Positions 1-64,000 of a DNA stretch of 64,000 nucleotides are shown here, in pieces. Origin of the DNA: Armatimonadota bacterium. GTDB lineage: Bacteria > Armatimonadota > HRBIN16. The notes beneath the pieces were generated by a model. It did no database searches. It was given only the letters and a program-made list of their open reading frames with translations, and was not told where the DNA came from. Location: positions 4,800,001 to 4,864,000 of the forward strand of contig OY781964.1 in assembly GCA_963677485.1 (NCBI GenBank), read 5' to 3'. The translations under genes and the position numbers were made by a program. The stretch's first letter is position 1, and every line of letters begins with the position of its first letter.

Positions 1-744
1 GACATGCGCAAAATGATGGACGAGAACGCTTCAGGCGAAGCTCTAGCCGCAATGGCTACCATGCTCCGCAAGGTAGAAGACCTGCACGAAGAGAACCCAA
101 TGCTTGGTCTGCGCGGCGTGCGCCTTTCCATCTACTTCCCAGGCATCGTGAAGATGCAGGTTGCCGCCATCATCGGAGCCGCTTGCCAGGTGAAGAAGCA
201 GGGAATCGACGTACATCCTGAAATCATGATCCCGTTGGTCGCCACCGTCACCGAGCTGAGCTACATCAAGAAGCAGCTTGTGGAAGTGGCTGAAGCAACC
301 ATGAAGGCCGAAGGCATCACGGTTGACTACAAGTTCGGCACCATGATTGAGATTCCTCGAGCTGCCCTGACCGCTGACGAGATCGCTGTAGAGGCTGAGT
401 TCTTCAGCTTCGGCACCAACGACCTCACTCAGATGGCCTATGGCTTGAGCCGTGATGACGCCGGCAAGTTCCTACCGCTCTACATCGAGCAGAAAATCCT
501 CAAGAACGACCCCACCGAATCCATCGACACCAAGGGTGTGGGCCGCTTGATGAAAATCTGTGTAGATGATGCTAAGGCCGTGAACCCCAAGATCAAACTG
601 GGTATCTGCGGCGAGCATGGTGGTGATCCCGCATCGGTGATGTTCTGTCACTCGATCGGCCTCACCTACGTGAGCTGCTCACCCAAGCGCCTGCCCGTGG
701 CACGTTTGGCTGCTGCTCAGGCCGCTCTTAGCGACAAAAAGTAA
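1..744 (+). CDS. ppdK: Pyruvate phosphate dikinase, C-terminal part (5' end lies outside the window)
   Basis: ENPMLGLRGVRL, GTMIEIPRAAL, FFSFGTNDLTQ and GICGEHGGDP motifs of the PPDK PEP-binding barrel. Confidence 0.95.
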   Translation, partial: DMRKMMDENASGEALAAMATMLRKVEDLHEENPMLGLRGVRLSIYFPGIVKMQVAAIIGAACQVKKQGIDVHPEIMIPLVATVTELSYIKKQLVEVAEATMKAEGITVDYKFGTMIEIPRAALTADEIAVEAEFFSFGTNDLTQMAYGLSRDDAGKFLPLYIEQKILKNDPTESIDTKGVGRLMKICVDDAKAVNPKIKLGICGEHGGDPASVMFCHSIGLTYVSCSPKRLPVARLAAAQAALSDKK

Positions 745-779
745 GGGTGCCGGGTAACCCCGGTTGTCCCCTATCGCGC

Positions 780-811
780 CCCTCGCCTCCTTCAAGGAGG
801 CGAGGGTTTTT
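780..811 (+). terminator. Rho-independent terminator after ppdK
   Basis: ccctcgcctcc-ttcaa-ggaggcgaggg perfect 11-bp stem followed by ttttt. Confidence 0.9.
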
Positions 812-895
812 GCATGTTGGGGTGTTGCTGCCAGAAGGTAATCGTAACTATGGTGTAGAACCTAACAATAGTTACTACTATTTTCGTGGGATGAC

Positions 896-3823
896 ATGCA
901 CCACAAGTTGATCGCAATCATTGCAATCGCGCTCTTATCATCATCTAGTTTCGCTGCACCAATGCTGTCGAACGGCGGATTTGAGGAATCATCTCCCAGT
1001 GCTGCCCTAACCGGCTGGAACTGGTCGACATCAGCAGATAACACCTGCGAGGTCAGCACCTACCAGCCCCACTCCGGAAAGCAGTGTCTCAAGCTGACCA
1101 GCCGCTCCTTCATCACCCCGTTCAAATATGGACGCTTAGTTCAAAATGTGCCAGTGATCCCCTCTTCCGAATATGAACTGAGCTTCTGGGTAGCGGGCGA
1201 TACGGTTGGCTCCGGCAATCACCTGACCGACTGGGGTACCTACATCGTGAATGTGCCCGACAGCAGCTATGCGTGGCGTCGAGTCAGCATCCGATTCTCG
1301 ACAAAGACTAATCAAACCTTAGTCCCAATTGGACTGAACCTGGTCAACACCGCTAAGGCACTCTATATTGATGACATTAAACTAGTGGCTGTTGGTACGG
1401 CTGTGGTGGCCGATGGGGTGAGGACGAATATCACCGCTCCCGCTGACTACCTGGCCAACGGCGCGCCACTGTCTGGAGCGATCAGTTACGAAGCATCTTC
1501 AGGCAAGTCATTCAATGTCCATCTGGAAGTCACGGGTCGTGCGGGTAAAGTCTACGATACTCAGGTCAGCGTCATCAGCGGTGACGGCACACTGCCCATC
1601 TCGCTGAAGGTACCTAACGATACCTCTTCCACACTCTTGCTAAAATACAGCTTGTCCACCTCTGACGGTGTCCGAAAACAGAGCATCACCAAGCAGATTC
1701 GCGTGCTGAGCGCGGCTAGCATCCTGACGCAGCTCACAGCTCTATCGAAGGAGGCAACCCGCCTGAAGCGGCTCCTGGCCGTGTGCCAGGCAAAAAAGTT
1801 GCGATGTGACTACCCATTGGCCACAAGCACTATGCTGAGCCAGTTCATGCCGTTTGTGAAGGCAGATGTGAAGGCTGGTGAATTCGTTAGGGCACAGCAG
1901 AATGTTACCGATATGCGCCAGTGTGCTGCTAAAGCCATCAAGGAATTGACAGATGCACAAGCCCACCCATCATTGGCGCCGGTCGTTATGAGATATCAGT
2001 CCAGCCCCATATCGATCAAGAACGGTGCTTTTGAAGCGACTAGGGTAGATTCTTTAGGCAAAGTATCGAAAGGACCAGTTTTCTTCAACGGCTACGGTCA
2101 CTTCGCTCAGCTTCGAAGAGACCTCGATAAGTTTCCTAAATACGGCATCAACATCATCCAAGTTGAGATCGGCCCCAATGCGGTACTGACCGGGGAGAAC
2201 AAAATCTCATATGAGAATATCAAGGAGCTGCAGGGGCTGCTTGACCGCGCCGCCGCCCGTAACATCGCGGTCAATGTGCTGATCTCACCCCACTACTTCC
2301 CAGACTGGGCGATCAAGAAGTGGCCTCACCTGACGCTGGGAAGAGGTGGGTTCCTTGGTTATACGCCCGATGAGCCTGAAGCAAAGCAGGTTCAAGCACA
2401 GTTTCTTAAAATACTCATTCCTTCTATCGCCAACAAACCAGCGCTGCATAGTATCTGTCTGAGCAACGAGCCTGTGCTTGACAATGTGATGCAAGCTCGC
2501 AATACGCCGGAGTTGTGGCACGCTTACCTTCAGCGCAAGTACGGCACAGTGTCAGCTTACAACAGCGTCGCGAAGGGAACCTACACCAGTTTCGATTCCG
2601 TTCCTTTGCCCGATATGTCGGATCGGCAGAGCCAGGGATACGCCGAATACTGCTTGTTCAATCAACAGCGATTTGCGGCCTGGCATCAGTTCCTGGCGGA
2701 TGAGATCCACAAGATCGCACCGAAAATCCCTGTCCACGCCAAACTGATGATCTGGACTTTCCAGCAGCGTGAAACAGCCCCATGGGGTTCAGACCCGGAG
2801 CTGTTCAGCCGGTTTTCCGACATCAACGGCAATGACTGTATCTTTTGGCAGGACACAGATGACCAGTGGATCAGCCAATGGATGGGGCAGACCATAGGTT
2901 ACGACCTTCAGCGTGCCTTCAAGCCTGTGCCAGTATTCAACAGCGAAAATCACATCACCGTCGACCGTTCGACCAACTATGTTAGTCCGATCCACTACCG
3001 CTCTGTGCTTTGGCAAGGTGCTATTCATGGCCAGGGTGCCACCACAATATGGGTATGGGAGCGCGGGCAGGACAAGAAGAGCGACTTCTATGGTAATGTG
3101 ATGGATCGTCCTGGGTGTGTGGACTCCACCAGCCGCACCGCCCTTGACCTGATGCGTTGCGCTGATCAAGTGGCTGCCCTCCAGCGTGAACCCGCGAAAG
3201 TGGCGATCGTCTACTCCGTCGCGAGTGCCATCAACAGTCCTGATCATATCAACAGCCTGACCGCCATCTACCAGTCGCTGCTTTTCAGTGGGTTGCGGGT
3301 CAGTTTTATCAGTGACCGCCAGCTAAGCGAAGGCCAGGGCAAGCAGTACAAGATGATCATCCTACCCAATACCACGCGGTTGCCTATTAAAGCCATGGAG
3401 ACTCTCGAAAACTTGGTCACCACCACCCAACTAGTGGTTCTCGGTGACAAGCCGGTCCACGACCAACTAGGAAATCCGCTTCCTGCCACTCTGGTTGGTA
3501 CCTCATGGATGCACATCGACAACGGACAGACACCTCAACAGATCCGAGACACTCTTCGACCCATACTGTCTGGTTTGAAGGTTTTGCCGACCATTCAACC
3601 GATGGACACCGTCGGCAAGCATGCTGTTTGGGGTGTTGAGTGGCTCACGACAAAGTCGGGCGGAAAGAGATACGTAAACATCGTTAACTGGACTCCAAAA
3701 CCTGTCAAGCTAAATATGAGGCAAGACGGTAAAGCGGTCAAACTACGTGTGATAGCACCATTGGGTGCCAGCACCACCGAACTCACCCCAGGACAACCCA
3801 TCCTGGCAGAGATACTACCATGA
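896..3823 (+). CDS. Secreted GH42-like (clan GH-A) glycoside hydrolase with N-terminal CBM4/9-like module
   Basis: Signal peptide; LSNGGFE CBM start; LSNEP acid/base motif; FNSENH candidate nucleophile; KVAIVYS trimerisation-like domain. Confidence 0.75.
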   Translation: MHHKLIAIIAIALLSSSSFAAPMLSNGGFEESSPSAALTGWNWSTSADNTCEVSTYQPHSGKQCLKLTSRSFITPFKYGRLVQNVPVIPSSEYELSFWVAGDTVGSGNHLTDWGTYIVNVPDSSYAWRRVSIRFSTKTNQTLVPIGLNLVNTAKALYIDDIKLVAVGTAVVADGVRTNITAPADYLANGAPLSGAISYEASSGKSFNVHLEVTGRAGKVYDTQVSVISGDGTLPISLKVPNDTSSTLLLKYSLSTSDGVRKQSITKQIRVLSAASILTQLTALSKEATRLKRLLAVCQAKKLRCDYPLATSTMLSQFMPFVKADVKAGEFVRAQQNVTDMRQCAAKAIKELTDAQAHPSLAPVVMRYQSSPISIKNGAFEATRVDSLGKVSKGPVFFNGYGHFAQLRRDLDKFPKYGINIIQVEIGPNAVLTGENKISYENIKELQGLLDRAAARNIAVNVLISPHYFPDWAIKKWPHLTLGRGGFLGYTPDEPEAKQVQAQFLKILIPSIANKPALHSICLSNEPVLDNVMQARNTPELWHAYLQRKYGTVSAYNSVAKGTYTSFDSVPLPDMSDRQSQGYAEYCLFNQQRFAAWHQFLADEIHKIAPKIPVHAKLMIWTFQQRETAPWGSDPELFSRFSDINGNDCIFWQDTDDQWISQWMGQTIGYDLQRAFKPVPVFNSENHITVDRSTNYVSPIHYRSVLWQGAIHGQGATTIWVWERGQDKKSDFYGNVMDRPGCVDSTSRTALDLMRCADQVAALQREPAKVAIVYSVASAINSPDHINSLTAIYQSLLFSGLRVSFISDRQLSEGQGKQYKMIILPNTTRLPIKAMETLENLVTTTQLVVLGDKPVHDQLGNPLPATLVGTSWMHIDNGQTPQQIRDTLRPILSGLKVLPTIQPMDTVGKHAVWGVEWLTTKSGGKRYVNIVNWTPKPVKLNMRQDGKAVKLRVIAPLGASTTELTPGQPILAEILP

Positions 3824-3863
3824 TTTCGGGGTATCGTCACACTTTAACTGGAGAACAGAATCA

Positions 3864-5528
3864 ATGAAACAAATGAAGACGGTGTTAGTGATATCCCTCA
3901 TACTATCAGCATTTGCCATTCCGGTATTACCGGCCCATGCCGCATTCCGGCCTGACGCCAACAAAAAGAAGTTCATCGCCAGCGGCTGGCACATACCTGC
4001 CGCAAGCTACATCCGAGAGCATGTCGCTGATATGGAGAAGCTGCCGTTTGATGGACTTATCATCGGCACATTCTATCCATACTGGCAGAACATGCGTGAC
4101 CAGCATGAAGAGCTCGCCAAGTTCGTAGCCGATATGAAGGCCACTCACTTTGTGAAGTTCACTGACAACTTCATCGGTGTGGAGTCAGGGAATGATGGCG
4201 CATTTGACTGGTTCGATGACGCCCGCTGTCGGCAGCTTGTTGACAACTGGCGCACCCTGGCTAGAGCTGCGAAACAGGCGGGCATGAAAGGATTGAAGAT
4301 CGATCCCGAGTGTTATGAAGGGCCCTCACTGTATAACTATGAGACTTTGATGCACCGGTCTACAAAAACGCCGGAGGAGTATTCGGCGAAGGTGGAAAAA
4401 GTGGCGTCACAGATCATGGTGGCGATCAATGAAGAGTATCCTGACATCACATTGATGTATTACTTCGGACCATCTGTGGTGGGCTACCCGCGCAACCTAA
4501 AAGGCTGGTGCGGCATGATGCCTGCCTTTGTGGACGGCATGATCAAACATGCTAAGAAAGGCTTCAAGATCATCGATGGGTTTGAGCAGGCCTACGGGTA
4601 TCGCACCGAAAAACAATATGCTGAGGCGCGTCAGAAGATGGTTGACACTGCGAAACACAGTGCTTATCTATCAGCCTATCGGAAACATGTGCAGGTGGGA
4701 TTCTCCTATTGGCCAGATCAGATGGCAGGCAATCCGACCATAGGCCGCAAATCATTCGACGCCAAAGAGATATCCAACAACTACTATCTGCCCGATGAAG
4801 TCGCGTATGCAGCGAACAACTCACTGCGATATGCCGATGAGTATGTATGGATGTGGGCTGAATCGTTGGACGTATGGAACAACGCCATGATGATCTATGA
4901 TCAAAAAGGTGCGATGCATTACGAACCAGTACCCGCCGCATACATCGATGCCTTGCGTCGGGCCAGAACGGGGATAGTGCCCAAACCACCCAAGCGTCCC
5001 TTTACTGGAGCGGTGACCGTCACAGTGAAGGATCTGGGCGAAACGGATGATGCCGTGGTATTTGGAGACCTCTGGGGCAAATACTCTGAAATAGCCGATC
5101 TCCCGCTGACATGGAAATTCATGCCTGATGAAGACAACAAGGGCCAAAAGGCTGGATTCTTCCGAGCGGACTACGATGACACTCAATGGAAAGATATCCG
5201 GATCGGCGACATATGGGATCAGCAGGGTCATCCGGAGCTCATAGGGTATGGCTGGTACCGTGTGCATTACACAGCTCCTGTACTCAACACCAAATCCACA
5301 CTATATCTGGCGTTTGGAGCCATTGATGAGAGTGCCTGGGTGTATGTGAATGGCAAACTGGCCGGCGTTCATGACATCGACCCAGATGCCGGCTTTAAGG
5401 AGCGGTTCCTGATCAATGTCTCGAAATTCATGAAGCCTGGTCAGGTCAACACAATAGCGGTCAAGGTCAAAAACACCACAGGTGCCGGCGGCATCTGGCG
5501 TAGTGTGAAGTTGATCACCACAAAATAG
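3864..5528 (+). CDS. Secreted protein: uncharacterised N-terminal catalytic-like domain plus GH2-type sugar-binding (galactose-binding) domain
   Basis: Start moved to ATG 3864 (ggaga upstream, signal peptide follows); C-terminal WKF...GYGWYR...FGAIDESAWVYVNG...NTIAVKV...GGIWRSV is the GH2 N-terminal jelly roll. Confidence 0.7.
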   Translation: MKQMKTVLVISLILSAFAIPVLPAHAAFRPDANKKKFIASGWHIPAASYIREHVADMEKLPFDGLIIGTFYPYWQNMRDQHEELAKFVADMKATHFVKFTDNFIGVESGNDGAFDWFDDARCRQLVDNWRTLARAAKQAGMKGLKIDPECYEGPSLYNYETLMHRSTKTPEEYSAKVEKVASQIMVAINEEYPDITLMYYFGPSVVGYPRNLKGWCGMMPAFVDGMIKHAKKGFKIIDGFEQAYGYRTEKQYAEARQKMVDTAKHSAYLSAYRKHVQVGFSYWPDQMAGNPTIGRKSFDAKEISNNYYLPDEVAYAANNSLRYADEYVWMWAESLDVWNNAMMIYDQKGAMHYEPVPAAYIDALRRARTGIVPKPPKRPFTGAVTVTVKDLGETDDAVVFGDLWGKYSEIADLPLTWKFMPDEDNKGQKAGFFRADYDDTQWKDIRIGDIWDQQGHPELIGYGWYRVHYTAPVLNTKSTLYLAFGAIDESAWVYVNGKLAGVHDIDPDAGFKERFLINVSKFMKPGQVNTIAVKVKNTTGAGGIWRSVKLITTK

Positions 5529-5560
5529 GGTCTGCTCACGTTAATAAGTCGGAGGACAGT

Positions 5561-7564
5561 ATGAAAAAACTGATATCTATATTTGCTTTAGTTACAGCTA
5601 TATGCAGCATTTCGAGTGCCGATACCTACACATATAGCCAACTCATCGATCGGTTGACTAACCTGGAAACACTGGCTACACTTCCGCAGGATGGTGAGAA
5701 ATGCGCTCAGTGGAGCAGTTGGGACCGGGACAGTAAGTATGATGCCACCACAGGTAAATATGTAGCCTGGGATGCGAATGGTGACAACGCTGGCATCATT
5801 CGAACTGAAGGCGATCTGCTGGTTCTCGGGGAGATCACGGGCCCGGGAGTGATCTGGCGGACATGGTCAGCAGCACCGACAGACGGCCGTGTGATGATCT
5901 ACCTTGATGGCTCCAGTACGCCTGCCATCGACATGCCGTTCAAAGACTATTTCAATTCCGGGCGTCTGCCTTTCAACTACCCGGGGCTTGTTCATGAGGT
6001 GTCTCAGGGATGGAACAACTACATTCCAATCCCATTCGCTAAGTCCTGCAAGATCGTGGCTGAGAAGAACTGGGGCAACTACTACCACTTTACTTACACC
6101 AGCTATCCAGCAGGCACTGTGCTGCCGACCTTCAGTATGGACTTACTGCGTCAAAATAGAACGCAGCTCAAACAGGCTGACCTTGCGCTCAGAGCCAATC
6201 GGGGTGATGATCCTGCCGGTGTGCGGCCGGGATCCGTCACGAAGAACCTGAACATCAACCTGCCATCGAAGAAGAGTGTCACTGCCTTACGGCTCACTGG
6301 CCCACAGGCCATCACAGCCATCAAAATGGGAACACAGCTTACGGCGCAGCAGCTCCGGCAAGTCGTCATGCGCATCAAGTGGGATGGTGAAGCCTCCCCC
6401 AGCGTCTGGTGCCCCATTGGCGACTTCTTCGGCAGTGCGCCGGGGGTTAACACATACCGGTCGTTACCGCTGGGTGTCACAGATGACGAGATGTATTGTT
6501 ACTGGTACATGCCTTTCGACAAGAGCGCGGTCATCGAGTTCTCCAATGACGGTAAAGGCGCGGTTCCGCTGTCACTTAGTTTCACCACGGCTCCACTTCG
6601 ACAGGGTGCGCAGAATCTGGCCAGGTTCCACGCTAAATGGCACCGCGACGCCTTTCTGCCATCAGAACCCGAACGGCAGATCGACTGGCCAATCTTGAAG
6701 ACCACTGGCTCAGGCCGATTTGTAGGAGTGGCTTTGAATATCTACAACCCTGGCGGGGGCTGGTGGGGTGAAGGCGACGAGAAATTCTGGGTCGACGGCG
6801 AGAAGTTTCCTTCCACTATCGGCACCGGCTCAGAGGACTATTTCGGGTATGCCTGGTGCAATCCCGCACTGTTCCAGCATGCCTATCACAACCAGACCCT
6901 CAATCAAAACTCCAATGCCGGTAATGTTTCGGTCAATCGCTGGCAGATCACAGACAATGTGCCCTTCCTGACGCAGTTTGAAGCGGACATCGAAAAGTAT
7001 TTTCCGAACAGCAACCCCACGCTCTATTCGAGTGTCGCTTACTGGTATCTATCGCCAAAAGGCGTTGATCCGTATGGGCCTACTTCGCTTGCTGATCGCA
7101 CTGGATATTACAAGTATGAGCCATATAAGGCACCCTGGGCAATTGAGGCCGAATCCATGCGTGTTGTGTCCGTCTCTGGAGGACAAACATCAGCACAGGC
7201 AATGGGTACTTTTGCAGGCAAATGGAGCAACGGTACCCAACTGTGGTGGACCGGAGCGAAGCCATCTGACAGCCTGGTGTTAGAGTTCAACGTAGCTCAG
7301 ACAGGGACATACCAGCTTGGCATCCAACTGGCAAAAGCGGTCGACTACGGCATAGTGGAGCTCTCACTGGACGGTAAGCCGCTTGGAGCTCCCATCGACC
7401 TTTATCACGAAGGAGTTATAGCCACTGGCCTGATCCCAATGGGTTCTCACAGGCTTGATAAGGGGAAACACCAGCTCACAGCGCGTATCGCAGGAGCGTC
7501 TGAAAAGGCCGTCAAAGGCTACATGGTTGGGCTGGACTACATCAGCTTGAAGCCAGTCAAATAA
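5561..7564 (+). CDS. DUF2961 / GH172-family glycoside hydrolase with C-terminal CBM-like domain
   Basis: Signal peptide; GPGVIWRTW, PIGDFFG, WWGEGDEKFWVDGE, GTGSEDYFG motifs; RBS ggagg. Confidence 0.85.
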   Translation: MKKLISIFALVTAICSISSADTYTYSQLIDRLTNLETLATLPQDGEKCAQWSSWDRDSKYDATTGKYVAWDANGDNAGIIRTEGDLLVLGEITGPGVIWRTWSAAPTDGRVMIYLDGSSTPAIDMPFKDYFNSGRLPFNYPGLVHEVSQGWNNYIPIPFAKSCKIVAEKNWGNYYHFTYTSYPAGTVLPTFSMDLLRQNRTQLKQADLALRANRGDDPAGVRPGSVTKNLNINLPSKKSVTALRLTGPQAITAIKMGTQLTAQQLRQVVMRIKWDGEASPSVWCPIGDFFGSAPGVNTYRSLPLGVTDDEMYCYWYMPFDKSAVIEFSNDGKGAVPLSLSFTTAPLRQGAQNLARFHAKWHRDAFLPSEPERQIDWPILKTTGSGRFVGVALNIYNPGGGWWGEGDEKFWVDGEKFPSTIGTGSEDYFGYAWCNPALFQHAYHNQTLNQNSNAGNVSVNRWQITDNVPFLTQFEADIEKYFPNSNPTLYSSVAYWYLSPKGVDPYGPTSLADRTGYYKYEPYKAPWAIEAESMRVVSVSGGQTSAQAMGTFAGKWSNGTQLWWTGAKPSDSLVLEFNVAQTGTYQLGIQLAKAVDYGIVELSLDGKPLGAPIDLYHEGVIATGLIPMGSHRLDKGKHQLTARIAGASEKAVKGYMVGLDYISLKPVK

Positions 7565-7596
7565 ATCGCAGTTAAAGTTAGGTAAGGCAAGGAATC

Positions 7597-9654
7597 ATGG
7601 ATTATCAATCGCACCGCGAACCGGTCTCGGACTTCTCTTTTGTGCATATATCGGATGAGCATATCTATCATGATGGTTCTCAACAAGCCATAGTGGAGAT
7701 CGGTCAGCTCAAGCGAGTCGAGCTGCAGCCGTATGGAACCATCGCGGAGAAGCCGGAGTTCGTCATCGACACCGGTGACTGCACGGAATTCGGCGTCAAA
7801 GCCGGCGCGTATGAAACCATATGCGGGTTCTATCGCAACGCAGGTATCCCCCACTATCTGGCCGTGGGAAACCATGACCAAACCTGGGGGGCGCTATCCT
7901 ACGAGATGCGAAAAGAGCACGGTGGGACCTACTATTCATTTGACAGACATGGTGTGCATTTCGCGATCCTGGAATCCGCAAGTCTTCAAGACCCTCGGCC
8001 AGCGTTTAGTCCTGAAGAGCTGAGTTGGCTTCAGTCTGACCTTGAGAAGGTTGGGCCGGATGCTCCTGTGTTTCTGGCCTTCCATCATCCGCTGAACGGC
8101 TCGGAATTTGCCAGCAGTTATGAGGTGGACCGGCTTCTTGACGTCATTCAGCCTTACCATATCGTGCTCATGATGGTGGGCCATGGGCACACTGCAGAAC
8201 ACTCGGTTTTTGCGGGTATCGATATGGTTCAAGGAGGATCTCCTTGGGGTGGACAACCCGGCTATCAGCTTGTGTCTATTCAAAATGGTATGCTGCGGGT
8301 CGCGTATAAGCTGACCGGAACTCCTGCCGCAACCATCCCGATGCTGGAAAAGTCCCTATCCGCTCCAGCCACACATGTCCCTGACATATCAGTCATATCA
8401 CCGAAATCTGAAGAAACCGTAAGGGGCAAGTTCACGGTAGTTGCCCAGATTACTGGCGTTCCTGTGCTGAGTGCCGTGGTTGAAATTGACGGTGCCACCA
8501 AAGTCCAAATGTCACCATCCGTAAGTGGCAGGTATCAAGCCGATGTGGCGGCGACGTCCCTGGAGCCCGGAGCTCACACCCTAAGGTGCCTGTTCACAGG
8601 AGCAGATGGGGTGAGTTATCAGCATAGCAGCTGCTATTATACCCAATCTCCAGAGGTTGATGTGGTCTGGCGCACCAACCTGACGGCAGGCAGTAAAAGC
8701 ACCCTTGCAATCGCAAAAAGTCTCGTTCTGGTAGGCGACAACGCAGGTACACTGCATGCGCTGCAACAGCGTACTGGTACTGAGGCCTGGAGTTACAAAG
8801 CCGGCGGAGCCATCGTTGGTGAGCCGCTGGTCAACGGGCAAGCTGTCATCGTGGGCGATGACAATGGGGTGTTGAGCTCGATCTCCCTAGCCACAGGACG
8901 TCCGGTCTGGAAATATGACTGCGGCGACCCCATCTACTCAACACCAGTGACTGACGGACGTCTGGTGTTTTTCGGATGCCGCAGTGGGGCGTTTTATGGT
9001 GTCGATATCAACACAGGCAAGCCTGTATGGAAGAAGAACCATGCCACCTACTGTATCGAAGCCAAGCCATTCATATCGGGTGATCGGGTTATCTTCGGAG
9101 CCTGGGACTGCTATATCTATTGCCTGGACTGCCGAGATGGAGCCCTGATCTGGAAGTGCATGTGCAAAGGGAGTGCAGAGGGGATTGCACCGGCTTACTA
9201 CAGTGCCTCCGACGCTGGGCCTGTGCAATGCGGCAGCCGAGTTTTGGCCGCTGACCGAAAATACAGGCTGTCAGTCATTAACGCTCGCAATGGCGTGCTC
9301 GTAAAATCTCAAACGAGTGTGTCTGCCGTTTCATTATCCGCCGACAGCCGCACCGTGTATACGCGAGGTACCAACGGTAAACTAAGCAAGATTGATATCA
9401 ATGGCCTACCGGTCTGGTCAGTCGACGCCCCAACCGACTCTATCCCCGCTGCCCCTTGCGAAAAGGACGGAGTGGTGTATGTCGCCTCAGGCAAGGGGCT
9501 CGTTAGCGCCTTCAGCGCCTCAGCAGGGCGCCTGCTTTGGAGTTACCAGGCCACGCCACGGATGTATATGTTCGCAGGTGTAGGTGTTGATTCAGGCGTG
9601 GCATACGTGGTCGGCTCGGATGGGATGATCACCGCGCTTCGCCCGAGGCGATGA
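7597..9654 (+). CDS. Calcineurin-like metallophosphoesterase fused to PQQ-like (BamB-type) beta-propeller repeats
   Basis: HISDEH, TGD, GNHD, HHP, GHGH motifs; repeated A..TG..W propeller blades in the C-terminal half. Confidence 0.85.
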   Translation: MDYQSHREPVSDFSFVHISDEHIYHDGSQQAIVEIGQLKRVELQPYGTIAEKPEFVIDTGDCTEFGVKAGAYETICGFYRNAGIPHYLAVGNHDQTWGALSYEMRKEHGGTYYSFDRHGVHFAILESASLQDPRPAFSPEELSWLQSDLEKVGPDAPVFLAFHHPLNGSEFASSYEVDRLLDVIQPYHIVLMMVGHGHTAEHSVFAGIDMVQGGSPWGGQPGYQLVSIQNGMLRVAYKLTGTPAATIPMLEKSLSAPATHVPDISVISPKSEETVRGKFTVVAQITGVPVLSAVVEIDGATKVQMSPSVSGRYQADVAATSLEPGAHTLRCLFTGADGVSYQHSSCYYTQSPEVDVVWRTNLTAGSKSTLAIAKSLVLVGDNAGTLHALQQRTGTEAWSYKAGGAIVGEPLVNGQAVIVGDDNGVLSSISLATGRPVWKYDCGDPIYSTPVTDGRLVFFGCRSGAFYGVDINTGKPVWKKNHATYCIEAKPFISGDRVIFGAWDCYIYCLDCRDGALIWKCMCKGSAEGIAPAYYSASDAGPVQCGSRVLAADRKYRLSVINARNGVLVKSQTSVSAVSLSADSRTVYTRGTNGKLSKIDINGLPVWSVDAPTDSIPAAPCEKDGVVYVASGKGLVSAFSASAGRLLWSYQATPRMYMFAGVGVDSGVAYVVGSDGMITALRPRR

Positions 9655-9683
9655 ACGGGGTTCAACGGTGATGATCAGGGACC

Positions 9684-9742
9684 TAACGCAAAGGCGCAAG
9701 GATTTTAACGCAATGGCGCAAAGAGGCAAAGACGCAAAGGGA
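9684..9742 (+). repeat. Left arm of the inverted repeat around the GxxExxY gene (tandem cgcaaag-like units)
   Basis: taacgcaaaggcgcaaggattttaacgcaatggcgcaaagaggcaaagacgcaaaggga; 9703-9741 is the reverse complement of 10377-10415 at 35/39 positions. Confidence 0.9.
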
Positions 9743-9826
9743 TTTATAAATGGCTGTCTGATGATAAATCCCGATAATGTCAACGCGATGTGATACGAAT
9801 ATCGACATATCTAATCACGATGACCA

Positions 9827-10354
9827 CTATAATCCGTTCACAACTCTATGAATGCCGTGAGAGACATACTTCTCACCGAAATTGATAACTAATCCTAGTT
9901 TAAGCCCTGTTAGTCGCAGATATGTTAGTGTTTGCGCTTCGAAAATAGGGTTGTATGCTGCGACAGACTTGCATTCGATAATGACCTTGCCAGCTACAAC
10001 CATGTCGACACGAAGTGGTGACGACAGTATCTGCCCTTTATATGATATAGGGAGTGACATCTGTCGTTCTACATTAAGTCCCTGATGATGAAGCTCCCAC
10101 GCTAGTGCCTCTTCATATACGCTTTCTAGCAATCCCGGACCTCCAAGATTTCGATGGACCTCAATGGCGCATTTAACGATCAGCCGACTGATTACATTTT
10201 CAACATACTGAGCATCATAAGCACCATGACGATCACCTATCACTGTGTTTTCGTCAGGATCTATCGAAGTAATTCCATCATCGATACTGCGATTCTGTTC
10301 TTTTTCATTTTGATCGTGTCTATTCATATGTATTCTCACGCTCGAATCTGCCAT
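9827..10354 (-). CDS. GxxExxY protein (PD-(D/E)XK-like nuclease fold family)
   Basis: AIEVHRNLGGPGLLESVYEEAL, RVDMVV..KVIIECKSV, QTLTYLRLTG, GLVINFG; true start may lie downstream of the annotated one. Confidence 0.9.
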   Translation of the reverse strand: MADSSVRIHMNRHDQNEKEQNRSIDDGITSIDPDENTVIGDRHGAYDAQYVENVISRLIVKCAIEVHRNLGGPGLLESVYEEALAWELHHQGLNVERQMSLPISYKGQILSSPLRVDMVVAGKVIIECKSVAAYNPIFEAQTLTYLRLTGLKLGLVINFGEKYVSHGIHRVVNGL

Positions 10355-10376
10355 CGCCAGCCACTTTCATTACTCC

Positions 10377-10415
10377 CCCTTTGCGTCATTGCCACTTTGC
10401 GTCTTTGCGTTAAAA
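10377..10415 (-). repeat. Right arm of the inverted repeat around the GxxExxY gene
   Basis: ccctttgcgtcattgccactttgcgtctttgcgttaaaa. Confidence 0.9.
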
Positions 10416-10445
10416 GTATTATCGCATCGTTACATGACTACATCG

Positions 10446-12713
10446 CTACTCCTTGTACACCGCGTGCATGCCGGTGAACAGCAACTCGCCTTTCACCGCG
10501 TAGCCGGGACTGTCCACTAGTAACAGCGTGTCGACCTTCACAGGCATGACCATCGTCTCCGGATGATTCGCGGAACCGCCCCACTGCCCCATTTGGCCTA
10601 AATCGGTAAGGTCGCAACTCATCAAGCGCCACCCTTTGAAGTCTACACGCCCGAAGCTGGATTGATAAGTGCGCCCCATACGATCCACCAATCGAATATT
10701 GATGATACACTTGTTGCCATCACCGTATACCCACACCCCCATCGAGTCAGGTAACCTGGTGAACACCTGTGGAGTAGTCGGAACCAACCTCACGAACTTC
10801 CATCCGTTACCGTAGTCATATGTGTATTTCAGAGCTTGCCCTATGGGTAAGAGCGAGCTTTTCACTTCGGCGATACCTAACGAATGCGTCGATGCCACCT
10901 CAGGTTTCCCATCTACATAACTTACGAGCTTCAGAAGGTCGGCACTAACAGACTGCATCCGCATGCGTCCAGAATCTGCCATGAGCTGATTGCCTTTCAG
11001 CAGTACAACTCGTAGCAGTGCAGAGGTGTTCACAGGGATCTTCAAATTGGCGTAGATTTCACTGCCTGCACGCGTGATTGTCACCCCGTCTGTATTATCA
11101 CCGCTGGTCAGCGGTACGGTTCGCTTGGTGTTGGAGTATATAACAAGTTTGTTGTCAGATGAAATCCTCTCTACGCCTTTCAGAATCACTGTCAGGTGAT
11201 CCACAGCGGTTCGCGAGAGGCTGAGAGACATCTCGTTCACGCCTATAAACATGATCTTTTGGTCGAACTGCATCTGACCGATGTGCAACTGCAGGCTCAA
11301 ACTCTTCTCCACATCGTCTTGCCTTACCGGTGATGGTCCTTGCCAGTGGAAATATGCAGTCTTGCCAGGTCCGACTACTACCTCAGTTGGATCCGTAAAC
11401 CGACCTGTCACATTGACCAGGTTGGTCACTTTCAACATATATTTCTGTGGTGAAGCAGACGGGTTAGTGACCCTGACGGAGAACTCAGGCCGCATCGATG
11501 TGTTCGAAACTCCGCACTTAATGAATGTTCTATGATTTACTACTTGCCAGTCGGCTTCTGCACGGAGTCGTAAGGCCTTGGCCGGGATGATGAGGTAGAC
11601 AGGCGATGATGTCAATCCGATGGATGGCATGCCTGGCACACTCACAGCGTGCGGTGCGGCGGTGGTCCAAGCTGCCAATTTGAGTAGGTTACCCGTGCCA
11701 AACATCAACAGATAATCATCCGGTTTGGAGGCGATTCGCTTGATGAACTTCATGCCGCGAAGAGCGGCTATCAGCTGTTTCGCTGTAGCATAACTTGGCT
11801 TTGGCTGGTAATCCTGCCGGACCGTTCCGAACCGATGCTCGTTGTAATTGGGGTCAGGACCATCATCATGCCAGTCATACCAGATCGAAACCGGTACATT
11901 CTGCGATAGGTTTATGAGGTACTGCCGCACAATATACTCACTCTGCTGCTTCTCCGTGTAGTTTCCGATTGCGGTCGAATAACCCCACTCACCCGATAAT
12001 ATCGGAATGTCCTGCCTGGATGGGTCGATCTGCGCGATGAGTTGGCGTAGTTTTTGGTATTCAGAAGCCACGGTTTCAGGAATGCCACCTCGATATGGGT
12101 GCACAGTGATGGCATCCACCAGCGGTAATAGGCCCTTTTTGAAACAGGCTTCCAGAAATCCAAGATCAATGCTAGCCGATGCAGGAGCCACACAGGTCGC
12201 ATTAGGATCAGCTTTTTTGATGGCAGGGATCACGGCTTTAGCCAGGGCCACATACTCATCGGGGCTGGGTATCGGCTTCCAGAACCCAATATTGGGCTCA
12301 TTCCACAGCTCCCACAATATCGGTTTGCCACGGTAGTGCGTTGCGGCTGCACTCGCAAATGCGGCAAATGCCTTGCGTCCCGCTTCGGTGCGGACGCTGC
12401 TCTCCTTCTCATATAATGTGTTGCTGTAGTCCAATATAAAAATTGGCCGTATGGTCCGTTGGAGCAAACCATCCAACAGCTTGTCATAGGCCTCAAAATG
12501 GTAAACACCAGGTTTCTTCTCTATGTCACCCCAGGCGAAATCCATGCGGATCATCTGCCAGCCAGCCTGATGAATCATGTCAAGGTCTTGCTTGGGAGCG
12601 CCAGTAAAGTGGATATTCACTCCCCAACCGTTAGGTACCACGAGTTCTGGCAATTTCGCTGCATGGCACGCGAGTGACGCTGCCATAAACAATGCTATCA
12701 ATGGTGTTTTCAT
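10446..12713 (-). CDS. Secreted clan GH-A glycoside hydrolase (GH39/GH5-like) with C-terminal carbohydrate-binding-like domain
   Basis: Signal peptide; IRMDFAW, WELWNEPN, TVHPY, ILSGEWG; C-terminal MGVWVYGDG...VDFKGW module. Confidence 0.8.
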   Translation of the reverse strand: MKTPLIALFMAASLACHAAKLPELVVPNGWGVNIHFTGAPKQDLDMIHQAGWQMIRMDFAWGDIEKKPGVYHFEAYDKLLDGLLQRTIRPIFILDYSNTLYEKESSVRTEAGRKAFAAFASAAATHYRGKPILWELWNEPNIGFWKPIPSPDEYVALAKAVIPAIKKADPNATCVAPASASIDLGFLEACFKKGLLPLVDAITVHPYRGGIPETVASEYQKLRQLIAQIDPSRQDIPILSGEWGYSTAIGNYTEKQQSEYIVRQYLINLSQNVPVSIWYDWHDDGPDPNYNEHRFGTVRQDYQPKPSYATAKQLIAALRGMKFIKRIASKPDDYLLMFGTGNLLKLAAWTTAAPHAVSVPGMPSIGLTSSPVYLIIPAKALRLRAEADWQVVNHRTFIKCGVSNTSMRPEFSVRVTNPSASPQKYMLKVTNLVNVTGRFTDPTEVVVGPGKTAYFHWQGPSPVRQDDVEKSLSLQLHIGQMQFDQKIMFIGVNEMSLSLSRTAVDHLTVILKGVERISSDNKLVIYSNTKRTVPLTSGDNTDGVTITRAGSEIYANLKIPVNTSALLRVVLLKGNQLMADSGRMRMQSVSADLLKLVSYVDGKPEVASTHSLGIAEVKSSLLPIGQALKYTYDYGNGWKFVRLVPTTPQVFTRLPDSMGVWVYGDGNKCIINIRLVDRMGRTYQSSFGRVDFKGWRLMSCDLTDLGQMGQWGGSANHPETMVMPVKVDTLLLVDSPGYAVKGELLFTGMHAVYKE

Positions 12714-12799
12714 AAAGCCTCCTGGGTATTAGTAGGTATATCTTACCTGTTTGGCGAAACTATGTGTAATACGCCTATGCGACTCAGGAGCTACAATTA

Positions 12800-13303
12800 A
12801 TGAATGAAGATGAACGTCGCCAAACCAATGATGACCGACTTAGCATGATCGACGCATCTATTCGCCAAAAGGTGGCTGATGTGCTTGCCGAGATGGAAGC
12901 ACTCGGAGAACGCCCCATGATTCACCACGAATTATGGCGCACGCCAGAAGAGCAAGTGGCGATTTTCCACAGAGGCGACTCGCAGGTGACTTGGAGCTAC
13001 CACTGCGCCACCGACCCTCAAGGCAACCCCTCGAGCCTGGCAGCAGATATCGTCGATGCCGATGCAGACGAACAGGCAACACATCAATTTTGGATGAAAC
13101 TGGGCCATTGTGCGATGAAGCGCCAAATGGAATGGGGCGGCTTGTGGGGCTTACCTGAGGAACAACGACAGCGGATTCGCGATTTCGCGGCGGCCTGTCA
13201 CTGGGATGCGGAAATTGAGCTGGGATGGGACAAACCACACATCCAAACCACGGAAGTGACTCTGGCGGAAGCCAAAACTGGCAAGCGCTACCGGTCAGAA
13301 TAA
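12800..13303 (+). CDS. M15-family zinc peptidase (L-Ala-D-Glu peptidase / carboxypeptidase-like)
   Basis: RTPEEQ, SYH......ADIV, EWGG.W and D.PHIQ motifs. Confidence 0.75.
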   Translation: MNEDERRQTNDDRLSMIDASIRQKVADVLAEMEALGERPMIHHELWRTPEEQVAIFHRGDSQVTWSYHCATDPQGNPSSLAADIVDADADEQATHQFWMKLGHCAMKRQMEWGGLWGLPEEQRQRIRDFAAACHWDAEIELGWDKPHIQTTEVTLAEAKTGKRYRSE

Positions 13304-13306
13304 CGC

Positions 13307-13339
13307 ACCGCCCGTAATGATCTTTCCATTACGGGCGGT
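13307..13339. terminator. Hairpin between convergent genes, probable bidirectional terminator
   Basis: accgcccgtaatg-atctttc-cattacgggcggt, 13-bp perfect stem. Confidence 0.75.
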
Positions 13340-13355
13340 AGTCTGCGAATAGCTC

Positions 13356-14609
13356 TTATTCGCCGTGGTATCCGATGCGTTCCCAAACCGCTCTGGCTTC
13401 TGCGATCGCCTCGTCAGTGGGCGTCTTCCAGCCTTTGATGCTTGGTGGGGGCTGCCCTGGGCCTGCGTCTTTCGGCCATGGCGACCAATGGTCGTTCTCG
13501 TATAACTTCCGCTGTTCTTCGTCCCGGAAGTCGGGCATGTCAAATGGCTTGCCGTCTTCAAGCGCGCTCTTCCAGGCCAGAATTCCCACGCTAGACATGG
13601 CCACACCACGGTAAACATCAAGGAATGGCTGCACTCCACTGCGTATGGAGTTTGCGAACTCGAAGTTCGTCCAGAAGTCGCCTCCCCCATGACCAGCCGA
13701 ATCAGCCAGCTCGCCATGCACGGGCCAGTCCGGTGAATAGACACGGTTTAGCGGCTGTCCTGGGAACCTATCCCACTCATCATGCCAGACGCGAACCTCT
13801 TGCGGACCGAAATAACCTGGACCTCGGGTAATTTCCATCGCACCGTGGTTGCCATGCACGCGATACCAGTTGCTATGGCCAGGAACTCCAAGCCCGAACA
13901 ATCGGAAGACGGAACCGTTGCTCATTCGACACAGGATGACCGACCCGCGATCTCCCATTCGGATGTTGTTCTCTTCAACTTCCCTCACGTTCATCGAAAG
14001 GGCGTTGATCTTCATAGGCATGGTGTCAGTTATGAACATGAGTGGTGCCAGAGCGTGGGTGCAGTAATAAGTGGAAGGCAGCCAGTTTCGCCAGTGCTTC
14101 ATACCCGGCGATATCTCGTATGTGGCCGGACGAGGCATCGGGTGGTTATACTCACCTTCGGCATAGGTGACCTCACCCAGCTCACCGGTCTTGTAGACGC
14201 GCTGCATCTCCATATTGAATTTGGTGTAAGGGTAGTTTTCCGCCAGCATATAGATCAAGCCGGACTCTTCTACCGCGCGGCAGAGCGCCACGCCTTCCGC
14301 CAGCGTGGTGTTGCTTGCGGTCTCACTCATGACATGCTTGCCAGCCTTCAACGCTTTGATGGCGAAGGGGGCATGTTCGTTGAAATAGTTGGCCAGAATC
14401 ACGGCGTCCATGTCGTGCTTCAGGAATTCGTCGTAATCGGTGTAGGTGGCGACATCGTGTTTTTTCCCAACATCGTTCAACCGCTCTTCCCAGGTGTCAC
14501 AAAGAGCCACCAGCTTCATGCCGGCAGAACCGCCCTCCATGAAACTCTGTCCGCGGCCCACACCCAGTACGCCTACCTTGATAAGCTGTTCAGAATCCTG
14601 CTGGCTCAT
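13356..14609 (-). CDS. Gfo/Idh/MocA-family NAD-dependent oxidoreductase (GH109-like)
   Basis: IKVGVLGVGRG, KHVMSET, AENY, YCTHAL, GHGGGD; start moved to ATG 14609 with RBS ggagg. Confidence 0.85.
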   Translation of the reverse strand: MSQQDSEQLIKVGVLGVGRGQSFMEGGSAGMKLVALCDTWEERLNDVGKKHDVATYTDYDEFLKHDMDAVILANYFNEHAPFAIKALKAGKHVMSETASNTTLAEGVALCRAVEESGLIYMLAENYPYTKFNMEMQRVYKTGELGEVTYAEGEYNHPMPRPATYEISPGMKHWRNWLPSTYYCTHALAPLMFITDTMPMKINALSMNVREVEENNIRMGDRGSVILCRMSNGSVFRLFGLGVPGHSNWYRVHGNHGAMEITRGPGYFGPQEVRVWHDEWDRFPGQPLNRVYSPDWPVHGELADSAGHGGGDFWTNFEFANSIRSGVQPFLDVYRGVAMSSVGILAWKSALEDGKPFDMPDFRDEEQRKLYENDHWSPWPKDAGPGQPPPSIKGWKTPTDEAIAEARAVWERIGYHGE

Positions 14610-14804
14610 GGTCTCCTCCATATAATGTAAATATCGATAGCTTGCAATCTTCTGTTCTGCGTTGTAATATCCAGAGGTGACTACACCATCTGGAATCCTC
14701 AACATGCTCATTTTACCCAGATAACTGTATGGATGTGCGTGCTGAATATGTCGCTTTTCAGGGGATATTTATGAATTTCAGAGATGATCAGAAAGGAGGC
14801 CTGT

Positions 14805-15605
14805 ATGGTTGATTTCCGCATCCTGCACGTGGGTGTATACAGCAATCCGGAACGCAACAGGCAGTTTATCGAGTGTGCGACGATCTCCTTCAACATATCC
14901 GGCCTTATTCAGATGAGTCAAAATGGATATGCGCTGGATGCTTCGGCACCGTGGCTGAAAATCGGCCCTCCAGGCTCACTGGTCGTGTTTGAATACGGAA
15001 AGAATCGCGAAAACTGGGTTATCCTTCTTGACACCCCGCATATACGAAGCTCTGAACGTCCAGGGTTTATTCAGGTATTCTACCGAAACCAATGGATTGA
15101 ATATCCGCATGTGGTACCTATTGAGTCTGAACGCGTCGCGGGGTTACGCATGGAATTTGAGCGCATACAGGAATCTGTGCAAAGCCCATTTCCAAAAAAC
15201 CAGCTCCTCGCAGACTTAGGCGTGATGAATCTGATACGAACCGTGCTCAACCACAACACCGGTATCCTGAGCCAGAGCCCAGCCGCTCTGCTTAAGAAAC
15301 TCATCGATGCAGATAACTGCTATCACGTAAGTCTGTCAGAGCTCAGCCTGCAATGCGGTCTGTCCGTCGATCACATGAGAACGCTCTTCCGCAAGGAATT
15401 TAACATGAGCCCAGTTCAATATCGAAACAATAGGCGCATGGCCATGGCGATGGAATACATCGCAAATTCGAGATTGAGCGTGTCTGAGATTGCAGGCAAA
15501 CTAGGCTACGCTCATGTGTCGCATTTTTCGGCCGTATTTCATACATGTTTCGAAGTCTCTCCCACCCAGGCGATACAAAGATTTCGGCATGGGGTCACTG
15601 CCTGA
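14805..15605 (+). CDS. AraC-family transcriptional regulator, divergent from the oxidoreductase
   Basis: C-terminal double HTH (LFRKEFNMSPVQY...VSEIAGKLGY...HFSAVF); RBS aggagg before ATG 14805. Confidence 0.9.
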   Translation: MVDFRILHVGVYSNPERNRQFIECATISFNISGLIQMSQNGYALDASAPWLKIGPPGSLVVFEYGKNRENWVILLDTPHIRSSERPGFIQVFYRNQWIEYPHVVPIESERVAGLRMEFERIQESVQSPFPKNQLLADLGVMNLIRTVLNHNTGILSQSPAALLKKLIDADNCYHVSLSELSLQCGLSVDHMRTLFRKEFNMSPVQYRNNRRMAMAMEYIANSRLSVSEIAGKLGYAHVSHFSAVFHTCFEVSPTQAIQRFRHGVTA

Positions 15606-15635
15606 AGGCCCCACACTGCGATCTGGCTCTTGGCT

Positions 15636-16145
15636 CTACAGTTGCTGCATAGCATATAGTGAAGTCAATATGTCCCGATTTTTGGGATTGTAAAATTCGC
15701 CGACCTTTCGCATACCGATCTTTTCAGCAACCCTCTGTGAGGCGATATGGTTCCATGGCATATTGGCATGCAATGCATCGACATTCAGTCGCCGGAATGC
15801 ATAATCTCTCATCATCGCCGCCGCCTCGGTGCCGTATCCTTGACGCCAATGCTCGCTGGCGATTATCCAGCCGATGTCCTCAACTTCCATATCATTCACA
15901 GTGGCGCTGATCACTCCGCAATCGCCAATGAACTCGCCTGTGGACGCCAGTATCACCGCTCTGCGGCCAAAACCCGCCTCCTCGTAGAGGTCTGTGTTCT
16001 TCATGATCCAATCCCGCGTCTCAGAGCGTGTGTAAGGACGGGGCCAGAAGCTCATAGTCTCCGGGTCTGAGAGAATCGCATACAAGCTCTCGAGATCATC
16101 TTGAATATAATCCCGAATCACTAACCTTTTTGTTTGGATGATCAT
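15636..16145 (-). CDS. GNAT N-acetyltransferase (RimJ/RimL type)
   Basis: IQTKRLVIR, FIGDCG, WRQGYGTEAA, NIASQRVAEKIGM. Confidence 0.9.
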   Translation of the reverse strand: MIIQTKRLVIRDYIQDDLESLYAILSDPETMSFWPRPYTRSETRDWIMKNTDLYEEAGFGRRAVILASTGEFIGDCGVISATVNDMEVEDIGWIIASEHWRQGYGTEAAAMMRDYAFRRLNVDALHANMPWNHIASQRVAEKIGMRKVGEFYNPKNRDILTSLYAMQQL

Positions 16146-16188
16146 ATCCGTTTCCCCCTGTTCGTCTGGTGTTGATAACCTGCGGAAC

Positions 16189-17043
16189 TTACAGATGATA
16201 CGCTCTTTTCACCATGGCCAGGAACATATGGGTGGGCAATACTCGTCTCAGGAACAAGAGCATTGGGGCCGGATGGCCGACTGCGTAACGCATCTTGTTG
16301 CTGCCATCTGTTGCGGCTTTATAGATCACACCGGCCACCACATCAGGCTGCTCGCCTTTGGCACTGCCTTCCATTGTCACCTTGTCTACCATCTCCACAT
16401 ACTTGGTATACATCGGAAGATGGATAGCGTTGATGAATGTGCGGCTACGGCCATAGAAGTCCGTGTTGATAGCCCCAGGCTCGATGATCTTGATGCGGAT
16501 ACCGAAGGGCTCCATTTCGTAGTGCAGCGACTCCGAAAAGCCCTCTACTGCCCATTTCGTCGCGTGATAGATACTGTAGAGAGGAAACGTGAGGCGTCCG
16601 CCCATACTGGCGATCTGCACTATCACGCCTCCGCAGCGCTCCCGGAAGTGCGGAATCAGGGCTCGAGTGACCCGCATCAATCCGAACACATTGGTGTCAA
16701 ACTGACGGTGAATGTCTTCGTCGCTCATCGCCTCAAACACACCGTCGATGGAGAAACCGGCGTTGTTCACCAGCACATCAATCTGACCAAACTGAGCGAT
16801 CGCCGCTGCAAGTGCCGTTTTGATGCTCTCTGAGTTGGTCACGTCCAAGGTGAATAGTTGGATATGCGGATGATCACCGAGTGTCTTTTCGTTCTCCGGA
16901 TTCCGCATCGTAGCCGCCACGTTCCAGCCATGGTCTGCGAAGTAGGTCGCGGTCGATCGACCTATACCTGTAGATGAACCTGTTATGAATACTGTCTTGT
17001 CCAATGTTTTCACCACCTTGCCACTGTATTGCGTTGTGATCAA
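16189..17043 (-). CDS. Short-chain dehydrogenase/reductase
   Basis: TGSSTGIG, NNAG, YHATK catalytic motif; exact start uncertain. Confidence 0.92.
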   Translation of the reverse strand: MITTQYSGKVVKTLDKTVFITGSSTGIGRSTATYFADHGWNVAATMRNPENEKTLGDHPHIQLFTLDVTNSESIKTALAAAIAQFGQIDVLVNNAGFSIDGVFEAMSDEDIHRQFDTNVFGLMRVTRALIPHFRERCGGVIVQIASMGGRLTFPLYSIYHATKWAVEGFSESLHYEMEPFGIRIKIIEPGAINTDFYGRSRTFINAIHLPMYTKYVEMVDKVTMEGSAKGEQPDVVAGVIYKAATDGSNKMRYAVGHPAPMLLFLRRVLPTHMFLAMVKRAYHL

Positions 17044-17125
17044 AGTATACCCGGATAGCGGGAGTTACAGGTGCCTAAACCGTGTCCTGTGAGAGAAACA
17101 GCCTGACTTACCTCATGGCGAGGCA

Positions 17126-17746
17126 CTACCTGTGAATAAGCAGACTGCTGGCTAACAGAATGAACACCACTGCCGCCACGCGCCCCAGGACACACCGAGC
17201 CTTGGGATTACCCAGGAACCGCTCACCAATCCCTCCCGCTAGCAGGGCGATGACTCCAAACACAAGCAAGGTGGCCAGTTGGAAAGTGATGCCAAGTTGC
17301 ACTACCTGAGTCCAGACAACCCCATTTGCTTCCGAAACATACCGTGGGAGCAAGGCCAGAAAGAAGATGAGAACCTTGGGGTTGGTGACATTCATCACCA
17401 CTCCTCGAAGGTATAAAGGTCCGGGAGCTAGTTGAACCGATCGGCCCTCGTGTTCTCTGCCCGCACTTCGCCAGGCCCCAACCGCCAGCCACAGTAGGTA
17501 TAGTGCCCCCATGGCCTTGATCGCGAAAAGTAGTTTCGGCGATGCAGCCACAATGGCGGCCACTCCACACGCGACCAGCGTGGTATGAACGATTAACCCT
17601 GTACATAATCCTAAAACCACCAGTAAGCCGTCTCGCTTACCGTATGCCATAGACTGGGCCAACACGAATAAGATATCCGGTCCTGGAGCTAAAGCCAGTA
17701 TCACTGACACCCCGAAGAACACAGATAATGTGGTGATCGGAACCAT
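17126..17746 (-). CDS. LysE/RhtB-family amino acid exporter
   Basis: PGPD, GALYLLWLA and NPK motifs; hydrophobic helices. Confidence 0.9.
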   Translation of the reverse strand: MVPITTLSVFFGVSVILALAPGPDILFVLAQSMAYGKRDGLLVVLGLCTGLIVHTTLVACGVAAIVAASPKLLFAIKAMGALYLLWLAVGAWRSAGREHEGRSVQLAPGPLYLRGVVMNVTNPKVLIFFLALLPRYVSEANGVVWTQVVQLGITFQLATLLVFGVIALLAGGIGERFLGNPKARCVLGRVAAVVFILLASSLLIHR

Positions 17747-17819
17747 GGGTCTGCACCTCCATACGCACCTTTATATTGTGCCAAATGATGGCCAGTCGTG
17801 CCGACCCCGTATAGTCGAT

Positions 17820-18737
17820 CTATGGTTGCTGAAGTGCCAGTCCTGTCACACGCTGCACGTAGTCCGTTTTGGCCTGGGTATAGGCTTCGCGATCCTGAGT
17901 GTGCTGTTTCGCTAGCTCATACTTCAGGGCGGCATACCGGTCTGCCTCTTCTGGATTGTTCCGCAAGTAGTCTCGAAAGGCTAACCCTACCCATAACGGA
18001 TGCCCAGCAGGAGCCATATGGATATGGCAGCAGCGTGGGCCAAGGTAATATTCACGCTTGACAAAACACATGTGGCCCCCAAATGACCAGAACTCACAGC
18101 AATCATTGCACAACGCGGGTATGGCGGTCTGGTGAGCCCACTCAAAGGATGGTATCTCAACCAGAATGTCAATCACTGGCTTTGCGGGCATTCCTGGTAT
18201 GGATGTGCTGCCGTAGTGCTCAATCCTCAGGCTGGTATCACCAATGGTGGAGATGATCTCTTCTGCATACTTAAGAAACATTTCGGGCCAGGCTGGGTTG
18301 TAATCCACCAGCTCCACATCATCTTGATACTCGCGGCTCACATCGAAGGCCGCCAGAGAGCTGAGACGCCAGTCGCACATGACAGGCTCTGCAGTTCCTG
18401 ACCACTCCGGCGGTGTGCTCATACGGAATTCGCCCACACCGTTCTGCTGCCACATCCATTCAATCGGATAGTGTTGGATGAATCTGCCTTGTGTGACCAC
18501 AAGCTCGCGATCACCACACTCTAGCCTTGTGAGATGACCGGGGATGTTGCTGGCTCCGGCCGTGTCTGCACCCAGAAACCGTGTCACACACACACCATCA
18601 TAGAATGCCTCAAAGCCGATATATCGCGATCCAGCGTCGGGGTACGTGATATCAGACCGGAGTAACCCAAACAACGAGCCATACTCGTCCATACTCCAGA
18701 TTGAACCTGCTGGTTTGATTTGGCCAGATAAAAACAT
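17820..18737 (-). CDS. GrpB (UPF0157) domain protein with unassigned N-terminal domain
   Basis: YNPAWP, IEHYGSTSIPGMPAKPVIDI, FRDYLR, YAALK, YTQAK. Confidence 0.85.
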   Translation of the reverse strand: MFLSGQIKPAGSIWSMDEYGSLFGLLRSDITYPDAGSRYIGFEAFYDGVCVTRFLGADTAGASNIPGHLTRLECGDRELVVTQGRFIQHYPIEWMWQQNGVGEFRMSTPPEWSGTAEPVMCDWRLSSLAAFDVSREYQDDVELVDYNPAWPEMFLKYAEEIISTIGDTSLRIEHYGSTSIPGMPAKPVIDILVEIPSFEWAHQTAIPALCNDCCEFWSFGGHMCFVKREYYLGPRCCHIHMAPAGHPLWVGLAFRDYLRNNPEEADRYAALKYELAKQHTQDREAYTQAKTDYVQRVTGLALQQP

Positions 18738-19294
18738 CAGCCGTCTATCATTATCAGGCCGACAAACGACACCGTGTTCTGACCATTGATGTATTTCAAT
18801 CCGTGGGTTTCAAGCATCGTCTTGACGTCTATCCCAAAACCGGATATCGAAGGCACAGCTCGGTCTGGGTAGAGGCATGGGCTGTCAGGGTAGGTGCAGC
18901 TCTCACATTGCCCGCATCCGCCGTTACCAAGTGCCTTGATACGGACTTCTGGGAATTCTGTCCGCAGTTTCAAAGCGATCTCACGGACCATGTTGTTGTG
19001 CAGCACCGCCGCCTGCCCCATACCCTCGAAATCCCAGGAATCTTCCACTTCCGTGACGTTCTGAAGCACGATCCCCTTCGGAAAGCTGCGTAGTTCCTGT
19101 GAAATGAGCTCCAGCTCACCGACACCTGGAGGGCAGGTCCAATATCTACCATAGTTGCCACATGCGTTAGTCGCGCAGCTATCTCGGTAGCACTGATGAC
19201 CGACCAACAGGCTCGGATCAACCTCAACGGCGTGTGTAGCCCCATGTTGTTTTACTATTTCAATGAGGTGTTCAATTTCCAGAGTCAATTTCAT
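18737..19294 (-). CDS. DUF2284 Cys-rich metal-binding protein
   Basis: C..N.CGNYG..WTCPP, GCGQCESC...C.YP, GIDV. Confidence 0.8.
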   Translation of the reverse strand: MKLTLEIEHLIEIVKQHGATHAVEVDPSLLVGHQCYRDSCATNACGNYGRYWTCPPGVGELELISQELRSFPKGIVLQNVTEVEDSWDFEGMGQAAVLHNNMVREIALKLRTEFPEVRIKALGNGGCGQCESCTYPDSPCLYPDRAVPSISGFGIDVKTMLETHGLKYINGQNTVSFVGLIMIDG

Positions 19295-19327
19295 CTCCTG
19301 ATTTCGTTGTCTATATGTGCCGGTAAC

Positions 19328-21232
19328 TTATTTCCGAAACAAACCCGAAAGCGTGCCAACAAACAACCATACATCAAGCACGGTGTTGAGCTGTTCTTCA
19401 CGCTCCTGTGCCATGTTCGCGACCGTCAGCCAGATTTCATGTGCCTTCTCTTTATCACCCGATGCTCTGGCGAATAATGCATCTGCCAGAGGGAGCGATA
19501 TCTCGGCATGATGCTTCAGGTAGTGCCAGGAGCTGTTCCAGCAACTGATATCGCCCGATAGATGCTCTTCGATGACCGGTTGGAAATCGAGTATCACCTG
19601 TCTGGCTATTTGGAACATCAAAGCCGATTCTGGACTCACGGCCGGTTTTTCACGCCGCAGATGGACGGGGTCGAACAGCTCTGACAGTCTGCTCAGATAG
19701 GCTTGGACCTGTTTACCATCAGCACCGTAAGCGCTCTTAAAGTAGTCATTGGCGATGGCATCAAAACTCAACAGGTTGTCCCATAGCGTCTGGCCGAGGG
19801 TCACCATCGGTAAACCGGTCGGGAAACAGGCACGTTGAGTCTGGCAGCTCACAAAGCCATTCAACCCTAATACTTGCAGCATTTTCACATCTTGGTTGAT
19901 CAACTCAGAGATGTTGTAGTATCCAGGGTCTTTGTAGTGATCCCACATCAAGTGGTAGTCGAAATCAAAGCTGTCACACGGGCAGTCTTGTTGCCAGGAC
20001 TGCAAGAAGGCGACATTTTCCTCCACACTCTTCGGCATCTCCAGCTCATTTCGAACGAAGGGTGCTAGCGGCAGTGGCTGAGTCTGTATGGCCAAGGGGC
20101 TGCTGTATGTGCGCGTAATCGGTGCAAACATCAGAATGAACCGGTCTGGATTGAGTATCGTATACTTTACTGGAGGCCACAGCAAGTCCACGTAAATCAA
20201 GAACACGATCTTGACCGGTATATTTCGTGAGCTCAACAGCTCATCAAGTTCATTCAGCATCTGCACGTAAAGGTCTGATGGGCGTGTATCACAGCATAAC
20301 GGGCATTCGCAATGGTTGTTACTGCCGTCAGCCAGCCAAAAATGCATGATGTCGATGTGGGGGTTCTTCACCGAATAGTCAGCGATGTCCTCCACGATGC
20401 GCCGCCGTACCTCAGGGTTACCGTAACAGAGGTTGGTGTTGAGCGGCACCCCTCCCCAAAGTTTTCGCTCGCCTTTGACCTCGGCCAGGAACTGCGTGGT
20501 AGCTTCATCAAGCTCAACATCACAGGAATCCCATGAAAGACCGCTGATGCCAAACGGCTCACAGGTCCATCCATGCCCCACGGCGTGGTAAAGCAGTCCC
20601 CTCTTGCCAATTTCGTCCACACAGTTTGCCAGATATCGCTGGGCATCGGCTACGCTGATGTGCTCCCCTTTGACCAAGGGGTTTCCCTCATGTGAATACC
20701 ATCTGTCGAAGAAGGTATAGGATTCGCGGAACTGAGTGAAGTAGCCGTTATATCCCAGTTTCGGCATCCAGTCGATGATGTTTCGCACATGATCAACGCT
20801 CACAGCACCCTCGATGCAAATCCCGCGGTGCCGATAGGACGGCGTTTCGGCTAGCGTGACACCACGTAAATGATCGACTTTCGGCACATATTCGCCATCA
20901 ACACCAGGCCTGACCCACCGGCACCCCTGTTCTGTCAGGTATCGGTAGACAGCAATCAACACACTGCGTGGATTGATGCCAGCAATAATGCCCTTACCTG
21001 AATGCACAGATATGGCGATCGCATCATCAAGAGCTGGGTCGGTCACATCAGGAACCGCCAGCTCCGGCATGTCGGCAATCAAACCCACTGAGATCGCTTC
21101 CTCGTTGACCGCATCTGTCTGAGTTACCGGAACATCATGTCCAAGCAGCAGTGACATATATTTCGTCAGCTCCGATGCTGCGAACTCAACGGTGCGGTCA
21201 TGGCCGATATATGAAATAGTGGTTGTCTTCAT
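19328..21232 (-). CDS. DUF4838-domain putative glycoside hydrolase with GH67/GH20-like N-terminal domain
   Basis: FAASEL..Y, RSVLIAVYRYL..GCRW..PG, LCYGNP, DG.NNHCEC..C. Confidence 0.7.
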   Translation of the reverse strand: MKTTTISYIGHDRTVEFAASELTKYMSLLLGHDVPVTQTDAVNEEAISVGLIADMPELAVPDVTDPALDDAIAISVHSGKGIIAGINPRSVLIAVYRYLTEQGCRWVRPGVDGEYVPKVDHLRGVTLAETPSYRHRGICIEGAVSVDHVRNIIDWMPKLGYNGYFTQFRESYTFFDRWYSHEGNPLVKGEHISVADAQRYLANCVDEIGKRGLLYHAVGHGWTCEPFGISGLSWDSCDVELDEATTQFLAEVKGERKLWGGVPLNTNLCYGNPEVRRRIVEDIADYSVKNPHIDIMHFWLADGSNNHCECPLCCDTRPSDLYVQMLNELDELLSSRNIPVKIVFLIYVDLLWPPVKYTILNPDRFILMFAPITRTYSSPLAIQTQPLPLAPFVRNELEMPKSVEENVAFLQSWQQDCPCDSFDFDYHLMWDHYKDPGYYNISELINQDVKMLQVLGLNGFVSCQTQRACFPTGLPMVTLGQTLWDNLLSFDAIANDYFKSAYGADGKQVQAYLSRLSELFDPVHLRREKPAVSPESALMFQIARQVILDFQPVIEEHLSGDISCWNSSWHYLKHHAEISLPLADALFARASGDKEKAHEIWLTVANMAQEREEQLNTVLDVWLFVGTLSGLFRK

Positions 21233-21242
21233 TTATGTCTCC

Positions 21243-22364
21243 CTATTCGAATAGCCAGTCTTCTGTGATCTTTGCCCATTGGATGCAGCTACCAGTGACC
21301 GGCTGCCCGTTTGAATACGAAATCCAGATATCCCCAGACTTGGCTTGAATGATAGACGGATAGTGGTAGCTGCCCTTCACTTCCTTGCCATCATCATTCT
21401 GAAGATACTTGATACCGGCCCAACTCTCACCTTCATCGCGTGACACCGTAATGGCCAGCCGATGCCTTGAATCCTCAAGGTCGTTGTAGATCATCGCCCA
21501 CAAGCCGCTTTGAAGCCTGATGGCCTCAATGCCCGCTCCGGGGTTGGGCAGATCGGTCAGTTCCGGCTTACTCCAGCTTTCGCCTCTGTCGTTGGATATG
21601 GTTTGCAGTATGCGTTTGGGTGCCGGTCCGTTGTTGCGCATGAACGCAACCAGTGAGCCGTCTTTACGCTCCACCACGCTGGGCTGGATGCCTCCGCAAC
21701 TGATGATAGAATGACTGGTATGCCATGTTTCACCATCATCATCACTGAGAAGCATCAACGAGAAATCAAAACCATCCGAGTAGAGCGGTAATACGATGCG
21801 TTTGTCACTCAAAACCGTGGCGTGTGCCCGCGGCATCCATCCCAGCCTGCGGTACAGCTTACTGCTGCCAAGCTCCTTGATATCTTCGATCTGTTTGATC
21901 AACTTGGCTTCAGGAGCTTGGGGGTGCAATGACGAGAGATATTCATAGTCGACATTTTCGAGATCATCCATGAATGACTGGCCAGGGGTGACATGCAGCA
22001 CCTCGGAATAGTCCCATTGTGGGCAGTCCGCATCGAATGGCTGCGATATCCGACGGCTCTTCAACAAAGCGGTGTGCCATTCATTCGCCAGGATGGTCAC
22101 ATGCACCAGCCACAGCCGGTCTTGGGAATCCACAAACATACAGGGATTACAGTCAGGGTAGTCCAGCGCATCTGCTAGCAGTACCCTGTCGCTCCAGGTT
22201 GAGGTGGCTTGATGATATCTCGCCCCTTGAACGAGCACATCATCAGCTTGACGTTCGCCTGACCCATGGAACCAGCAAACCTGCATGTCTCCATTGCTCA
22301 ACTCAACGATGCATGATGCGTGGTTATGCCAGTTCTCGCGGGGAAAAATGAGACCTGTATCCAT
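21243..22364 (-). CDS. Exo-alpha-sialidase-like BNR (Asp-box) protein
   Basis: HASCIVEL, three Asp boxes (SDDDGETW, SNDRGESW, SRDEGESW), YHYPS. Confidence 0.85.
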   Translation of the reverse strand: MDTGLIFPRENWHNHASCIVELSNGDMQVCWFHGSGERQADDVLVQGARYHQATSTWSDRVLLADALDYPDCNPCMFVDSQDRLWLVHVTILANEWHTALLKSRRISQPFDADCPQWDYSEVLHVTPGQSFMDDLENVDYEYLSSLHPQAPEAKLIKQIEDIKELGSSKLYRRLGWMPRAHATVLSDKRIVLPLYSDGFDFSLMLLSDDDGETWHTSHSIISCGGIQPSVVERKDGSLVAFMRNNGPAPKRILQTISNDRGESWSKPELTDLPNPGAGIEAIRLQSGLWAMIYNDLEDSRHRLAITVSRDEGESWAGIKYLQNDDGKEVKGSYHYPSIIQAKSGDIWISYSNGQPVTGSCIQWAKITEDWLFE

Positions 22365-22440
22365 TATGTGTCGCTCCCTGTGTGCGTTGATGAAGGTATG
22401 AAATTCTGGTGACCTATCGGTGTATGGTTCCCCATACCAC

Positions 22441-23502
22441 TTATTGATTCCTTCTGTGATTTGATCGATGGCCCAGTTTAGGTACCCGTGGATAGACTGT
22501 GGTGTTATTATTCACGCGTCTCAACAAGTAGTAAGATATGATGCTTATGATAATCATCCCAACGATCATCAAGGGATACGAGATACGCCAGTTATCAGTG
22601 CCTGTCATCATTGAGTATTCAGACATACCGCCTATGCCTGACAAAAGCGTCAGAGGCATGAATATGGTGGTGATCATCGTCAATCTTTTCATTGTCGCGT
22701 TGGTATCATTCGATGCTTTCGCCATCACATTGCTGAGCATTGAGGTATGCAGTTCCATGAGGCTAGTGACGATATCGCGGTAAGCCTCGATTAGTTCGAA
22801 GAATTTAGACAGGTGGTCGTATATGTCGCGGTAATGGAAGATGGCTTCATCCGATATGTAGCTGCAATCCTTCCGACATATCTTTACCAAAATCTCACGC
22901 TCGTTGAACAGGCTCTTCCTCACGAGCAGCAGCTCTCTCCGCAAGGTCAGCATGTCCGAAACATTGAAGTCGGCAGGACGGGCCAGCATTCTCTCTTCAG
23001 CCAACTCCAGCTCATCCTCTAGCGCCTCCACGGCGATGAACTTGTGGTCTACGATATAGTCCAGAACCACATGCATCAGAAAAGCCGGGCCTTGAGAAGC
23101 CTTGGTGATATTGGATTCCACAATGCTCATCATGTCGTTGAGCGGATGGCGTTCTTTGGAGTCGTATTCACTCACTGTGATCAGGAATTTGTCGCCAATG
23201 AATATGTCAATCTCATCAACAGTAAGCTGACCTTCCTCGTATCCAAACGAGTTAAATATCAGGAAGGTGTTCCCTGGGAAATCCTCAATCTTCGGCACTT
23301 GGTTGGTGTCGATACAGTCCTCGATGGACAAAGGATGCAGCTTGAATTGAAGAGCAGCCTCACTCATCGCATCCTTGTCTGGTTTTCGGTAGTCAATCCA
23401 GATAAATCCTTCCACGGTTGCTGCGGCTACCGCGGAAGACAGGTCAGACATCCGGCTGAGAGTACCGACCGGTGATATATAGTAATAGCTAGTTTCTGCC
23501 AT
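22441..23502 (-). CDS. corA: CorA-family Mg/Co transporter
   Basis: LHPLSIEDC, PKIE, RDIYDH, MKRLT, PLTLLSGIGGMS (variant of the GMN motif), two C-terminal TM helices. Confidence 0.88.
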   Translation of the reverse strand: MAETSYYYISPVGTLSRMSDLSSAVAAATVEGFIWIDYRKPDKDAMSEAALQFKLHPLSIEDCIDTNQVPKIEDFPGNTFLIFNSFGYEEGQLTVDEIDIFIGDKFLITVSEYDSKERHPLNDMMSIVESNITKASQGPAFLMHVVLDYIVDHKFIAVEALEDELELAEERMLARPADFNVSDMLTLRRELLLVRKSLFNEREILVKICRKDCSYISDEAIFHYRDIYDHLSKFFELIEAYRDIVTSLMELHTSMLSNVMAKASNDTNATMKRLTMITTIFMPLTLLSGIGGMSEYSMMTGTDNWRISYPLMIVGMIIISIISYYLLRRVNNNTTVYPRVPKLGHRSNHRRNQ

Positions 23503-23539
23503 TTATGCTCCTGCAGGTGGAAATACGTGATTGTGACGG

Positions 23540-26500
23540 CTATTCAACTTCTATAGCCTGTAGAATGGCGTCGTTGGCTCCCACCGCCTTCAGACTGATC
23601 GTGATCAGGCCAGCACTATCTGGTGTAATGTCTTCAACCCTGATATCTGCGGCCATATGGATCTGACCTGCCGCCTGAGCGGGGTCCCAATTCGATCTTA
23701 CCAGCTTGCCATTGATCTCGATATCCATCGGACGCTGACCGAGCTCACTCAACCACATCTCTGCGAATTTCAGATGCACCGTGTAGATACCCGGCGTGGC
23801 TTTGAGCTGATACTTCAGCGACTTCCCACTCCGAGCCGTTTGGTAAAGCGTCTGATCGTAGAGTGTTGGGGCCGCATGAGATAGAGCTGCTTCAGATTTC
23901 AACAGCACACCTTCGGTTGAGCCGTCAGCATCCCATACGAACCCGTCCCAGTCCACAAATTGCTTACCAGACCCCGCGTCGATCCGTATCGTCTGACGAA
24001 TCTCGGGAAGTATCTCAATGGCGTGCAGTAAGGCCTCGTTGCTTTTTTGCGAGGGTTCAACTCCGCCGCTCAGCTCTATGACGATCTTTCCATCTGCATT
24101 TGGCATGATGTTTCGGAAGACCCGCTCACATGCCGATTTCGATCCCCGCACCGCCTGGTTGACATCAAAGTTACGCAGCAGTTGGCGTCCATTGATCGAC
24201 AGGTTCATTGGCCGCTCGAAGCTCCACTGATACTGTGTCTCGGCCAGTTTCAGCCGAACCGAATACATCCCAGGAGTAACTGGTATTTCATAGCTGAACT
24301 GCTTTCCCTTGCGTCCGCTTTGGTAAAGCCTTTGGTCCTTAAGCGATGGCAGGGTGTTGCTGATCACCGATTTTGAGAGCACAGGCTCTCCTCCGTTGAA
24401 ACAGCTATCAGCCGACCAGACGTTACCTGTGGTGTCTTTATACTGAGACTTCGCACCACATAGAATTCGTATGCTAGAAGCCGCGTGTTTCTTTTGCGGC
24501 AGTGAATAGATGATCCTTGGCATCCATGCGATGATGTCATTCTCCCACGAGCTGCCGCGATCCAAGACAAACTTGATTTGGTCACCCTTTTGAACATCCA
24601 CAGTAATGTCGTGGGTGGCCCCAACCAGGTCGTTGAGGGGAACATCAGCCCAGCCTTGTGATGGCCAAATCTGGAGGGCATTCTGCTGGATTTTAACCTG
24701 TAAAGCACTACCCATCGACTGGTGATAACACTCCTTCATGGCTCTGCCGAGAATGCGTACCGTGCCCGACTTCTGGGAAGTCCAGACACGCACGCATTGC
24801 ACCTCGGCGGATGCCTGCTGCCAACCGCGCCCGATCCGGGCAGAGCCGGCTCCTTCCCAGTAGCCTTCCACACCGCCGATCTGGTTGGGTGTGCCGCCGA
24901 AGTCACCAGCGGGGTTCTTGATGGGTGGGATGAAGTTCATCGGCGTGTCGTCTTTACCGTCAACACCGCATACGGCACTCCAACCGTTCTGTCCCGCTTT
25001 GGCGAAATGCCCTCCTAAGGCAGCGTAAGCATCTTCACCCGGTAACTTCATGTCTAAGCTCTTCCAGGCACTCACATTGCCGTCACCATCAACCGTCCGG
25101 ACGGCATAATCGCAATCCAGACTGTTGCCTAAGGAACGATCGAAATAATACGGCGCCACACAGGATTTTCCGATGGCCACTCCATCACGGCTCACTTCGT
25201 AGTAGCTGATCCACTTGTCAGCTGGTACGGTCGACCAGTATAGGCCCACCCCTCTGTGCCCAAGATTGGTTTCGCTGCGTGCCACTAACTGGCCCGGCAT
25301 TGCCGGTGCGGTGGTGTCTGAGCCGGTGCCTGGCATATATGGTAAACCCAGGTATATCAGCCTGCTGGGGTAACTGGAGCTCAAAGAAATGCCTTTGGTC
25401 ATCAGGTCAGCACCGGAGCGCAGTGTCGTCCCCTTCTCCATGTCTGAACCGGCGATGTACTGATGAGCAGCCAACAGCCCCTGAGGATAGATGACGCTGC
25501 CATCAACGGGCTTATGCTTGATGATAATGCAGGCCTTTGTCCGATCTTGACTGGTCCGTTGGTCGAAAAGATGTGGCGCATCCCCCTTCACCACCGGGTG
25601 AAGCATATATGACCATCGGCCAACGACACCTTCTTCTCGCAGGTACCGATACTTCTCAAACAGTCGCCGAACACTCTCCCTATCCTGAAGTGAGACGCCG
25701 CCATACCACACCGGCACCATCGTGAGCTGCCTGGGTGCTACGTCGGGATTGTATTTGCTGCTCTGCTCAAGGGTGTCTATGATATCAAGCCACTTATCAG
25801 GCAGTTCTAGCAGTGAGAAAAAGTGATTTGTCTTGTCATCTCTGCCCATGTCGGAGAAGTAGTTTACATCGGCGTAGCGCTGGATTTCGAACTGGTGCGC
25901 AAACCGGCTGCCGCCATCGCATGTGTGGAATGAGGCCCGCGGGTTCGCCGTCAGGAAGTGTTCTATCTGAGCACGCATCATCGAATCATCTTGCGGATTG
26001 AACTTGCCGAACCCATCGGTTCGCCACTGGAAGTTACCCCAGGAGCCTATCTTCGTGTCCATCAAGCCTTGGGATGGACGCCCCGCCATCCACAACAGCC
26101 ATTTCATGTCCATCTTGCCCAGGTATCGTAGAGTCTCGGCATAATCGGGCCCCTCATGCGATGGTGAGAACACGACCCCGTAGTTGTCAGGCACTGGCCA
26201 TCCAGGATATTTACTCCAACCGGCATCATCCCAGAGCATTTCAATGCCGACTTCACGCAGGATATCCGAATCCATGTCCAGATTTGCCAGACGCGCGGCA
26301 AACTGCTCCTGCAGGTTTCGTGAGCAAAAGAACCAGGGGGTGGCGTAGGCCGTCCTGCCATAGAACTCGCTGTTGGTGAAGTCCCACAGGTATTCGTATT
26401 GCCAGTCGTACACCTGCTGCCCCATATCGTCTAGATCCGTTTTGAAGACCCCGATGGTGGCCAACGGCAGCTTCACACTCTCACCCGCTGCCAGTTTTCG

Positions 26501-27829
26501 ATCGGTCCACTCTGGCAGTGAGGATGTTAGCACAGATTGTTGCGGATTATGATCGAACCCTATCGTCCAGGTGCCCAGGGTATCGAGGGTGACAAAATAC
26601 CCATCATCTCGTGAGCCGGAGTGTTGAAGGGCCATCCATGGGATGTAGTTATCTGTCTTTTCACCCAGCAGTGTGCGGTGGTAGTCAGATGTCACCGCGG
26701 CACTCTCAAGCTGCCCCTGGTTGGGCCTGCTTGTGCCGCCACACATCCAGTAGTTAGTCAACTTAGATTCGGATTGGCCGCCCATACCCAGCACCACTGG
26801 TGACACTGAGGGCAGCTTGACCAAATAAGATGAGGTGTTTTGAATCTCGACCCACTGCCTTAGTATCGCCGTACCCGGGTAGGCCTGCACATGCAAAATA
26901 GCAGTCAGCGAGTCACCACTGGCGGTGATGTTCAGTTGGACTGCCGGCCGTCCGCCGACCGCCACTTTCTCAGCCGTGGCAGAGATAACTCTCCATCCAT
27001 TTACAGTATGAAGCGACTGGTTTTGTTTCTCAGATATTCGCAACACGCTTACTTTCGATGAAGGCGATCCTGCTCTTTGTATCGCCTTACCGCGGATGGT
27101 CACTGTGCCATCTTTGGGGGCTTTCCAAACCCGAATCAAGTCCAGCGAGTTCAGGATGTGGTAGCCTGTGGGAGTGATTTGGGAACACTCAAATGGTGCC
27201 CGGTAGCCGGTGGCGACACGTGCCGGTTCATTACCAGGCTCGGTTGGAGCCAGGAACTCCCCCATGAGATCCATGCTGCCGGTGTTCGCCGCTCGGGTGT
27301 AATAATACCAAACCGGCCCCTGGTTCAACGCTTTATCGTCAGATGCCGTGTACGATTCATTCTCGGAGTATGAGAGGGTCACATCCCATGTCACGACGGC
27401 CCCGTTCACGTCATCCCGAATCCCTTCGGAAAAGCCGACCAGATCACCCTTTTTGACCGTGAGTTTCAAGCCAGAATCCGCCGGATCGGCGTCTGTGCCC
27501 ACTGTCAGCTTTTTCGCCCATACCTCGTGAATATCAAACGATCCAGTATCTGGAAGGCTCTCGACACCAAACGGAGAGTGTGCTGTGGCGTTCGTGACAT
27601 ATTCGCGGTTCGGTGTGGTCAACTTATTGCGAAAACTGGACAGAACAAACTGACCGTCTTTAGATTCGTAGCTCATCTGAACCGCTTTAGTTCCGATGCT
27701 GCAGTGGCTGCCGTCGGCCGTGCACCTGGCAAAAGCGTCCGCTTGTTTAACCTCTGCGGCACCTGCTGACGTCGCGAGTATAGAAATATAGGCGATAATT
27801 GCAACGAAAGGGATGATGCACGGGCTCAT
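23540..27829 (-). CDS. Large secreted GH36-like glycoside hydrolase with FN3-like, beta-sandwich and two malectin domains
   Basis: Signal peptide; WDDAGW, WRTD and CDGG GH36-like motifs; two malectin repeats (LYQSGR...Y.V.LK.AE...R.M...ING). Confidence 0.7.
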   Translation of the reverse strand: MSPCIIPFVAIIAYISILATSAGAAEVKQADAFARCTADGSHCSIGTKAVQMSYESKDGQFVLSSFRNKLTTPNREYVTNATAHSPFGVESLPDTGSFDIHEVWAKKLTVGTDADPADSGLKLTVKKGDLVGFSEGIRDDVNGAVVTWDVTLSYSENESYTASDDKALNQGPVWYYYTRAANTGSMDLMGEFLAPTEPGNEPARVATGYRAPFECSQITPTGYHILNSLDLIRVWKAPKDGTVTIRGKAIQRAGSPSSKVSVLRISEKQNQSLHTVNGWRVISATAEKVAVGGRPAVQLNITASGDSLTAILHVQAYPGTAILRQWVEIQNTSSYLVKLPSVSPVVLGMGGQSESKLTNYWMCGGTSRPNQGQLESAAVTSDYHRTLLGEKTDNYIPWMALQHSGSRDDGYFVTLDTLGTWTIGFDHNPQQSVLTSSLPEWTDRKLAAGESVKLPLATIGVFKTDLDDMGQQVYDWQYEYLWDFTNSEFYGRTAYATPWFFCSRNLQEQFAARLANLDMDSDILREVGIEMLWDDAGWSKYPGWPVPDNYGVVFSPSHEGPDYAETLRYLGKMDMKWLLWMAGRPSQGLMDTKIGSWGNFQWRTDGFGKFNPQDDSMMRAQIEHFLTANPRASFHTCDGGSRFAHQFEIQRYADVNYFSDMGRDDKTNHFFSLLELPDKWLDIIDTLEQSSKYNPDVAPRQLTMVPVWYGGVSLQDRESVRRLFEKYRYLREEGVVGRWSYMLHPVVKGDAPHLFDQRTSQDRTKACIIIKHKPVDGSVIYPQGLLAAHQYIAGSDMEKGTTLRSGADLMTKGISLSSSYPSRLIYLGLPYMPGTGSDTTAPAMPGQLVARSETNLGHRGVGLYWSTVPADKWISYYEVSRDGVAIGKSCVAPYYFDRSLGNSLDCDYAVRTVDGDGNVSAWKSLDMKLPGEDAYAALGGHFAKAGQNGWSAVCGVDGKDDTPMNFIPPIKNPAGDFGGTPNQIGGVEGYWEGAGSARIGRGWQQASAEVQCVRVWTSQKSGTVRILGRAMKECYHQSMGSALQVKIQQNALQIWPSQGWADVPLNDLVGATHDITVDVQKGDQIKFVLDRGSSWENDIIAWMPRIIYSLPQKKHAASSIRILCGAKSQYKDTTGNVWSADSCFNGGEPVLSKSVISNTLPSLKDQRLYQSGRKGKQFSYEIPVTPGMYSVRLKLAETQYQWSFERPMNLSINGRQLLRNFDVNQAVRGSKSACERVFRNIMPNADGKIVIELSGGVEPSQKSNEALLHAIEILPEIRQTIRIDAGSGKQFVDWDGFVWDADGSTEGVLLKSEAALSHAAPTLYDQTLYQTARSGKSLKYQLKATPGIYTVHLKFAEMWLSELGQRPMDIEINGKLVRSNWDPAQAAGQIHMAADIRVEDITPDSAGLITISLKAVGANDAILQAIEVE

Positions 27830-28043
27830 GACTCACCTGTCCTTAGGAATTCCTGGTCAATATTAGATGATCACCGAGATAAGGTGACATTGCTAGAATA
27901 CGGCAGTCATGTCGTCATATCCTTGTTTTAGTGATGTGTTCATACCGAGTCACCCGATTATATATACCGAGATATGAACGAAAGTGATCGTATCGTTGTG
28001 TACACTAGAAAGTGGAAGCCATGGTCGACCGGAAGGATAAGGA

Positions 28044-29120
28044 ATGAAGCGAGTTACCATCAATGATATCGCCAGGCAGCTAAATGTATCGGCGTGTACT
28101 GTCAGCAAAATACTGAACGGCAAGGGTAACTTCAGTGAACCGATGAAGAAGCTTGTTGTTGAGACCGCATCGGAGATGGGCTACACCCCAAACCGCCTTG
28201 CCGAGGCACTGGTGCGCAGAGATTTACATATGCTGGTTGTCACAACGAATGCTTGGCCTGAATACATTGGATTACTGGAAAAAGGGGTATCCAACGAAGT
28301 CAAACTGCTGCATGACTTTCATCTATATGCTTCATACCTCAAACTTGACGTCACCCAAGAAACCAAACATCTGGTAGATACCATAAAGCACGAGCTCAGC
28401 AGTCAACCCGATGCGATCGTACTCTGTGGATCGGGTGTTTTCTTTTCGCAACCACCCATGCTTTATCTTCTGAACGATGTGAAATGTCCTATCGTATTGA
28501 TTGGTCTAGATGCCCCACTCATCAACTCCTCCGCCCTGGTATTACACGATTCGGTTCTGTCGGGCGTCATGGCCGCAGAGTTGTTGTCATCGATGAACGT
28601 ACCCGGCGATTTTGCAGTGATAATTTGCAATCGCGGCGTCCCTGATTCGCTAAGCAAACTACAGGGCTTTACCGATGAGGCCGAAAGACGTGGTTACCGC
28701 ATGGCACACGTGATGGAAGCCAATGACAGCCCCGAAACCGCGCAGCAGATGATGAGGGACTGCCTTGACCGTTACCCGAATGTACGTGGTCTTTACTTTG
28801 CTACCGACAATTCGACATCGGCATGTCAGATAATCGCCGCACGAGAACATGCTCAACAAATCAGCATCGTCGCCACAGGGGCCTTTCCCGAGCTAATCAC
28901 CTACATGGAGCGTGGTGTTATCAATGCATCGATCTACCAAAACATGCATCAGCAAGGTCAGTTGGGTGTCCGCCTGGTCTATCGGCTGTTGACTGACCGC
29001 GTCGCACCAGACCGTCAAGTGCTGATACCCCCGTCCATCGTGCTGAACGCCAACTGGCGCTCGGTATGTCTGCAGGATGAGTTTGGTCCGTTGATGGACG
29101 CGCAAGGTCTGACACCTTAG
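28044..29120 (+). CDS. LacI-family transcriptional regulator
   Basis: VTINDIARQLNVSACTVSKILNG HTH, GYTPN, periplasmic-binding-protein fold. Confidence 0.92.
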   Translation: MKRVTINDIARQLNVSACTVSKILNGKGNFSEPMKKLVVETASEMGYTPNRLAEALVRRDLHMLVVTTNAWPEYIGLLEKGVSNEVKLLHDFHLYASYLKLDVTQETKHLVDTIKHELSSQPDAIVLCGSGVFFSQPPMLYLLNDVKCPIVLIGLDAPLINSSALVLHDSVLSGVMAAELLSSMNVPGDFAVIICNRGVPDSLSKLQGFTDEAERRGYRMAHVMEANDSPETAQQMMRDCLDRYPNVRGLYFATDNSTSACQIIAAREHAQQISIVATGAFPELITYMERGVINASIYQNMHQQGQLGVRLVYRLLTDRVAPDRQVLIPPSIVLNANWRSVCLQDEFGPLMDAQGLTP

Positions 29121-29233
29121 CGGCCCATTCAGATACCCCCAAGACCACATATGCACATATGCTTCGACATACCCACATATATATGGTGTAATACCCAAGG
29201 GTTACCCTCATCTCATATCGAAAAGGTATATTC

Positions 29234-30283
29234 GTGTCTATACAAACAATCGTTGGCTGCATACTTGTTCTGATCGCCGGGCTCATTATGGGTGGTGGGG
29301 TTTGGCCGTATAAATTGATGAAGCGATATAGTTATGAGCACTGGATGTTCGTCGCCATGAGTGCTGGTCTTGTGATCATCCCATGGACCATCATATACCT
29401 CAACTGCCCTGATGTACTGAGCATCTACCGAAAACTATGGGCCAATAACCCAAGCGAGTTGATCCGCTCGAATCTATTAGCGATCGGCTGGGGCGTGGCG
29501 AACGTAACCGCTGCACTCTGTTACGCTCACATTGGTGTGGCTTTGACAGGGGCCATCCTGACCGGTGTAGGGGTCACCTTTGGCGTGCTCACCCCCTTGC
29601 TGTTGAAAAGCTCAGGCATGGGCGACTTTGGGAATGCACCAGACCTGTTGTCGGCCACAGGGATTTGGATACTGGCTGGCGTGGCTGTGATGCTCAGCGG
29701 TGTTGTCTTTGCAGCCGTTGCCGGGTTGGGCAGAGACAGGGTACTGAAAAAACTGAGCAGACCAGATGCAGGTCACTTCGTCAAGGGGCTCGTGATGGCC
29801 GTCGCCGCTGGAGCACTCTCAGCAGGACTTCCGCTGGCTTTCGTGTATAGTAATGGCCCCGTGGTCAAAGCGATGCAGGCCGCAGGTGCATCCAATTTCG
29901 TATCAAGCCTCGCGGTTTGGCCCATCGGCGCACTTGGGGGTGTTCTGGTGAACATCATCTACCCCGCCTGCCTGCTCACCAAGAACCGTTCCTGGGGCAC
30001 GCTTTACTCAGGATGGAGGGAGTTCATTCTGGCCGCGTTGATTGGTGCGAACATGATTATTTCGATGTCACTGCAAGGCTACGGTATGCGAATGATAGGC
30101 ATACTGGGGGCATCTGTGGGGATTGGAATTCAACAGGCGTCGCAGATCATGGGCGGCCAGGCGTTAGGGTTCATTAGCGGTGAATGGCGAGGAATCCACG
30201 GGAAGCCTCGCATGCTGATGTATCTGGCCATTGCGCTGTTGATCGTCGCCGCCATTGTGATGACCTACGGGAATCATACATAG
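29234..30283 (+). CDS. RhaT-like L-rhamnose/proton symporter family transporter
   Basis: About 10 TM helices, WGVAN, G..GASVG, GEWRG. Confidence 0.75.
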   Translation: MSIQTIVGCILVLIAGLIMGGGVWPYKLMKRYSYEHWMFVAMSAGLVIIPWTIIYLNCPDVLSIYRKLWANNPSELIRSNLLAIGWGVANVTAALCYAHIGVALTGAILTGVGVTFGVLTPLLLKSSGMGDFGNAPDLLSATGIWILAGVAVMLSGVVFAAVAGLGRDRVLKKLSRPDAGHFVKGLVMAVAAGALSAGLPLAFVYSNGPVVKAMQAAGASNFVSSLAVWPIGALGGVLVNIIYPACLLTKNRSWGTLYSGWREFILAALIGANMIISMSLQGYGMRMIGILGASVGIGIQQASQIMGGQALGFISGEWRGIHGKPRMLMYLAIALLIVAAIVMTYGNHT

Positions 30284-30359
30284 CAGGATCGACTACTTAT
30301 GTTTACACAAATCGCACTTTAGGTGTAATGTATACCGTTGCGCAGCCTCATACCAACCA

Positions 30360-31121
30360 TTATTTGTGCTGATCATCTTCAGCATGATCTTTCGCTTCAG
30401 CCTCAGTATGTGTCCTCTTACTAATATCTTCCATAAAGTCGGTTTGAATCTGTTGTATCTCTAGCAGCCTTTGCCATTGCTGATGCAACAAGTGGTCTAT
30501 CTTCTCGCTTATTACCCGTATTTCCAGTTCGGCCTTTAAGTTAATTTGGTAGTCATGTTCGGCGCGCAGCCGGTCGCGTGTTTCCTGCCGGTTCTGGCTC
30601 ATCATGATAACCGGAGCTTGTATCGCGGCTATGCAAGACAGCACCAGATTTAACAGTATGAACGGATATGGATCGAAGTGGCGGATAAGAATAATGGAGT
30701 TCATTGTGATCCATATGGCCAACACTGCCCCGAAAAGTATAATGAAATTCCAACTGCCCCCAAACTTAGCCACTTTATCTGCAGTCCGTTGACCAAAAGT
30801 CGACTTCGTGTCCACATCATCATTGATGTTCTTCGCCAACAAGGCATCGCTATTAATCGCTTTAACAACCTCACCTTCCACCTCGGTAAGCTCACGGTTG
30901 TCTTGCTCCAGACTGTGCTGAACATACAAGGATCTGTAGTGTTCCAAGTCATCCCGGCAGATGAAATCATCATTCGACCACTTGGGGTGATCCTTGCGTA
31001 TTTCGCTGGCCAATGACTGCCGGACAACAGCTCCAGGCATCAGATCGTTTGGCAGAAAACTCTTTTGACAGACAGCGCATACAGCCTTGCCTTCTGATGA
31101 AATATTCATTTGGTGCTCCAT
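30360..31121 (-). CDS. DUF1003 membrane protein
   Basis: ADKVAKFGGSW, FDPYPFILLNL, QAPVIMMSQNRQ, NLKAELEI. Confidence 0.9.
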   Translation of the reverse strand: MEHQMNISSEGKAVCAVCQKSFLPNDLMPGAVVRQSLASEIRKDHPKWSNDDFICRDDLEHYRSLYVQHSLEQDNRELTEVEGEVVKAINSDALLAKNINDDVDTKSTFGQRTADKVAKFGGSWNFIILFGAVLAIWITMNSIILIRHFDPYPFILLNLVLSCIAAIQAPVIMMSQNRQETRDRLRAEHDYQINLKAELEIRVISEKIDHLLHQQWQRLLEIQQIQTDFMEDISKRTHTEAEAKDHAEDDQHK

Positions 31122-31395
31122 GGTATAGATTATAAGCTTGTTGTTATAGGAACTTCATTGACTAGATATACGCGACACATAGACGGTATGTTCCCATAAC
31201 ATTTCTGACAAACCTCAAAGTAGTGCCAAGCGGGCGTTTATGGAAAGAATGACGCATGAACATATCGATTGTGACGCACTACATACTTTGGTGTGTGATG
31301 GTACAATTACGACAAGGGATGTAATCATTCCTTACTCGTCTCTTGTTACTCTTCATAGCGTATCGTATAAGCTTTAGTCGGACAAGGAGGATTAC

Positions 31396-33873
31396 ATGCT
31401 AAGTAAAACAGCTCAGCTAATCATCTGCATTATTTTGGTTACACATGCAACCATTTCAGGGGTTTCAGCAGCCGTACCAGACCTGCGCGGGATATGGGAC
31501 AGTGAAGCCAATGGAGAGAAGGGCATCACTGAGATCACGCAACAGAATGGAGCCGAGTTCTCGGGCACTGTTCACGGAAAACCCATGACCCTCGGCAAAC
31601 TTAAGGAATATCTCGTCACATTCACCTGTGATGCTTCCGGAAATAGGCAAGACTACAAAGCTCTGCTGACGAAAATGCCTAATGGTAAATACAGTATGGC
31701 TGGTTTCTACAAAACGAACGGCCTCGGGGCATCTGTATATACAGCCAAAAAGCGTGACAGTGTATCTCAAGTCGCAGACAAGGCTCCTGCACCGATACCA
31801 CCACCAGCCACCAAGCCGGCACAGAAACCAGCCAACGGCCCACCAGCTAATCAGCCAAACACGCCGATCGCCGACACTGGACCTTATGTCGAGCAGACGA
31901 CAAAACCCGCACCCCTGACGGTAATGGTCACCAAAATGCAGGCTCCCCTGCTCACTGTCAGACGCGAACTTGGCGATACACATATTGCTGGTCCTGATTC
32001 GATGAAGCCAATCGTGGATAAAACGACAGTAATTGCAATAGCAATAAACACTCTTTCTACAGATATGAAGAACGAATATGCGCAGGCAGGTGCTAATCAA
32101 CAGCTTATCCTGTCAGATCGCGTCTACCAGATTTCGGCTGGAGATCAAAAAGGCTGGTTAGGCGGCACGGTCGTGATGGAGCTGCCAATACCGGCGGAGT
32201 TGGCCTCTCAAATCACCGGCACCAATGTGGGCGCACTCGGCCTGTTGCCTGGCGGCTCGATATATGCGCGAGGTGTGCTCATACGCAATCGCAATGTGGT
32301 GCAGGTGGCTACTAACCACTTCAGCAACTGGTGTTTTGGCCTGTTTGGCGGGAAAAGCGAGTTGCAGCAATACATCGAAGATGAAGCCGCCCGCAGAGTC
32401 GGCATGCGTCGAACTGGCTTCGACCAGCGGTTCATCGATCTGGGCGCCCGTTATATCGAAGCTCTTGGCGGCATCAGCGATGAATCCAAAGCCAAAATCA
32501 TGAAGCAACTCCTCTCACACCGTGAGGAAATCAACACCATTGCCATCTCTGCTGGCTCAGAAAATAACGGCATGATGGCCAAAGGCTGTGGTGATTTGAT
32601 CGGTAAGCTCATCATCGACAACCTAGACGAAAGTGCTATCTCGACCGTGCTCAAGGGAGTGGTGGGGAACCTCGATCTGTTAAAGGTAACAGTCAATGAG
32701 CTTAATGCTGCTCAGCAAGAGGAGACCTACGACGTTGCGATTAGTAAAATCGGCGAAGCATTTCTGCGAAATGAGCCGGTAGCAAAACTGACGCAGATGG
32801 CCATTGACACGGCCAGCCTTGGTTGCGAGGCCCTTCACGATGCGGCATGGCGTGAGGCCTACCTGGCCTACCGTGATGGAGCGTCGCGCATCTTGTGGAT
32901 CGGTGGTGGGAAGGTTGATGCTGGCGACTGGCAGGTAATACGTGAGCGTTACAGCAGACCTATGGTGGCCTACCTGCGTCAAAAGCAGCCCAGCCTTACC
33001 GAAGAAGAGGCCCTCACAATGGCTAAGAAGATGATGGACGATCGCAAAGCACAGGAAGGGGCCATCGCAAAGGAAGAGGACAAGCTGCGGGTGCTGCATG
33101 AAACTTTCGTGAGTTATAGCCAGCGTTCGGAGCTAAATCAGCAGACGGGGCTGAAGGGCGATATGCCTCAGTTCATTGATTACTCAAACCGTGTCCGCCG
33201 AATCGAAGCTGATTTGGCTGCATATGGGATTACAGGCGCGGTGTTCAGCATAAATGGCCTGCGCTCTGACGCAATGAAGCTGATGCACGGCTTTGCTTTG
33301 GGCGGTGAGGCCGGATACCGTAAGGCGCTGAATGAAATCCGAGCTGCTGTGTCGAAAAAGCTGCGTCTGCCGGGAGGCGAAGAGAAAGACCTGGCGAAAC
33401 TAAAATGGACTGTAGACGACTGGTATGACGCGCAGAAAACTCAACCTAAGAGCCGTGTGGCACAGACTACCAACTTGTCCTTCCTGGAAAAGTTCGCTAA
33501 AGACGGCTCCTTGGAGCGACGTTATATCGACACGCGTAAAGGCGATCTTATTCAGTACTCGTACTGGTTCTATCCCAACGGTGTTTTGCGCGCCAGCTCT
33601 CAATCAAGCAGCAGTAAAGGTGTATTCGGTACAGAGACTGGATTCTACGAGAACGGCAGGCTGAAGTATATCTACACATACCACACGTTCAAAAAGCAAT
33701 CTACTGGGTATGACTACCGTGATGACGGCAGCCTGATGTGCGAGAAGACACTTGACATCAATGGAAATGGCAAAGCCAAATGGTACACACCCGACGGGCG
33801 TGTTTACCAGTCTGACACCATTGCCAAATACACATCAACCCCCACAGAGTTGATCAAGTACGAGGACCGCTAA
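31396..33873 (+). CDS. Secreted multidomain hypothetical protein: Pro-rich linker, ZU5-like HFS motif, helical region, MORN-2/YwqK-like C-terminal repeats
   Basis: Signal peptide; PAPIPPPATKP linker; VATNHFSNW; WFYPNG, GFYENG, YRDDG, WYTPDG repeats; RBS aggagg. Confidence 0.6.
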   Translation: MLSKTAQLIICIILVTHATISGVSAAVPDLRGIWDSEANGEKGITEITQQNGAEFSGTVHGKPMTLGKLKEYLVTFTCDASGNRQDYKALLTKMPNGKYSMAGFYKTNGLGASVYTAKKRDSVSQVADKAPAPIPPPATKPAQKPANGPPANQPNTPIADTGPYVEQTTKPAPLTVMVTKMQAPLLTVRRELGDTHIAGPDSMKPIVDKTTVIAIAINTLSTDMKNEYAQAGANQQLILSDRVYQISAGDQKGWLGGTVVMELPIPAELASQITGTNVGALGLLPGGSIYARGVLIRNRNVVQVATNHFSNWCFGLFGGKSELQQYIEDEAARRVGMRRTGFDQRFIDLGARYIEALGGISDESKAKIMKQLLSHREEINTIAISAGSENNGMMAKGCGDLIGKLIIDNLDESAISTVLKGVVGNLDLLKVTVNELNAAQQEETYDVAISKIGEAFLRNEPVAKLTQMAIDTASLGCEALHDAAWREAYLAYRDGASRILWIGGGKVDAGDWQVIRERYSRPMVAYLRQKQPSLTEEEALTMAKKMMDDRKAQEGAIAKEEDKLRVLHETFVSYSQRSELNQQTGLKGDMPQFIDYSNRVRRIEADLAAYGITGAVFSINGLRSDAMKLMHGFALGGEAGYRKALNEIRAAVSKKLRLPGGEEKDLAKLKWTVDDWYDAQKTQPKSRVAQTTNLSFLEKFAKDGSLERRYIDTRKGDLIQYSYWFYPNGVLRASSQSSSSKGVFGTETGFYENGRLKYIYTYHTFKKQSTGYDYRDDGSLMCEKTLDINGNGKAKWYTPDGRVYQSDTIAKYTSTPTELIKYEDR

Positions 33874-33960
33874 CCGCTCGTAAAGTCGTGCTATGCGAGG
33901 CATGGTCCGGTCACATGCTTCGTATAGCAGCACCTCTCAACGGAATCTTGGTACAATGAG

Positions 33961-33987
33961 TTGCTACATATTATCAATTCGTGTTAC
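33961..33987 (+). promoter_or_regulatory. Candidate NikR operator
   Basis: TTGCTAC-N13-GTGTTAC just downstream of a TACAAT -10-like box and upstream of the nikM RBS; resembles the GTGCTAC-N13-GTGTTAC site I recall for Geobacter NikR. Confidence 0.55.
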
Positions 33988-34012
33988 CAATCCCGTCAAA
34001 AGGACAGATGAG

Positions 34013-34720
34013 TTGCATATACCCGATGGTTACCTTAGTCCTCAAACATATGCAGTTGCCACTGCGGCAGTGCTTCCCTTTTGGGCGATCGCATCCAAAC
34101 AGCTAAACAAGAGCCTGCGAAGTCGGCAGGTGCCCTTATTGGCTCTCAGTTCGGCGTTCTGCTTTGTCATCATGATGTTCAATGTGCCCATACCCGGCGG
34201 AACTACTGGTCACGCTGTTGGGGCGGTGCTGGTGTCGATCCTGCTCGGTCCCTGGGCAGCGTGTATCGCGGTCTCCATCGCGCTTATTGTGCAAGCCGTG
34301 CTATTTGGTGATGGCGGGATTACCTGCATCGGAGCCAATTGCTTGAATATGGCGGTCATCATGCCGTTTGTCGGTTACGGAATATATACTCTCATCGCTG
34401 GAACATCACTAGCCACATCGTGGCGGCGCTGGCTGGGAGCAGGTATCGGCGGGTATGTTGGCTTGAATGCCGCGGCGTTGAGCACAGGCTTCATGTTCGG
34501 TATCCAGCCGCTGATCGCGCATGATGCAGCGGGTAAGGCTCTATATGCCCCTTACCCGCTGAGTGTCGCTGTGCCTATCATGGCGGTAGAGCATCTGCTG
34601 GTGTTTGGATTCGTCGAAGCGGTGGTCACAGCACTTGTCGTGATCTATCTGCAGAAATCTGACCCAGGACTTCTGTACAAGGCCCCGCAGACGCCGGTCG
34701 TGGAGGGTGAGTCATCGTGA
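34013..34720 (+). CDS. nikM: ECF Ni/Co transporter substrate-binding component (NikM/CbiM)
   Basis: TTG start gives the metal-binding N-terminus MHIPDGYL (NikM-like); PGGTTGH, FGDGG. Confidence 0.88.
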   Translation: MHIPDGYLSPQTYAVATAAVLPFWAIASKQLNKSLRSRQVPLLALSSAFCFVIMMFNVPIPGGTTGHAVGAVLVSILLGPWAACIAVSIALIVQAVLFGDGGITCIGANCLNMAVIMPFVGYGIYTLIAGTSLATSWRRWLGAGIGGYVGLNAAALSTGFMFGIQPLIAHDAAGKALYAPYPLSVAVPIMAVEHLLVFGFVEAVVTALVVIYLQKSDPGLLYKAPQTPVVEGESS

Positions 34721-35064
34721 AGGGACACACGAAACTATGGATCGGTCTTGGGATATTGATTCTGCTCTCACCCTTAGGCTTGATCCTCCCTGCGAAATTT
34801 GGAGCGGGTACTGCCTGGGGGGAATGGAGCACAGAGGAGATGCACAAATTGATCGGTTATGTGCCTGCTGGATTGGCCAAGGGCAGCGACCGGTGGAAGG
34901 CACCCATGCCGGATTATGCCACCAAGGGGAAGCAAGAGCCATCATTAAAAAAGCAGAGCTCGGAATACATCCTGTCTGCTGTTCTCGGCGTGTCTGTAGT
35001 GGCCGGAGTTGCTGTATTGCTAGGAAAGGCGTTGGCGAAACGTGAGAACTCAACCCCTTCCTGA
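34717..35064 (+). CDS. PDGLE-domain auxiliary component (NikN-like)
   Basis: PLGL, AWGEW, APMPDY; overlaps the nikM stop. Confidence 0.8.
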   Translation: MKGHTKLWIGLGILILLSPLGLILPAKFGAGTAWGEWSTEEMHKLIGYVPAGLAKGSDRWKAPMPDYATKGKQEPSLKKQSSEYILSAVLGVSVVAGVAVLLGKALAKRENSTPS

Positions 35065-35986
35065 GTGGTTTACTGAGGACATCGGCATCAGCCATGAACA
35101 TAGTCGGTCGCGTCAGCGTGTGGGGTATGTTCGAAGAGGTCTTTCAAGCCTGGTTGAGGTCATTGCCCGCGAGCTCACCAAACCGGTCTGTGCAGAATCC
35201 TGGCTTGGGAACATCGAACCTCGCGCCAAGCTGGCAGGCGTATTCGGGCTGATTATCATCAGCACTTTCATACATTCGCCAAGCACGCTCGCGGCCATGA
35301 TGGCCATGGTATTAGTGACCACCCTATCTATACGGCTGCCAGCAGCAAGTCTGGGACGGGTGTGGGTAGGTGTTCCGCTGTTTAGCCTTGCGCTCATCTT
35401 GCCAGCAGTCACCAACCTGGTGACACCAGGAAATGACTTACTGATCCTGGCCCACCTGAAGCATGCTATGCATATTGGTGCATGGGTGTCACCAAACCCC
35501 GTCTCGATCACCGATGCTGGTTTGATCGTGGCAGGTAGGTTCCTGTTGCGCACGCTGATCTGCGTGACGCTGTGCTACCTGCTGATCGCCACCACCGAAT
35601 CATCAGTATTGCTGAATGGGCTGCGCCGACTCGGCATGCCGAAGGCGTTTGGGATGGTGTTGACCATGTCCCAACGATATCTCACGGTCATCATCAAAGC
35701 CGCGGAGGAAATCCACCTGGCCAAACTGAGCCGCACGATTTCCACCGGTTCGGTGAAAGGCGAGCAGCGTTGGGTCGCCGCTGGCATGGGCATGCTGTTC
35801 CGCCGGACTCACAGGCTGGCCCAGGAGGTTCAGAACTCCATGCTCTCGCGTGGCTATGACGGTGATCTGCAAGTGCGGCGACAATCTGTAATTCGAACCT
35901 GCGACATCGAATGGATGGTGGTTGTATTCATGGTTGGGTTAGCACTATTAGTTGTCGACAAGATGGGATTGGGTGGTTTGTCATGA
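35042..35986 (+). CDS. cbiQ: ECF transporter T component (NikQ/CbiQ)
   Basis: EPRAKL, RY, SRT and MLSRGY motifs. Confidence 0.88.
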   Translation: MRTQPLPEWFTEDIGISHEHSRSRQRVGYVRRGLSSLVEVIARELTKPVCAESWLGNIEPRAKLAGVFGLIIISTFIHSPSTLAAMMAMVLVTTLSIRLPAASLGRVWVGVPLFSLALILPAVTNLVTPGNDLLILAHLKHAMHIGAWVSPNPVSITDAGLIVAGRFLLRTLICVTLCYLLIATTESSVLLNGLRRLGMPKAFGMVLTMSQRYLTVIIKAAEEIHLAKLSRTISTGSVKGEQRWVAAGMGMLFRRTHRLAQEVQNSMLSRGYDGDLQVRRQSVIRTCDIEWMVVVFMVGLALLVVDKMGLGGLS

Positions 35987-36777
35987 GCAAGAACATTTAT
36001 GATGTGTCCAATATCACCTACAGTTACCCCAGATGTCAGCCAGTGCTGAGTAACATCACATTCCAAGTCAGCCAAGGCGAAAGCCTGGCGATTCTGGGTG
36101 CCAATGCTTGCGGAAAGTCGACACTGATGCACCTTCTAGACGGGTTGTATTTCCCGCAATCAGGCTCAGTGAAAGCATATGACACAATATTGACCGAAGA
36201 GAACGTGGAGACGGCTCCATTTTCAAGGCAGTTTCGACAGCAAGTCGGGTTCTTATTTCAGAACTCTGACGCGGTGTTGTTTTGCAACACTGTGGAAGAG
36301 GAGCTGGCCTTTGGCCCGCTGCAGCTTCGGCTGCCGCCGGAGCAGATCGACACGCGTGTTGAAGATGTGATCAAGATGTTCGGCATCGAACACCTCAGGC
36401 ACCGATCCCCTCAAACGCTAAGCGGTGGTGAGAAGAAGAAGGTCGCCCTGGCCGCCATTGTGTGCTGCGGCAGTCAAGTGATTTTGCTTGATGAACCATC
36501 TGCCAGCCTGGATCCCAGGATGCAGCAGTGGCTTTCGGACTTTCTAAACCAGCTGCACGAGGCTGGTGTGACGCTCATCATGTCAAGCCATGACCTGCAT
36601 TTTGTGTCCGAGGTGTCAGACCGTGCATTAATACTGTCGGAAGAACACCGTCTGGTCTACGATGGCCCAGTAACCGACGCGCTTGCCGACCTGGATATGC
36701 TGCGCTCCGTGAACCTAATACACGCCCATGCGCATAAGCAAGACGGCCGCATCCATGAGCATGTCATCGGCGAATAG
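35983..36777 (+). CDS. cbiO: ECF transporter ATPase (NikO/CbiO)
   Basis: Walker A GANACGKS, LSGGEKK, LLDEP; His-rich tail HAHAHKQ...HEH. Confidence 0.9.
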   Translation: MSKNIYDVSNITYSYPRCQPVLSNITFQVSQGESLAILGANACGKSTLMHLLDGLYFPQSGSVKAYDTILTEENVETAPFSRQFRQQVGFLFQNSDAVLFCNTVEEELAFGPLQLRLPPEQIDTRVEDVIKMFGIEHLRHRSPQTLSGGEKKKVALAAIVCCGSQVILLDEPSASLDPRMQQWLSDFLNQLHEAGVTLIMSSHDLHFVSEVSDRALILSEEHRLVYDGPVTDALADLDMLRSVNLIHAHAHKQDGRIHEHVIGE

Positions 36778-36807
36778 CGTCCTCTACCATGAGACCGATC
36801 TATCGAC

Positions 36808-37587
36808 TCAGCCAATCTGCACGGACAGCATCGACATAGAGCCGCCATCATACCCATCCACAGGGAAGCTCATAGGCTCGTTCTCGCGCCTTAATGCTGC
36901 GATGTAGAGCAGCGGCAGATAGTGGTCGGGTGTCGGTATCGACATTTTGGCGTCGTCGCCGAGTGACAAATAGTCGATAAGGCTTTCATCATCCCCGTTG
37001 ATCAGCAGTTCGCGTACCAAACTATCGAAACGTAATGCCCAGCCATATGGTTCAACAGCGTCTCCGTCCCAGTTGTAAGCACGCAGGTTGTGTACCACAT
37101 TGCCGCTGCCCGCAATCAGCACCCCCTCATCCCGCAGTGGCGAAAGCCGCTTACCAAGCTCGTAATGGAAAGACGCCGGTCTGGAGCTGTCGATGCTGAG
37201 CTGTATCACTGGAATGTCCGCCTGTGGATATACCTTGCGGAGAACCGACCAAGTGCCATGATCAAGTCCCCATTCGTGATCAAGCTGAACGTCTAGGGGG
37301 TCCAGCATATCTTTAACCCTCAGAGCCAAATCTGGATCACCAGGTGCAGGATACTGCACCTGGAAGAGTTCCCTGGGGAACCCGCCGAAATCATGGATGG
37401 TTTCGGGCTGAGCCATGGCCGTCACCGCGGTCTTTGGCAGGTACCAGTGTGCCGATATGCAGAGTATCGCCTTGGGATGCGGAATCCCCTCTCCAATGGC
37501 AGCCCAGCCTTGCGTGAAGCTATTGTTGGCCAGAGAGTTCATTGGGTTACCGTGTCCGAAAAAGACCGCAGGCATCGTGTTACTCAT
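36808..37587 (-). CDS. ygiD: 4,5-DOPA extradiol dioxygenase (LigB family)
   Basis: FFGHGNPM, ISAHW, TIHDFGGFP, LDHGTW, SGNVVHNL, PTPDHYLPL. Confidence 0.92.
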   Translation of the reverse strand: MSNTMPAVFFGHGNPMNSLANNSFTQGWAAIGEGIPHPKAILCISAHWYLPKTAVTAMAQPETIHDFGGFPRELFQVQYPAPGDPDLALRVKDMLDPLDVQLDHEWGLDHGTWSVLRKVYPQADIPVIQLSIDSSRPASFHYELGKRLSPLRDEGVLIAGSGNVVHNLRAYNWDGDAVEPYGWALRFDSLVRELLINGDDESLIDYLSLGDDAKMSIPTPDHYLPLLYIAALRRENEPMSFPVDGYDGGSMSMLSVQIG

Positions 37588-37640
37588 TTGGCACCCCTCA
37601 TTTCTGACTCACTGGCCCAATATCTTCGCATACTGCGAGT

Positions 37641-38402
37641 TTAGTATCCCCGCTTGTTGTATTCAGCCAGGCTCTTTTGATACATCGCCCAGCCTCCTTC
37701 GCGGTTCACGCTGTTAAACACAGTCGGCGCATCTCCAACCGCGGCCATCTTCTCCATCACACGTCCCCAGATCATCCAGCCAATGGCGATCATGGACACA
37801 CCAGACACGGGCAGCAAATCTTTCTCATAGCCCTCGATATGCACTGCAGCGTCACCGTATGGAGCGCAGTTGTCAATCACCACGTCGGCCACGTCGCACA
37901 GCTTCTTGCCGGAGGGATGAAGTGAGGTGACCTGAGCGGTATACCCCAAGGAGGTCATACCGACTACGCTCACACCCATCTCATGGCAGGCGATGGCCAA
38001 CTGCACTGGGTTGATGTTCTTGCCGGACACGGAACCCATGAACATCACATCACCTGCCCGGACGTTACTGGCCTTCAGCGCGTAACTGATATTCTCCAGT
38101 TCGGCACTAAACTCCTCTGTCCGCGGACGGTTGTTGTATGCTTCCGGCACAGGTGCGTTGGTGGATATGCTGTAACTGAAGTGTTTCACCGACGCCAGTC
38201 CGCCAGCGCGGTTGATGAAGTCCTGTTCGTTGCTGTGGCCGATCGCACTGCACCAGATCACTCCACCGTTTTTCAAGGAGGCAATGACCATGTCGACCGC
38301 CTTCTCAACATTATCAAGCTGAGTGTTCTGCAGTTGGTCCAGAATCCCTCTCACGGCATCTAGATACTTTACGGAAGCTGATTCGTTATTTTGGTTTGGC
38401 AT
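37641..38402 (-). CDS. SIS-domain sugar isomerase-like protein
   Basis: GHS, RAGGL, SVSGKN, HPSGKKL, IDN..PYGDA. Confidence 0.85.
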   Translation of the reverse strand: MPNQNNESASVKYLDAVRGILDQLQNTQLDNVEKAVDMVIASLKNGGVIWCSAIGHSNEQDFINRAGGLASVKHFSYSISTNAPVPEAYNNRPRTEEFSAELENISYALKASNVRAGDVMFMGSVSGKNINPVQLAIACHEMGVSVVGMTSLGYTAQVTSLHPSGKKLCDVADVVIDNCAPYGDAAVHIEGYEKDLLPVSGVSMIAIGWMIWGRVMEKMAAVGDAPTVFNSVNREGGWAMYQKSLAEYNKRGY

Positions 38403-38469
38403 TGAATATCCCTCTAGATCATATATGCGGTTATCATGATTGCTTTTGTTCTTGCTAAGCTAGTTTATA

Positions 38470-39837
38470 CTATCCTAAAATCTCGTCGACGGCCTCTTCG
38501 AATGCCAGGATCGACTCACGAAGCGCCTCCTCACTGATGGTCAAAGGGGGTGCGATTTTCAAACACTCACCGCCGATGCCCACTGGAGCGAACATCAGCA
38601 GACCCTTGTGAACGCATTTCAGGTTAATGGCCGTGGCGGTCTGGTTGTCAGGCTCTTTTGTTCCGGGCTTCACCACTTGAATACCAGCCACCAGCCCTTT
38701 TCCATGCATGCAACCCAGCCGGTCAGGGTATTTTTGCTGTATGCGTTGAAGCTCTGGCAGAAGGATTTCGCCCAGCATGGCGGCTCGATCCACTAGATGC
38801 TCCTGTTGGATCACTTTGAGGCTGGCTAGCCCGGCTGCCACCGGTAATGGCGATGCGGAGTGCGTTGATGTGATCGATCCTGGCGGATAGACATCCATGA
38901 TATCAGCACGCCCGATCACTGCCGACAGCGGCAGCGAGGACGATATACCCTTACCGCAGGCGATGAGGTCAGGAGTGACGCCGTAGTGCTCATAACAGAA
39001 CATTTTTCCGGTTCGTCCGAAACCAGCCTAGACTTCATCGAAAATCATCACAATGTCATTCTGCCGACAGAACGCCTGCAACTTTTGAGCATACTCCACG
39101 GGAAGGAAGTCTGGGCCCACTCCCTGGTAGCTTTCGGTCATCACACCAGCGATTTCCGCTCCGGTGATCCCCATCTGCTCAAGACTGTGCAAAAACAGCT
39201 CAAAGGAGGTATCGGTGTTCTTGTAGCCATCAGGGAATGGCACCTGAACAAAAGTCTTGTCGCGGTCAATCATCCAAGTTTTTTGCTTATCCATACCGCC
39301 GGCAAGCTGCGCGCCCATCGTCCGTCCATGAAAGCCGTTCTTGAAGGAGACAAAGTATTTCTTATGTTCGCCGTGTTTCTGAAGTGCGTAGGTCTTCGCC
39401 AGCTTGATGCAGTTTTCGGTAGCCTCTGAACCGGTGCTCAGAAGGAATACACGGTAGTCATTCGGCGTGGGAGCCAGCTGCTGCAGCTCGTGGCATAACA
39501 AGGCCCTTTGCTCATGGATGAAGATGTAGCTGGCTAGCAGCCCCTGGTCTATGATGTCACGCAGAGCTTGTTTGACCTCGGGCCGACCATGACCGGCGTT
39601 AGCCACCAGCACGCAACTCGACCAGTCGATCCACTTATTACCCCAGGCATCTTCGACGCAGAAGTCTTCTGCTTTGTGCCAGATGACGGGCGGTTGGCCC
39701 ATCATGGACTGTGGCTCGCTCTCTTTCAACATTTCGAATATCGGCAAGGATTCGGGGACCGGTATCTTGGTGTGTATCCTGCGGTATTTGGTCTCCACTT
39801 TGGGAACATCCACAGGTGTCAGATCGTATTTAGCCAC
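38470..39837 (-). pseudogene. Class III (GABA/acetylornithine-type) aminotransferase interrupted by an in-frame TAG at 39028-39030
   Basis: The two ORFs are in one frame and read IFDEV*AGFGRTGKMF; FHGRT and PLP lysine motif GKGISS are intact. Confidence 0.85.
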
Positions 39838-40913
39838 TACTTTGACCTCAGTTTAATGATATTACCGGTTTCCAGGCTTTCATGAATAGCGACTGCTATT
39901 CGAGTCACTTCCAGCCCATCTTCACCCGATGCCCAGCACCCGCGGAGATCAGATACCAACCCGCCATCCTTCAGATGCGCCACATTGTAGGCAAAATCTT
40001 CAATGCTCTCGATACCGTAGCCCCGTGACAACCGGCGTCCCAATTTGTCTACCCCGTCGCGTCGGAAGTTGTTGTATGTGCTCATGCCCTCGGATGAGAG
40101 GCACGATCTCATGCCCCGATACTGGCTGTCGCATTCGATGACACCCTTGGTACCCACAATCCGAACCTCCTGGTTCACAATCGCCTCGAAACTTTTCGGA
40201 AGTATCCAACTGGTGTCGAACACGAATGACACCCCGTTTTCAAACTCCACTTTAGCATTGATGCAGTCGTAGGTATCAATCCCGTAGTCATTCAAAAGCG
40301 TCTTCTTGCGGCCTGTGGCATACACCTGTGTCACCTCACTCTTCACGATCCAACGCACCAGGTCGTAAAAGTGAACACCCAGAAACCATGCAGGGGACGA
40401 GTTCGGTGCCCAGTGCGGGAACCATTCGGAAGGCACCTCGATGCGGTCCTCCATATAGACAGATCCGTACAGTATCTCCCCAAGCTCCCCTGCTCCCACC
40501 CTTCTGGCGATCGCCATGTGGTCTGGGTCATACCGCTTGTGGAAGTCTACCTGCAGCAGCACTCCGCTTTTCTTTGCGGCTTCGATGATCTCCTCGCAAC
40601 CTTCCACAGTGGTGTCAAGCGGCTTTTCAACCAGCACGTGCAGGCCAGCTCGAGCAGCGTCGACGGCGATCTGTCTGTGTAAGTGGTCAGGCGTGGCGAC
40701 ACTCACTCCATCAAGATTCGCATTGGCGATCATCTCCTGATGGCTTGCGTAAACCGGGCAGCTCAGCGTCTGACGAAGCTCCGCAGCCCGGACCGGGTTC
40801 GCCTCAGCGACCGCAGCTAATTCGGCAACGCCGATGTAACCCAACTGCGTGTATGCATCAAGATGCATCTGGCCGAACTTCCCTGCGCCAACCACACCAA
40901 TTCTAACAGTCAT
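39837..40913 (-). CDS. Gfo/Idh/MocA-family oxidoreductase
   Basis: IGVVGAGKFG, TPDHLH, VEKP, GVHFYD. Confidence 0.92.
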   Translation of the reverse strand: MTVRIGVVGAGKFGQMHLDAYTQLGYIGVAELAAVAEANPVRAAELRQTLSCPVYASHQEMIANANLDGVSVATPDHLHRQIAVDAARAGLHVLVEKPLDTTVEGCEEIIEAAKKSGVLLQVDFHKRYDPDHMAIARRVGAGELGEILYGSVYMEDRIEVPSEWFPHWAPNSSPAWFLGVHFYDLVRWIVKSEVTQVYATGRKKTLLNDYGIDTYDCINAKVEFENGVSFVFDTSWILPKSFEAIVNQEVRIVGTKGVIECDSQYRGMRSCLSSEGMSTYNNFRRDGVDKLGRRLSRGYGIESIEDFAYNVAHLKDGGLVSDLRGCWASGEDGLEVTRIAVAIHESLETGNIIKLRSK

Positions 40914-40933
40914 CAGTATCTCCTATACGGTCT

Positions 40934-42178
40934 TTAGTTGGTTCCACACCAGTTAATGACAAACCGAGTCAGTACCTCGGCGGCCTGAAGGATGTCGTTG
41001 GTCTTGATCTGCTCCTTCAATGAGTGCGCGACTCCCAGTTCACCGGCACCAAATGTGATGGTCGGCATCTTACCTCTGCGTGCGAATAGACGCGCATCAC
41101 AGGATGCGATCCATCCCACGACTGGCTGCTCACCCAGCACGTGATGCACGGCCTCACCGAAGCACTGAACTGACGGATGATCTGCAGGAGTCTCGAACGC
41201 CTCGTTGTGAAGTCGACCAAATTCAAAGCTGTAGTGATCGCGCAAATACTCAGAGGCGTTTTGCTCTATCATCTCGACAAGCCCTTTGTGTATAGTGGGG
41301 ATATCCTTGTTCGGCAGGAAGGCTATTCCACCTTCAATGCTGCAATCGGCGGGAACAGTGGCTGGCCAGTCGCCTCCAGTTATCTGCCCGACGTTCACAT
41401 TGACCGGGTTGGGGTCATGCGGGAACAGGGCGAGACCAGTCGACTCCGATCGCAGCTTGGCTTCATACTTCTTGAGAATCGCGATGAGTTCAACCATCTG
41501 GTCGATGGCACTCACGCCCTGCCAGTACTTACCCATATGAACTGACTGCCCCTTCACGCTCAACCGGTACCAGACTGCCCCTCTATTCGCAGGATGCATT
41601 TGCAGGCTGGTGGGTTCCAGAACCACGGCGCAGTCGGCTTTCATGCCATTCAGCACCGCGGCTAACGCACCATTACCACCCGCTTCTTCTTCAATCACCA
41701 GTTGCGCCTGTAAGTCACCGTTCAGCCGGATGCCCATCTCCTTAAGGGCCTGCAACACCAGCAGAATGGTGACGACCTGCCCCTTGGCATCGCAAGCACC
41801 ACGACCATACACAACGCCTTGTTCCACCCGCGCTTGAAACATACCGCCCGGCGCAGGTACCACATCGCAGTGAGAGTTGAGAATGAGGCTTCGTCCCCCA
41901 CCTTGGCCTTTCAGATTGACGAAAAGGTTCGGCCGTCCTTCATAAGTTGTATGGGTGGGAACCACGGTGTAATCCACATCTGATGCTATAGCATCGGGCA
42001 CGGCGGATTCCTCAACGCTCCACCCAAACTCTCTGAGGTAACTAGCGAGATGGGCTTGTACCTCATGCTCCCGACCGACTGTGCTTTTGTAAGCGATCAG
42101 GCGACTAAGCAGGCTCTCAGCAGTTTCACGCTGGGTCTTGAAGTAGGCTTGCAGGTCGTCATTCTGGACTGTATTCAT
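40934..42178 (-). CDS. M20 ArgE/DapE-family deacylase
   Basis: LNSHCDVV, YGRGACDAKG, EEE, AHS..E; start placed at ATG 42178 (gagg upstream). Confidence 0.88.
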   Translation of the reverse strand: MNTVQNDDLQAYFKTQRETAESLLSRLIAYKSTVGREHEVQAHLASYLREFGWSVEESAVPDAIASDVDYTVVPTHTTYEGRPNLFVNLKGQGGGRSLILNSHCDVVPAPGGMFQARVEQGVVYGRGACDAKGQVVTILLVLQALKEMGIRLNGDLQAQLVIEEEAGGNGALAAVLNGMKADCAVVLEPTSLQMHPANRGAVWYRLSVKGQSVHMGKYWQGVSAIDQMVELIAILKKYEAKLRSESTGLALFPHDPNPVNVNVGQITGGDWPATVPADCSIEGGIAFLPNKDIPTIHKGLVEMIEQNASEYLRDHYSFEFGRLHNEAFETPADHPSVQCFGEAVHHVLGEQPVVGWIASCDARLFARRGKMPTITFGAGELGVAHSLKEQIKTNDILQAAEVLTRFVINWCGTN

Positions 42179-42265
42179 TCCATCCTCATTGAAGTTTATA
42201 TCACTGGTATGTTCTGACAAGCAACCGCACGTGCTGGCACGGCAGCCTATACTGTAACGGATACG

Positions 42266-42352
42266 GTCGTAGGGGCGCCCCTTGTGGGCGCCCTAATCGT
42301 TGTTCATTCCATAGTTCTTGTTTAGGGCGCCCACAAGGGACGCCCCTACGAC
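42266..42352. repeat. GTAG-family REP doublet (REPIN)
   Basis: gtcgtaggggcgccccttgtgggcgccctaa (42266-42296) and its inverted copy (42322-42352), 30/31 identical, each with an internal palindrome. Confidence 0.85.
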
Positions 42353-42508
42353 GATGAGCTTTGGTAACTCATGTGCGGTCGTAAACGTTGATAACTGACG
42401 TCTTTTCCGTGCAAGTGTAGCAGCACTGTGCGCTTTTATAGTGTCATAAATAAGGCCTTGCGTCAACACGATGTACGATGTCGTTATCACTAGATCATCA
42501 AACAGATC

Positions 42509-42549
42509 GCAAAAGAACACTCCCGATCCACACATACGGGATCGGGAGT
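42509..42549 (-). terminator. Probable terminator of the Spy/CpxP-like gene
   Basis: actcccgatcc/ggatcgggagt 11-bp stem followed on the minus strand by gttctttt. Confidence 0.65.
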
Positions 42550-42609
42550 TCGCATTATCTGATGCTGGCTGCTGTGAAGCTAACGGTAGCAGCTTATGGA
42601 CAGTGGTAA

Positions 42610-43248
42610 CTAGAAGGCAGGCGGACCGTTGCCATCTGGAGGAGGTCCTTGGGGAGGGCCTTGCTGAGCTTGATCTTGATTTTGGTTGTTGTTTTGCTGT
42701 TGATTTTGATTCTGGTTTTGGTTGTTTTGGCCCGGCTTTCGATTCTGTTGGGCCATCATGACTTTCAGTGCAGCGATCTGGTCGACGTTCAATATAGACC
42801 GAATCTTGGTCCACACATCGATACTTGCGGTGATCACGGCTGTTTCAGCCTTCTGAGCCGGAGCCACCAGCTCTTTCACTTTAGCATCATCATAATCGGC
42901 GGCAAGTAGAGCTGCCTGAAGTGCCTGAGCCAGCTTTACGGATTTGGTGGATAGTGCCTTAATGGTCGTGTTTCCGGCTGTGATGACTACTTTCAACTGG
43001 GTGATTTGGGAAGTGGTCAGCTCCAGTTGGTCAGCAAGCCGGTCTACCATCACGGTCGTTGGTGGGGTGACCACAGTCATGACACTGACCTGCATCATTC
43101 CACCCTGTCCATTAGGCCCTCCCGGACCTCCCTGGCCACCTGATCCGCTGCCCTGGCCTCCGTTTCCCTGCTGCGCAAAGCAGCCTGTCGCAAAGAGGCC
43201 AAGCACTGCTGCGGTAACTGCGATTGTTGATGTCTTCATTTCGATCAA
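42610..43248 (-). CDS. Spy/CpxP-like (LTXXQ) periplasmic protein with Gly/Gln/Asn/Pro-rich tails
   Basis: Signal peptide; LELTTSQ and ILNVDQ repeats. Confidence 0.7.
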   Translation of the reverse strand: MIEMKTSTIAVTAAVLGLFATGCFAQQGNGGQGSGSGGQGGPGGPNGQGGMMQVSVMTVVTPPTTVMVDRLADQLELTTSQITQLKVVITAGNTTIKALSTKSVKLAQALQAALLAADYDDAKVKELVAPAQKAETAVITASIDVWTKIRSILNVDQIAALKVMMAQQNRKPGQNNQNQNQNQQQNNNQNQDQAQQGPPQGPPPDGNGPPAF

Positions 43249-43500
43249 CTCCTCGGTGTGATTGTATCTTGATCGCCTATCCCTTAAGGTTGGCTATCAT
43301 ATCATGAGACGGAGTTGAACGGCTTTAGTATGCCAGCCAAAATCACATAAGGGTCGCAGTATGATCCTATCTTGATCACATTGTCATAGATGATATTTAA
43401 GCATTAAATCAAGGGTTAAAAAGAGGGTGTCCGAGCAGTAGAAGCAGGCACATTGACCCATGAGGGAGCCTCTGTGCCTGCTGATGGTTAGTGTTACAGG

Positions 43501-44385
43501 TTAGCTTTTCGCGGCTGCGGCCATGGCGGCGATATGTGCCGGTGTGGTTCCGCAGCAACCACCGATGATATTGGCACCGGCGTCGATCAACTCCTTAACG
43601 CGGGCGGCCATGTCACTCGGTGTCTCTTTGAACACCGCTTTGCCGTTCTCAAGAACTGGCATACCGGCGTTGGCATGGATCAGGATCGGCGTGTTAGGAG
43701 CAGCCGCTCGCAACTGACGCGTGATCTCTATCATGTTAGCAATGCCGTTACCGCAGTTAGCCCCAACCACGTCAGCACCCGCTTCGATCGCTTCGGTGGC
43801 GGCACGCTCAGGGGTGATACCCATCATCGTGCGGAAACCGCGTGCTCCGGGTTCGAATGTGAAGGTGCAGATAATCGGCAACGTGGTATTGTCTTTGGCA
43901 GCCTTGATGGCTTGCACAGCCTCAGTGACAGATGACATGGTCTCAATGCACAGTGCATCGGCTCCGCCTTCAGCCAGTGCGATCACTTGAGCCTTAAAGG
44001 ACTCATACAGCTGCTCTTCGGTCACATCCCCGCCTTCGTCTTCCACGATCTGGCCGGTGGGACCAACAGAGGCTGCCACATAGCCTTTACCGTCAATGGC
44101 ATCTTTGGCGATGGTCACTGACGCTTTGTTGAACTCGTGGACGCTGTCCACCAGCCCAAACTCCTTCAGCTTGAATGAAGTTCCACCAAACGAGTCGGTC
44201 TCTACGATGTCCGAACCGGCATTGATGTATGCCTCAGCGATGCTCTTCACTTCGTTCGGATGGGAAACACACCAGGACTCCGGGCATTCACCTGGTTTCA
44301 AGCCCATGGCTTGAAGGAACGTGCCCATGGCACCATCGGAAATCAGGATTTCACCTTGAGCGAGACGCTCTAATAGACCCTTCAT
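43501..44385 (-). CDS. Stand-alone homocysteine S-methyltransferase domain (MetH N-terminal type)
   Basis: ISDGAMGT, SVGPTG, IETMS, GANCG and GGCCGT zinc-ligand motifs; no pterin or cobalamin domains. Confidence 0.9.
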   Translation of the reverse strand: MKGLLERLAQGEILISDGAMGTFLQAMGLKPGECPESWCVSHPNEVKSIAEAYINAGSDIVETDSFGGTSFKLKEFGLVDSVHEFNKASVTIAKDAIDGKGYVAASVGPTGQIVEDEGGDVTEEQLYESFKAQVIALAEGGADALCIETMSSVTEAVQAIKAAKDNTTLPIICTFTFEPGARGFRTMMGITPERAATEAIEAGADVVGANCGNGIANMIEITRQLRAAAPNTPILIHANAGMPVLENGKAVFKETPSDMAARVKELIDAGANIIGGCCGTTPAHIAAMAAAAKS

Positions 44386-44416
44386 GAATTGTCCTCCATA
44401 TTAGTTGTCCGGAATA

Positions 44417-46342
44417 TCATCCGGTGACGGATTCCTGCTCTGATTTCGCTTGTGCCAACCTGTTGGCTACAGTCGGAAATTGAGCAAGGTCGGTGTGGGG
44501 CAAGAACATAGCCCCCAAATAGCTATCCATATAACGTGTGTCGCTGCTCAGATCGATATATGTCATACCGGCTGCGAGCTCTGATAGCTTCTGCCGGTGT
44601 TTACGAGAAAGCAATGCGATGTAGGCACCAGTCAGCGATGAGTTGCCGATATATTTGAACGTGTCGTAGGGAAGGTCAGGCAGCAACCCGATCAAAATCG
44701 CATCGTCGATCTCAATATACCGTCCAAATCCTCCCGCTATGTAGACGCAGGAAAGACTATCCCATCCGATACCCACGCTGGAGATCAACAAAGAGCACGC
44801 CGCATAGATGGCGGCCTTCGTGCGCAGCAGATTGGCGATATCCGGTTCAGTAATGACTAAATCCTGCCCATTGACCGTGTTGGTGCCAAACTCTATGATG
44901 TAACCAGCAATATCGGAATCCGTGCTCCAGCGTCCTGTCGACATCTCTGTGTTGAAGCGGCCAGCCTGGTCGATGACCCCACGCAGCAGCATCTCACCAA
45001 GCAGCGAGATGAGCCCCGATCCACAAATGCCGCTCGGTTTGCCACCGCCCACCACATCGTACTGAAGCTCCGAGCCGTCACTACCGATTGTTACATATTC
45101 GATGGCCCCTTCCATGGCCCGCATACCGCACTTGATGCCTGAGCCCTCAAATGCCGGACCCACGGAACAAGCGCAGGTGACCATCCAACTGGCGTTACCC
45201 AGCACGATTTCGCCATTAGTGCCGATGTCCAAGAACATGAATACATCTTCACTGTTGATGTAGATATCGGTGCAGAGAAGTCCCGATGTGATATCACCGC
45301 CCACATAACTCCCGACGCCCGGGGAGAATTCCACACCAGCCGCAGGATTGATTGATAAACCAACATCGTGTGCCGTGAGCGATGGTATCGAGTTCACAGT
45401 CGGAACGTAAGGTGTCTCCCGTATATGACGAGGCGGTAGAGCCAGCAACAGGTGCATCATCGTGGTATTCCCCGCAATGAAAGCCGCATTGATGCTATCA
45501 GTTGGGATGTTGACACTGGCGGCCATTTCCACAATGAGCGTACTGATCGTGTTGACGATCATATCGCGCAGTTCCGCCAGCCGTTCAGGGCTGCGGGCAT
45601 AGTCGATGCGGCTGATGATGTCGGCACCGCGGCTGATCTGCGCATTGTATGATGATCGGTTGGCCATCACAGTACCATCATGCAGGTTGACAAGTTGAAC
45701 CGCCACAGTGGTCGTACCTACATCAACCGCTAACCCGATGGATACGCCGGTTTGATGCCCGGGATGCACCTCCAAGACACGGCCCGTACCATTGAATTCC
45801 TGAACATCGACGGTAATACGTCCATCATCGCAGCGAAGAGTCTCGGCTAATTTCTGTAGTACACCGGCTCCTGTGGTCAGTGAGACCGAGCCATATGCAC
45901 TCGTCCATTCCCTGACCACCCTTTGCCAGTCAGAATAATGCTCTTCGATAGATGCAGGAGGCACAATGATTGTCTGCGAGCTATATAACGGCGTCAACGC
46001 ATTGGGGTCAGGCAAATAGTCGTCATTGACCAGAAAGTGACTATCGCCCACCACCTGCATTGCCGTTTGGCGCTTTTGAAGAAGCTTAACCGTTAAGTCA
46101 CCCACCACTTTTGTGCGGCAGGCGAGTACCAGCTTTTTATCAGTCTGAACTGAGCCTGCTGTGATGTCATCAGAACCGACGTTTCCTTGGATCACTTCCA
46201 CCAGACAGCGTCCGCAGGTGCCCTTACCTCCGCATGGAAGGTGCAGCTCCTCGATACCGCCTTTGATAGCGGCATCATGGATCAGCGATCCTGGCGCCAC
46301 TTCCACTACAACATCAGACGGCAAGAAACGGACACTTGGCAT
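44417..46342 (-). CDS. acsV: Reductive activator of the corrinoid Fe-S protein (RACo/AcsV; 2Fe-2S plus ASKHA ATPase)
   Basis: CGGKGTCGRC...LAC; DVGTTTV; DIGTNGE; GPAFEG; GICGSG; AGGFG. Confidence 0.9.
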   Translation of the reverse strand: MPSVRFLPSDVVVEVAPGSLIHDAAIKGGIEELHLPCGGKGTCGRCLVEVIQGNVGSDDITAGSVQTDKKLVLACRTKVVGDLTVKLLQKRQTAMQVVGDSHFLVNDDYLPDPNALTPLYSSQTIIVPPASIEEHYSDWQRVVREWTSAYGSVSLTTGAGVLQKLAETLRCDDGRITVDVQEFNGTGRVLEVHPGHQTGVSIGLAVDVGTTTVAVQLVNLHDGTVMANRSSYNAQISRGADIISRIDYARSPERLAELRDMIVNTISTLIVEMAASVNIPTDSINAAFIAGNTTMMHLLLALPPRHIRETPYVPTVNSIPSLTAHDVGLSINPAAGVEFSPGVGSYVGGDITSGLLCTDIYINSEDVFMFLDIGTNGEIVLGNASWMVTCACSVGPAFEGSGIKCGMRAMEGAIEYVTIGSDGSELQYDVVGGGKPSGICGSGLISLLGEMLLRGVIDQAGRFNTEMSTGRWSTDSDIAGYIIEFGTNTVNGQDLVITEPDIANLLRTKAAIYAACSLLISSVGIGWDSLSCVYIAGGFGRYIEIDDAILIGLLPDLPYDTFKYIGNSSLTGAYIALLSRKHRQKLSELAAGMTYIDLSSDTRYMDSYLGAMFLPHTDLAQFPTVANRLAQAKSEQESVTG

Positions 46343-46388
46343 TTATACGACCTTCCAGAAATCATATTGCGTTACTTCAGATTATAAC

Positions 46389-46430
46389 CAATCGGTATCT
46401 GAGCCCAATGTGGCACTCAGATACCGATTG
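46389..46430. other. Strong intergenic hairpin between acsC and acsV
   Basis: caatcggtatctgag / ctcagataccgattg 15-bp perfect stem. Confidence 0.7.
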
Positions 46431-46449
46431 ATGGCAGGTAGTTGTCGGC

Positions 46450-47793
46450 TTACCCCGTCGCGAAGACCTTCATGAACGAGCCGATGTCAGACGCCTCTTG
46501 TGGGCCAACGACCACTTCCCAGCCCGGCAGGCAGTCTTCGAGCTCACCACTGATCTGTGATACATAGCCAGGAATGACCAGCTTCCTGGTTTTGACTTGG
46601 TCAGCCAACCCAGATGACTTAATGAAGGTGGCGATCTTTTCGCCAGAGAACTTCCCAGCCGCCCAAGCGGTGAGCACGCTCATACCTTCGCACTCTACGA
46701 CCGCCAGATGGGCCGGCACTCCCGAGTTCTCTATCTCTCCTGAGACCATGAAGTAGGTCAGGGAGAAGTTCGTGGTGACCATCACAGGCGAGTTTTCGTC
46801 GGCTTCACCGATTGGATACACTTTGGGTTCCACTTGAATCGGCTTCTGCGGGTCTGTGAAGATGTTCTGGCGAAGCATCATCAATGGCAGTAGTGCTTCA
46901 TAGGCCATCGTATCGATCACCATGATCGAAGCATACTTACACATCAATGTAGACGCATCCGCAACCATTGATGGGATATCCTGACCCGTGATGAAGTTCA
47001 GAATTGGGAACCCCAACGGTTCGAACGGCACTTTCAATGCAGCCTTTCGGATGATGGTGTTGTTCTGCATTATAGCGGCCGGATTGCTTCCAGGGATGTC
47101 CAAGACGATATCCAGCACACCCAATGCCAGCAGCTTCTTGGTCAAACCGGCCAGTTCATCAAGATTGGCAGCTTTGGCCACGACAGGAGCTTTGTATTTC
47201 AACGCAAGTGCCGCCACTGCGTCTACATTCTCCATGGTGGCCGCGTGAATCAATGGCCGCTGGCCTTCGATCGCAGCAAGAGCTGCCTCCAGGGCAGCCA
47301 CATTGTCACTGCGTAGAATGACACCGCAGCCAGTACCGCCAGATACCGCCTTCACGGCAGCCACGAATGGCTCTACCGCACCCGTCACGTTGTCCACAAG
47401 AGCGAGGTCAAGCCGAAGTTGCTCACCTACCCTCTCTAGGCAGTATTCGCGCACTTCCGCTGTCTTATGAGCCAGATCGGAACCCGACTGGTCATCCGAG
47501 AACGAGATGCAGATGGCGGTCGGATGCACGAATGTCTTTTCATGCCGGAACATCACCGTTTCGTTGCCTACGGCCGTTTCACGCTCCGCAGGGCCGATTT
47601 TCACCAGCCGGATGGGCGGCTTACTGGCCGCCCCGATCTTGGTAATCGCCTCTTCAGATGCATACGGGCAGGCTGCCAGCTCCGCATTTTTTGAAGCCAG
47701 CTTCATAGCGAAGGCCATGCAGGTAGGTACGCCGCACTCACCGCAGTTGGTCTTCGGTAGAAGCTTAAAGATATCCAGTCCAGATAATGCCAT
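46450..47793 (-). CDS. acsC: Corrinoid Fe-S protein large subunit
   Basis: LPKTNCGECGVPTCMAFA...CP, GNETVMFRHEKTF, LRQNIFTDPQKP, TTNFSLTYF, SVLTAWAAGKF. Confidence 0.95.
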   Translation of the reverse strand: MALSGLDIFKLLPKTNCGECGVPTCMAFAMKLASKNAELAACPYASEEAITKIGAASKPPIRLVKIGPAERETAVGNETVMFRHEKTFVHPTAICISFSDDQSGSDLAHKTAEVREYCLERVGEQLRLDLALVDNVTGAVEPFVAAVKAVSGGTGCGVILRSDNVAALEAALAAIEGQRPLIHAATMENVDAVAALALKYKAPVVAKAANLDELAGLTKKLLALGVLDIVLDIPGSNPAAIMQNNTIIRKAALKVPFEPLGFPILNFITGQDIPSMVADASTLMCKYASIMVIDTMAYEALLPLMMLRQNIFTDPQKPIQVEPKVYPIGEADENSPVMVTTNFSLTYFMVSGEIENSGVPAHLAVVECEGMSVLTAWAAGKFSGEKIATFIKSSGLADQVKTRKLVIPGYVSQISGELEDCLPGWEVVVGPQEASDIGSFMKVFATG

Positions 47794-47805
47794 GATTTAG
47801 CTCCT

Positions 47806-50800
47806 TTAGCCCGCGACCCGGGTCATCTCAGCGATCTTGCGTCCAACAGTCTGTGCGGCTGATGGATGATACATGACCAGCATGTCAGCACCAGCATTCA
47901 ACAGGCTCATTGCGGTGGCTATCTCCAGTAATGCACCACGGTCTTGTTCTGGCCCCCATAGAGGGAACGAACTCATAGGTGCTTTGCTTTCCTTAGTTTT
48001 CGCCACTTCGTAGCCTGGTGTCGCCAGAATGGGCATGGCCAGCATGGTGTCGCCTGTGAAGGCCGAAGCGCGGATACGCTCCATGACAGAGTAGGTGTAT
48101 TCCAACCCATATCCAAGCGCACCTGTCAGAGAGTCGATGACGATCTTCTCAGGGGCGAGTCCCATGTTGGTGCAGAGAATGTTGAGCTGCTTGGCCATAT
48201 TGACATCAATCGGTGTCTGAGTGACCACACAATGATCATAGGCCATTGCCGCTGCGGCGATGGTCTTGTAGTTGTCCGTCTCCACCCAGTTCAGCAACAG
48301 GTTTTCGCCCGCATACTTGCTGGCGACTTCTTTCATCACTGCGTTGCACTTTTCGTAGTGGCTTGGGCCGGTCACGATGATCGGCACACCCACTGCCTTC
48401 AGAATACTGCCCACGAACTCAGCGCAAGCTTCAGGAGCCTTGTCACCGTGATCGGGATGGGCGGCATCTAAACGCACACTGATGACCGCAGCGCCCAGCT
48501 TGTCAACACAGTGTTTGGCCATAGCTGCCGGGTCGTCCAACAGTGCTCCGTAGGCGGTGCGCAGACTCTCAGGATAGTTCTTGGGTAGTTTATCAAACAC
48601 TTCCATCGCGATGACGGGTGTCTGACCGATGCTTCCTTCAAAATGTCGGAAGGGCAGCACCGATGCGCCACCAAGAACCACTGAAGAGGTTCGTTTGCCA
48701 CTTCCACCCAAAGTCACCAAGCGGACAGAGACTGATGAACTCTCCGGAGGTATGGAGAAGGTCGTAGGAACCAGGATTGAGGCCGATTCGACTACCCGCG
48801 GTGCGGTCTCCACCTTGACTGGCTCTGCAATAACCTCAACGGCTGGAGCTGCAGGGGCAGTAACTGGAGCCGCAACACTGACCGCCTGCGCGGGGGCAGG
48901 CATGGGGCCGAAAGCTCCGCTGTACATCAGCAGCATGTTGGCACCGGCGGTCAGCAGGTTCAATGCGGTCGATGCCTGTAAGGCCGCCATCTGTTGTTCC
49001 ATGGTTGATTCGGCAGTGGCTACGGGCATGCCCTGCGCTCGCATCTTGTCCAGCACCTGCATCACATAACCAAGACCATCATTCGGCATGGCTGTGACGG
49101 CTGGTGCGGTCGGAGCACTGGCTGCGACAACAGCGACAGGGGCGACAACCTCAGCGACAGGAACCGGAGCTGGTGCCGCTTCTGCAGGCTTCGCATCGAC
49201 TACCGGAGAAGCTTCCACCTTTGGAGCAGGTGCTGCAGCCGGAGCTGGCGTCTCCACGATAAGACCTCGAGCCGCATCGGCTTCTGCCGCCTCAGGCGAA
49301 GCTTGCGTGATGTCCCACATGGTCAGTGCAGGGTGTCCAACCTTCTCCATGTAAGCGGAAATCGCCGCGGTATCCGTGCCCGCGGCGGTCTCATCAGCGA
49401 TCATATCAATGTAGTTTTCGATACCGATTTGCTCACCGATGTGGTTTAGTTCTTCGCGGAGTGTCTCTTTGAGCTCCTTGGGCATCCATACGATACGCTT
49501 ATGACCACCTTCAGAATAGATGAACTTCCGGCTGGAGATATAAGCCTTGCCAACCCCGATGAAACCAGGGGTCTGCTGGCCACCGCCGGTCACACCGGCG
49601 AGCGTAGAGAACTTCATGCCCATCGGTGTTTCGCCAGGATACTCGCGGTTGACAATCGCCACACCGTTGCATTCAGGCAGCATAGCCACGATGGCTTCGA
49701 AACAACCGCAACTGGTCATGGGGTCCTTCAGCATTGAATATGCGTTGAAGGAGCTGATGGTCTGCTTGGAGTTCACATAAACATAGTCGTTGATGTTCTT
49801 CCACTGACCGCGGATGGGGTCGATACACTCACCCTTGACGAGTGGCTGGTTGGGTCCAGTGGGGTCAATTTCAAAGGCGGCCTTGCCATCTAGCCAGTTA
49901 TAGGCACCACATAGGCCCAGTCGTTCGGGAGTGATCACACACACGTGGTTAGGCGCGAAGCTCTGGCAGAGCAGGCACGAGTAGAAGGTATCTACACTCT
50001 CGTCGGTCAGCGATTCGACGCGCAGGTTACGCTCGCGATAGACGCGGCGTGCTTCAGCCAGGCGAGGCTCTACATCATCTTTGCCGGTATACAGGGTGAC
50101 TTGCACCTTGTCGACAATGGCTGGATACTCGCTGAGCAGTTTGGCCCGTACGATTTCGCCCAGGTGCTTGATTTTGAAGCCCTTGGCCTGAGCTCCCTTG
50201 CTGATGCGTACCCAGATGATATCACGCTGGCCCATATGCCAGATGCCTTCGCCGCCGTTGATCAGGTGGTGGATTTGGCGCTCCAAAATCGGCTCAAAGT
50301 CCGACTGCATCTTGCGGCCGGCAACCTCGACCCAGATAGCCAGGGGAAGGGCTGTGCCCTCTGCGACATCGTCTATCTCAGGTCCGACTACGACTATCTT
50401 GCCGTCTTCGACCTCAGATATTTCGCGTGTGGCAACATACTCAAAGGCATGGGTCTTGTTACCGCCGAATTCCACATAGGTTTGCTCTTTGCGGATTCGT
50501 TCGCCTTCAAATGCCGGGCCATATGAAACAGGGATCGGCACTTTGGTGATTTTGATCTTGCAGCCACGGACCTCAAGGGCCTTCTCGACAATCTTGTCTA
50601 GAGGCACATTGGAGACCACGTGCTCATAAGTGCAGATACCCGTGGGCAGGATTTCCGGAATGTCCGTGTCCGCGATGGTTGGGAAGCCGTAGGAGATGGC
50701 CCCCGCAGCCGCTGCATACTTCCCTTCGTCTACCTCGCCAAGTGCGATGACAAATGCGAAAATACGGTTCTTGTTGTATTTCAAGTTTCGCTCGTAGTCA

Positions 50801-51486
50801 CCTGGCTTCACTCCACCAAAAGACAGAGCGGCTCTGTTCGCGAAGCCTAATGCATAGATGGCGGCTGAGATGTCTCTGCCGAACGGAACCAGTCGAGTAT
50901 CCCAGCCCAGCTCTACACCAGCCTCTTCAAGCTGCTCAGAGAAGGTGACACCGTTGGTCTCACCGGCCATGAACACATACAGGTTCTTCTCCTGCAGTTC
51001 ACGGGCGATTTTGACAGCCGTCTCCTTGTCAGGAGCGGCACCCACCACGGCGGCGAAACCTGGTGCAGAGCCGTCCACAAACTCTATACCGCGCTCGCGG
51101 ATGATCACATCACCCGCAGCGCCCAGCCAGATACCATCCACAGGATTGGGCCCGTCCAGATACTTGCAGGCCTCGATCAGCTCAAAAGCGAACAGTGTGG
51201 CCATGCCTCCGTCGAGTGTGGCACCCAGATAAGGCAGCCAGACGTGCTCACCGGGGATGGGCATCAACAGGCTGCGGCATTCATCCAGCACTTCCTGCAT
51301 GTCGCCCAGTTTTTCTACACGAATACCCAAAAGTGAGTTAATCACAGGCAAGGCGTAGGTCGTATCTGGAAAACCGACCTCGCAGTCCACACCGTGAAGT
51401 TCGATGGCCTTAGCCACCATGGCCTCGGTATCCGCGACGATCTTGTGAGCTCCCTTGATCGCAGATGAGGCGATTATCTTACTCAT
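47806..51486 (-). CDS. acsB-acsD: Acetyl-CoA synthase (AcsB, about aa 1-725) fused through an Ala/Pro-rich linker to the CoFeSP small subunit (AcsD, about aa 910-1226)
   Basis: FYSCLLCQSFAPNHVC, GLCGAY, PMTSCGCFE and HPAL (AcsB); GGASVLPF..FEG, IAMEVFD, PIDVNMAKQLN, ALGYGLEYTYSVMERIR, AGADMLVMYHP (AcsD); single uninterrupted ORF. Confidence 0.92.
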   Translation of the reverse strand: MSKIIASSAIKGAHKIVADTEAMVAKAIELHGVDCEVGFPDTTYALPVINSLLGIRVEKLGDMQEVLDECRSLLMPIPGEHVWLPYLGATLDGGMATLFAFELIEACKYLDGPNPVDGIWLGAAGDVIIRERGIEFVDGSAPGFAAVVGAAPDKETAVKIARELQEKNLYVFMAGETNGVTFSEQLEEAGVELGWDTRLVPFGRDISAAIYALGFANRAALSFGGVKPGDYERNLKYNKNRIFAFVIALGEVDEGKYAAAAGAISYGFPTIADTDIPEILPTGICTYEHVVSNVPLDKIVEKALEVRGCKIKITKVPIPVSYGPAFEGERIRKEQTYVEFGGNKTHAFEYVATREISEVEDGKIVVVGPEIDDVAEGTALPLAIWVEVAGRKMQSDFEPILERQIHHLINGGEGIWHMGQRDIIWVRISKGAQAKGFKIKHLGEIVRAKLLSEYPAIVDKVQVTLYTGKDDVEPRLAEARRVYRERNLRVESLTDESVDTFYSCLLCQSFAPNHVCVITPERLGLCGAYNWLDGKAAFEIDPTGPNQPLVKGECIDPIRGQWKNINDYVYVNSKQTISSFNAYSMLKDPMTSCGCFEAIVAMLPECNGVAIVNREYPGETPMGMKFSTLAGVTGGGQQTPGFIGVGKAYISSRKFIYSEGGHKRIVWMPKELKETLREELNHIGEQIGIENYIDMIADETAAGTDTAAISAYMEKVGHPALTMWDITQASPEAAEADAARGLIVETPAPAAAPAPKVEASPVVDAKPAEAAPAPVPVAEVVAPVAVVAASAPTAPAVTAMPNDGLGYVMQVLDKMRAQGMPVATAESTMEQQMAALQASTALNLLTAGANMLLMYSGAFGPMPAPAQAVSVAAPVTAPAAPAVEVIAEPVKVETAPRVVESASILVPTTFSIPPESSSVSVRLVTLGGSGKRTSSVVLGGASVLPFRHFEGSIGQTPVIAMEVFDKLPKNYPESLRTAYGALLDDPAAMAKHCVDKLGAAVISVRLDAAHPDHGDKAPEACAEFVGSILKAVGVPIIVTGPSHYEKCNAVMKEVASKYAGENLLLNWVETDNYKTIAAAAMAYDHCVVTQTPIDVNMAKQLNILCTNMGLAPEKIVIDSLTGALGYGLEYTYSVMERIRASAFTGDTMLAMPILATPGYEVAKTKESKAPMSSFPLWGPEQDRGALLEIATAMSLLNAGADMLVMYHPSAAQTVGRKIAEMTRVAG

Positions 51487-53441
51487 ACCAGTTCCCTCCG
51501 CTCCTTCATATCATAAAGTTTGCGTTCCTTCTTGGCGTTAATCCCAAGGGCGTCGCGCTTACCCTCTATGTGATCAATGATCTTCTGTGCGGCGATGTCG
51601 GGATCTGGCTCCCACTCGAATTTACCGCCGGTGATGTCTGCCATATCTTCGCACAGCAGCTTGGTGACGTTGGCGCTGCCCTCTACATATAGCGGATGGC
51701 CAAGAACGACGTACAGCCCGCTGGCTACGAAGTAACTACCAATCGCAACGGCCTTCTCACTCATCCACTCAGGTGCTGCACCCGCGACTGGCAGGTCGGA
51801 AAGGTCTTCGCCTAAACCACCCTCAAGCAGCACATTGGTGGCAGCCATCAGGATGCGGCTATTGTCAACGCATGAGCCCATATGCAGCACGGGAGGTATA
51901 CCCACCGCCTCGCAGACTTCACGCAGTGAATCGCCCGCATACTGCAGCGCAGCTTCAGGAACCAGAAGTCCCTCTTTGGCGCAGGCGATGGCGGAACAAC
52001 CGGTCTGAAGCACCAGGATGTTCGCCTTGATGAGTGCCTTGGTCATGCGGATATGCGAATCATCTGAGCGCACCTTGGGGTTGCTGCAGCCCACAATGCC
52101 GACCACTCCACGGATACGCCCGTCAATGATCGCGTCATTGAGGGGACGGAAGGTGCTTCGGAAGCGCCCGCCAAGCATCTGGAAGATCGTCTCATTGGAA
52201 AAGCCTGCTACCAGGTCCATCGATTCGGTTGGGATATTGACCCGGGTGGCATCTCGGTTCTCGTAGTTGTCGATGGCCATACGGATCAGCCGGCAGGCGT
52301 GCGCATAGCCTTCTTGAACATCAAACGTGATCTGTTCCGCGTTGAAGGTGTGGGCTATCTCCGATGTGCTGATCAGTTTCGTATGGAAGCACTTAGTGAC
52401 TTCAGGAAGTGAAGGCATGACGCACTGAACATCCACGATCATCATCTCAACGGCACCGGTGACGATGGCCAGCTCTTGCTGCAGGAAGTTACCAGCTATC
52501 GGCAAACCATGGCGCATCAGAACTTCGTTCGCCGTGCAGCAGATACCGGAGATGTTGATGCCGGCGGCACCCTTGCTTTTGGCGTAAGCCAGCAGCTCTT
52601 CATCGATGGACGCGGTGGCGAGCATCTCAGACAGCGTCGGCTCGTGGCCATGCACGATGATATTTACTTTATCATCGGACAGAACACCAAGGTTCACGCG
52701 GCTGCGAATGGGCTTAGGTGTGCCAAACAAGATATCTGACACAGCAGTGGCGATCATCGAGCCCACCCAGCCATCGGCCAGGCTGCACTTCAGGCCACCC
52801 ATGATGAGGTGGTGATAGTCATGATCAACACCCATGTGCGTTCGGTGCATCAGCTCTACCACGGCGGAGTCCACACCATTAGGTGCAATCTCCAGCTTCT
52901 CCCAAAGAGCTTGACGTTTCTCTGGAGCCATCTTAAGAATTTCGTTGGGCTTTTCAGACCAAGCAAACTGAGCCATGAAGAAGTCCGCCAGTTCGCCGGC
53001 GATCTGAAGGTCATCGCGGCCTTCTATCTCCATCTCAAAAAACTGAGCGATCTCGTGCAGTCTGCGGGAATCGGTGATCTTATAGGAGCCACCTTTACCA
53101 GCCACCACACTCTTGAGTGTTCGGACCAGCATACGGCCATGGTCAGAGTGTGCTGCAGTTCCTGCGGCGATTTCACGCAGCAAGTTCCGCGCCGTGATCG
53201 TATCAGCATCGGCTCCGCAAATTCCCTTTGGGGCTTTCGCGGTGATCCGGCATGGTCCCATATGGCACAACCGGCAGCAAACCCCTGTCATGCCGAACTT
53301 GCACTGTGGCTGCTGTGTTTTATATCGATCCCAAACAGTCGATATGCCTCCAACCTGTGCGATGTCGATCATGCGGTTAGTTGCTGAGTCGTGTGAATAT
53401 AAGTTATTGCCTTTTGGTTCGTTCACTTCGGGCATCTTCAA
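51483..53441 (-). CDS. cooS: Anaerobic Ni-CO dehydrogenase catalytic subunit
   Basis: PQCKFG..GVCCRLCHMGPC, HGHEP, GICCTANE, VDVQC, VGCSN, TGCSA, HMGSCVDNSR, EWMSEKA. Confidence 0.96.
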   Translation of the reverse strand: MKMPEVNEPKGNNLYSHDSATNRMIDIAQVGGISTVWDRYKTQQPQCKFGMTGVCCRLCHMGPCRITAKAPKGICGADADTITARNLLREIAAGTAAHSDHGRMLVRTLKSVVAGKGGSYKITDSRRLHEIAQFFEMEIEGRDDLQIAGELADFFMAQFAWSEKPNEILKMAPEKRQALWEKLEIAPNGVDSAVVELMHRTHMGVDHDYHHLIMGGLKCSLADGWVGSMIATAVSDILFGTPKPIRSRVNLGVLSDDKVNIIVHGHEPTLSEMLATASIDEELLAYAKSKGAAGINISGICCTANEVLMRHGLPIAGNFLQQELAIVTGAVEMMIVDVQCVMPSLPEVTKCFHTKLISTSEIAHTFNAEQITFDVQEGYAHACRLIRMAIDNYENRDATRVNIPTESMDLVAGFSNETIFQMLGGRFRSTFRPLNDAIIDGRIRGVVGIVGCSNPKVRSDDSHIRMTKALIKANILVLQTGCSAIACAKEGLLVPEAALQYAGDSLREVCEAVGIPPVLHMGSCVDNSRILMAATNVLLEGGLGEDLSDLPVAGAAPEWMSEKAVAIGSYFVASGLYVVLGHPLYVEGSANVTKLLCEDMADITGGKFEWEPDPDIAAQKIIDHIEGKRDALGINAKKERKLYDMKERRELV

Positions 53442-53584
53442 TCGGCTCCTTGTCTTGGCATCTAGTAGTGACCAGGAATGATAGCTTATGCTATTAAGTA
53501 TTCCCTTACGATATTAGGTATCCGTATGCGACCTTCATCACCACGCGATCATATGTGATGATGATTTCAGAAATGATTCTGTGA

Positions 53585-54343
53585 TTATTCGGTCAAGTAT
53601 TGGGAAAGCATTGCTCCGACGGCTTGCCTGGCAGGGGATTCCAAGGGGATATCCACCACTGCCATTCCACCGGCATCCTGGTCGGCAACATTTTGATCAA
53701 CGGGTATGATTGCGATGATGGGCAGGCCAGTCAGCTCTGCCTCTTTTTGCACCATGGGAGGTAGTATACCGTCCGGAACACGGTTGATGATCAGTCCCCT
53801 GTGCTTCACTGGTGTGCCCATCTCGTCGGTCAGTTTTGCGATTGTTCCCGCAGTACGCACCCCACGGACGCTGCAGTCTGTGACGATGCATAACAGGTCA
53901 ACGGTCAGTAGCGTGCGTCGCGCCAGGTGCTCTAAACCGGCTTCGTTGTCTACCACCACATGGCGGTAGTTCTCAGACAGTTTACGTATGACATCACGTA
54001 GCACGTTGTTCGCGAAGCAGTAACAGCCGGGGCCTTCAGGGCGGCCCATGACGATCAAGTCGTAACCGTCCTGCTCTACCATGGCTTCCTGAACGCGTAC
54101 ATCCATGAACTCTTGTTTGGATATACCCGAAAGCTCTTTTGCTTTATGCAGAGCATCTTCGCGGATTCCGCCCACTGTGGCATCGTATGAGACACCGAGA
54201 GCTTCGTGCAGGTTCGCATTGGAATCAGCATCGACTGCCAGCACCGGGGTTTCTCCACGTGCGACCAGCCATTTGATGATCAGGGATGAGAGGGTCGTTT
54301 TACCGACCCCTCCCTTCCCGGTGATGGCGATGGTTAGTTTCAT
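53585..54343 (-). CDS. cooC: CODH/ACS nickel-insertion ATPase (CooC/AcsF)
   Basis: GKGGVGKT, DAD.NANL, GPGCYC, DNEAGLEH. Confidence 0.92.
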   Translation of the reverse strand: MKLTIAITGKGGVGKTTLSSLIIKWLVARGETPVLAVDADSNANLHEALGVSYDATVGGIREDALHKAKELSGISKQEFMDVRVQEAMVEQDGYDLIVMGRPEGPGCYCFANNVLRDVIRKLSENYRHVVVDNEAGLEHLARRTLLTVDLLCIVTDCSVRGVRTAGTIAKLTDEMGTPVKHRGLIINRVPDGILPPMVQKEAELTGLPIIAIIPVDQNVADQDAGGMAVVDIPLESPARQAVGAMLSQYLTE

Positions 54344-54358
54344 TCAGCCTTCCGTATT

Positions 54359-55411
54359 CTACGCAAGCCGTGCCTGGAGTGCAGCACTGGTCTTACCGAG
54401 AAGATCGAATACCAGCTCTGCATCAGCTACAGGCAAGGAGCCAGTGCCGCAAGACGGGGTGATCATTGCCTGATTCAGGATCAGCTCACGGGATATGCCC
54501 GCTGCTTTTGCTAGGTTATCTACACCTTCGTCAAACTTCGCCACGAGGCTCTCAACTGTCTGGGCTTGTATCTTGGCACTGTTGGTAGGAACCACGCCCC
54601 ACGCCAACACCTTACCGGCTTCCAGGTGGACCTTTACAGCTTGTGGGTATAACGCGATGGTGTCAGCAAACTCAAATGCATCGAAGTTCACCACATCCAC
54701 ACCGGCATCCATGAGGATAGACCATTCCGTGTTTCCGCAGCAGTGAACACCGGCAAGCGCACCCTCGGCGTGAACGGCATCCACTACCTCGGCCAGTTTT
54801 TCCACTACGTCTTCACGGCTCACGCTCACATATGTGGATGATCCGAATGCAGATAGAATGGGCTCATCAATGAAGCAGATGATCTTTTCGGCAAACTGTT
54901 TGAACTTGCGGATCTGCCAGCGGCACTTCATGGCGAGCGCTTTGACCACCACATCGATGAACTCAGCGTTGTAATAGATCGCTCGTTTGTTCTCATCGAC
55001 GATGGTCAGGCCGAAGCTGATGGGCCCTGTGGTCTGCACTTTCATAATCGGGCGCACTCCACCCTCAGCCTGCAGAGCAGCTTCCATGGCGAAAATGCCT
55101 TTGGAAAATTCCGGGGTAATCTGGAAATAGTCGTAGTTCTCCATGAGATAGTTCTCATAGAAATTCGCCAGATCCATCGAGTAGTCTCCCGTCGTATCAA
55201 AATACATGCGTCCTTTGACGCGGTCAATGACCACGCGGGGCATTCCTTCGGAATACTGCATCTCCATCTGTTCGTTCATGCCATTTGCGGGCAACTGTGG
55301 CCAGATAGGAGCGACAGGAATGCTATTCAATATCACTTTCACAGCATCAGCAGCATTGGCATGCGGCAGACTTCCTATTGCTGTGGCAATACATTTGGGT
55401 GAGAAGCTCAT
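54359..55411 (-). CDS. Core (MetE C-terminal-only, MesB-like) methionine synthase
   Basis: TAIGSLPH, WPQLP, KVQTTGP, IDEP, zinc ligands GVHCCG and TPSCG; no folate-binding N-terminal half; start ATG 55411 with RBS ggagg. Confidence 0.8.
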   Translation of the reverse strand: MSFSPKCIATAIGSLPHANAADAVKVILNSIPVAPIWPQLPANGMNEQMEMQYSEGMPRVVIDRVKGRMYFDTTGDYSMDLANFYENYLMENYDYFQITPEFSKGIFAMEAALQAEGGVRPIMKVQTTGPISFGLTIVDENKRAIYYNAEFIDVVVKALAMKCRWQIRKFKQFAEKIICFIDEPILSAFGSSTYVSVSREDVVEKLAEVVDAVHAEGALAGVHCCGNTEWSILMDAGVDVVNFDAFEFADTIALYPQAVKVHLEAGKVLAWGVVPTNSAKIQAQTVESLVAKFDEGVDNLAKAAGISRELILNQAMITPSCGTGSLPVADAELVFDLLGKTSAALQARLA

Positions 55412-55438
55412 GATGTATCCTCCGTCGGTATTCAATGT

Positions 55439-56248
55439 TTATAATTTCAGGGCGTCTGGCCGCTCATAGTTGCTTATGATAGCCTGTTTGATATTCCGAA
55501 ATGGTTCTAGTAGTTCGGGTTCGTGCAGGTCGGCTAGTGCTAACGCAGTCCTGTCAGCCATACCGATGCGGGCATCATATGGGATGACACCTAGAACAGC
55601 ACCTTCACCAAACTCATTCACGACCCACGCGCGGTCCGACACGGGGTCAGTCGCTTTGTTGATCACTATGGCAAATTGTTTAATTCCGATACCGGCAGCC
55701 AGATCACGCACGCGAAGGGCTGTCTCTACACTACGCTTCCCGGGCTCTACAACCGCCAGCATAAGGTCCACTCCCATGGCGGTACCTCGCCCAAGGTGCT
55801 CTATGCCAGCCTCCATGTCGAGAATGACCACCTCATTGCGTTTTAACACAATCTCTCGGACGAGTGACTTCAGCAGCACGCTCTCAGGGCAGTTGCATCC
55901 TCCACCAGCACTAGGAATGCCACCAAGCACGAGTAAGTCAACACCTGCGTGATGCACGGCGTACTGCTCAGCTATTCCTGACACATCGGGGTTGATAGAG
56001 AATATCTGTCCAAACTGATTGACTTTAGCACCTGTGCGCTCTTCAACCAGTTGGCGTTCCTGAGAAATGGTGTGGATCCGCTGTAGAAGATCAGAGGGCA
56101 TACCGAGTGCCGATGCCAGATTTGCATCCGGGTCAGCATCGATAGCCAGAACCTTGCGCCCGTCTACTGCGAACAGTCTTGCGAGGGTGCCTGACAGCGT
56201 CGATTTCCCGACCCCGCCTTTTCCGGATATGGCCAGTTTAAGAGACAT
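55439..56248 (-). CDS. cooC: Second CooC-type nickel-insertion ATPase
   Basis: GKGGVGKS, DADPDANL, GGGCNCPE, DMEAGIEHLGRGT. Confidence 0.92.
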   Translation of the reverse strand: MSLKLAISGKGGVGKSTLSGTLARLFAVDGRKVLAIDADPDANLASALGMPSDLLQRIHTISQERQLVEERTGAKVNQFGQIFSINPDVSGIAEQYAVHHAGVDLLVLGGIPSAGGGCNCPESVLLKSLVREIVLKRNEVVILDMEAGIEHLGRGTAMGVDLMLAVVEPGKRSVETALRVRDLAAGIGIKQFAIVINKATDPVSDRAWVVNEFGEGAVLGVIPYDARIGMADRTALALADLHEPELLEPFRNIKQAIISNYERPDALKL

Positions 56249-56455
56249 GAATCATCCTTTGTGGCGAATATGGTACAAGTGCGAGCTGCATACAGCGGAT
56301 GGCCATATGCCGGAGGCACTACTATACGTTCTAGCATCTATAGATACTGAATGAAAGAAGAATGGTGTTGAGTTCTGGTAGATTAAGACCATCGTATGGG
56401 CAGTTTGCATAATAGTATTATAAGGTAAGTTGCAAGCATCCTTAGCCACTGTGAA

Positions 56456-56695
56456 CTAGTCGGTTTCTTTCATCTGGCCCAGTTGAGCCAGACACTCTTC
56501 CGCGTGCTTGCACCAGGCAGCACAAGCCATATTGTTCCGCGGATTCACCACACAGTGACTGCAGTGAGGACAGCTACGCCGCAGGTCATCCTTATAGAAC
56601 TCAATGGGCTGACCACAGTGAACACACGGCAACTCGTAGATGTCTTCATGTGTCCAGTAGCGCAAATCTTGACCGGGGCAGTTCGCAGGTGCCAT
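56456..56695 (-). CDS. Small Cys-rich zinc-ribbon-like protein (79 aa)
   Basis: CPGQD, CVHCG, CPHC, CAAWC....C; RBS aggag before ATG 56695. Confidence 0.7.
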   Translation of the reverse strand: MAPANCPGQDLRYWTHEDIYELPCVHCGQPIEFYKDDLRRSCPHCSHCVVNPRNNMACAAWCKHAEECLAQLGQMKETD

Positions 56696-57050
56696 GGCAC
56701 TCTCCTGACAATAGCGATTCAGAGAGGAAATACGCCGCGGCGCTTCTCTTAATGTACATATTACCTTAGTAGATTTGGATGTGTATTTCAAATACAGCAT
56801 ACTTTAAGTGCTCATTATGGTAATATCGTGCTCCTAACAGCATTTATCGCTAAATGGCCGTTGTTGGTCGGCCCCCTACTCACTCGGCTGCTTCGTTGCA
56901 GCTATCCGTGCCACTAGTTCATTTCGCAGAAGCATGAAGTCGGTTGGTTTCCAGTCCATGTCCACATGGGGGCATTTCTTCACGTACGATGCGGCCCGCC
57001 GACTCATGAGGTGCGCTCAAGATCATAACTGAGAGTGGATCCTACCGAAT

Positions 57051-59060
57051 TCAACTACCGTCGCTGAATTCCTTCGCCTTCGCACGGCAGGAATTGATGG
57101 TGTTTCCATACCGATTCAGATAGCCTCTGAACGAGCCGGCATCTTTGCAATCATTGAGCCATAGGCGCGAAAACTCCGTTTTGAGTTCTTCGTATGCAGT
57201 CACCACAGCAAGCAGTTCATCAACAAGCTGCGCCTTGGGCACCAGTTTGTTCAGCACGTGTTCCCGCATCACGAACTTCCGCCCCATCGCTTCGTAGTTT
57301 TTCGCGGCGAAGAGAAGTTGTTCGATGACATCCTTGTTACGTTTGACCTTAGTCTGTGCTTTTTCCAGCAGTGTGACGGCTTGTTCGGCGGAGGCCAGGA
57401 TGGCTCTACCCAGGTTGCCAGGTTCAACGAGCGCCAGGATGGTAGGATCGGTGAAAGGGTCACCAAAGAACTCGTAATAGAACCGTCCGAAGCGGCTGTT
57501 GCCAACATATGCTGGCTCATCAATCTCGCCTGCCGCATTGCGTAGCCTGAGCTTCTTTCCGTTGATATTACCAGCCAGGTTGATCGCCCGTGCTACCGTG
57601 TCATCTTTGATGCCGAATATCAGCTTCCCAATCGTCTTGTTGAAGTAGGCGATGTCTAGCTTCGCACCCGCCCACGCACACACGCCATGATACAGAATTG
57701 GATACCATGTCATACCCGGCAGGTGATAGTGTCCGTCATCACCCCAGTCGGTGGTGACGCTGCCAGTTGCTCCACACTGCACGGCCCGACTGACGGTGAC
57801 ATCGGAAAACTGCTTCGCATGACCAACATACGGCATGATGTGACCGTGCGAATCGATCCAGGGTTGTGCGAAGAAATCCAATCCCAGTTTATGAAGTCTG
57901 GGGAAGTCTTTTTCCCAACTGCCGTAGAAGTCAGCCGTATAATAGCTGGCGATCAGCATGTCCTTAGGCAGCCTTTCGACAACTGATCCCAGTCCCGCAA
58001 GAGTGCCTTCATCCGCGAGCGGACCTTGCGCCACAATGAGACGCATACCCCTCTTAGCCAATTCATCACGCATTTTGGTCGCGTATTTCAAAGTCAGCTC
58101 AGTCAGTTCATGCTGTGTGGTACCGCTCTCTTTAAAGGCTGTGTCGTTGATCTCGGTGATATCAACCGTGATGAACTTGCCGGGAAAAGCATCGCATATC
58201 TCATTGATCAGATCAAGCACGAAAGCCACGGATTCGGGTTTTCGTATATCAACCGTTCCGCCATCGGGAACCATGAACTTTCTGTAAGGTGGCTTCAAGC
58301 CTATGATGTAAAAATGCCCAAAGGTCTGCATCATGGGATGAACTTCCATGTGGTAGCGATCGGCCATGTCGAACAGTTTACGGGCGTCCTGGGCCGTGAT
58401 GGCCTCAGGGGGCGCGATATCGGGGTAACGCGTCCATTTGAACTGGTCCTCTATGTAGAGTTCATACATATTCATCTTGGCTTCAGCCGTGATACTGGCA
58501 AGTCTTTGAAGGGCTTCGATTTTGGGCATCTGCCCTCGGCTCACATCGTATTGGAACCCGCGGTAACGCAGCGAAGGCCAGTCGCGAATCACAATGCCGG
58601 GTATCGATGTGCGGTCAGTCGCCATCTGCGCGATGGTGCGGGTGGCGTAATAGATGCCGGTCTCCGTCAACGCGGCGACGGTGATGCCCTCTGCGTCCAC
58701 TCGCAGGTAATAACCCTCTTCACCAAGAGCTTTCACATCGGCCGTGGTGACAGATGTGATTCCCTTAGGAATTCTGCCCTTCTGGCAAAGAACCAAGCTG
58801 ATGCATCGTGCTTCACGCGTATTCGGTATCACATTGAGTTTGATACCACAGCTTGTTTTTAACAGACCTGGAAAGTCGACACTAAGCCGTGTGTCGCGGC
58901 AACCCACAAGCCTGATGCCCAGGCACTTTCTCAAATCAAAACGGCCACTAACCATCGCCACAGCTTTTGGTTGGGGAAGAATCCAGACATCGGCGTTGCC
59001 AAGGATTTTGGCGACTTTCACGAAGTCCGTTTCGAAAGTTGAATGTGTCTGCACCACCAT
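57051..59060 (-). CDS. GH20-like beta-N-acetylhexosaminidase family protein with atypical catalytic motif
   Basis: EEGYYL, IRDWPSLRYRG..YDVSRG, QTFGH, TDWGD.GH; start ATG 59060 with RBS aggag. Confidence 0.8.
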   Translation of the reverse strand: MVVQTHSTFETDFVKVAKILGNADVWILPQPKAVAMVSGRFDLRKCLGIRLVGCRDTRLSVDFPGLLKTSCGIKLNVIPNTREARCISLVLCQKGRIPKGITSVTTADVKALGEEGYYLRVDAEGITVAALTETGIYYATRTIAQMATDRTSIPGIVIRDWPSLRYRGFQYDVSRGQMPKIEALQRLASITAEAKMNMYELYIEDQFKWTRYPDIAPPEAITAQDARKLFDMADRYHMEVHPMMQTFGHFYIIGLKPPYRKFMVPDGGTVDIRKPESVAFVLDLINEICDAFPGKFITVDITEINDTAFKESGTTQHELTELTLKYATKMRDELAKRGMRLIVAQGPLADEGTLAGLGSVVERLPKDMLIASYYTADFYGSWEKDFPRLHKLGLDFFAQPWIDSHGHIMPYVGHAKQFSDVTVSRAVQCGATGSVTTDWGDDGHYHLPGMTWYPILYHGVCAWAGAKLDIAYFNKTIGKLIFGIKDDTVARAINLAGNINGKKLRLRNAAGEIDEPAYVGNSRFGRFYYEFFGDPFTDPTILALVEPGNLGRAILASAEQAVTLLEKAQTKVKRNKDVIEQLLFAAKNYEAMGRKFVMREHVLNKLVPKAQLVDELLAVVTAYEELKTEFSRLWLNDCKDAGSFRGYLNRYGNTINSCRAKAKEFSDGS

Positions 59061-59287
59061 ATCTCCTATACGTCTTGATCGCGTCATATACCCGTCAGTA
59101 CCACACTTTGATGGGCACAACGCAGGATGCGAAGCTCACTTCAGAGCGTAGTTTAGGTGCAGTATATCAAGACTCGTGCCTCGATTCGTCGAATTCCCGC
59201 CGGATCCGCGAAATACGTCTCATTGACATCTATCTACCCCCATGGAATCATATAAATGATGTGCAACTTTTTGCAGGAGGAAGTTCG

Positions 59288-60292
59288 GTGTCACCAGAAC
59301 ATATAGCTGATCCACTTATCAAAGGTACATGGCTTACCTATCGACCCGAAATCAAGGTGCTCGACTGCACCATACGTGATGGAGGTTTGATAAACAGCCA
59401 CAACTTTGAGGATGAATTCGTCAAAGCCGTCTATGATACCTGCGTCGCTGCTGGTATTGACGCCATGGAATTCGGATATAAGGCTGACAAAAAGATATTT
59501 GCTCCTGCGATGTATGGCGACTGGAAATTCAGCACTGAAGATGCATTACGCCGCATAGTTGATGATAATCCGACAAAGCTTAAACTGGCTGTGATGGCTG
59601 ATGCGGAACGCACCAATTACCACACCGATATCCTTCAGAAATCGGACAGCGTCATTGACATCGTCCGAGTGGCCACTTACGTCCACCAGATTCCTGCCGC
59701 GCTCGATATGATCAAAGATGCGGCTGATAAGGGATATAGCGTCACGGCCAACCTGATGGCAATTTCGGCGATTCAAGAAAATGAGCTGCGTGAAGCCATT
59801 GAAGTGCTTTCTAACAGTCCGATTTGCGGACTGTATATAGTGGACAGCTTTGGTACTTATTATTCGACGCAGATCAGAGACCTGACCCTTATGTTCTTGA
59901 AAGCCTGCGAAGGTAAGGACATCGAAGTGGGTGTACACGCTCACAATAACCAGATGCTGGCATACGCCAATACCGTAGAAGCATGCATCGTGGGCGCGAA
60001 CCGCCTGGATGCCACGATCAACGGTATGGGACGTGGAGCCGGCAACTGTCCATTAGAATTGCTGCTTGGTTTCCTCAAAAATCCGAAGTTCCATCAGCGT
60101 CCAGTGATCGAGTGCATCGAAAAGCAGTTTGTGCCGTTGGCAAAAAGCGGCGAAATGGAATGGGGTTACAAGATCCCTTACATGATCACAGGGCAGTTGA
60201 ACCAACATCCCCGCGCCGCCATCAAGATGCGCGAAAGTGATCGACCTGACGACTACACCGCGTTCTACGATCAGATGATCGAACTCGAATAG
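59288..60292 (+). CDS. DRE-TIM (HMGL-like) aldolase catalytic-domain protein
   Basis: LDCTIRDGG, VDSFG, HAHNN, GMGRGAGN; GTG 59288 preceded by RBS aggagg. Confidence 0.85.
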   Translation: MSPEHIADPLIKGTWLTYRPEIKVLDCTIRDGGLINSHNFEDEFVKAVYDTCVAAGIDAMEFGYKADKKIFAPAMYGDWKFSTEDALRRIVDDNPTKLKLAVMADAERTNYHTDILQKSDSVIDIVRVATYVHQIPAALDMIKDAADKGYSVTANLMAISAIQENELREAIEVLSNSPICGLYIVDSFGTYYSTQIRDLTLMFLKACEGKDIEVGVHAHNNQMLAYANTVEACIVGANRLDATINGMGRGAGNCPLELLLGFLKNPKFHQRPVIECIEKQFVPLAKSGEMEWGYKIPYMITGQLNQHPRAAIKMRESDRPDDYTAFYDQMIELE

Positions 60293-60502
60293 TCTCACCG
60301 CCAGCTTCCACAATGCCTGCCGAAATCCCAAGTGATACGGCAGGCAGTTCTGTTTTCTGAGCTTCTGCCACCATAATATCATTTGGTGATAAAGACGGGC
60401 GACACAGATGCTACCATAGTTATACGTCATCAGGTCATACAAGCTGTTTCATCACACCAATTCAAGGTATCATAAAGAAAAAGCCGATGGAGGTCATCTG
60501 CA

Positions 60503-61261
60503 ATGGCGAAAGTGAAACGACAGGTCATTCATATCGACGAAGAGCTATGCGACGGATGCGGGCAGTGTGTGCCTTCCTGTGAAGAAGGTGCAATCCAAGT
60601 GATCGACGGCAAGGCACGGCTGGTGTCTGACAAATATTGTGACGGTCTGGGTGCCTGCCTGGGTGAGTGTCCTACCGGTGCGCTCAGTTTCGAGGAGCGT
60701 GAAGCCGAGGAGTTCGACGTGGAGTCAGTCGCTTCCCATCTGGCCGATATAGGCCGGGATCCAGCACCCCAAGCTCATGCACCATTTAGTATCAACATGG
60801 GGTCTAGCCATACCGGATGCCCTTCGGCGAAAACACAGCAACTTCAACCAAAGGCATCAAACACCCAGTTTACCGCAGGAGTTAAACCCGTGAGCGAGCT
60901 CAGGCAGTGGCCTGTGAAGCTCTATCTGGTCAACCCTTCCGCCCCCTATTTCGCAAACGCTGACGTCCTGCTGGCCGCGGACTGTTCCGGGTTTGCCTAT
61001 GGCTCAGTTCACCAAGACTTTGTCAAAGATAAGGTCGTGATCATCGGCTGCCCGAAATTCGACGACTACCAGCACCATGTGAACAAGTTGAGCGCAATCA
61101 TCTCCCAAAACAACATCAAGAGCATCACAGTGCTGCGAATGACGGTGCCATGCTGCTCGGGTTTATCAAGTATCGCACGTCAAGCCATGGTCAACGCCGG
61201 TAAGGACATTGCGATTACCGAGCGAATCGTGTCACTGCAAGGCGAGGTAGACCCAGTGTAG
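60503..61261 (+). CDS. 2x[4Fe-4S] ferredoxin-domain protein
   Basis: CDGCGQCVPSC, CDGLGACLGECP, QWPVKL, AADC, GCPK.D, VPCC. Confidence 0.88.
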   Translation: MAKVKRQVIHIDEELCDGCGQCVPSCEEGAIQVIDGKARLVSDKYCDGLGACLGECPTGALSFEEREAEEFDVESVASHLADIGRDPAPQAHAPFSINMGSSHTGCPSAKTQQLQPKASNTQFTAGVKPVSELRQWPVKLYLVNPSAPYFANADVLLAADCSGFAYGSVHQDFVKDKVVIIGCPKFDDYQHHVNKLSAIISQNNIKSITVLRMTVPCCSGLSSIARQAMVNAGKDIAITERIVSLQGEVDPV

Positions 61262-61279
61262 CTTCACCGTCTACCAGTT

Positions 61280-61879
61280 ATGGAGAATCCAATGAAGATA
61301 CGAAATCCGCTACTCTGGCTAATGTTAGCGGTCACCACCGTAGCGGTTGTTGTCGCACCGACAATAGCCGCACCAAAGAAAGTGGCCCCGGCACTCAACT
61401 TCACGATGAAAGACATTGATGGCAAGGCTGTCAAACTCAGCAAATTCCAAGGCAAAGTGATTCTCATTGTGAATGTCGCCTCGAAATGCGGCAACACACC
61501 TCAATACACCAGTCTTCAAAAGCTGTATGAACAATACAAGAAAAAAGGGCTGGTCGTTCTGGCTTTCCCAGCCAACGAATTTGGACAGCAGGAGCCAGGA
61601 ACAAACGGCGAGATCAAGGCGTTTTGCAGTGCCAACTACCACGTCACATTCCCTGTGTTTTCCAAGATCGTGGTGAAGGGTGATGGGCAGCACCCGTTGT
61701 ATCAGTTCCTGACCAGCAAAGAGACAGACCCCAACTTTAGTGGAGACATCGAGTGGAACTTCGCCAAGTTCCTGCTCAACCGCAAGGGTGAAGTGGTAGC
61801 CCGTTTTGCACCCAAGCTCGATCCGGGTAAGCCCGAAGTTGTTGATGCCATCAAACGAGAGCTGGTCAAGAAGAAGTAG
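61280..61879 (+). CDS. Exported glutathione peroxidase family protein (Cys type)
   Basis: Signal-like N-terminus; NVASKCG, FPANEFG.QEPG, WNFAKFL. Confidence 0.92.
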   Translation: MENPMKIRNPLLWLMLAVTTVAVVVAPTIAAPKKVAPALNFTMKDIDGKAVKLSKFQGKVILIVNVASKCGNTPQYTSLQKLYEQYKKKGLVVLAFPANEFGQQEPGTNGEIKAFCSANYHVTFPVFSKIVVKGDGQHPLYQFLTSKETDPNFSGDIEWNFAKFLLNRKGEVVARFAPKLDPGKPEVVDAIKRELVKKK

Positions 61880-61945
61880 CGTGGTGACGGATACGAAAAA
61901 GCCCCCCGCCAAGCAAACCTGGCCGGAGGCTGCTTTGTATCTGTG

Positions 61946-64000
61946 CTACTTCAGGTTCTTATTGTCTGTGCTTGATGAATCAACCTGGTAGTCAGAACCG
62001 TAACCCCTCGTATTCGGATTAGTCGTATGCTGCAGGCTGAAGGCGTCGACAGCAACCGACGGAGCGGGCCCGACACCCGTCCAGCGCAGCTCAATTTGAT
62101 GCATGCCTTTGGTGAGTTTCGCACTCCAGCCTGGATACCAAGATAACTGCCTCGATGAATACGGAAGCCGAGTGGCCGCTAAGCTCATATCCGTATATGG
62201 ATAGGACTCTAATTCCGCTTTGATGCCATCCACTGTGAGCTCATACTTCCTGAGTTGGGCCCCAGAATCACATGCCGCACGGAGCAGGTAATAGCCATCT
62301 GCAGGCAGCTCTGCGGTGAATTGCATAGCATGCTTACCAGCCCCACCGAGTTTCAGCAGCTCCGTACTATAGGTATCGGAGCCGGCACCGGGGGCTATAG
62401 ATGGATCGAGTTCACCGGCGGTCAGCACCACCGCATTGATCGGCCGCACCGGCGGCACAGGGTAGACAGAGGTAACGAAGGCTTCAATCTCCTCAGCCGT
62501 CAGGCCATAGCTGTTTTCTGAGATCACCTTGCCGTCGCTATCCTTCACTGTCAGGTAGGCATGGAAACCGCCAGGAATGCGGTATATATCACCGATCTCC
62601 TTGCGGCTGATGATCTGGGTTGTAGAATCGGAAGGTAGATCAAAGCGCTTGGATACCTGGGTAATCTGCTTCCCGGTTCGGTCTGTCACCCGCAGCTTGA
62701 GTGTGCAGTTCGTCCAGCTTCTGTACCAATATTCGTTGACCACCCGCACATCCGAGGCTCCCTCGAAATCGAAGAAGAGAATCGGTAGCACCTGTTGGCA
62801 AGCCTGCTTAACTGAATAATAGGCCTTCCGCGGTTTGCCGTTGAAGTTCACCACCCCAAGAAATGCCGTGGGCAGCGGGTCGTCAAACCGGCAATGAATC
62901 GCAGCCGTGGTGGGGCAGAAACGCATCGCCCGGAAATGCTCATACATGAACTTCATGAACTGCTGCAACCACCGTTCGCTGGGCGCGACCTTGTCCATCA
63001 CATACTTGCGTATCTTCTCCGTCGACCAATCACTGGCCGAAGGCGAATCCCAGAAAACCGGCCCATCGTTATATCGGTAGGAGTTTAAGGTCTCCCAATA
63101 ATAGTCGGCGGAGTCAAACGGGAACAGCTCCTTACCGACGATATCTTGCATCTCACCCAGCGATGAGAGGCCGTAAGCCCCTACCTCGCTGACAAACCCC
63201 ACGCTGATGCCGCTCCAGAAGAAGCTCCTTCTGGCCATCTGCGAGGGGATGATGTTGGGATAGATATGGATGTCAAAATCCCCATACCCGGAGGCATTGG
63301 TCATCGGCCGCGATCCATCTAGCTGCACGATGCTCTGTGTGATGCGTTCGCTGAAACCGGGTTGCCCACCCTCGTTCCAGGCTGACCAGCCAATCACCGA
63401 GGCGTGAGGTCTGCACTGTTTGACTGTGTCGCTCACGATCTCCATGATATCATCGCGTATGGGCTCTGTGGTCGAATATCCCCACTGGAGCGGCATCTCC
63501 TGCCAGATCATCATGCCCATTTCATCGCAGAGTTCATACATATCTGGCGAGGACTGGTGCCCCACCATCCGGATAAGGTTCAAATTCGCATCCTTCTGAA
63601 GCTGAATGCGTTGCCGGTAGCCTGTGCGGTCCATCATCGACATCCAGTGAATATCATCGTTGAGCATCCCTTTGATGAAGATGCGGTGATGGTTCACGTA
63701 GATGCACTTCTCCTCACGGACCAAATCCACCTCGCGCAAGCCCACGCGCGAAACATGCCGGTCAAGCAACTCGGTGCCTCGACGAACCTCCACAACCATA
63801 TTGTGCATATTGGGTGCGCCCTGTTCCCAGGGGAACCACAGCAGCGGGTCGTCGATCGGCAACTTCAACTCAACAGGGGTTGTTCCCTTCATATCGAGCT
63901 GTTGTTCAGACGTGAACACCCGGGACTTACGACCTTTGACTGCAGGCTCTGTGAGGATACATTTCACTGTCACCAGCTCATCGGAACTGGCCGAAGGTTG
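61946..64000 (-). CDS. GH2-family glycoside hydrolase (beta-mannosidase-like), 5' end outside the window
   Basis: LWFPWEQG.P, VGLR, ANLNLIR, YELCDEMGMMIWQE, WNE acid/base, SEVG nucleophile. Confidence 0.85.
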   Translation of the reverse strand, partial: QPSASSDELVTVKCILTEPAVKGRKSRVFTSEQQLDMKGTTPVELKLPIDDPLLWFPWEQGAPNMHNMVVEVRRGTELLDRHVSRVGLREVDLVREEKCIYVNHHRIFIKGMLNDDIHWMSMMDRTGYRQRIQLQKDANLNLIRMVGHQSSPDMYELCDEMGMMIWQEMPLQWGYSTTEPIRDDIMEIVSDTVKQCRPHASVIGWSAWNEGGQPGFSERITQSIVQLDGSRPMTNASGYGDFDIHIYPNIIPSQMARRSFFWSGISVGFVSEVGAYGLSSLGEMQDIVGKELFPFDSADYYWETLNSYRYNDGPVFWDSPSASDWSTEKIRKYVMDKVAPSERWLQQFMKFMYEHFRAMRFCPTTAAIHCRFDDPLPTAFLGVVNFNGKPRKAYYSVKQACQQVLPILFFDFEGASDVRVVNEYWYRSWTNCTLKLRVTDRTGKQITQVSKRFDLPSDSTTQIISRKEIGDIYRIPGGFHAYLTVKDSDGKVISENSYGLTAEEIEAFVTSVYPVPPVRPINAVVLTAGELDPSIAPGAGSDTYSTELLKLGGAGKHAMQFTAELPADGYYLLRAACDSGAQLRKYELTVDGIKAELESYPYTDMSLAATRLPYSSRQLSWYPGWSAKLTKGMHQIELRWTGVGPAPSVAVDAFSLQHTTNPNTRGYGSDYQVDSSSTDNKNLK

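Follow-up and report, generated by a model that had tools for sequence, protein, structure and literature searches.

What does a CODH/ACS operon do in a bacterium that has no acsE, and where does the methyl group on its corrinoid protein come from and go? The question is raised by eight genes in the 5.2-Mb genome of an Armatimonadota bacterium, within an analysed stretch of 64,000 nucleotides (the window; GCA_963677485.1 OY781964.1:4800001-4864000). All eight lie on the minus strand, in the order cooC1 - X358 - cooC2 - cooS - acsB-acsD fusion - acsC - acsV - HcyMT, and both this order and the coordinates proposed in a first-pass annotation were confirmed. That annotation had read the cluster as a candidate folate-independent route from acetyl-CoA to methionine through two different homocysteine methyltransferases, the MetE-like X358 and the stand-alone domain HcyMT.

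The gene content of the cluster was established directly. CooS, AcsB, AcsC and AcsD all exceed curated cut-offs in profile searches, as befits a bacterial CODH/ACS with CoFeSP. The gene for the Ni-CODH catalytic subunit, cooS/acsA (51483..53441), scores 698 bits against TIGR01702 (cut-off 478). The acsB-acsD fusion is a single ORF of 1226 aa (47806..51486), in which ACS occupies residues 1-726, with a CGC motif at 593, and is followed by an Ala/Pro-rich linker of ~170 aa and the small CoFeSP subunit at ~910-1222. It scores 1066 bits against NF040764 (cut-off 800) and 358.7 bits against NF003376 (cut-off 280), and fused frames of 1129-1351 aa are also found in relatives. The large CoFeSP subunit, with an Fe-S domain, a barrel and a corrinoid domain, is encoded by acsC (46450..47793; NF003195, 557.2 bits, cut-off 306). 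The product of acsV/RACo (44417..46342), an ATP-dependent reductive activase of the corrinoid, carries the four RACo Pfam domains, all above their cut-offs (PF14574 at 321 bits, PF17651 at 180 bits, PF17650 and PF00111), and scores 605.5 bits against NF040756, under that profile's cut-off of 800.

The two remaining accessory genes, cooC1 (55439..56248; PF01656, 63.5 bits) and cooC2 (53585..54343; PF01656, 52.9 bits), encode a CooC/AcsF-type P-loop ATPase and a second CooC-type ATPase. The cooC1 gene adjoins X358 in related loci too, a conserved pairing, and the product is presumed to be a nickel-insertion factor. Directly upstream of cooC1 on the same strand is a small Cys-rich ORF (56456..56800; ~80 aa counted from the ATG at 56698, with AGGAGA upstream of that ATG). 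BLASTP relatives occupy the same place in 9 loci, and in one further locus (L086) a relative lies at the opposite, far end of the cluster. A family search assigned the ORF to no family; the nearest Atlas clusters are unnamed or auto-named 80-aa proteins.

An Rfam search found no riboswitch in the window at gathering scores, nor over 43000-57500 at E up to 1, and thus no SAM, cobalamin or other riboswitch ahead of the operon. Promoter and terminator scans gave no more sites than shuffled sequences, and no convincing repeats flank the 14.6-kb ACS block that would mark it as an insertion. Contigs from RNA libraries of three bioreactor runs include pieces 90-95% alike to HcyMT, X358, cooC1, acsB and cooS, and two of them span the acsV/HcyMT junction; these are relatives' sequences, DNA carry-over is possible and a contig is not a transcript, so that no claim of expression is made. 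Two apparent gene fusions were set aside as evidence. An AcsV-HcyMT "fusion" (P0277) is one sequence on one 6.5-kb contig, in which the last ~55 AcsV residues are replaced and HcyMT begins at its own Met, most likely because of a frameshift; a CooC-X358 fusion (P0036) is likewise a single case.

X358 (54359..55435; 358 aa) has its probable start at the ATG nine codons into the ORF. It has no match in Pfam, PF01717 giving no significant match, and a PDB sequence search with it found nothing; its sole family match, NF002119 "methionine synthase", scores 30.8 bits against a cut-off of 258. The fold and the catalytic residues are more informative. The AF2 model (pLDDT 96.2) consists of one barrel, and its top Foldseek matches are MetE (3l7r, E 4.5e-8, TMq 0.61) and URO-D. 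As modelled, X358 has the MetE/URO-D fold and corresponds to URO-D and the C-terminal half of MetE, the N-terminal folate domain of MetE being absent. In an alignment of 77 family members the zinc ligand H231 is invariant and the other three, C233, D252 and C329, are kept in at least 90%. The homocysteine residues S22 (in IGSLP) and D190 (in IDEP) are nearly invariant; they were equated with S433 and D599 of E. coli MetE by reading motifs, not by structural superposition.

Spacing within the zinc site is 2/19/77 (Cys-to-Asp 19, Asp-to-Cys 77), compared with 2/19/76 in MesB Q3Z939. The accessible text of Price 2021 (PMC7857596) gives Cys-to-Asp / Asp-to-Cys spacings of 19/76 for MesB Q3Z939, 22/61 for MesA and 19/89 for MesC, and that of Deobald 2020 (PMC7005905) places the zinc residues of the core-MetE of strain CBDB1 at H215, C217, D236 and C312. 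As far as these accounts describe MesB, the core-MetE of Dehalococcoides mccartyi, X358 resembles it in being a single barrel of ~350 aa with an H-x-C...D...C zinc site and Ser/Asp homocysteine residues. X358 is thus predicted to be a single-barrel, MesB-like zinc homocysteine methyltransferase, and the first-pass identification as a core/MesB-type protein is supported by its residues and by its family, which was not found outside ACS-bearing genomes. Members occur in 23 of 70 AcsB-positive genomes of the phylum Armatimonadota and in 0 of 20 AcsB-negative genomes. In related loci X358 sits within the operon, with the exception of one locus (L043) that retains just cooC1 and X358, and a relative 40% identical adjoins acsB in a cluster without cooS. 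Its conservation across phyla is about equal to that of AcsB and CooS.

HcyMT (43501..44385; 294 aa) starts 31 nt downstream of acsV, at an ATG preceded by GGAGG, and scores 240.5 bits against PF02574. The closest solved structure is the Hcy domain of T. maritima MetH (1q7m, E 5.4e-43), followed by BHMT (1e-21) and HMT (5e-13). HcyMT and 1q7m share the same Pfam family, the zinc Cys triad and the Hcy-binding residues, which are intact here (D17, E148, C211, C277 and C278 invariant), so that by sequence HcyMT is a MetH-type Hcy domain. It differs from MetH in that it stands alone beside acsV, is not fused to pterin and B12 domains, and has no pterin-binding domain. In an Hcy-domain tree HcyMT falls in a group apart from the MetH and YitJ clades, and both supported stand-alone subclades contain in-operon members, to which a separate NC10 row is added.

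Synteny between HcyMT and X358 is widespread: in 37 of 50 genomes from many phyla the two share a contig and are no more than ~12 kb apart, with HcyMT placed after acsV (26 genomes), before cooC1 or X358 (8) or between X358 and cooC2 (3). Operons with HcyMT also occur in Acidobacteriota whose MetH is full-length and includes an Hcy domain. Across phyla HcyMT accompanies the acsE-less operon, a co-occurrence that the first-pass annotation had raised. Some genomes carry HcyMT orthologues away from the operon with no corrinoid genes nearby, and genomes without ACS commonly contain stand-alone Hcy domains that belong to a sister subclade. G143, a genome of the same genus, is without AcsB and X358, and has an intact HcyMT (81% identity) at the same site between otherwise syntenic flanks. 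HcyMT can therefore persist without CoFeSP, which counts against a strict CoFeSP partnership. The suggestion that HcyMT uses CoFeSP as its cobalamin partner is thus favoured by operon linkage across phyla and weakened by the G143 case.

The lack of acsE, claimed at first for the cluster and the window, is genome-wide. PF00809 finds just a DHPS-type protein of 276 aa and MetH, and the best genome score against the AcsE profile NF005719 (cut-off 259 bits) is 173.9 bits, on MetH. The parallel claim for metF, folD and fhs holds for the window and fails for the genome, which carries fhs outside the window, folD ~26 kb ahead of the window start, and a single MTHFR domain, which follows an Hcy-MT domain in a fusion protein. 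MetH, 3.7 Mb from HcyMT, is split into two overlapping ORFs, one for the Hcy part (345 aa) and one for the pterin, B12 and activation parts (840 aa), and the same split is seen in G191 of the same genus. This MetH has its own Hcy piece, and HcyMT does not carry the MetH domain set. Since MetH and MTHFR are present, a second methionine route is not required; a folate methyl branch and MetH elsewhere in the genome make a methyl-supply module for methionine dispensable. Of the features that would argue against the original reading, a separate MetH pterin-B12 polypeptide in the genus and a folate branch were found; an acsE elsewhere in the genome was not.

Related genomes show both situations. Across phyla, 24 of 30 genomes with the operon have no acsE-type match, where a match means a short pterin-binding ORF that reaches the cut-off or comes close to it. 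Within Armatimonadota, 20 of 22 genomes with the operon have one acsE elsewhere, once beside metF-metV, and the operon type can therefore belong to a full Wood-Ljungdahl pathway. As a type, the operon is thus not inherently folate-independent. Most Armatimonadota with the operon are without MetH and MetE. All five good operon-bearing genomes of the phylum have no PF01717 match and no MetH-type long ORF; there, the only candidate methionine synthases are the operon's two enzymes and a YitJ-type fusion.

The classical Moorella-type acs cluster contains cooC, acsA/cooS, acsB, acsC, the RACo gene and acsD, all of which recur here. It differs in that acsE lies inside it and acsB and acsD are separate; at this locus acsE is absent and acsB and acsD are fused. 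The unfused acs type found in Armatimonadota usually has acsE near acsB, and no X358. A closer functional parallel may be Dehalococcoides, in which, according to the accessible text of Deobald 2020 (PMC7005905) and Price 2021 (PMC7857596), the methyl of acetate enters methionine and MesB is proposed to take the methyl from CoFeSP. The same text describes D. mccartyi as having no CODH, metF or MetH. X358, like MesB as described there, is found only with AcsC and AcsD, and the D. mccartyi genome is also given as lacking acsE. Unlike MesB, X358 has no PF01717 match; the operon around it includes cooS and an acsB-acsD fusion, and its host genomes often have MetH. ACS without AcsE has been read as an acetyl-CoA decarbonylase feeding the methionine methyl in the incomplete Wood-Ljungdahl pathway (Zhuang 2014, as cited in PMC7005905, in PMC7857596 and in a preprint of 2026 on termite guts). 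ACS without AcsE is found in this genome as well. It differs from that pathway, so far as these citations outline it, in that CooS is present, so that CO need not accumulate, and in that fhs, folD, MTHFR and MetH are here too.

We suggest the following scheme. The operon would supply a complete Ni-CODH/ACS and CoFeSP, with AcsD tethered to AcsB through a flexible linker and AcsV as activase. ACS would run as an acetyl-CoA decarbonylase, and CooS would oxidise the CO. X358 and HcyMT would each use a zinc site to bind homocysteine and would methylate it from methyl-Co(III)-CoFeSP, with methionine and Co(I) as products. CoFeSP would thus act as the cobalamin module in a methionine synthase made up of separate proteins. 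No encoded enzyme methylates CoFeSP from methyl-THF, and the methyl must therefore come from acetyl-CoA cleavage by ACS; the methyl source named in the first-pass annotation is upheld as the only route to methyl-CoFeSP encoded here. Gene content, catalytic residues, fold, synteny and the genome-wide lack of acsE are observed; that CoFeSP is the partner, which way the methyl flows and that both enzymes draw on one donor are inferred. That both zinc enzymes drain methyl-CoFeSP to homocysteine, with methyl in this genome coming only from acetyl-CoA cleavage, is the reading we favour, tentatively and at somewhat less than even confidence. The retention of two enzymes for one reaction counts against it, as does the lack of a riboswitch ahead of the operon.

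HcyMT may instead serve another carrier. If only X358 uses CoFeSP, HcyMT would work in trans as a homocysteine module with either the pterin-B12-activation polypeptide that the split MetH encodes separately or a stand-alone corrinoid protein (211 aa) that adjoins a DUF1638 gene in this genome, and adjacency to acsV would reflect inherited synteny or shared regulation. The persistence of HcyMT in G143 after loss of the ACS block, the split MetH here and in G191, and the presence of the 211-aa protein all fit such a module. So does an arrangement in other Armatimonadota, where 2-3 kb separate a stand-alone Hcy domain from an AcsE-like pterin protein in what looks like a multi-part MetH. However, 37 of 50 genomes, among them Acidobacteriota with full-length MetH, have HcyMT in the operon, in three arrangements; in-operon members are drawn from both stand-alone subclades and the NC10 row, and HcyMT outside the operon has no corrinoid neighbour either. 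We regard this alternative as unlikely, while giving it a real chance. Less probable again is that AcsE has been replaced by one protein, most likely the highly conserved X358, which would join methyl-THF to CoFeSP and complete a Wood-Ljungdahl pathway for CO2/CO fixation or as an electron sink. The presence of fhs, folD and MTHFR, the full CODH/ACS operon with two maturation ATPases, conservation of X358 on a par with AcsB and CooS, and the many acsE-less genomes that retain the operon would be explained. By contrast, X358 retains the zinc and homocysteine residues but lacks the N-terminal folate domain of MetE, and HcyMT is without a pterin-binding domain. In 20 of 22 Armatimonadota acsE is present alongside both, which argues against equivalence.

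Reverse flow, an alternative already raised in the first-pass annotation, seems to us very improbable. Here a zinc enzyme would demethylate a donor onto CoFeSP, followed by carbonylation to acetyl-CoA; candidate donors are methionine, another methyl thioether or sulfonium compound, or a substrate of URO-D-like proteins, and the genome has 43 PF01208 matches. Zinc enzymes such as methylthiol:CoM methyltransferases can indeed demethylate thioethers onto corrinoids. However, the thermodynamics of methionine synthase make methyl transfer from methionine to Co(I) uphill, no MtrH or MttB genes were found, and URO-D expansion is a lineage trait independent of the operon. The expansion was rejected as a methyl source: G006 and G010, which carry the operon, have a single copy each, against 12-24 in relatives that lack ACS.

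The operon type, never with acsE inside, is found in soil and wetland bacteria of many phyla, including Armatimonadota, Acidobacteriota and Planctomycetota. A wider proposition, which we hold more doubtfully than the transfer of methyl to homocysteine in this genome, is that it encodes a multi-protein methionine synthase, with CoFeSP for cobalamin, HcyMT and X358 for homocysteine, AcsV for activation and AcsE, where present, for folate as its modules. This might be the sole methionine synthase of many Armatimonadota. In lineages that have lost AcsE, among them this genus, peat Acidobacteriota, Phycisphaerae and Hydrogenedentota, the acsB-acsD operon, spread by horizontal transfer, might be dedicated to passing methyl groups from acetyl-CoA to methionine, and not a means of carbon fixation. 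The MesB-CoFeSP route is itself a published proposal. Our literature search found no paper on an Hcy domain in an acs operon or on this operon type, although supplementary table S1 of PMC7857596 may list MesB in some of these lineages. Relative to the literature searched, the cross-phylum acsE-less operon, its association with HcyMT and the distribution of acsE, MetH and MetE are new.

The arrangement suggests a cobalt carrier protein that passes a methyl group directly to methionine. The ~eight-protein operon offers a defined set for reconstituting CoFeSP-to-homocysteine transfer, so far hypothesised just for MesB. CODH/ACS genes in metagenomes are routinely read as acetogenesis or autotrophy; if this widely transferred operon is instead wired to homocysteine, that interpretation would fail for a number of lineages from soil, peat and bioreactors. 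If true, corrinoid-protein-dependent methionine synthases would extend from MetE-like families to the MetH homocysteine domain, and the same idea would reach beyond strict anaerobes like Dehalococcoides, to phyla that degrade polysaccharides.

Eight closely packed genes occupy 43501-56248 on the minus strand, and their assignment by ORFs and by Pfam and NCBIfam profiles confirms exactly the order given in the first-pass annotation: cooC-X358-cooC-cooS-acsB/D-acsC-acsV-HcyMT. X358, a 358-aa MetE-like protein, is encoded between genes for two CooC-type ATPases, followed by CooS (TIGR01702, 698 bits). A single ORF of 1226 aa (47806-51486, minus strand) comprises both AcsB (residues 1-726, NF040764, 1066 bits) and AcsD (residues ~910-1222, NF003376, 358.7 bits), joined by an Ala/Pro-rich linker of ~170 aa, the middle part of which is short and helical-looking. 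AcsC (NF003195, 557 bits) is followed by the RACo activase AcsV and by HcyMT, a 294-aa stand-alone Hcy domain of the MetH type (PF02574) that starts 31 nt past acsV and is preceded by GGAGG. Upstream of the first cooC lies an ORF (56456-56800) for a Cys-rich protein of ~80 aa (nine cysteines, zinc-ribbon-like), which has no family match and is conserved in 10 of 80 related loci by BLASTP. Genes for CbiM, CbiQ and an ABC ATPase (cobalt/nickel ECF-type uptake) are found at 33893-36777, ~7 kb off the operon. A class-III aminotransferase (38470-39837) is split into two ORFs of 177 and 269 aa, compared with one in G143, a genome of the same genus (locus L142, 6202-7578), and is likely a frameshift or pseudogene.

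X358 has no Pfam hit, and its sole NCBIfam match is an archaeal 'methionine synthase' model at 30.8 bits. The family is nevertheless large: 5119 of 8000 scored candidates match at E <=0.001, and 430 cluster representatives at E <=1e-30. All 43 family representatives scanned stay below the 21-bit cut-off of PF01717, the top two scoring 20.3 and 17.5 bits. An AlphaFold model based on 77 sequences (pLDDT 96.2) has as its top structural matches MetE (3l7r, E 4.5e-8, TMq 0.61), uroporphyrinogen decarboxylases and the MesD structure 3rpd. Six residues are invariant or almost so across the aligned family, and can be read as the homocysteine-binding Ser/Asp of MetE (S22, D190) and a His/Cys/Asp/Cys zinc site (H231, C233, D252, C329). 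The Cys-19-Asp-77-Cys arrangement has the spacing of the core methionine synthase MesB (D. mccartyi DET0516/Q3Z939, residues 214, 216, 235 and 311), as described in excerpts of PMC7857596 and PMC7005905, and is unlike that of MesA (22, 61) and MesC (19, 89) in the former. On these residues and their spacing X358 appears to be MesB-like. MesB has been proposed to draw methyl groups from the corrinoid iron-sulfur protein (CoFeSP, AcsC plus AcsD), and mesB-acsCD operons have been shown in methanogens (both Price 2021, PMC7857596, in part).

Among solved structures HcyMT is closest to the T. maritima MetH Hcy domain (E 5.4e-43), ahead of BHMT (1e-21) and SMM/SAM-type HMT (5e-13); its zinc cysteines (C211, C277, C278) as well as D17 and E148 do not vary among 16 operon-linked homologues. 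When 45 Hcy domains from operon-related genomes are placed in a tree, those of MetH make up one clade (SH-aLRT 100), those of YitJ-type fusions (Hcy-MT/MTHFR) another (96), and the stand-alone proteins a separate group (89). The latter include subclade A (97), with 14 rows, 11 of them in-operon, to which HcyMT of the window belongs, and subclade B (99), with 13 rows, 4 in-operon. An in-operon sequence from NC10 branches alone.

A scan of species-representative genomes yielded 283 relatives of X358. The best 80 loci belong to Armatimonadota, Acidobacteriota, Planctomycetota, Hydrogenedentota, Verrucomicrobiota, NC10, Leptospirales, Bacillota, Bacteroidales and further groups. In BLASTP searches with the proteins of the window, cooC-X358-cooC-cooS-acsB/D-acsC-acsV is conserved wherever the contig is long enough, except at one locus (in genome G008) where cooC1 and X358 alone are left; no related locus has acsE inside the cluster. 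Between phyla, X358 sequences share 60-95% identity, a conservation similar to that of AcsB and CooS. The fused acsB-acsD marks this operon type, with frames of 1129-1351 aa vs ~740 aa for the classical type of Armatimonadota. Only 9 of 401 evenly sampled Acidobacteriota genomes contain AcsB, so that the operon is patchy rather than a phylum trait; acsB is fused in 2 of the 9, neither with AcsE. The operon has probably spread horizontally. Another Armatimonadota cluster (G320:C141, locus L140, 4504-12770) combines an X358-like gene (40%) with unfused acsB, acsC, acsV, cooC and acsD, lacks cooS within 20 kb, has no match to AcsE elsewhere in its genome either, and resembles the Dehalococcoides arrangement in the published excerpts (PMC7857596, PMC7005905).

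A single contig of 5.22 Mb contains the window, and its genome (G000) is 97% complete. As the first-pass annotation had suggested from the cluster, acsE is absent, here genome-wide: the best NF005719 score is 173.9 bits, on MetH, vs a cut-off of 259, and PF00809 is found only in MetH and a 276-aa DHPS. Profile searches found no MtrH, MttB or PF01717 protein in this genome. The remainder of the methyl branch, which that annotation had noted as lacking from the window, is however present outside it. There is an fhs gene; folD lies ~26 kb upstream of the window's start; and the sole MTHFR domain is C-terminal to an Hcy-MT domain in a 610-aa YitJ-type fusion. This adjoins a MetH in two overlapping ORFs, a 345-aa Hcy piece and an 840-aa pterin-B12-activation piece (G000:C1:1175945-1181522, including the fusion that follows them); MetH is also two-piece in same-genus G191 and G143. 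The genome thus encodes a methyl branch on folate as well as a methionine synthase that depends on folate, and lacks only the link from methyl-THF to CoFeSP. This genome also has 43 PF01208 (URO-D) matches, one of them HemE-like (406 bits); ACS-less relatives share the expansion (12-24 copies), and the operon-bearing Acidobacteriota G006 and G010, with 1 copy each, lack it.

X358 and HcyMT each have the residues needed to form a zinc-homocysteine thiolate, have no pterin domain, and travel with CoFeSP and its activase, which leads us to favour methyl-Co(III)-CoFeSP as methyl donor to both. ACS would cleave acetyl-CoA to yield methyl-CoFeSP, and CooS would remove the CO; since there is no AcsE, this cleavage is the only encoded route to methyl-CoFeSP in the window's genome. 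On the established energetics of methionine synthase and of methyl transfer by corrinoids, flow in this direction is downhill and the reverse, from methionine, uphill. The proposed folate-independent route from acetyl-CoA to methionine is not wholly new: the MesB-CoFeSP idea is in parts of PMC7857596 and PMC7005905, and an 'incomplete Wood-Ljungdahl pathway for methionine' is in these and in part of a 2026 preprint. A literature search turned up no description of MetH-type Hcy domains within acs operons, nor of the acsB-acsD/X358 operon type or its distribution.

For HcyMT the evidence on CoFeSP as cobalamin partner, also suggested earlier, is divided. Among 50 of the 80 genomes (longer loci chosen, counts tallied by hand from coordinate tables), co-occurrence with clusters lacking an internal acsE was frequent: in 37, HcyMT is on X358's contig within ~12 kb, after acsV in 26, before cooC1 or X358 in 8 and between X358 and cooC2 in 3. 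It is distant or on another contig in 11 (operon broken by a contig end in 5) and absent in 2 (G008 and G016). By contrast, G143 lacks both AcsB and X358 but has an intact HcyMT (81% identity) on a contig (C23) syntenic with the window, after a CbiO gene, an M20 peptidase and orf212. HcyMT is directly followed there by the HMGL-like and ferredoxin genes that flank the operon's far side in the window, a 14.6-kb block (44386-58966; acsV to cooC1, the Cys-rich ORF and a GH20 gene) being absent. A search for repeats at the edges of the block found none, and either an insertion or a deletion could account for the difference. In one Armatimonadota genus (G084, G110, probably G372 and G412) the orthologue is away from the operon. 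Neither corrinoid nor methyltransferase genes adjoin three out-of-operon copies that were inspected. In the sister genus, 13/13 ACS-less genomes carry stand-alone Hcy domains with 43-47% identity to HcyMT. HcyMT thus does not strictly need CoFeSP. A possible partner is the separate pterin-B12 piece of the split MetH, or a 211-aa stand-alone corrinoid protein (B12-binding_2 plus B12-binding; G000:C1:5083811-5085282, L095 7812-9283), whose neighbours are a DUF1638 protein, an ANTAR response regulator and a GAF histidine kinase.

At the NF005719 cut-off, AcsE was found in 5 of 30 checked genomes among the 80 (4 Armatimonadota, 1 Planctomycetaceae), with one Bacillota genome close (230.9 bits); the remaining 24 have MetH-type long ORFs only. 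AcsB is present in 70 of 401 sampled Armatimonadota, and 66 of the 70 have AcsE over cut-off (exceptions: the window's genome, G191, G320, and G307 with fragments only). X358 occurs in 23 of the 70, approximately those with fused acsB-acsD: 22 orthologues of at least 68% identity and one 41% relative beside unfused acsB. Five Armatimonadota genomes with a classical acs cluster (G058, G074, G088, G101, G229) encode, 0.2-3 kb away from a stand-alone Hcy domain, another AcsE-like pterin protein, and the pair resembles a MetH in several parts. Of the 22 orthologue genomes, 20 have exactly one AcsE, which lies outside the operon and once adjoins metF-metV, and just 3 have a MetH-type pterin match (G000, G191, G051). 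For the most part, then, operon carriers have either AcsE or MetH. Five good Armatimonadota carriers have neither a PF01717 protein nor a long MetH ORF, leaving X358, HcyMT and the YitJ-type fusion as sole candidate methionine synthases, an argument from absent alternatives that Price applied to MesB (PMC7857596, in part). In the many Armatimonadota with AcsE, the operon may support a complete Wood-Ljungdahl pathway from which methionine synthesis branches off.

Follow-up and report, generated by a model that had tools for sequence, protein, structure and literature searches.

The Wood-Ljungdahl pathway ends with a step for which a corrinoid protein must shuttle between a methyltransferase and acetyl-CoA synthase (ACS). 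The locus considered here raises the question of whether some bacteria keep ACS and the small subunit of CoFeSP in a single polypeptide and, if so, what the long stretch between the two does. It lies in a piece of Armatimonadota DNA of 64,000 nucleotides (the window), where an earlier note had described one open reading frame of 1226 aa with a complete AcsB and a complete AcsD.

The fused gene and its domains

The acsB::acsD gene (47806..51486, minus strand, as are all other features given below) starts with ATG and translates without internal stops into 1226 aa (131.0 kDa). Pfam places CODH_A_N at residues 22–110, CdhC at 318–472, ACS_CODH_B_C at 483–724 and CdhD at 930–1159 of the fused protein. 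The AcsB part (residues 1–726; 49309..51486), with domains A1, A2 and A3 (PF18537, PF03598, PF19436), matches the NCBIfam equivalog model NF040764 over residues 10–726 with 1066 bits (cut-off 800). Its A1 domain (PF18537 at 22–110, 90.8 bits) is probably the CODH-binding domain; the cooS gene is adjacent. Motif scans of the translation located cysteines C504, C507, C516 and C526 (49909..49977), which we take, from roles known for the Moorella enzyme, to be the ligands of the A-cluster [4Fe-4S], and Cys593-Gly-Cys595 (49702..49710), presumably the nickel ligands of the A-cluster; all are invariant across 106 aligned homologs.

The AcsD part (residues 913–1226; 47809..48750), the TIM-barrel small subunit of CoFeSP, aligns at residues 913–1222 with positions 6–312 of 313 of the delta-subunit model NF003376 (358.7 bits, cut-off 280). 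Among PDB chains, the best match was 4djd_D (its residues 13–315, E 1.5e-80), followed by others down to E 1.4e-57 (2h9a_B, 4c1n_B and 9fzy_E were also matched). The acetogen-type model WLP_AcsD (NF040759) gave 256.9 bits, below its cut-off of 430; by these scores, we classify the AcsD part as a delta subunit outside the narrow acetogen-type subfamily. The model of archaeal CdhD length, NF003375, aligned over residues 808–1221 with 248.5 bits, also below its cut-off (488). Judging by homology, the AcsD part would pair with AcsC and cap the corrinoid.

Between the two enzymes lie 186 aa (residues 727–912): the junction with arm 1 (residues 727–800; 49087..49308), a conserved island with two predicted helices (801–862; 48901..49086) and arm 2 (863–912; 48751..48900). 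Both arms are Ala/Pro/Val-rich and predicted to be disordered, as judged by composition, pLDDT and homolog alignment; the island is supported by homolog identity, hhalign with a shuffle control, and pLDDT.

This layout agrees with the earlier note, whose single frame with a complete AcsB and a complete AcsD is borne out by the Pfam and NCBIfam matches. Its end of AcsB near 49312 and start of AcsD near 48760 (residues ∼725 and ∼909) fall where the family matches place them, and the A-cluster cysteine motifs that it reported were all located. It had also seen a linker of about 185 aa with two Ala/Pro/Val-rich flexible arms around a helical island; composition and AlphaFold2 give the same picture, a disordered tether around a folded island.

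Integrity and spread of the fusion and its cassette

A fused frame seen in one assembly could be an artefact of assembly or sequencing, or a stop codon could have been lost recently, with the organism still making two proteins. We saw that in 11 of 55 related loci, one per representative species, the AcsD part was out of frame with the end of AcsB, as this reading would have it; most of these loci were in long-read metagenome bins and had the island in yet another frame. On the other hand, the A-cluster motif, the end of AcsB and AcsD were in one open frame in 40 of the 55 loci. ACS and CdhD domains occurred together in all 120 database matches listed, of which 105 were full-length proteins of 1150–1350 aa. 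Among full-length homologs the linker was always 145–301 aa long, with the island conserved.

The sequence across the linker was supported as well: contigs from four runs (two studies) covered the fusion with no differences and no indels, though as assembled contigs, perhaps from the genome's own source sample, they are not fully independent of it. Runs X6–X12 (two RNA runs among them), with only 5–8% of sampled words, were left out of this comparison. Furthermore, dN/dS against congener L001 was <0.1 in every segment of the fusion, both arms included (AcsB 0.017, arm 1 0.093, island 0.050, arm 2 0.086, AcsD 0.044). A sequence scan ahead of the AcsD part found no convincing ribosome site with a start codon of the kind that a separate acsD would need. 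The artefact or lost-stop reading is thus already close to refuted, and we regard it as hardly credible; the earlier note's view that this is no simple lost stop is supported. The acsB::acsD gene is a genuine fusion under selection.

It is also the only gene of its kind in the organism. In the complete, single-contig genome of 5.22 Mb the CdhD family matched only AcsC and the fusion, with no second acsD, which extends to the whole genome what the earlier note had said of the cluster; the CdhC family matched the fusion gene alone, and no second ACS was found.

How common is this architecture? A database search with the fusion returned 648 clusters at E≤0.001. Among 58 ACS-bearing genomes of the phylum, 18 had a frame of fused length and 33 a frame of unfused length; therefore, function does not depend on the fusion. 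By these counts, it is widespread among uncultured bacteria. The earlier note had allowed that it might be both common and already described: common it is, whereas full-text literature searches found no paper describing an AcsB::AcsD fusion. New here are the derivation of the island from a partial duplication of AcsD, the seven-gene cassette described below, and the absence of AcsE in the genus.

The gene for the large subunit of CoFeSP, acsC (46450..47793; NF003195, 557 bits, cut-off 306; PF04060, PF03599), begins 12 nt downstream of the fusion, as had been noted, and this gap contains an AAGGAG ribosome site. Upstream is cooS/acsA for Ni-CODH (51483..53441; TIGR01702, 698 bits, cut-off 478), whose stop overlaps the acsB start as ATGA. 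A RACo/AcsV-like reductive activator of CoFeSP (44417..46342) matches PF14574, PF17651, PF17650 and PF00111, as well as NF040756 with 605 bits, below the cut-off of 800. The last gene of the cassette encodes a homocysteine S-methyltransferase-domain protein (43501..44385; PF02574, 240.5 bits) and was found in 39 of the 55 related loci. Upstream of cooS, a CooC-like P-loop ATPase (53585..54343; PF01656/PF13614; gene found in 42 of 55 loci) may act in nickel insertion. The first gene (54359..55435; found in 41 of 55 loci) is MetE-like by a weak NF002119 match (E 1.6e-7), with no Pfam match; its translation has, by eye, a His-Cys...Asp...Cys pattern, and the protein is possibly a MesB-type core methionine synthase.

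The conserved order is thus MetE-like gene, cooC, cooS, acsB::acsD, acsC, RACo and the homocysteine methyltransferase-like gene, with two genes (the first and the last) resembling zinc thiol-methyltransferases. Such cassettes are found in peat and soil members of the Acidobacteriota, Armatimonadota and Planctomycetota. In synteny and identities, fused cassettes of different phyla are more alike than each is to unfused clusters of its own phylum, and the seven-gene cassette with the fusion appears to have moved between phyla.

No acsE is present in the cluster of the fusion, and an AcsE-type gene was not found genome-wide in either genome (G000, G141) of the genus to which the window belongs; four of five unfused clusters inspected in the same phylum contained one inside the cluster. 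A general absence of AcsE from organisms with fused cassettes was considered and rejected: in 9 of 10 other fused-frame genomes tested, a gene outside the cassette gave an AcsE-type match that passed the cut-off.

The linker island and the proposed tether

Each arm (residues 741–800 and 861–900) is 85% A+P+V+T+E and has no aromatic residue; the island (801–860) is of ordinary composition. The AlphaFold2 model of the fusion, only moderate as a whole (mean pLDDT 70.6, pTM 0.47), gave the arms a pLDDT of ∼30 and the island helices, 804–818 and 829–856, ∼67–78. Over the 106 homologs arm 1 has 30% identity and 26% gaps, and the ten-residue blocks of the arms have identities of 0.12–0.39, versus 0.75–0.84 over residues 831–860 of the island. 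By this measure, the island equals the catalytic domains in conservation. Its invariant positions include hydrophobic ones along with polar Q, S, T, N and G; on inspection, the sequence has no clear heptad pattern.

Where did the island come from? Comparison of its profile with that of AcsD by hhalign gave a probability of 95.7% (E 1e-8, score 52.8). In the controls, none of 100 column shuffles scored above 23.3, reversing the island gave 26.6, and AcsB had a probability of 0.3%. BLASTP matched island to AcsD with E 1e-5 and, among 1.84 billion proteins, the island profile matched an AcsD fragment at its C-terminus (E 1.2e-4). At the level of profiles, the island is a condensed copy of the C-terminal segment of the AcsD barrel (residues ∼1127–1206), a product of partial internal duplication of AcsD that took in the helix after strand 6, helix 7 and strand 8; ∼27 residues are deleted between its two AcsD-derived parts.

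The search of 1.84 billion representatives returned 21 matches at E≤0.001, all of 78–618 aa. The five inspected were fragments of the fusion's own family, one of them an AcsD fragment; the 21 included neither stand-alone island proteins nor archaeal CdhD, and no CdhD of archaeal length was matched in its N-terminus. Neither the island nor the linker alone matched any NCBIfam model at E≤10, and a look-up of residues 796–866 in a protein atlas gave no usable match.

Of the 106 aligned homologs, 100 have the island motif and 6 lack it. The linkers of loci L037 and L046 are island-free, and those of Fibrobacterota (L041, L042) and Phycisphaerae (L044, L050) have other helices in its place. Compared with the island and AcsD profiles, these four linkers and that of L037 gave nothing significant (best E 0.005). 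Some lineages thus do without the island.

We consider it probable that the fusion was selected as a tether, holding ACS and the small subunit of CoFeSP in one chain. The final product would be a single chain of 131 kDa, in which CODH (CooS) would bind the A1 domain of AcsB, and AcsC would bind the AcsD part, keeping CoFeSP tethered to ACS through two disordered arms (∼60 and ∼40 residues) on either side of a two-helix island, itself ∼55 residues long. The methyl carrier would therefore never diffuse away from its acceptor and would be in fixed stoichiometry with ACS, which may bring a kinetic gain. In solved complexes without the fusion, CoFeSP docks on ACS domains A1 and A3 through its small subunit (10.1101/2024.08.05.606187), and so the fused AcsD would be a natural anchoring partner. 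With less confidence, we see in the island, rather than a mere spacer, an element for docking or assembly.

Ala/Pro-rich linkers of other multidomain enzymes are sensitive to proteases. The chain might then be cut in the linker, or translation might also start internally, so that the fusion would only equalise synthesis of AcsB and AcsD and leave no lasting tether. We find this improbable: simple co-translation fails to explain why the island is conserved to the same degree as the enzymes, purifying selection acts on the arms, and an internal start would need the ribosome site and start codon that the scan ahead of the AcsD part did not find.

With a lasting tether as the favoured reading, what would the island bind? 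It could be an oligomerisation hub that gathers several CODH/ACS–CoFeSP units, in the way of the N-terminal helix of archaeal CdhD in ACDS. An island between an arm leading to ACS and an arm leading to CoFeSP reproduces the hub geometry of ACDS, as described in 10.64898/2026.07.07.736967, and the predicted helix-loop-helix has invariant hydrophobic positions. A complex prediction with four island copies had a median score of 0.36, where 0.42 was the mark and controls scored 0.00–0.11, and thus counts on neither side as to self-association. However, a link to the oligomerising helix of archaeal CdhD was not detected, either among the 1.84 billion proteins or in NCBIfam at E≤10, and a clear heptad pattern is missing; we think a hub of this kind rather unlikely.

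The AcsD ancestry of the island suggests other partners. It might dock AcsE or one of the other cassette enzymes (RACo, the MetE-like protein, the homocysteine methyltransferase-like protein), in the style of E2 subunits; or else, having retained sequence features of the AcsD segment, it might mimic the AcsD surface and, as an intramolecular regulator, compete with AcsD for binding to AcsC, to ACS or to the corrinoid domain. The copied segment belongs to a barrel whose C-terminal face covers the corrinoid, as stated in PMC6257451. The invariant polar residues are as one would expect of a specific interface, and the cassette partners co-occur with the island. On the other hand, the island-free L046 keeps the MetE-like gene and RACo within the stretch examined; L037 has also lost the island, and its contig of 4.7 kb is too short to judge the partners. 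Such docking or mimicry is possible, though we lean against it.

One might go further and speculate that the island, as an assembly or docking hub, makes the complex a covalently wired bacterial analogue of ACDS, in which the cassette moves methyl groups, directly at the tethered CoFeSP, between acetyl-CoA and homocysteine or another thiol, with no folate-linked methyltransferase in this AcsE-less genus. We hold this to be unlikely.

Returning to the tether itself, a widespread natural ACS with a permanently attached CoFeSP partner would be a means of testing how far diffusion and docking limit acetyl-CoA synthesis. It could help to trap the methyl-transfer complex for structural work, and could serve as a model for fused enzymes in gas fermentation. 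The conserved island suggests a linker with more than a spacing function, and is itself a small target that can be tested. Acetogenesis in peat and soil matters for carbon turnover.

Relation to known systems

To our knowledge, structural studies to date regard CoFeSP of bacteria as a partner that is free and binds transiently, with archaeal ACDS the one form built on a scaffold. The bacterial CODH/ACS systems of Moorella thermoacetica, Carboxydothermus hydrogenoformans and Clostridium autoethanogenum have the same four proteins and cofactor motifs as the locus described here, which likewise encodes AcsC, CooS and RACo beside the fusion. Unlike those systems with a separate CoFeSP, it has AcsB and AcsD in one chain, joined by 186 residues, and no free acsD; the cluster also differs in its lack of acsE and in being flanked by two thiol-methyltransferase-like genes.

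In the E2 subunits of 2-oxoacid dehydrogenases, Ala/Pro-rich swinging arms flank a peripheral-subunit-binding domain. By composition and predicted disorder, the linker of the fusion is similar: extended Ala/Pro-rich arms around a small folded module. Unlike E2, the fusion lacks a carrier domain, lipoyl or otherwise, as the cofactor is carried by AcsC, and the two are not known to be related in sequence.

The likeness to archaeal ACDS is one of arrangement. As described in 10.64898/2026.07.07.736967, CdhD of ACDS too has an element with a helix, set within otherwise disordered Ala/Pro-rich sequence immediately before the small-subunit barrel; the same source gives this N-terminal region as not conserved in bacterial AcsD. 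The island differs in that it derives from the AcsD barrel itself, with no sequence similarity to archaeal CdhD detected, and the thread is here covalently joined to a bacterial-type AcsB with its A1 domain. What the fusion and ACDS, as so described, would have in common is the idea of ACS and CoFeSP kept locally concentrated by flexible threads.

A single gene for AcsB and AcsD

The gene acsB::acsD (47806..51486, minus strand) is one open reading frame of 1226 codons with an ATG start and no internal stops; its predicted product is 131.0 kDa. Pfam domains CODH_A_N, CdhC, ACS_CODH_B_C and CdhD were located at residues 22-110, 318-472, 483-724 and 930-1159 of the protein. Curated NCBIfam models assign it to both the AcsB and the AcsD family: the AcsB equivalog NF040764 covers residues 10-726 (1066 bits, cut-off 800) and the delta-subunit model NF003376 (313 positions) covers residues 913-1222 (358.7 bits, cut-off 280). 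The AcsD part did not qualify by sequence as a member of the narrow acetogen-type AcsD model. Solved CoFeSP small subunits matched the AcsD part (4djd_D with E 1.5e-80, 2h9a_B, 4c1n_B, 9fzy_E); no match to the linker was found among solved chains. The A-cluster cysteines, C504, C507, C516, C526 and C593-G-C595, were all found in the AcsB part, and they are invariant across 106 aligned homologs.

The cooS and acsC genes are translationally coupled or adjacent to the fused gene: the cooS stop overlaps its start codon, and acsC begins 12 nt downstream, with a ribosome-binding site within those 12 nt. In the whole genome, a single contig of 5.22 Mb (97.4% complete), the CdhD family had no match beyond AcsC and the fused gene, and the CdhC family none beyond the fused gene. 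Thus, what the earlier note had read from the sequence was borne out: one 1226-aa frame with a complete AcsB and its A-cluster motifs, a linker and a complete AcsD, no separately encoded acsD, and acsC after 12 nt.

The region 47700-51600 was covered by Logan contigs from four runs of two studies, which may include the sample of origin, with no differing letters and no indels; in two of the four runs one contig of 27 124 bases spanned the whole stretch. Run X2 also contained a second contig (1877 bases, depth 2.3) that matched only short stretches flanking a diverged span of 274 bases in window positions 50096-50415; its likely source is a related strain or species sharing the sample.

A search with residues 700-1226 (8000 candidates scored, E<=0.001) matched 648 protein clusters. 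Both an ACS and a CdhD domain were present in all of the best 120 of the 648 matches; 105 of these 120 were 1150-1350 aa long and the other 15 were 680-1149 aa. Species-representative genomes supplied 55 loci for inspection; a single open frame spans the A-cluster motif, the AcsB end and AcsD in 40 of them, and in one further locus the frame was cut upstream. In 11 loci the AcsD part was in a frame that lacks the AcsB end; most of these are long-read bins with the island in yet another frame, but in one of them (L051) acsD looks truly separate. A contig edge cuts the start of two loci, and AcsD is absent from one. Several frames for the fused gene were seen in L023, L028, L033, L034, L043, L045, L047-L049 and L052-L054, mostly long-read metagenome bins; these broken frames are probably homopolymer indel errors rather than pseudogenes.

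Comparison with the congener L001 (dS ∼0.65) gave dN/dS values of 0.017 and 0.044 for the AcsB and AcsD parts, 0.093 and 0.086 for arms 1 and 2, and 0.050 for the island. Upstream of the AcsD part we saw no convincing ribosome site paired with a start codon in frame. The fusion is real and selected; with the frame open in 40 of 55 loci and dN/dS below 0.1 in both arms, the linker is not a simple lost stop codon, as had been argued from its length, order and lack of stops.

The linker and its helical island

One chain carries both complete parts, flexible arms and a conserved, AcsD-derived island. Residues 741-800 and 861-900, in the two arms, consist of A, P, V, T and E to 85% each and contain no aromatic residues; in an AlphaFold2 prediction (residues 27-1226, 106 sequences) their pLDDT was ∼30. 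Among the 106 homologs the arms showed 30-32% identity to the window with 23-26% gaps, and total linker length ranged from 145 to 301 residues (median 188.5). Between the arms, the island (residues 801-862) was predicted to form two helices, 804-818 and 829-856, with pLDDT of 67-78. The description of two Ala/Pro/Val-rich arms around a helical island thus stood. The island's ten-residue blocks over 831-860 had identities of 0.84, 0.84 and 0.75, as high as AcsB (0.80) and AcsD (0.73). Thirty-nine island sequences taken from the loci share 12 invariant positions when aligned, and the core motif was present in 100 of the 106 aligned homologs.

Among the operon's five proteins, BLASTP matched the island to the AcsD part alone (E 1e-5), as two co-linear segments. 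Of the two island helices, the first aligned with the helix after barrel strand 6 of AcsD and the second with helix 7 and strand 8; ∼27 residues are missing between the two segments. Profile comparison by hhalign gave a probability of 95.7% for AcsD (E 1e-8, score 52.8, 52 columns) and 0.3% for the AcsB control. The reversed island scored 26.6 against the AcsD profile, and 100 column shuffles scored 13.1 on average (SD 3.0, maximum 23.3). Among 1.84 billion representatives the island profile matched the C-terminus of an AcsD fragment (E 1.2e-4), and an alignment with solved chains shows the motif in the Moorella small subunit as well. Judged by these matches, the island is a partial duplicate, in condensed form, of the C-terminal third of the AcsD barrel, under strong selection; the new detail is that the linker module is an AcsD relic which selection has preserved.

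We also considered that the island might correspond to the oligomerising helix at the N-terminus of archaeal CdhD (10.64898/2026.07.07.736967), which NCBIfam and profile searches did not support. The island alone had no NCBIfam match at E<=10, and its profile returned no archaeal-length CdhD among the 1.84 billion representatives. The sole hint of an archaeal link was the archaeal-length model NF003375, aligning from residue 808 on below its cut-off (248.5 versus 488); at sequence level no relation of the fused protein to the archaeal CdhD N-terminus was detectable.

As to function, one could speculate that a conserved element resembling AcsD serves in docking or as a mimic, a tentative reading. 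A role as an oligomerisation hub, for which a pair of conserved helices could be cited, seems still less likely. According to passages of a preprint (10.64898/2026.07.07.736967), bacterial CoFeSP is not known to oligomerise and the CdhD N-terminal region has no conservation in bacterial AcsD. Two Acidobacteriaceae bins (L037, L046) have an island-free linker of ∼115 residues, which is a loss of the island. Two Fibrobacterota loci (L041, L042) and two Phycisphaerae loci (L044, L050) are fused with different helical segments, which matched neither the island nor AcsD significantly. The AcsD-derived island is therefore common, not universal, among fusions.

The cassette, its probable spread and its putative methyl-transfer neighbours

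Related loci preserve the gene order of the cassette (MetE-like, cooC, cooS, acsB::acsD, acsC, RACo, Hcy-methyltransferase-like); by record title they belong to Armatimonadota, Acidobacteriota, Planctomycetota/Phycisphaerae, Fibrobacterota and NC10/Methylomirabilales. With many loci cut by contig ends, cooS was present in 45 and RACo in 49 of the 55.

In the window's phylum, 58 of 301 sampled genomes had a CdhC match. In 18 of these the open frame was 1129-1351 aa long and in 33 it was 726-784 aa (G250 at least is truncated at a contig end); the frames of the remaining 7 were short or broken. Six unfused clusters of the phylum (L060-L065) shared 52-59% identity with the window in AcsB and 39-47% in AcsD, and lacked the MetE-like and PF02574 genes within the 15 kb fetched. 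A fused locus from another family of the phylum (L066) shared 78% in AcsB and 72% in AcsD, and Acidobacteriota loci 76-78% in AcsB; across the fused cassettes of Acidobacteriota, Fibrobacterota, Phycisphaerae and Armatimonadota (L001-L055) AcsB identity was 68-88%. As identity is higher across phyla than to unfused clusters of the same phylum, we infer that the fused cassette forms one lineage that has crossed phylum borders; the identities suggest lateral spread of the whole cassette.

The cassette is bracketed by two zinc thiol-methyltransferase-like genes, which accompany the fusion in the different phyla (present in 41 and 39 of the 55 loci). The first (54359-55435, minus strand) encodes a MetE-like protein of 358 aa that no Pfam model matches; it has a His-Cys...Asp...Cys pattern and weakly matches a 'methionine synthase' model of NCBIfam. 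The protein may, going by passages of Price et al. 2021 (PMC7857596), be a MesB-type core methionine synthase drawing on CoFeSP. The second (43501-44385, minus strand) encodes a PF02574 homocysteine S-methyltransferase-domain protein with Cys and Cys-Cys motifs. Three ORFs of 173, 212 and 114 aa, the first two overlapping, adjoin the cassette (42293-43248 and 56456-56800, minus strand) and had no match in Pfam or NCBIfam; the 114-aa ORF had weak tblastn matches in two Phycisphaerae loci only.

By the NF005719 cut-off, an AcsE-type methyltetrahydrofolate:CoFeSP methyltransferase is missing from the window's genome; the highest score, 173.9 bits, went to the pterin domain of a MetH, and the only other pterin-binding match was DHPS. 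The genus's other complete genome (G141) likewise has none above this cut-off. An AcsE-type gene was found elsewhere in the genome in nine of 10 other fused-frame genomes tested. Four of five unfused clusters examined contain an AcsE-type pterin-binding gene, and each of five unfused genomes has two. Elsewhere in the window's genome (L059, G000:C1:1175500-1183500) a split methionine synthase locus encodes a 345-aa Hcy-binding-domain protein, an 840-aa MetH without that domain and a 610-aa bifunctional Hcy S-methyltransferase/methylenetetrahydrofolate reductase.

Comparison with known complexes

Full-text literature searches found no description of an AcsB-AcsD fusion, although it may have been mentioned elsewhere. 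None is described in passages of 10.64898/2026.07.07.736967, 10.1101/2024.08.05.606187, PMC12289521, PMC12296737, PMC5736913 and PMC7857596, and the words 'fusion', 'fused', 'AcsD' and 'CdhD' do not occur in 10.1101/2025.09.14.676152. The earlier note would have counted it as a refutation if the architecture were already common and described: with 648 clusters and 18 of 58 genomes it is common, and a published description was not found. The fusion is a genuine variant, frequent in nature, of an enzyme system known from textbooks.

In that system CoFeSP is an AcsC/AcsD heterodimer, with the small-subunit barrel on one side of the corrinoid and the AcsC C-terminal domain on the other (passages of the review PMC6257451). 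With the fusion, CoFeSP would stay beside the ACS to which it passes its methyl group, at a fixed stoichiometry, and ∼100 disordered residues would let the corrinoid domain visit a methyltransferase and the activator. In the Clostridium autoethanogenum complex, according to passages of 10.1101/2024.08.05.606187, the small subunit is docked on ACS domains A1 and A3; in an AlphaFold3 model of the Carboxydothermus complex (passages of PMC12289521) the beta subunit is likewise placed on the ACS N-terminal domain.
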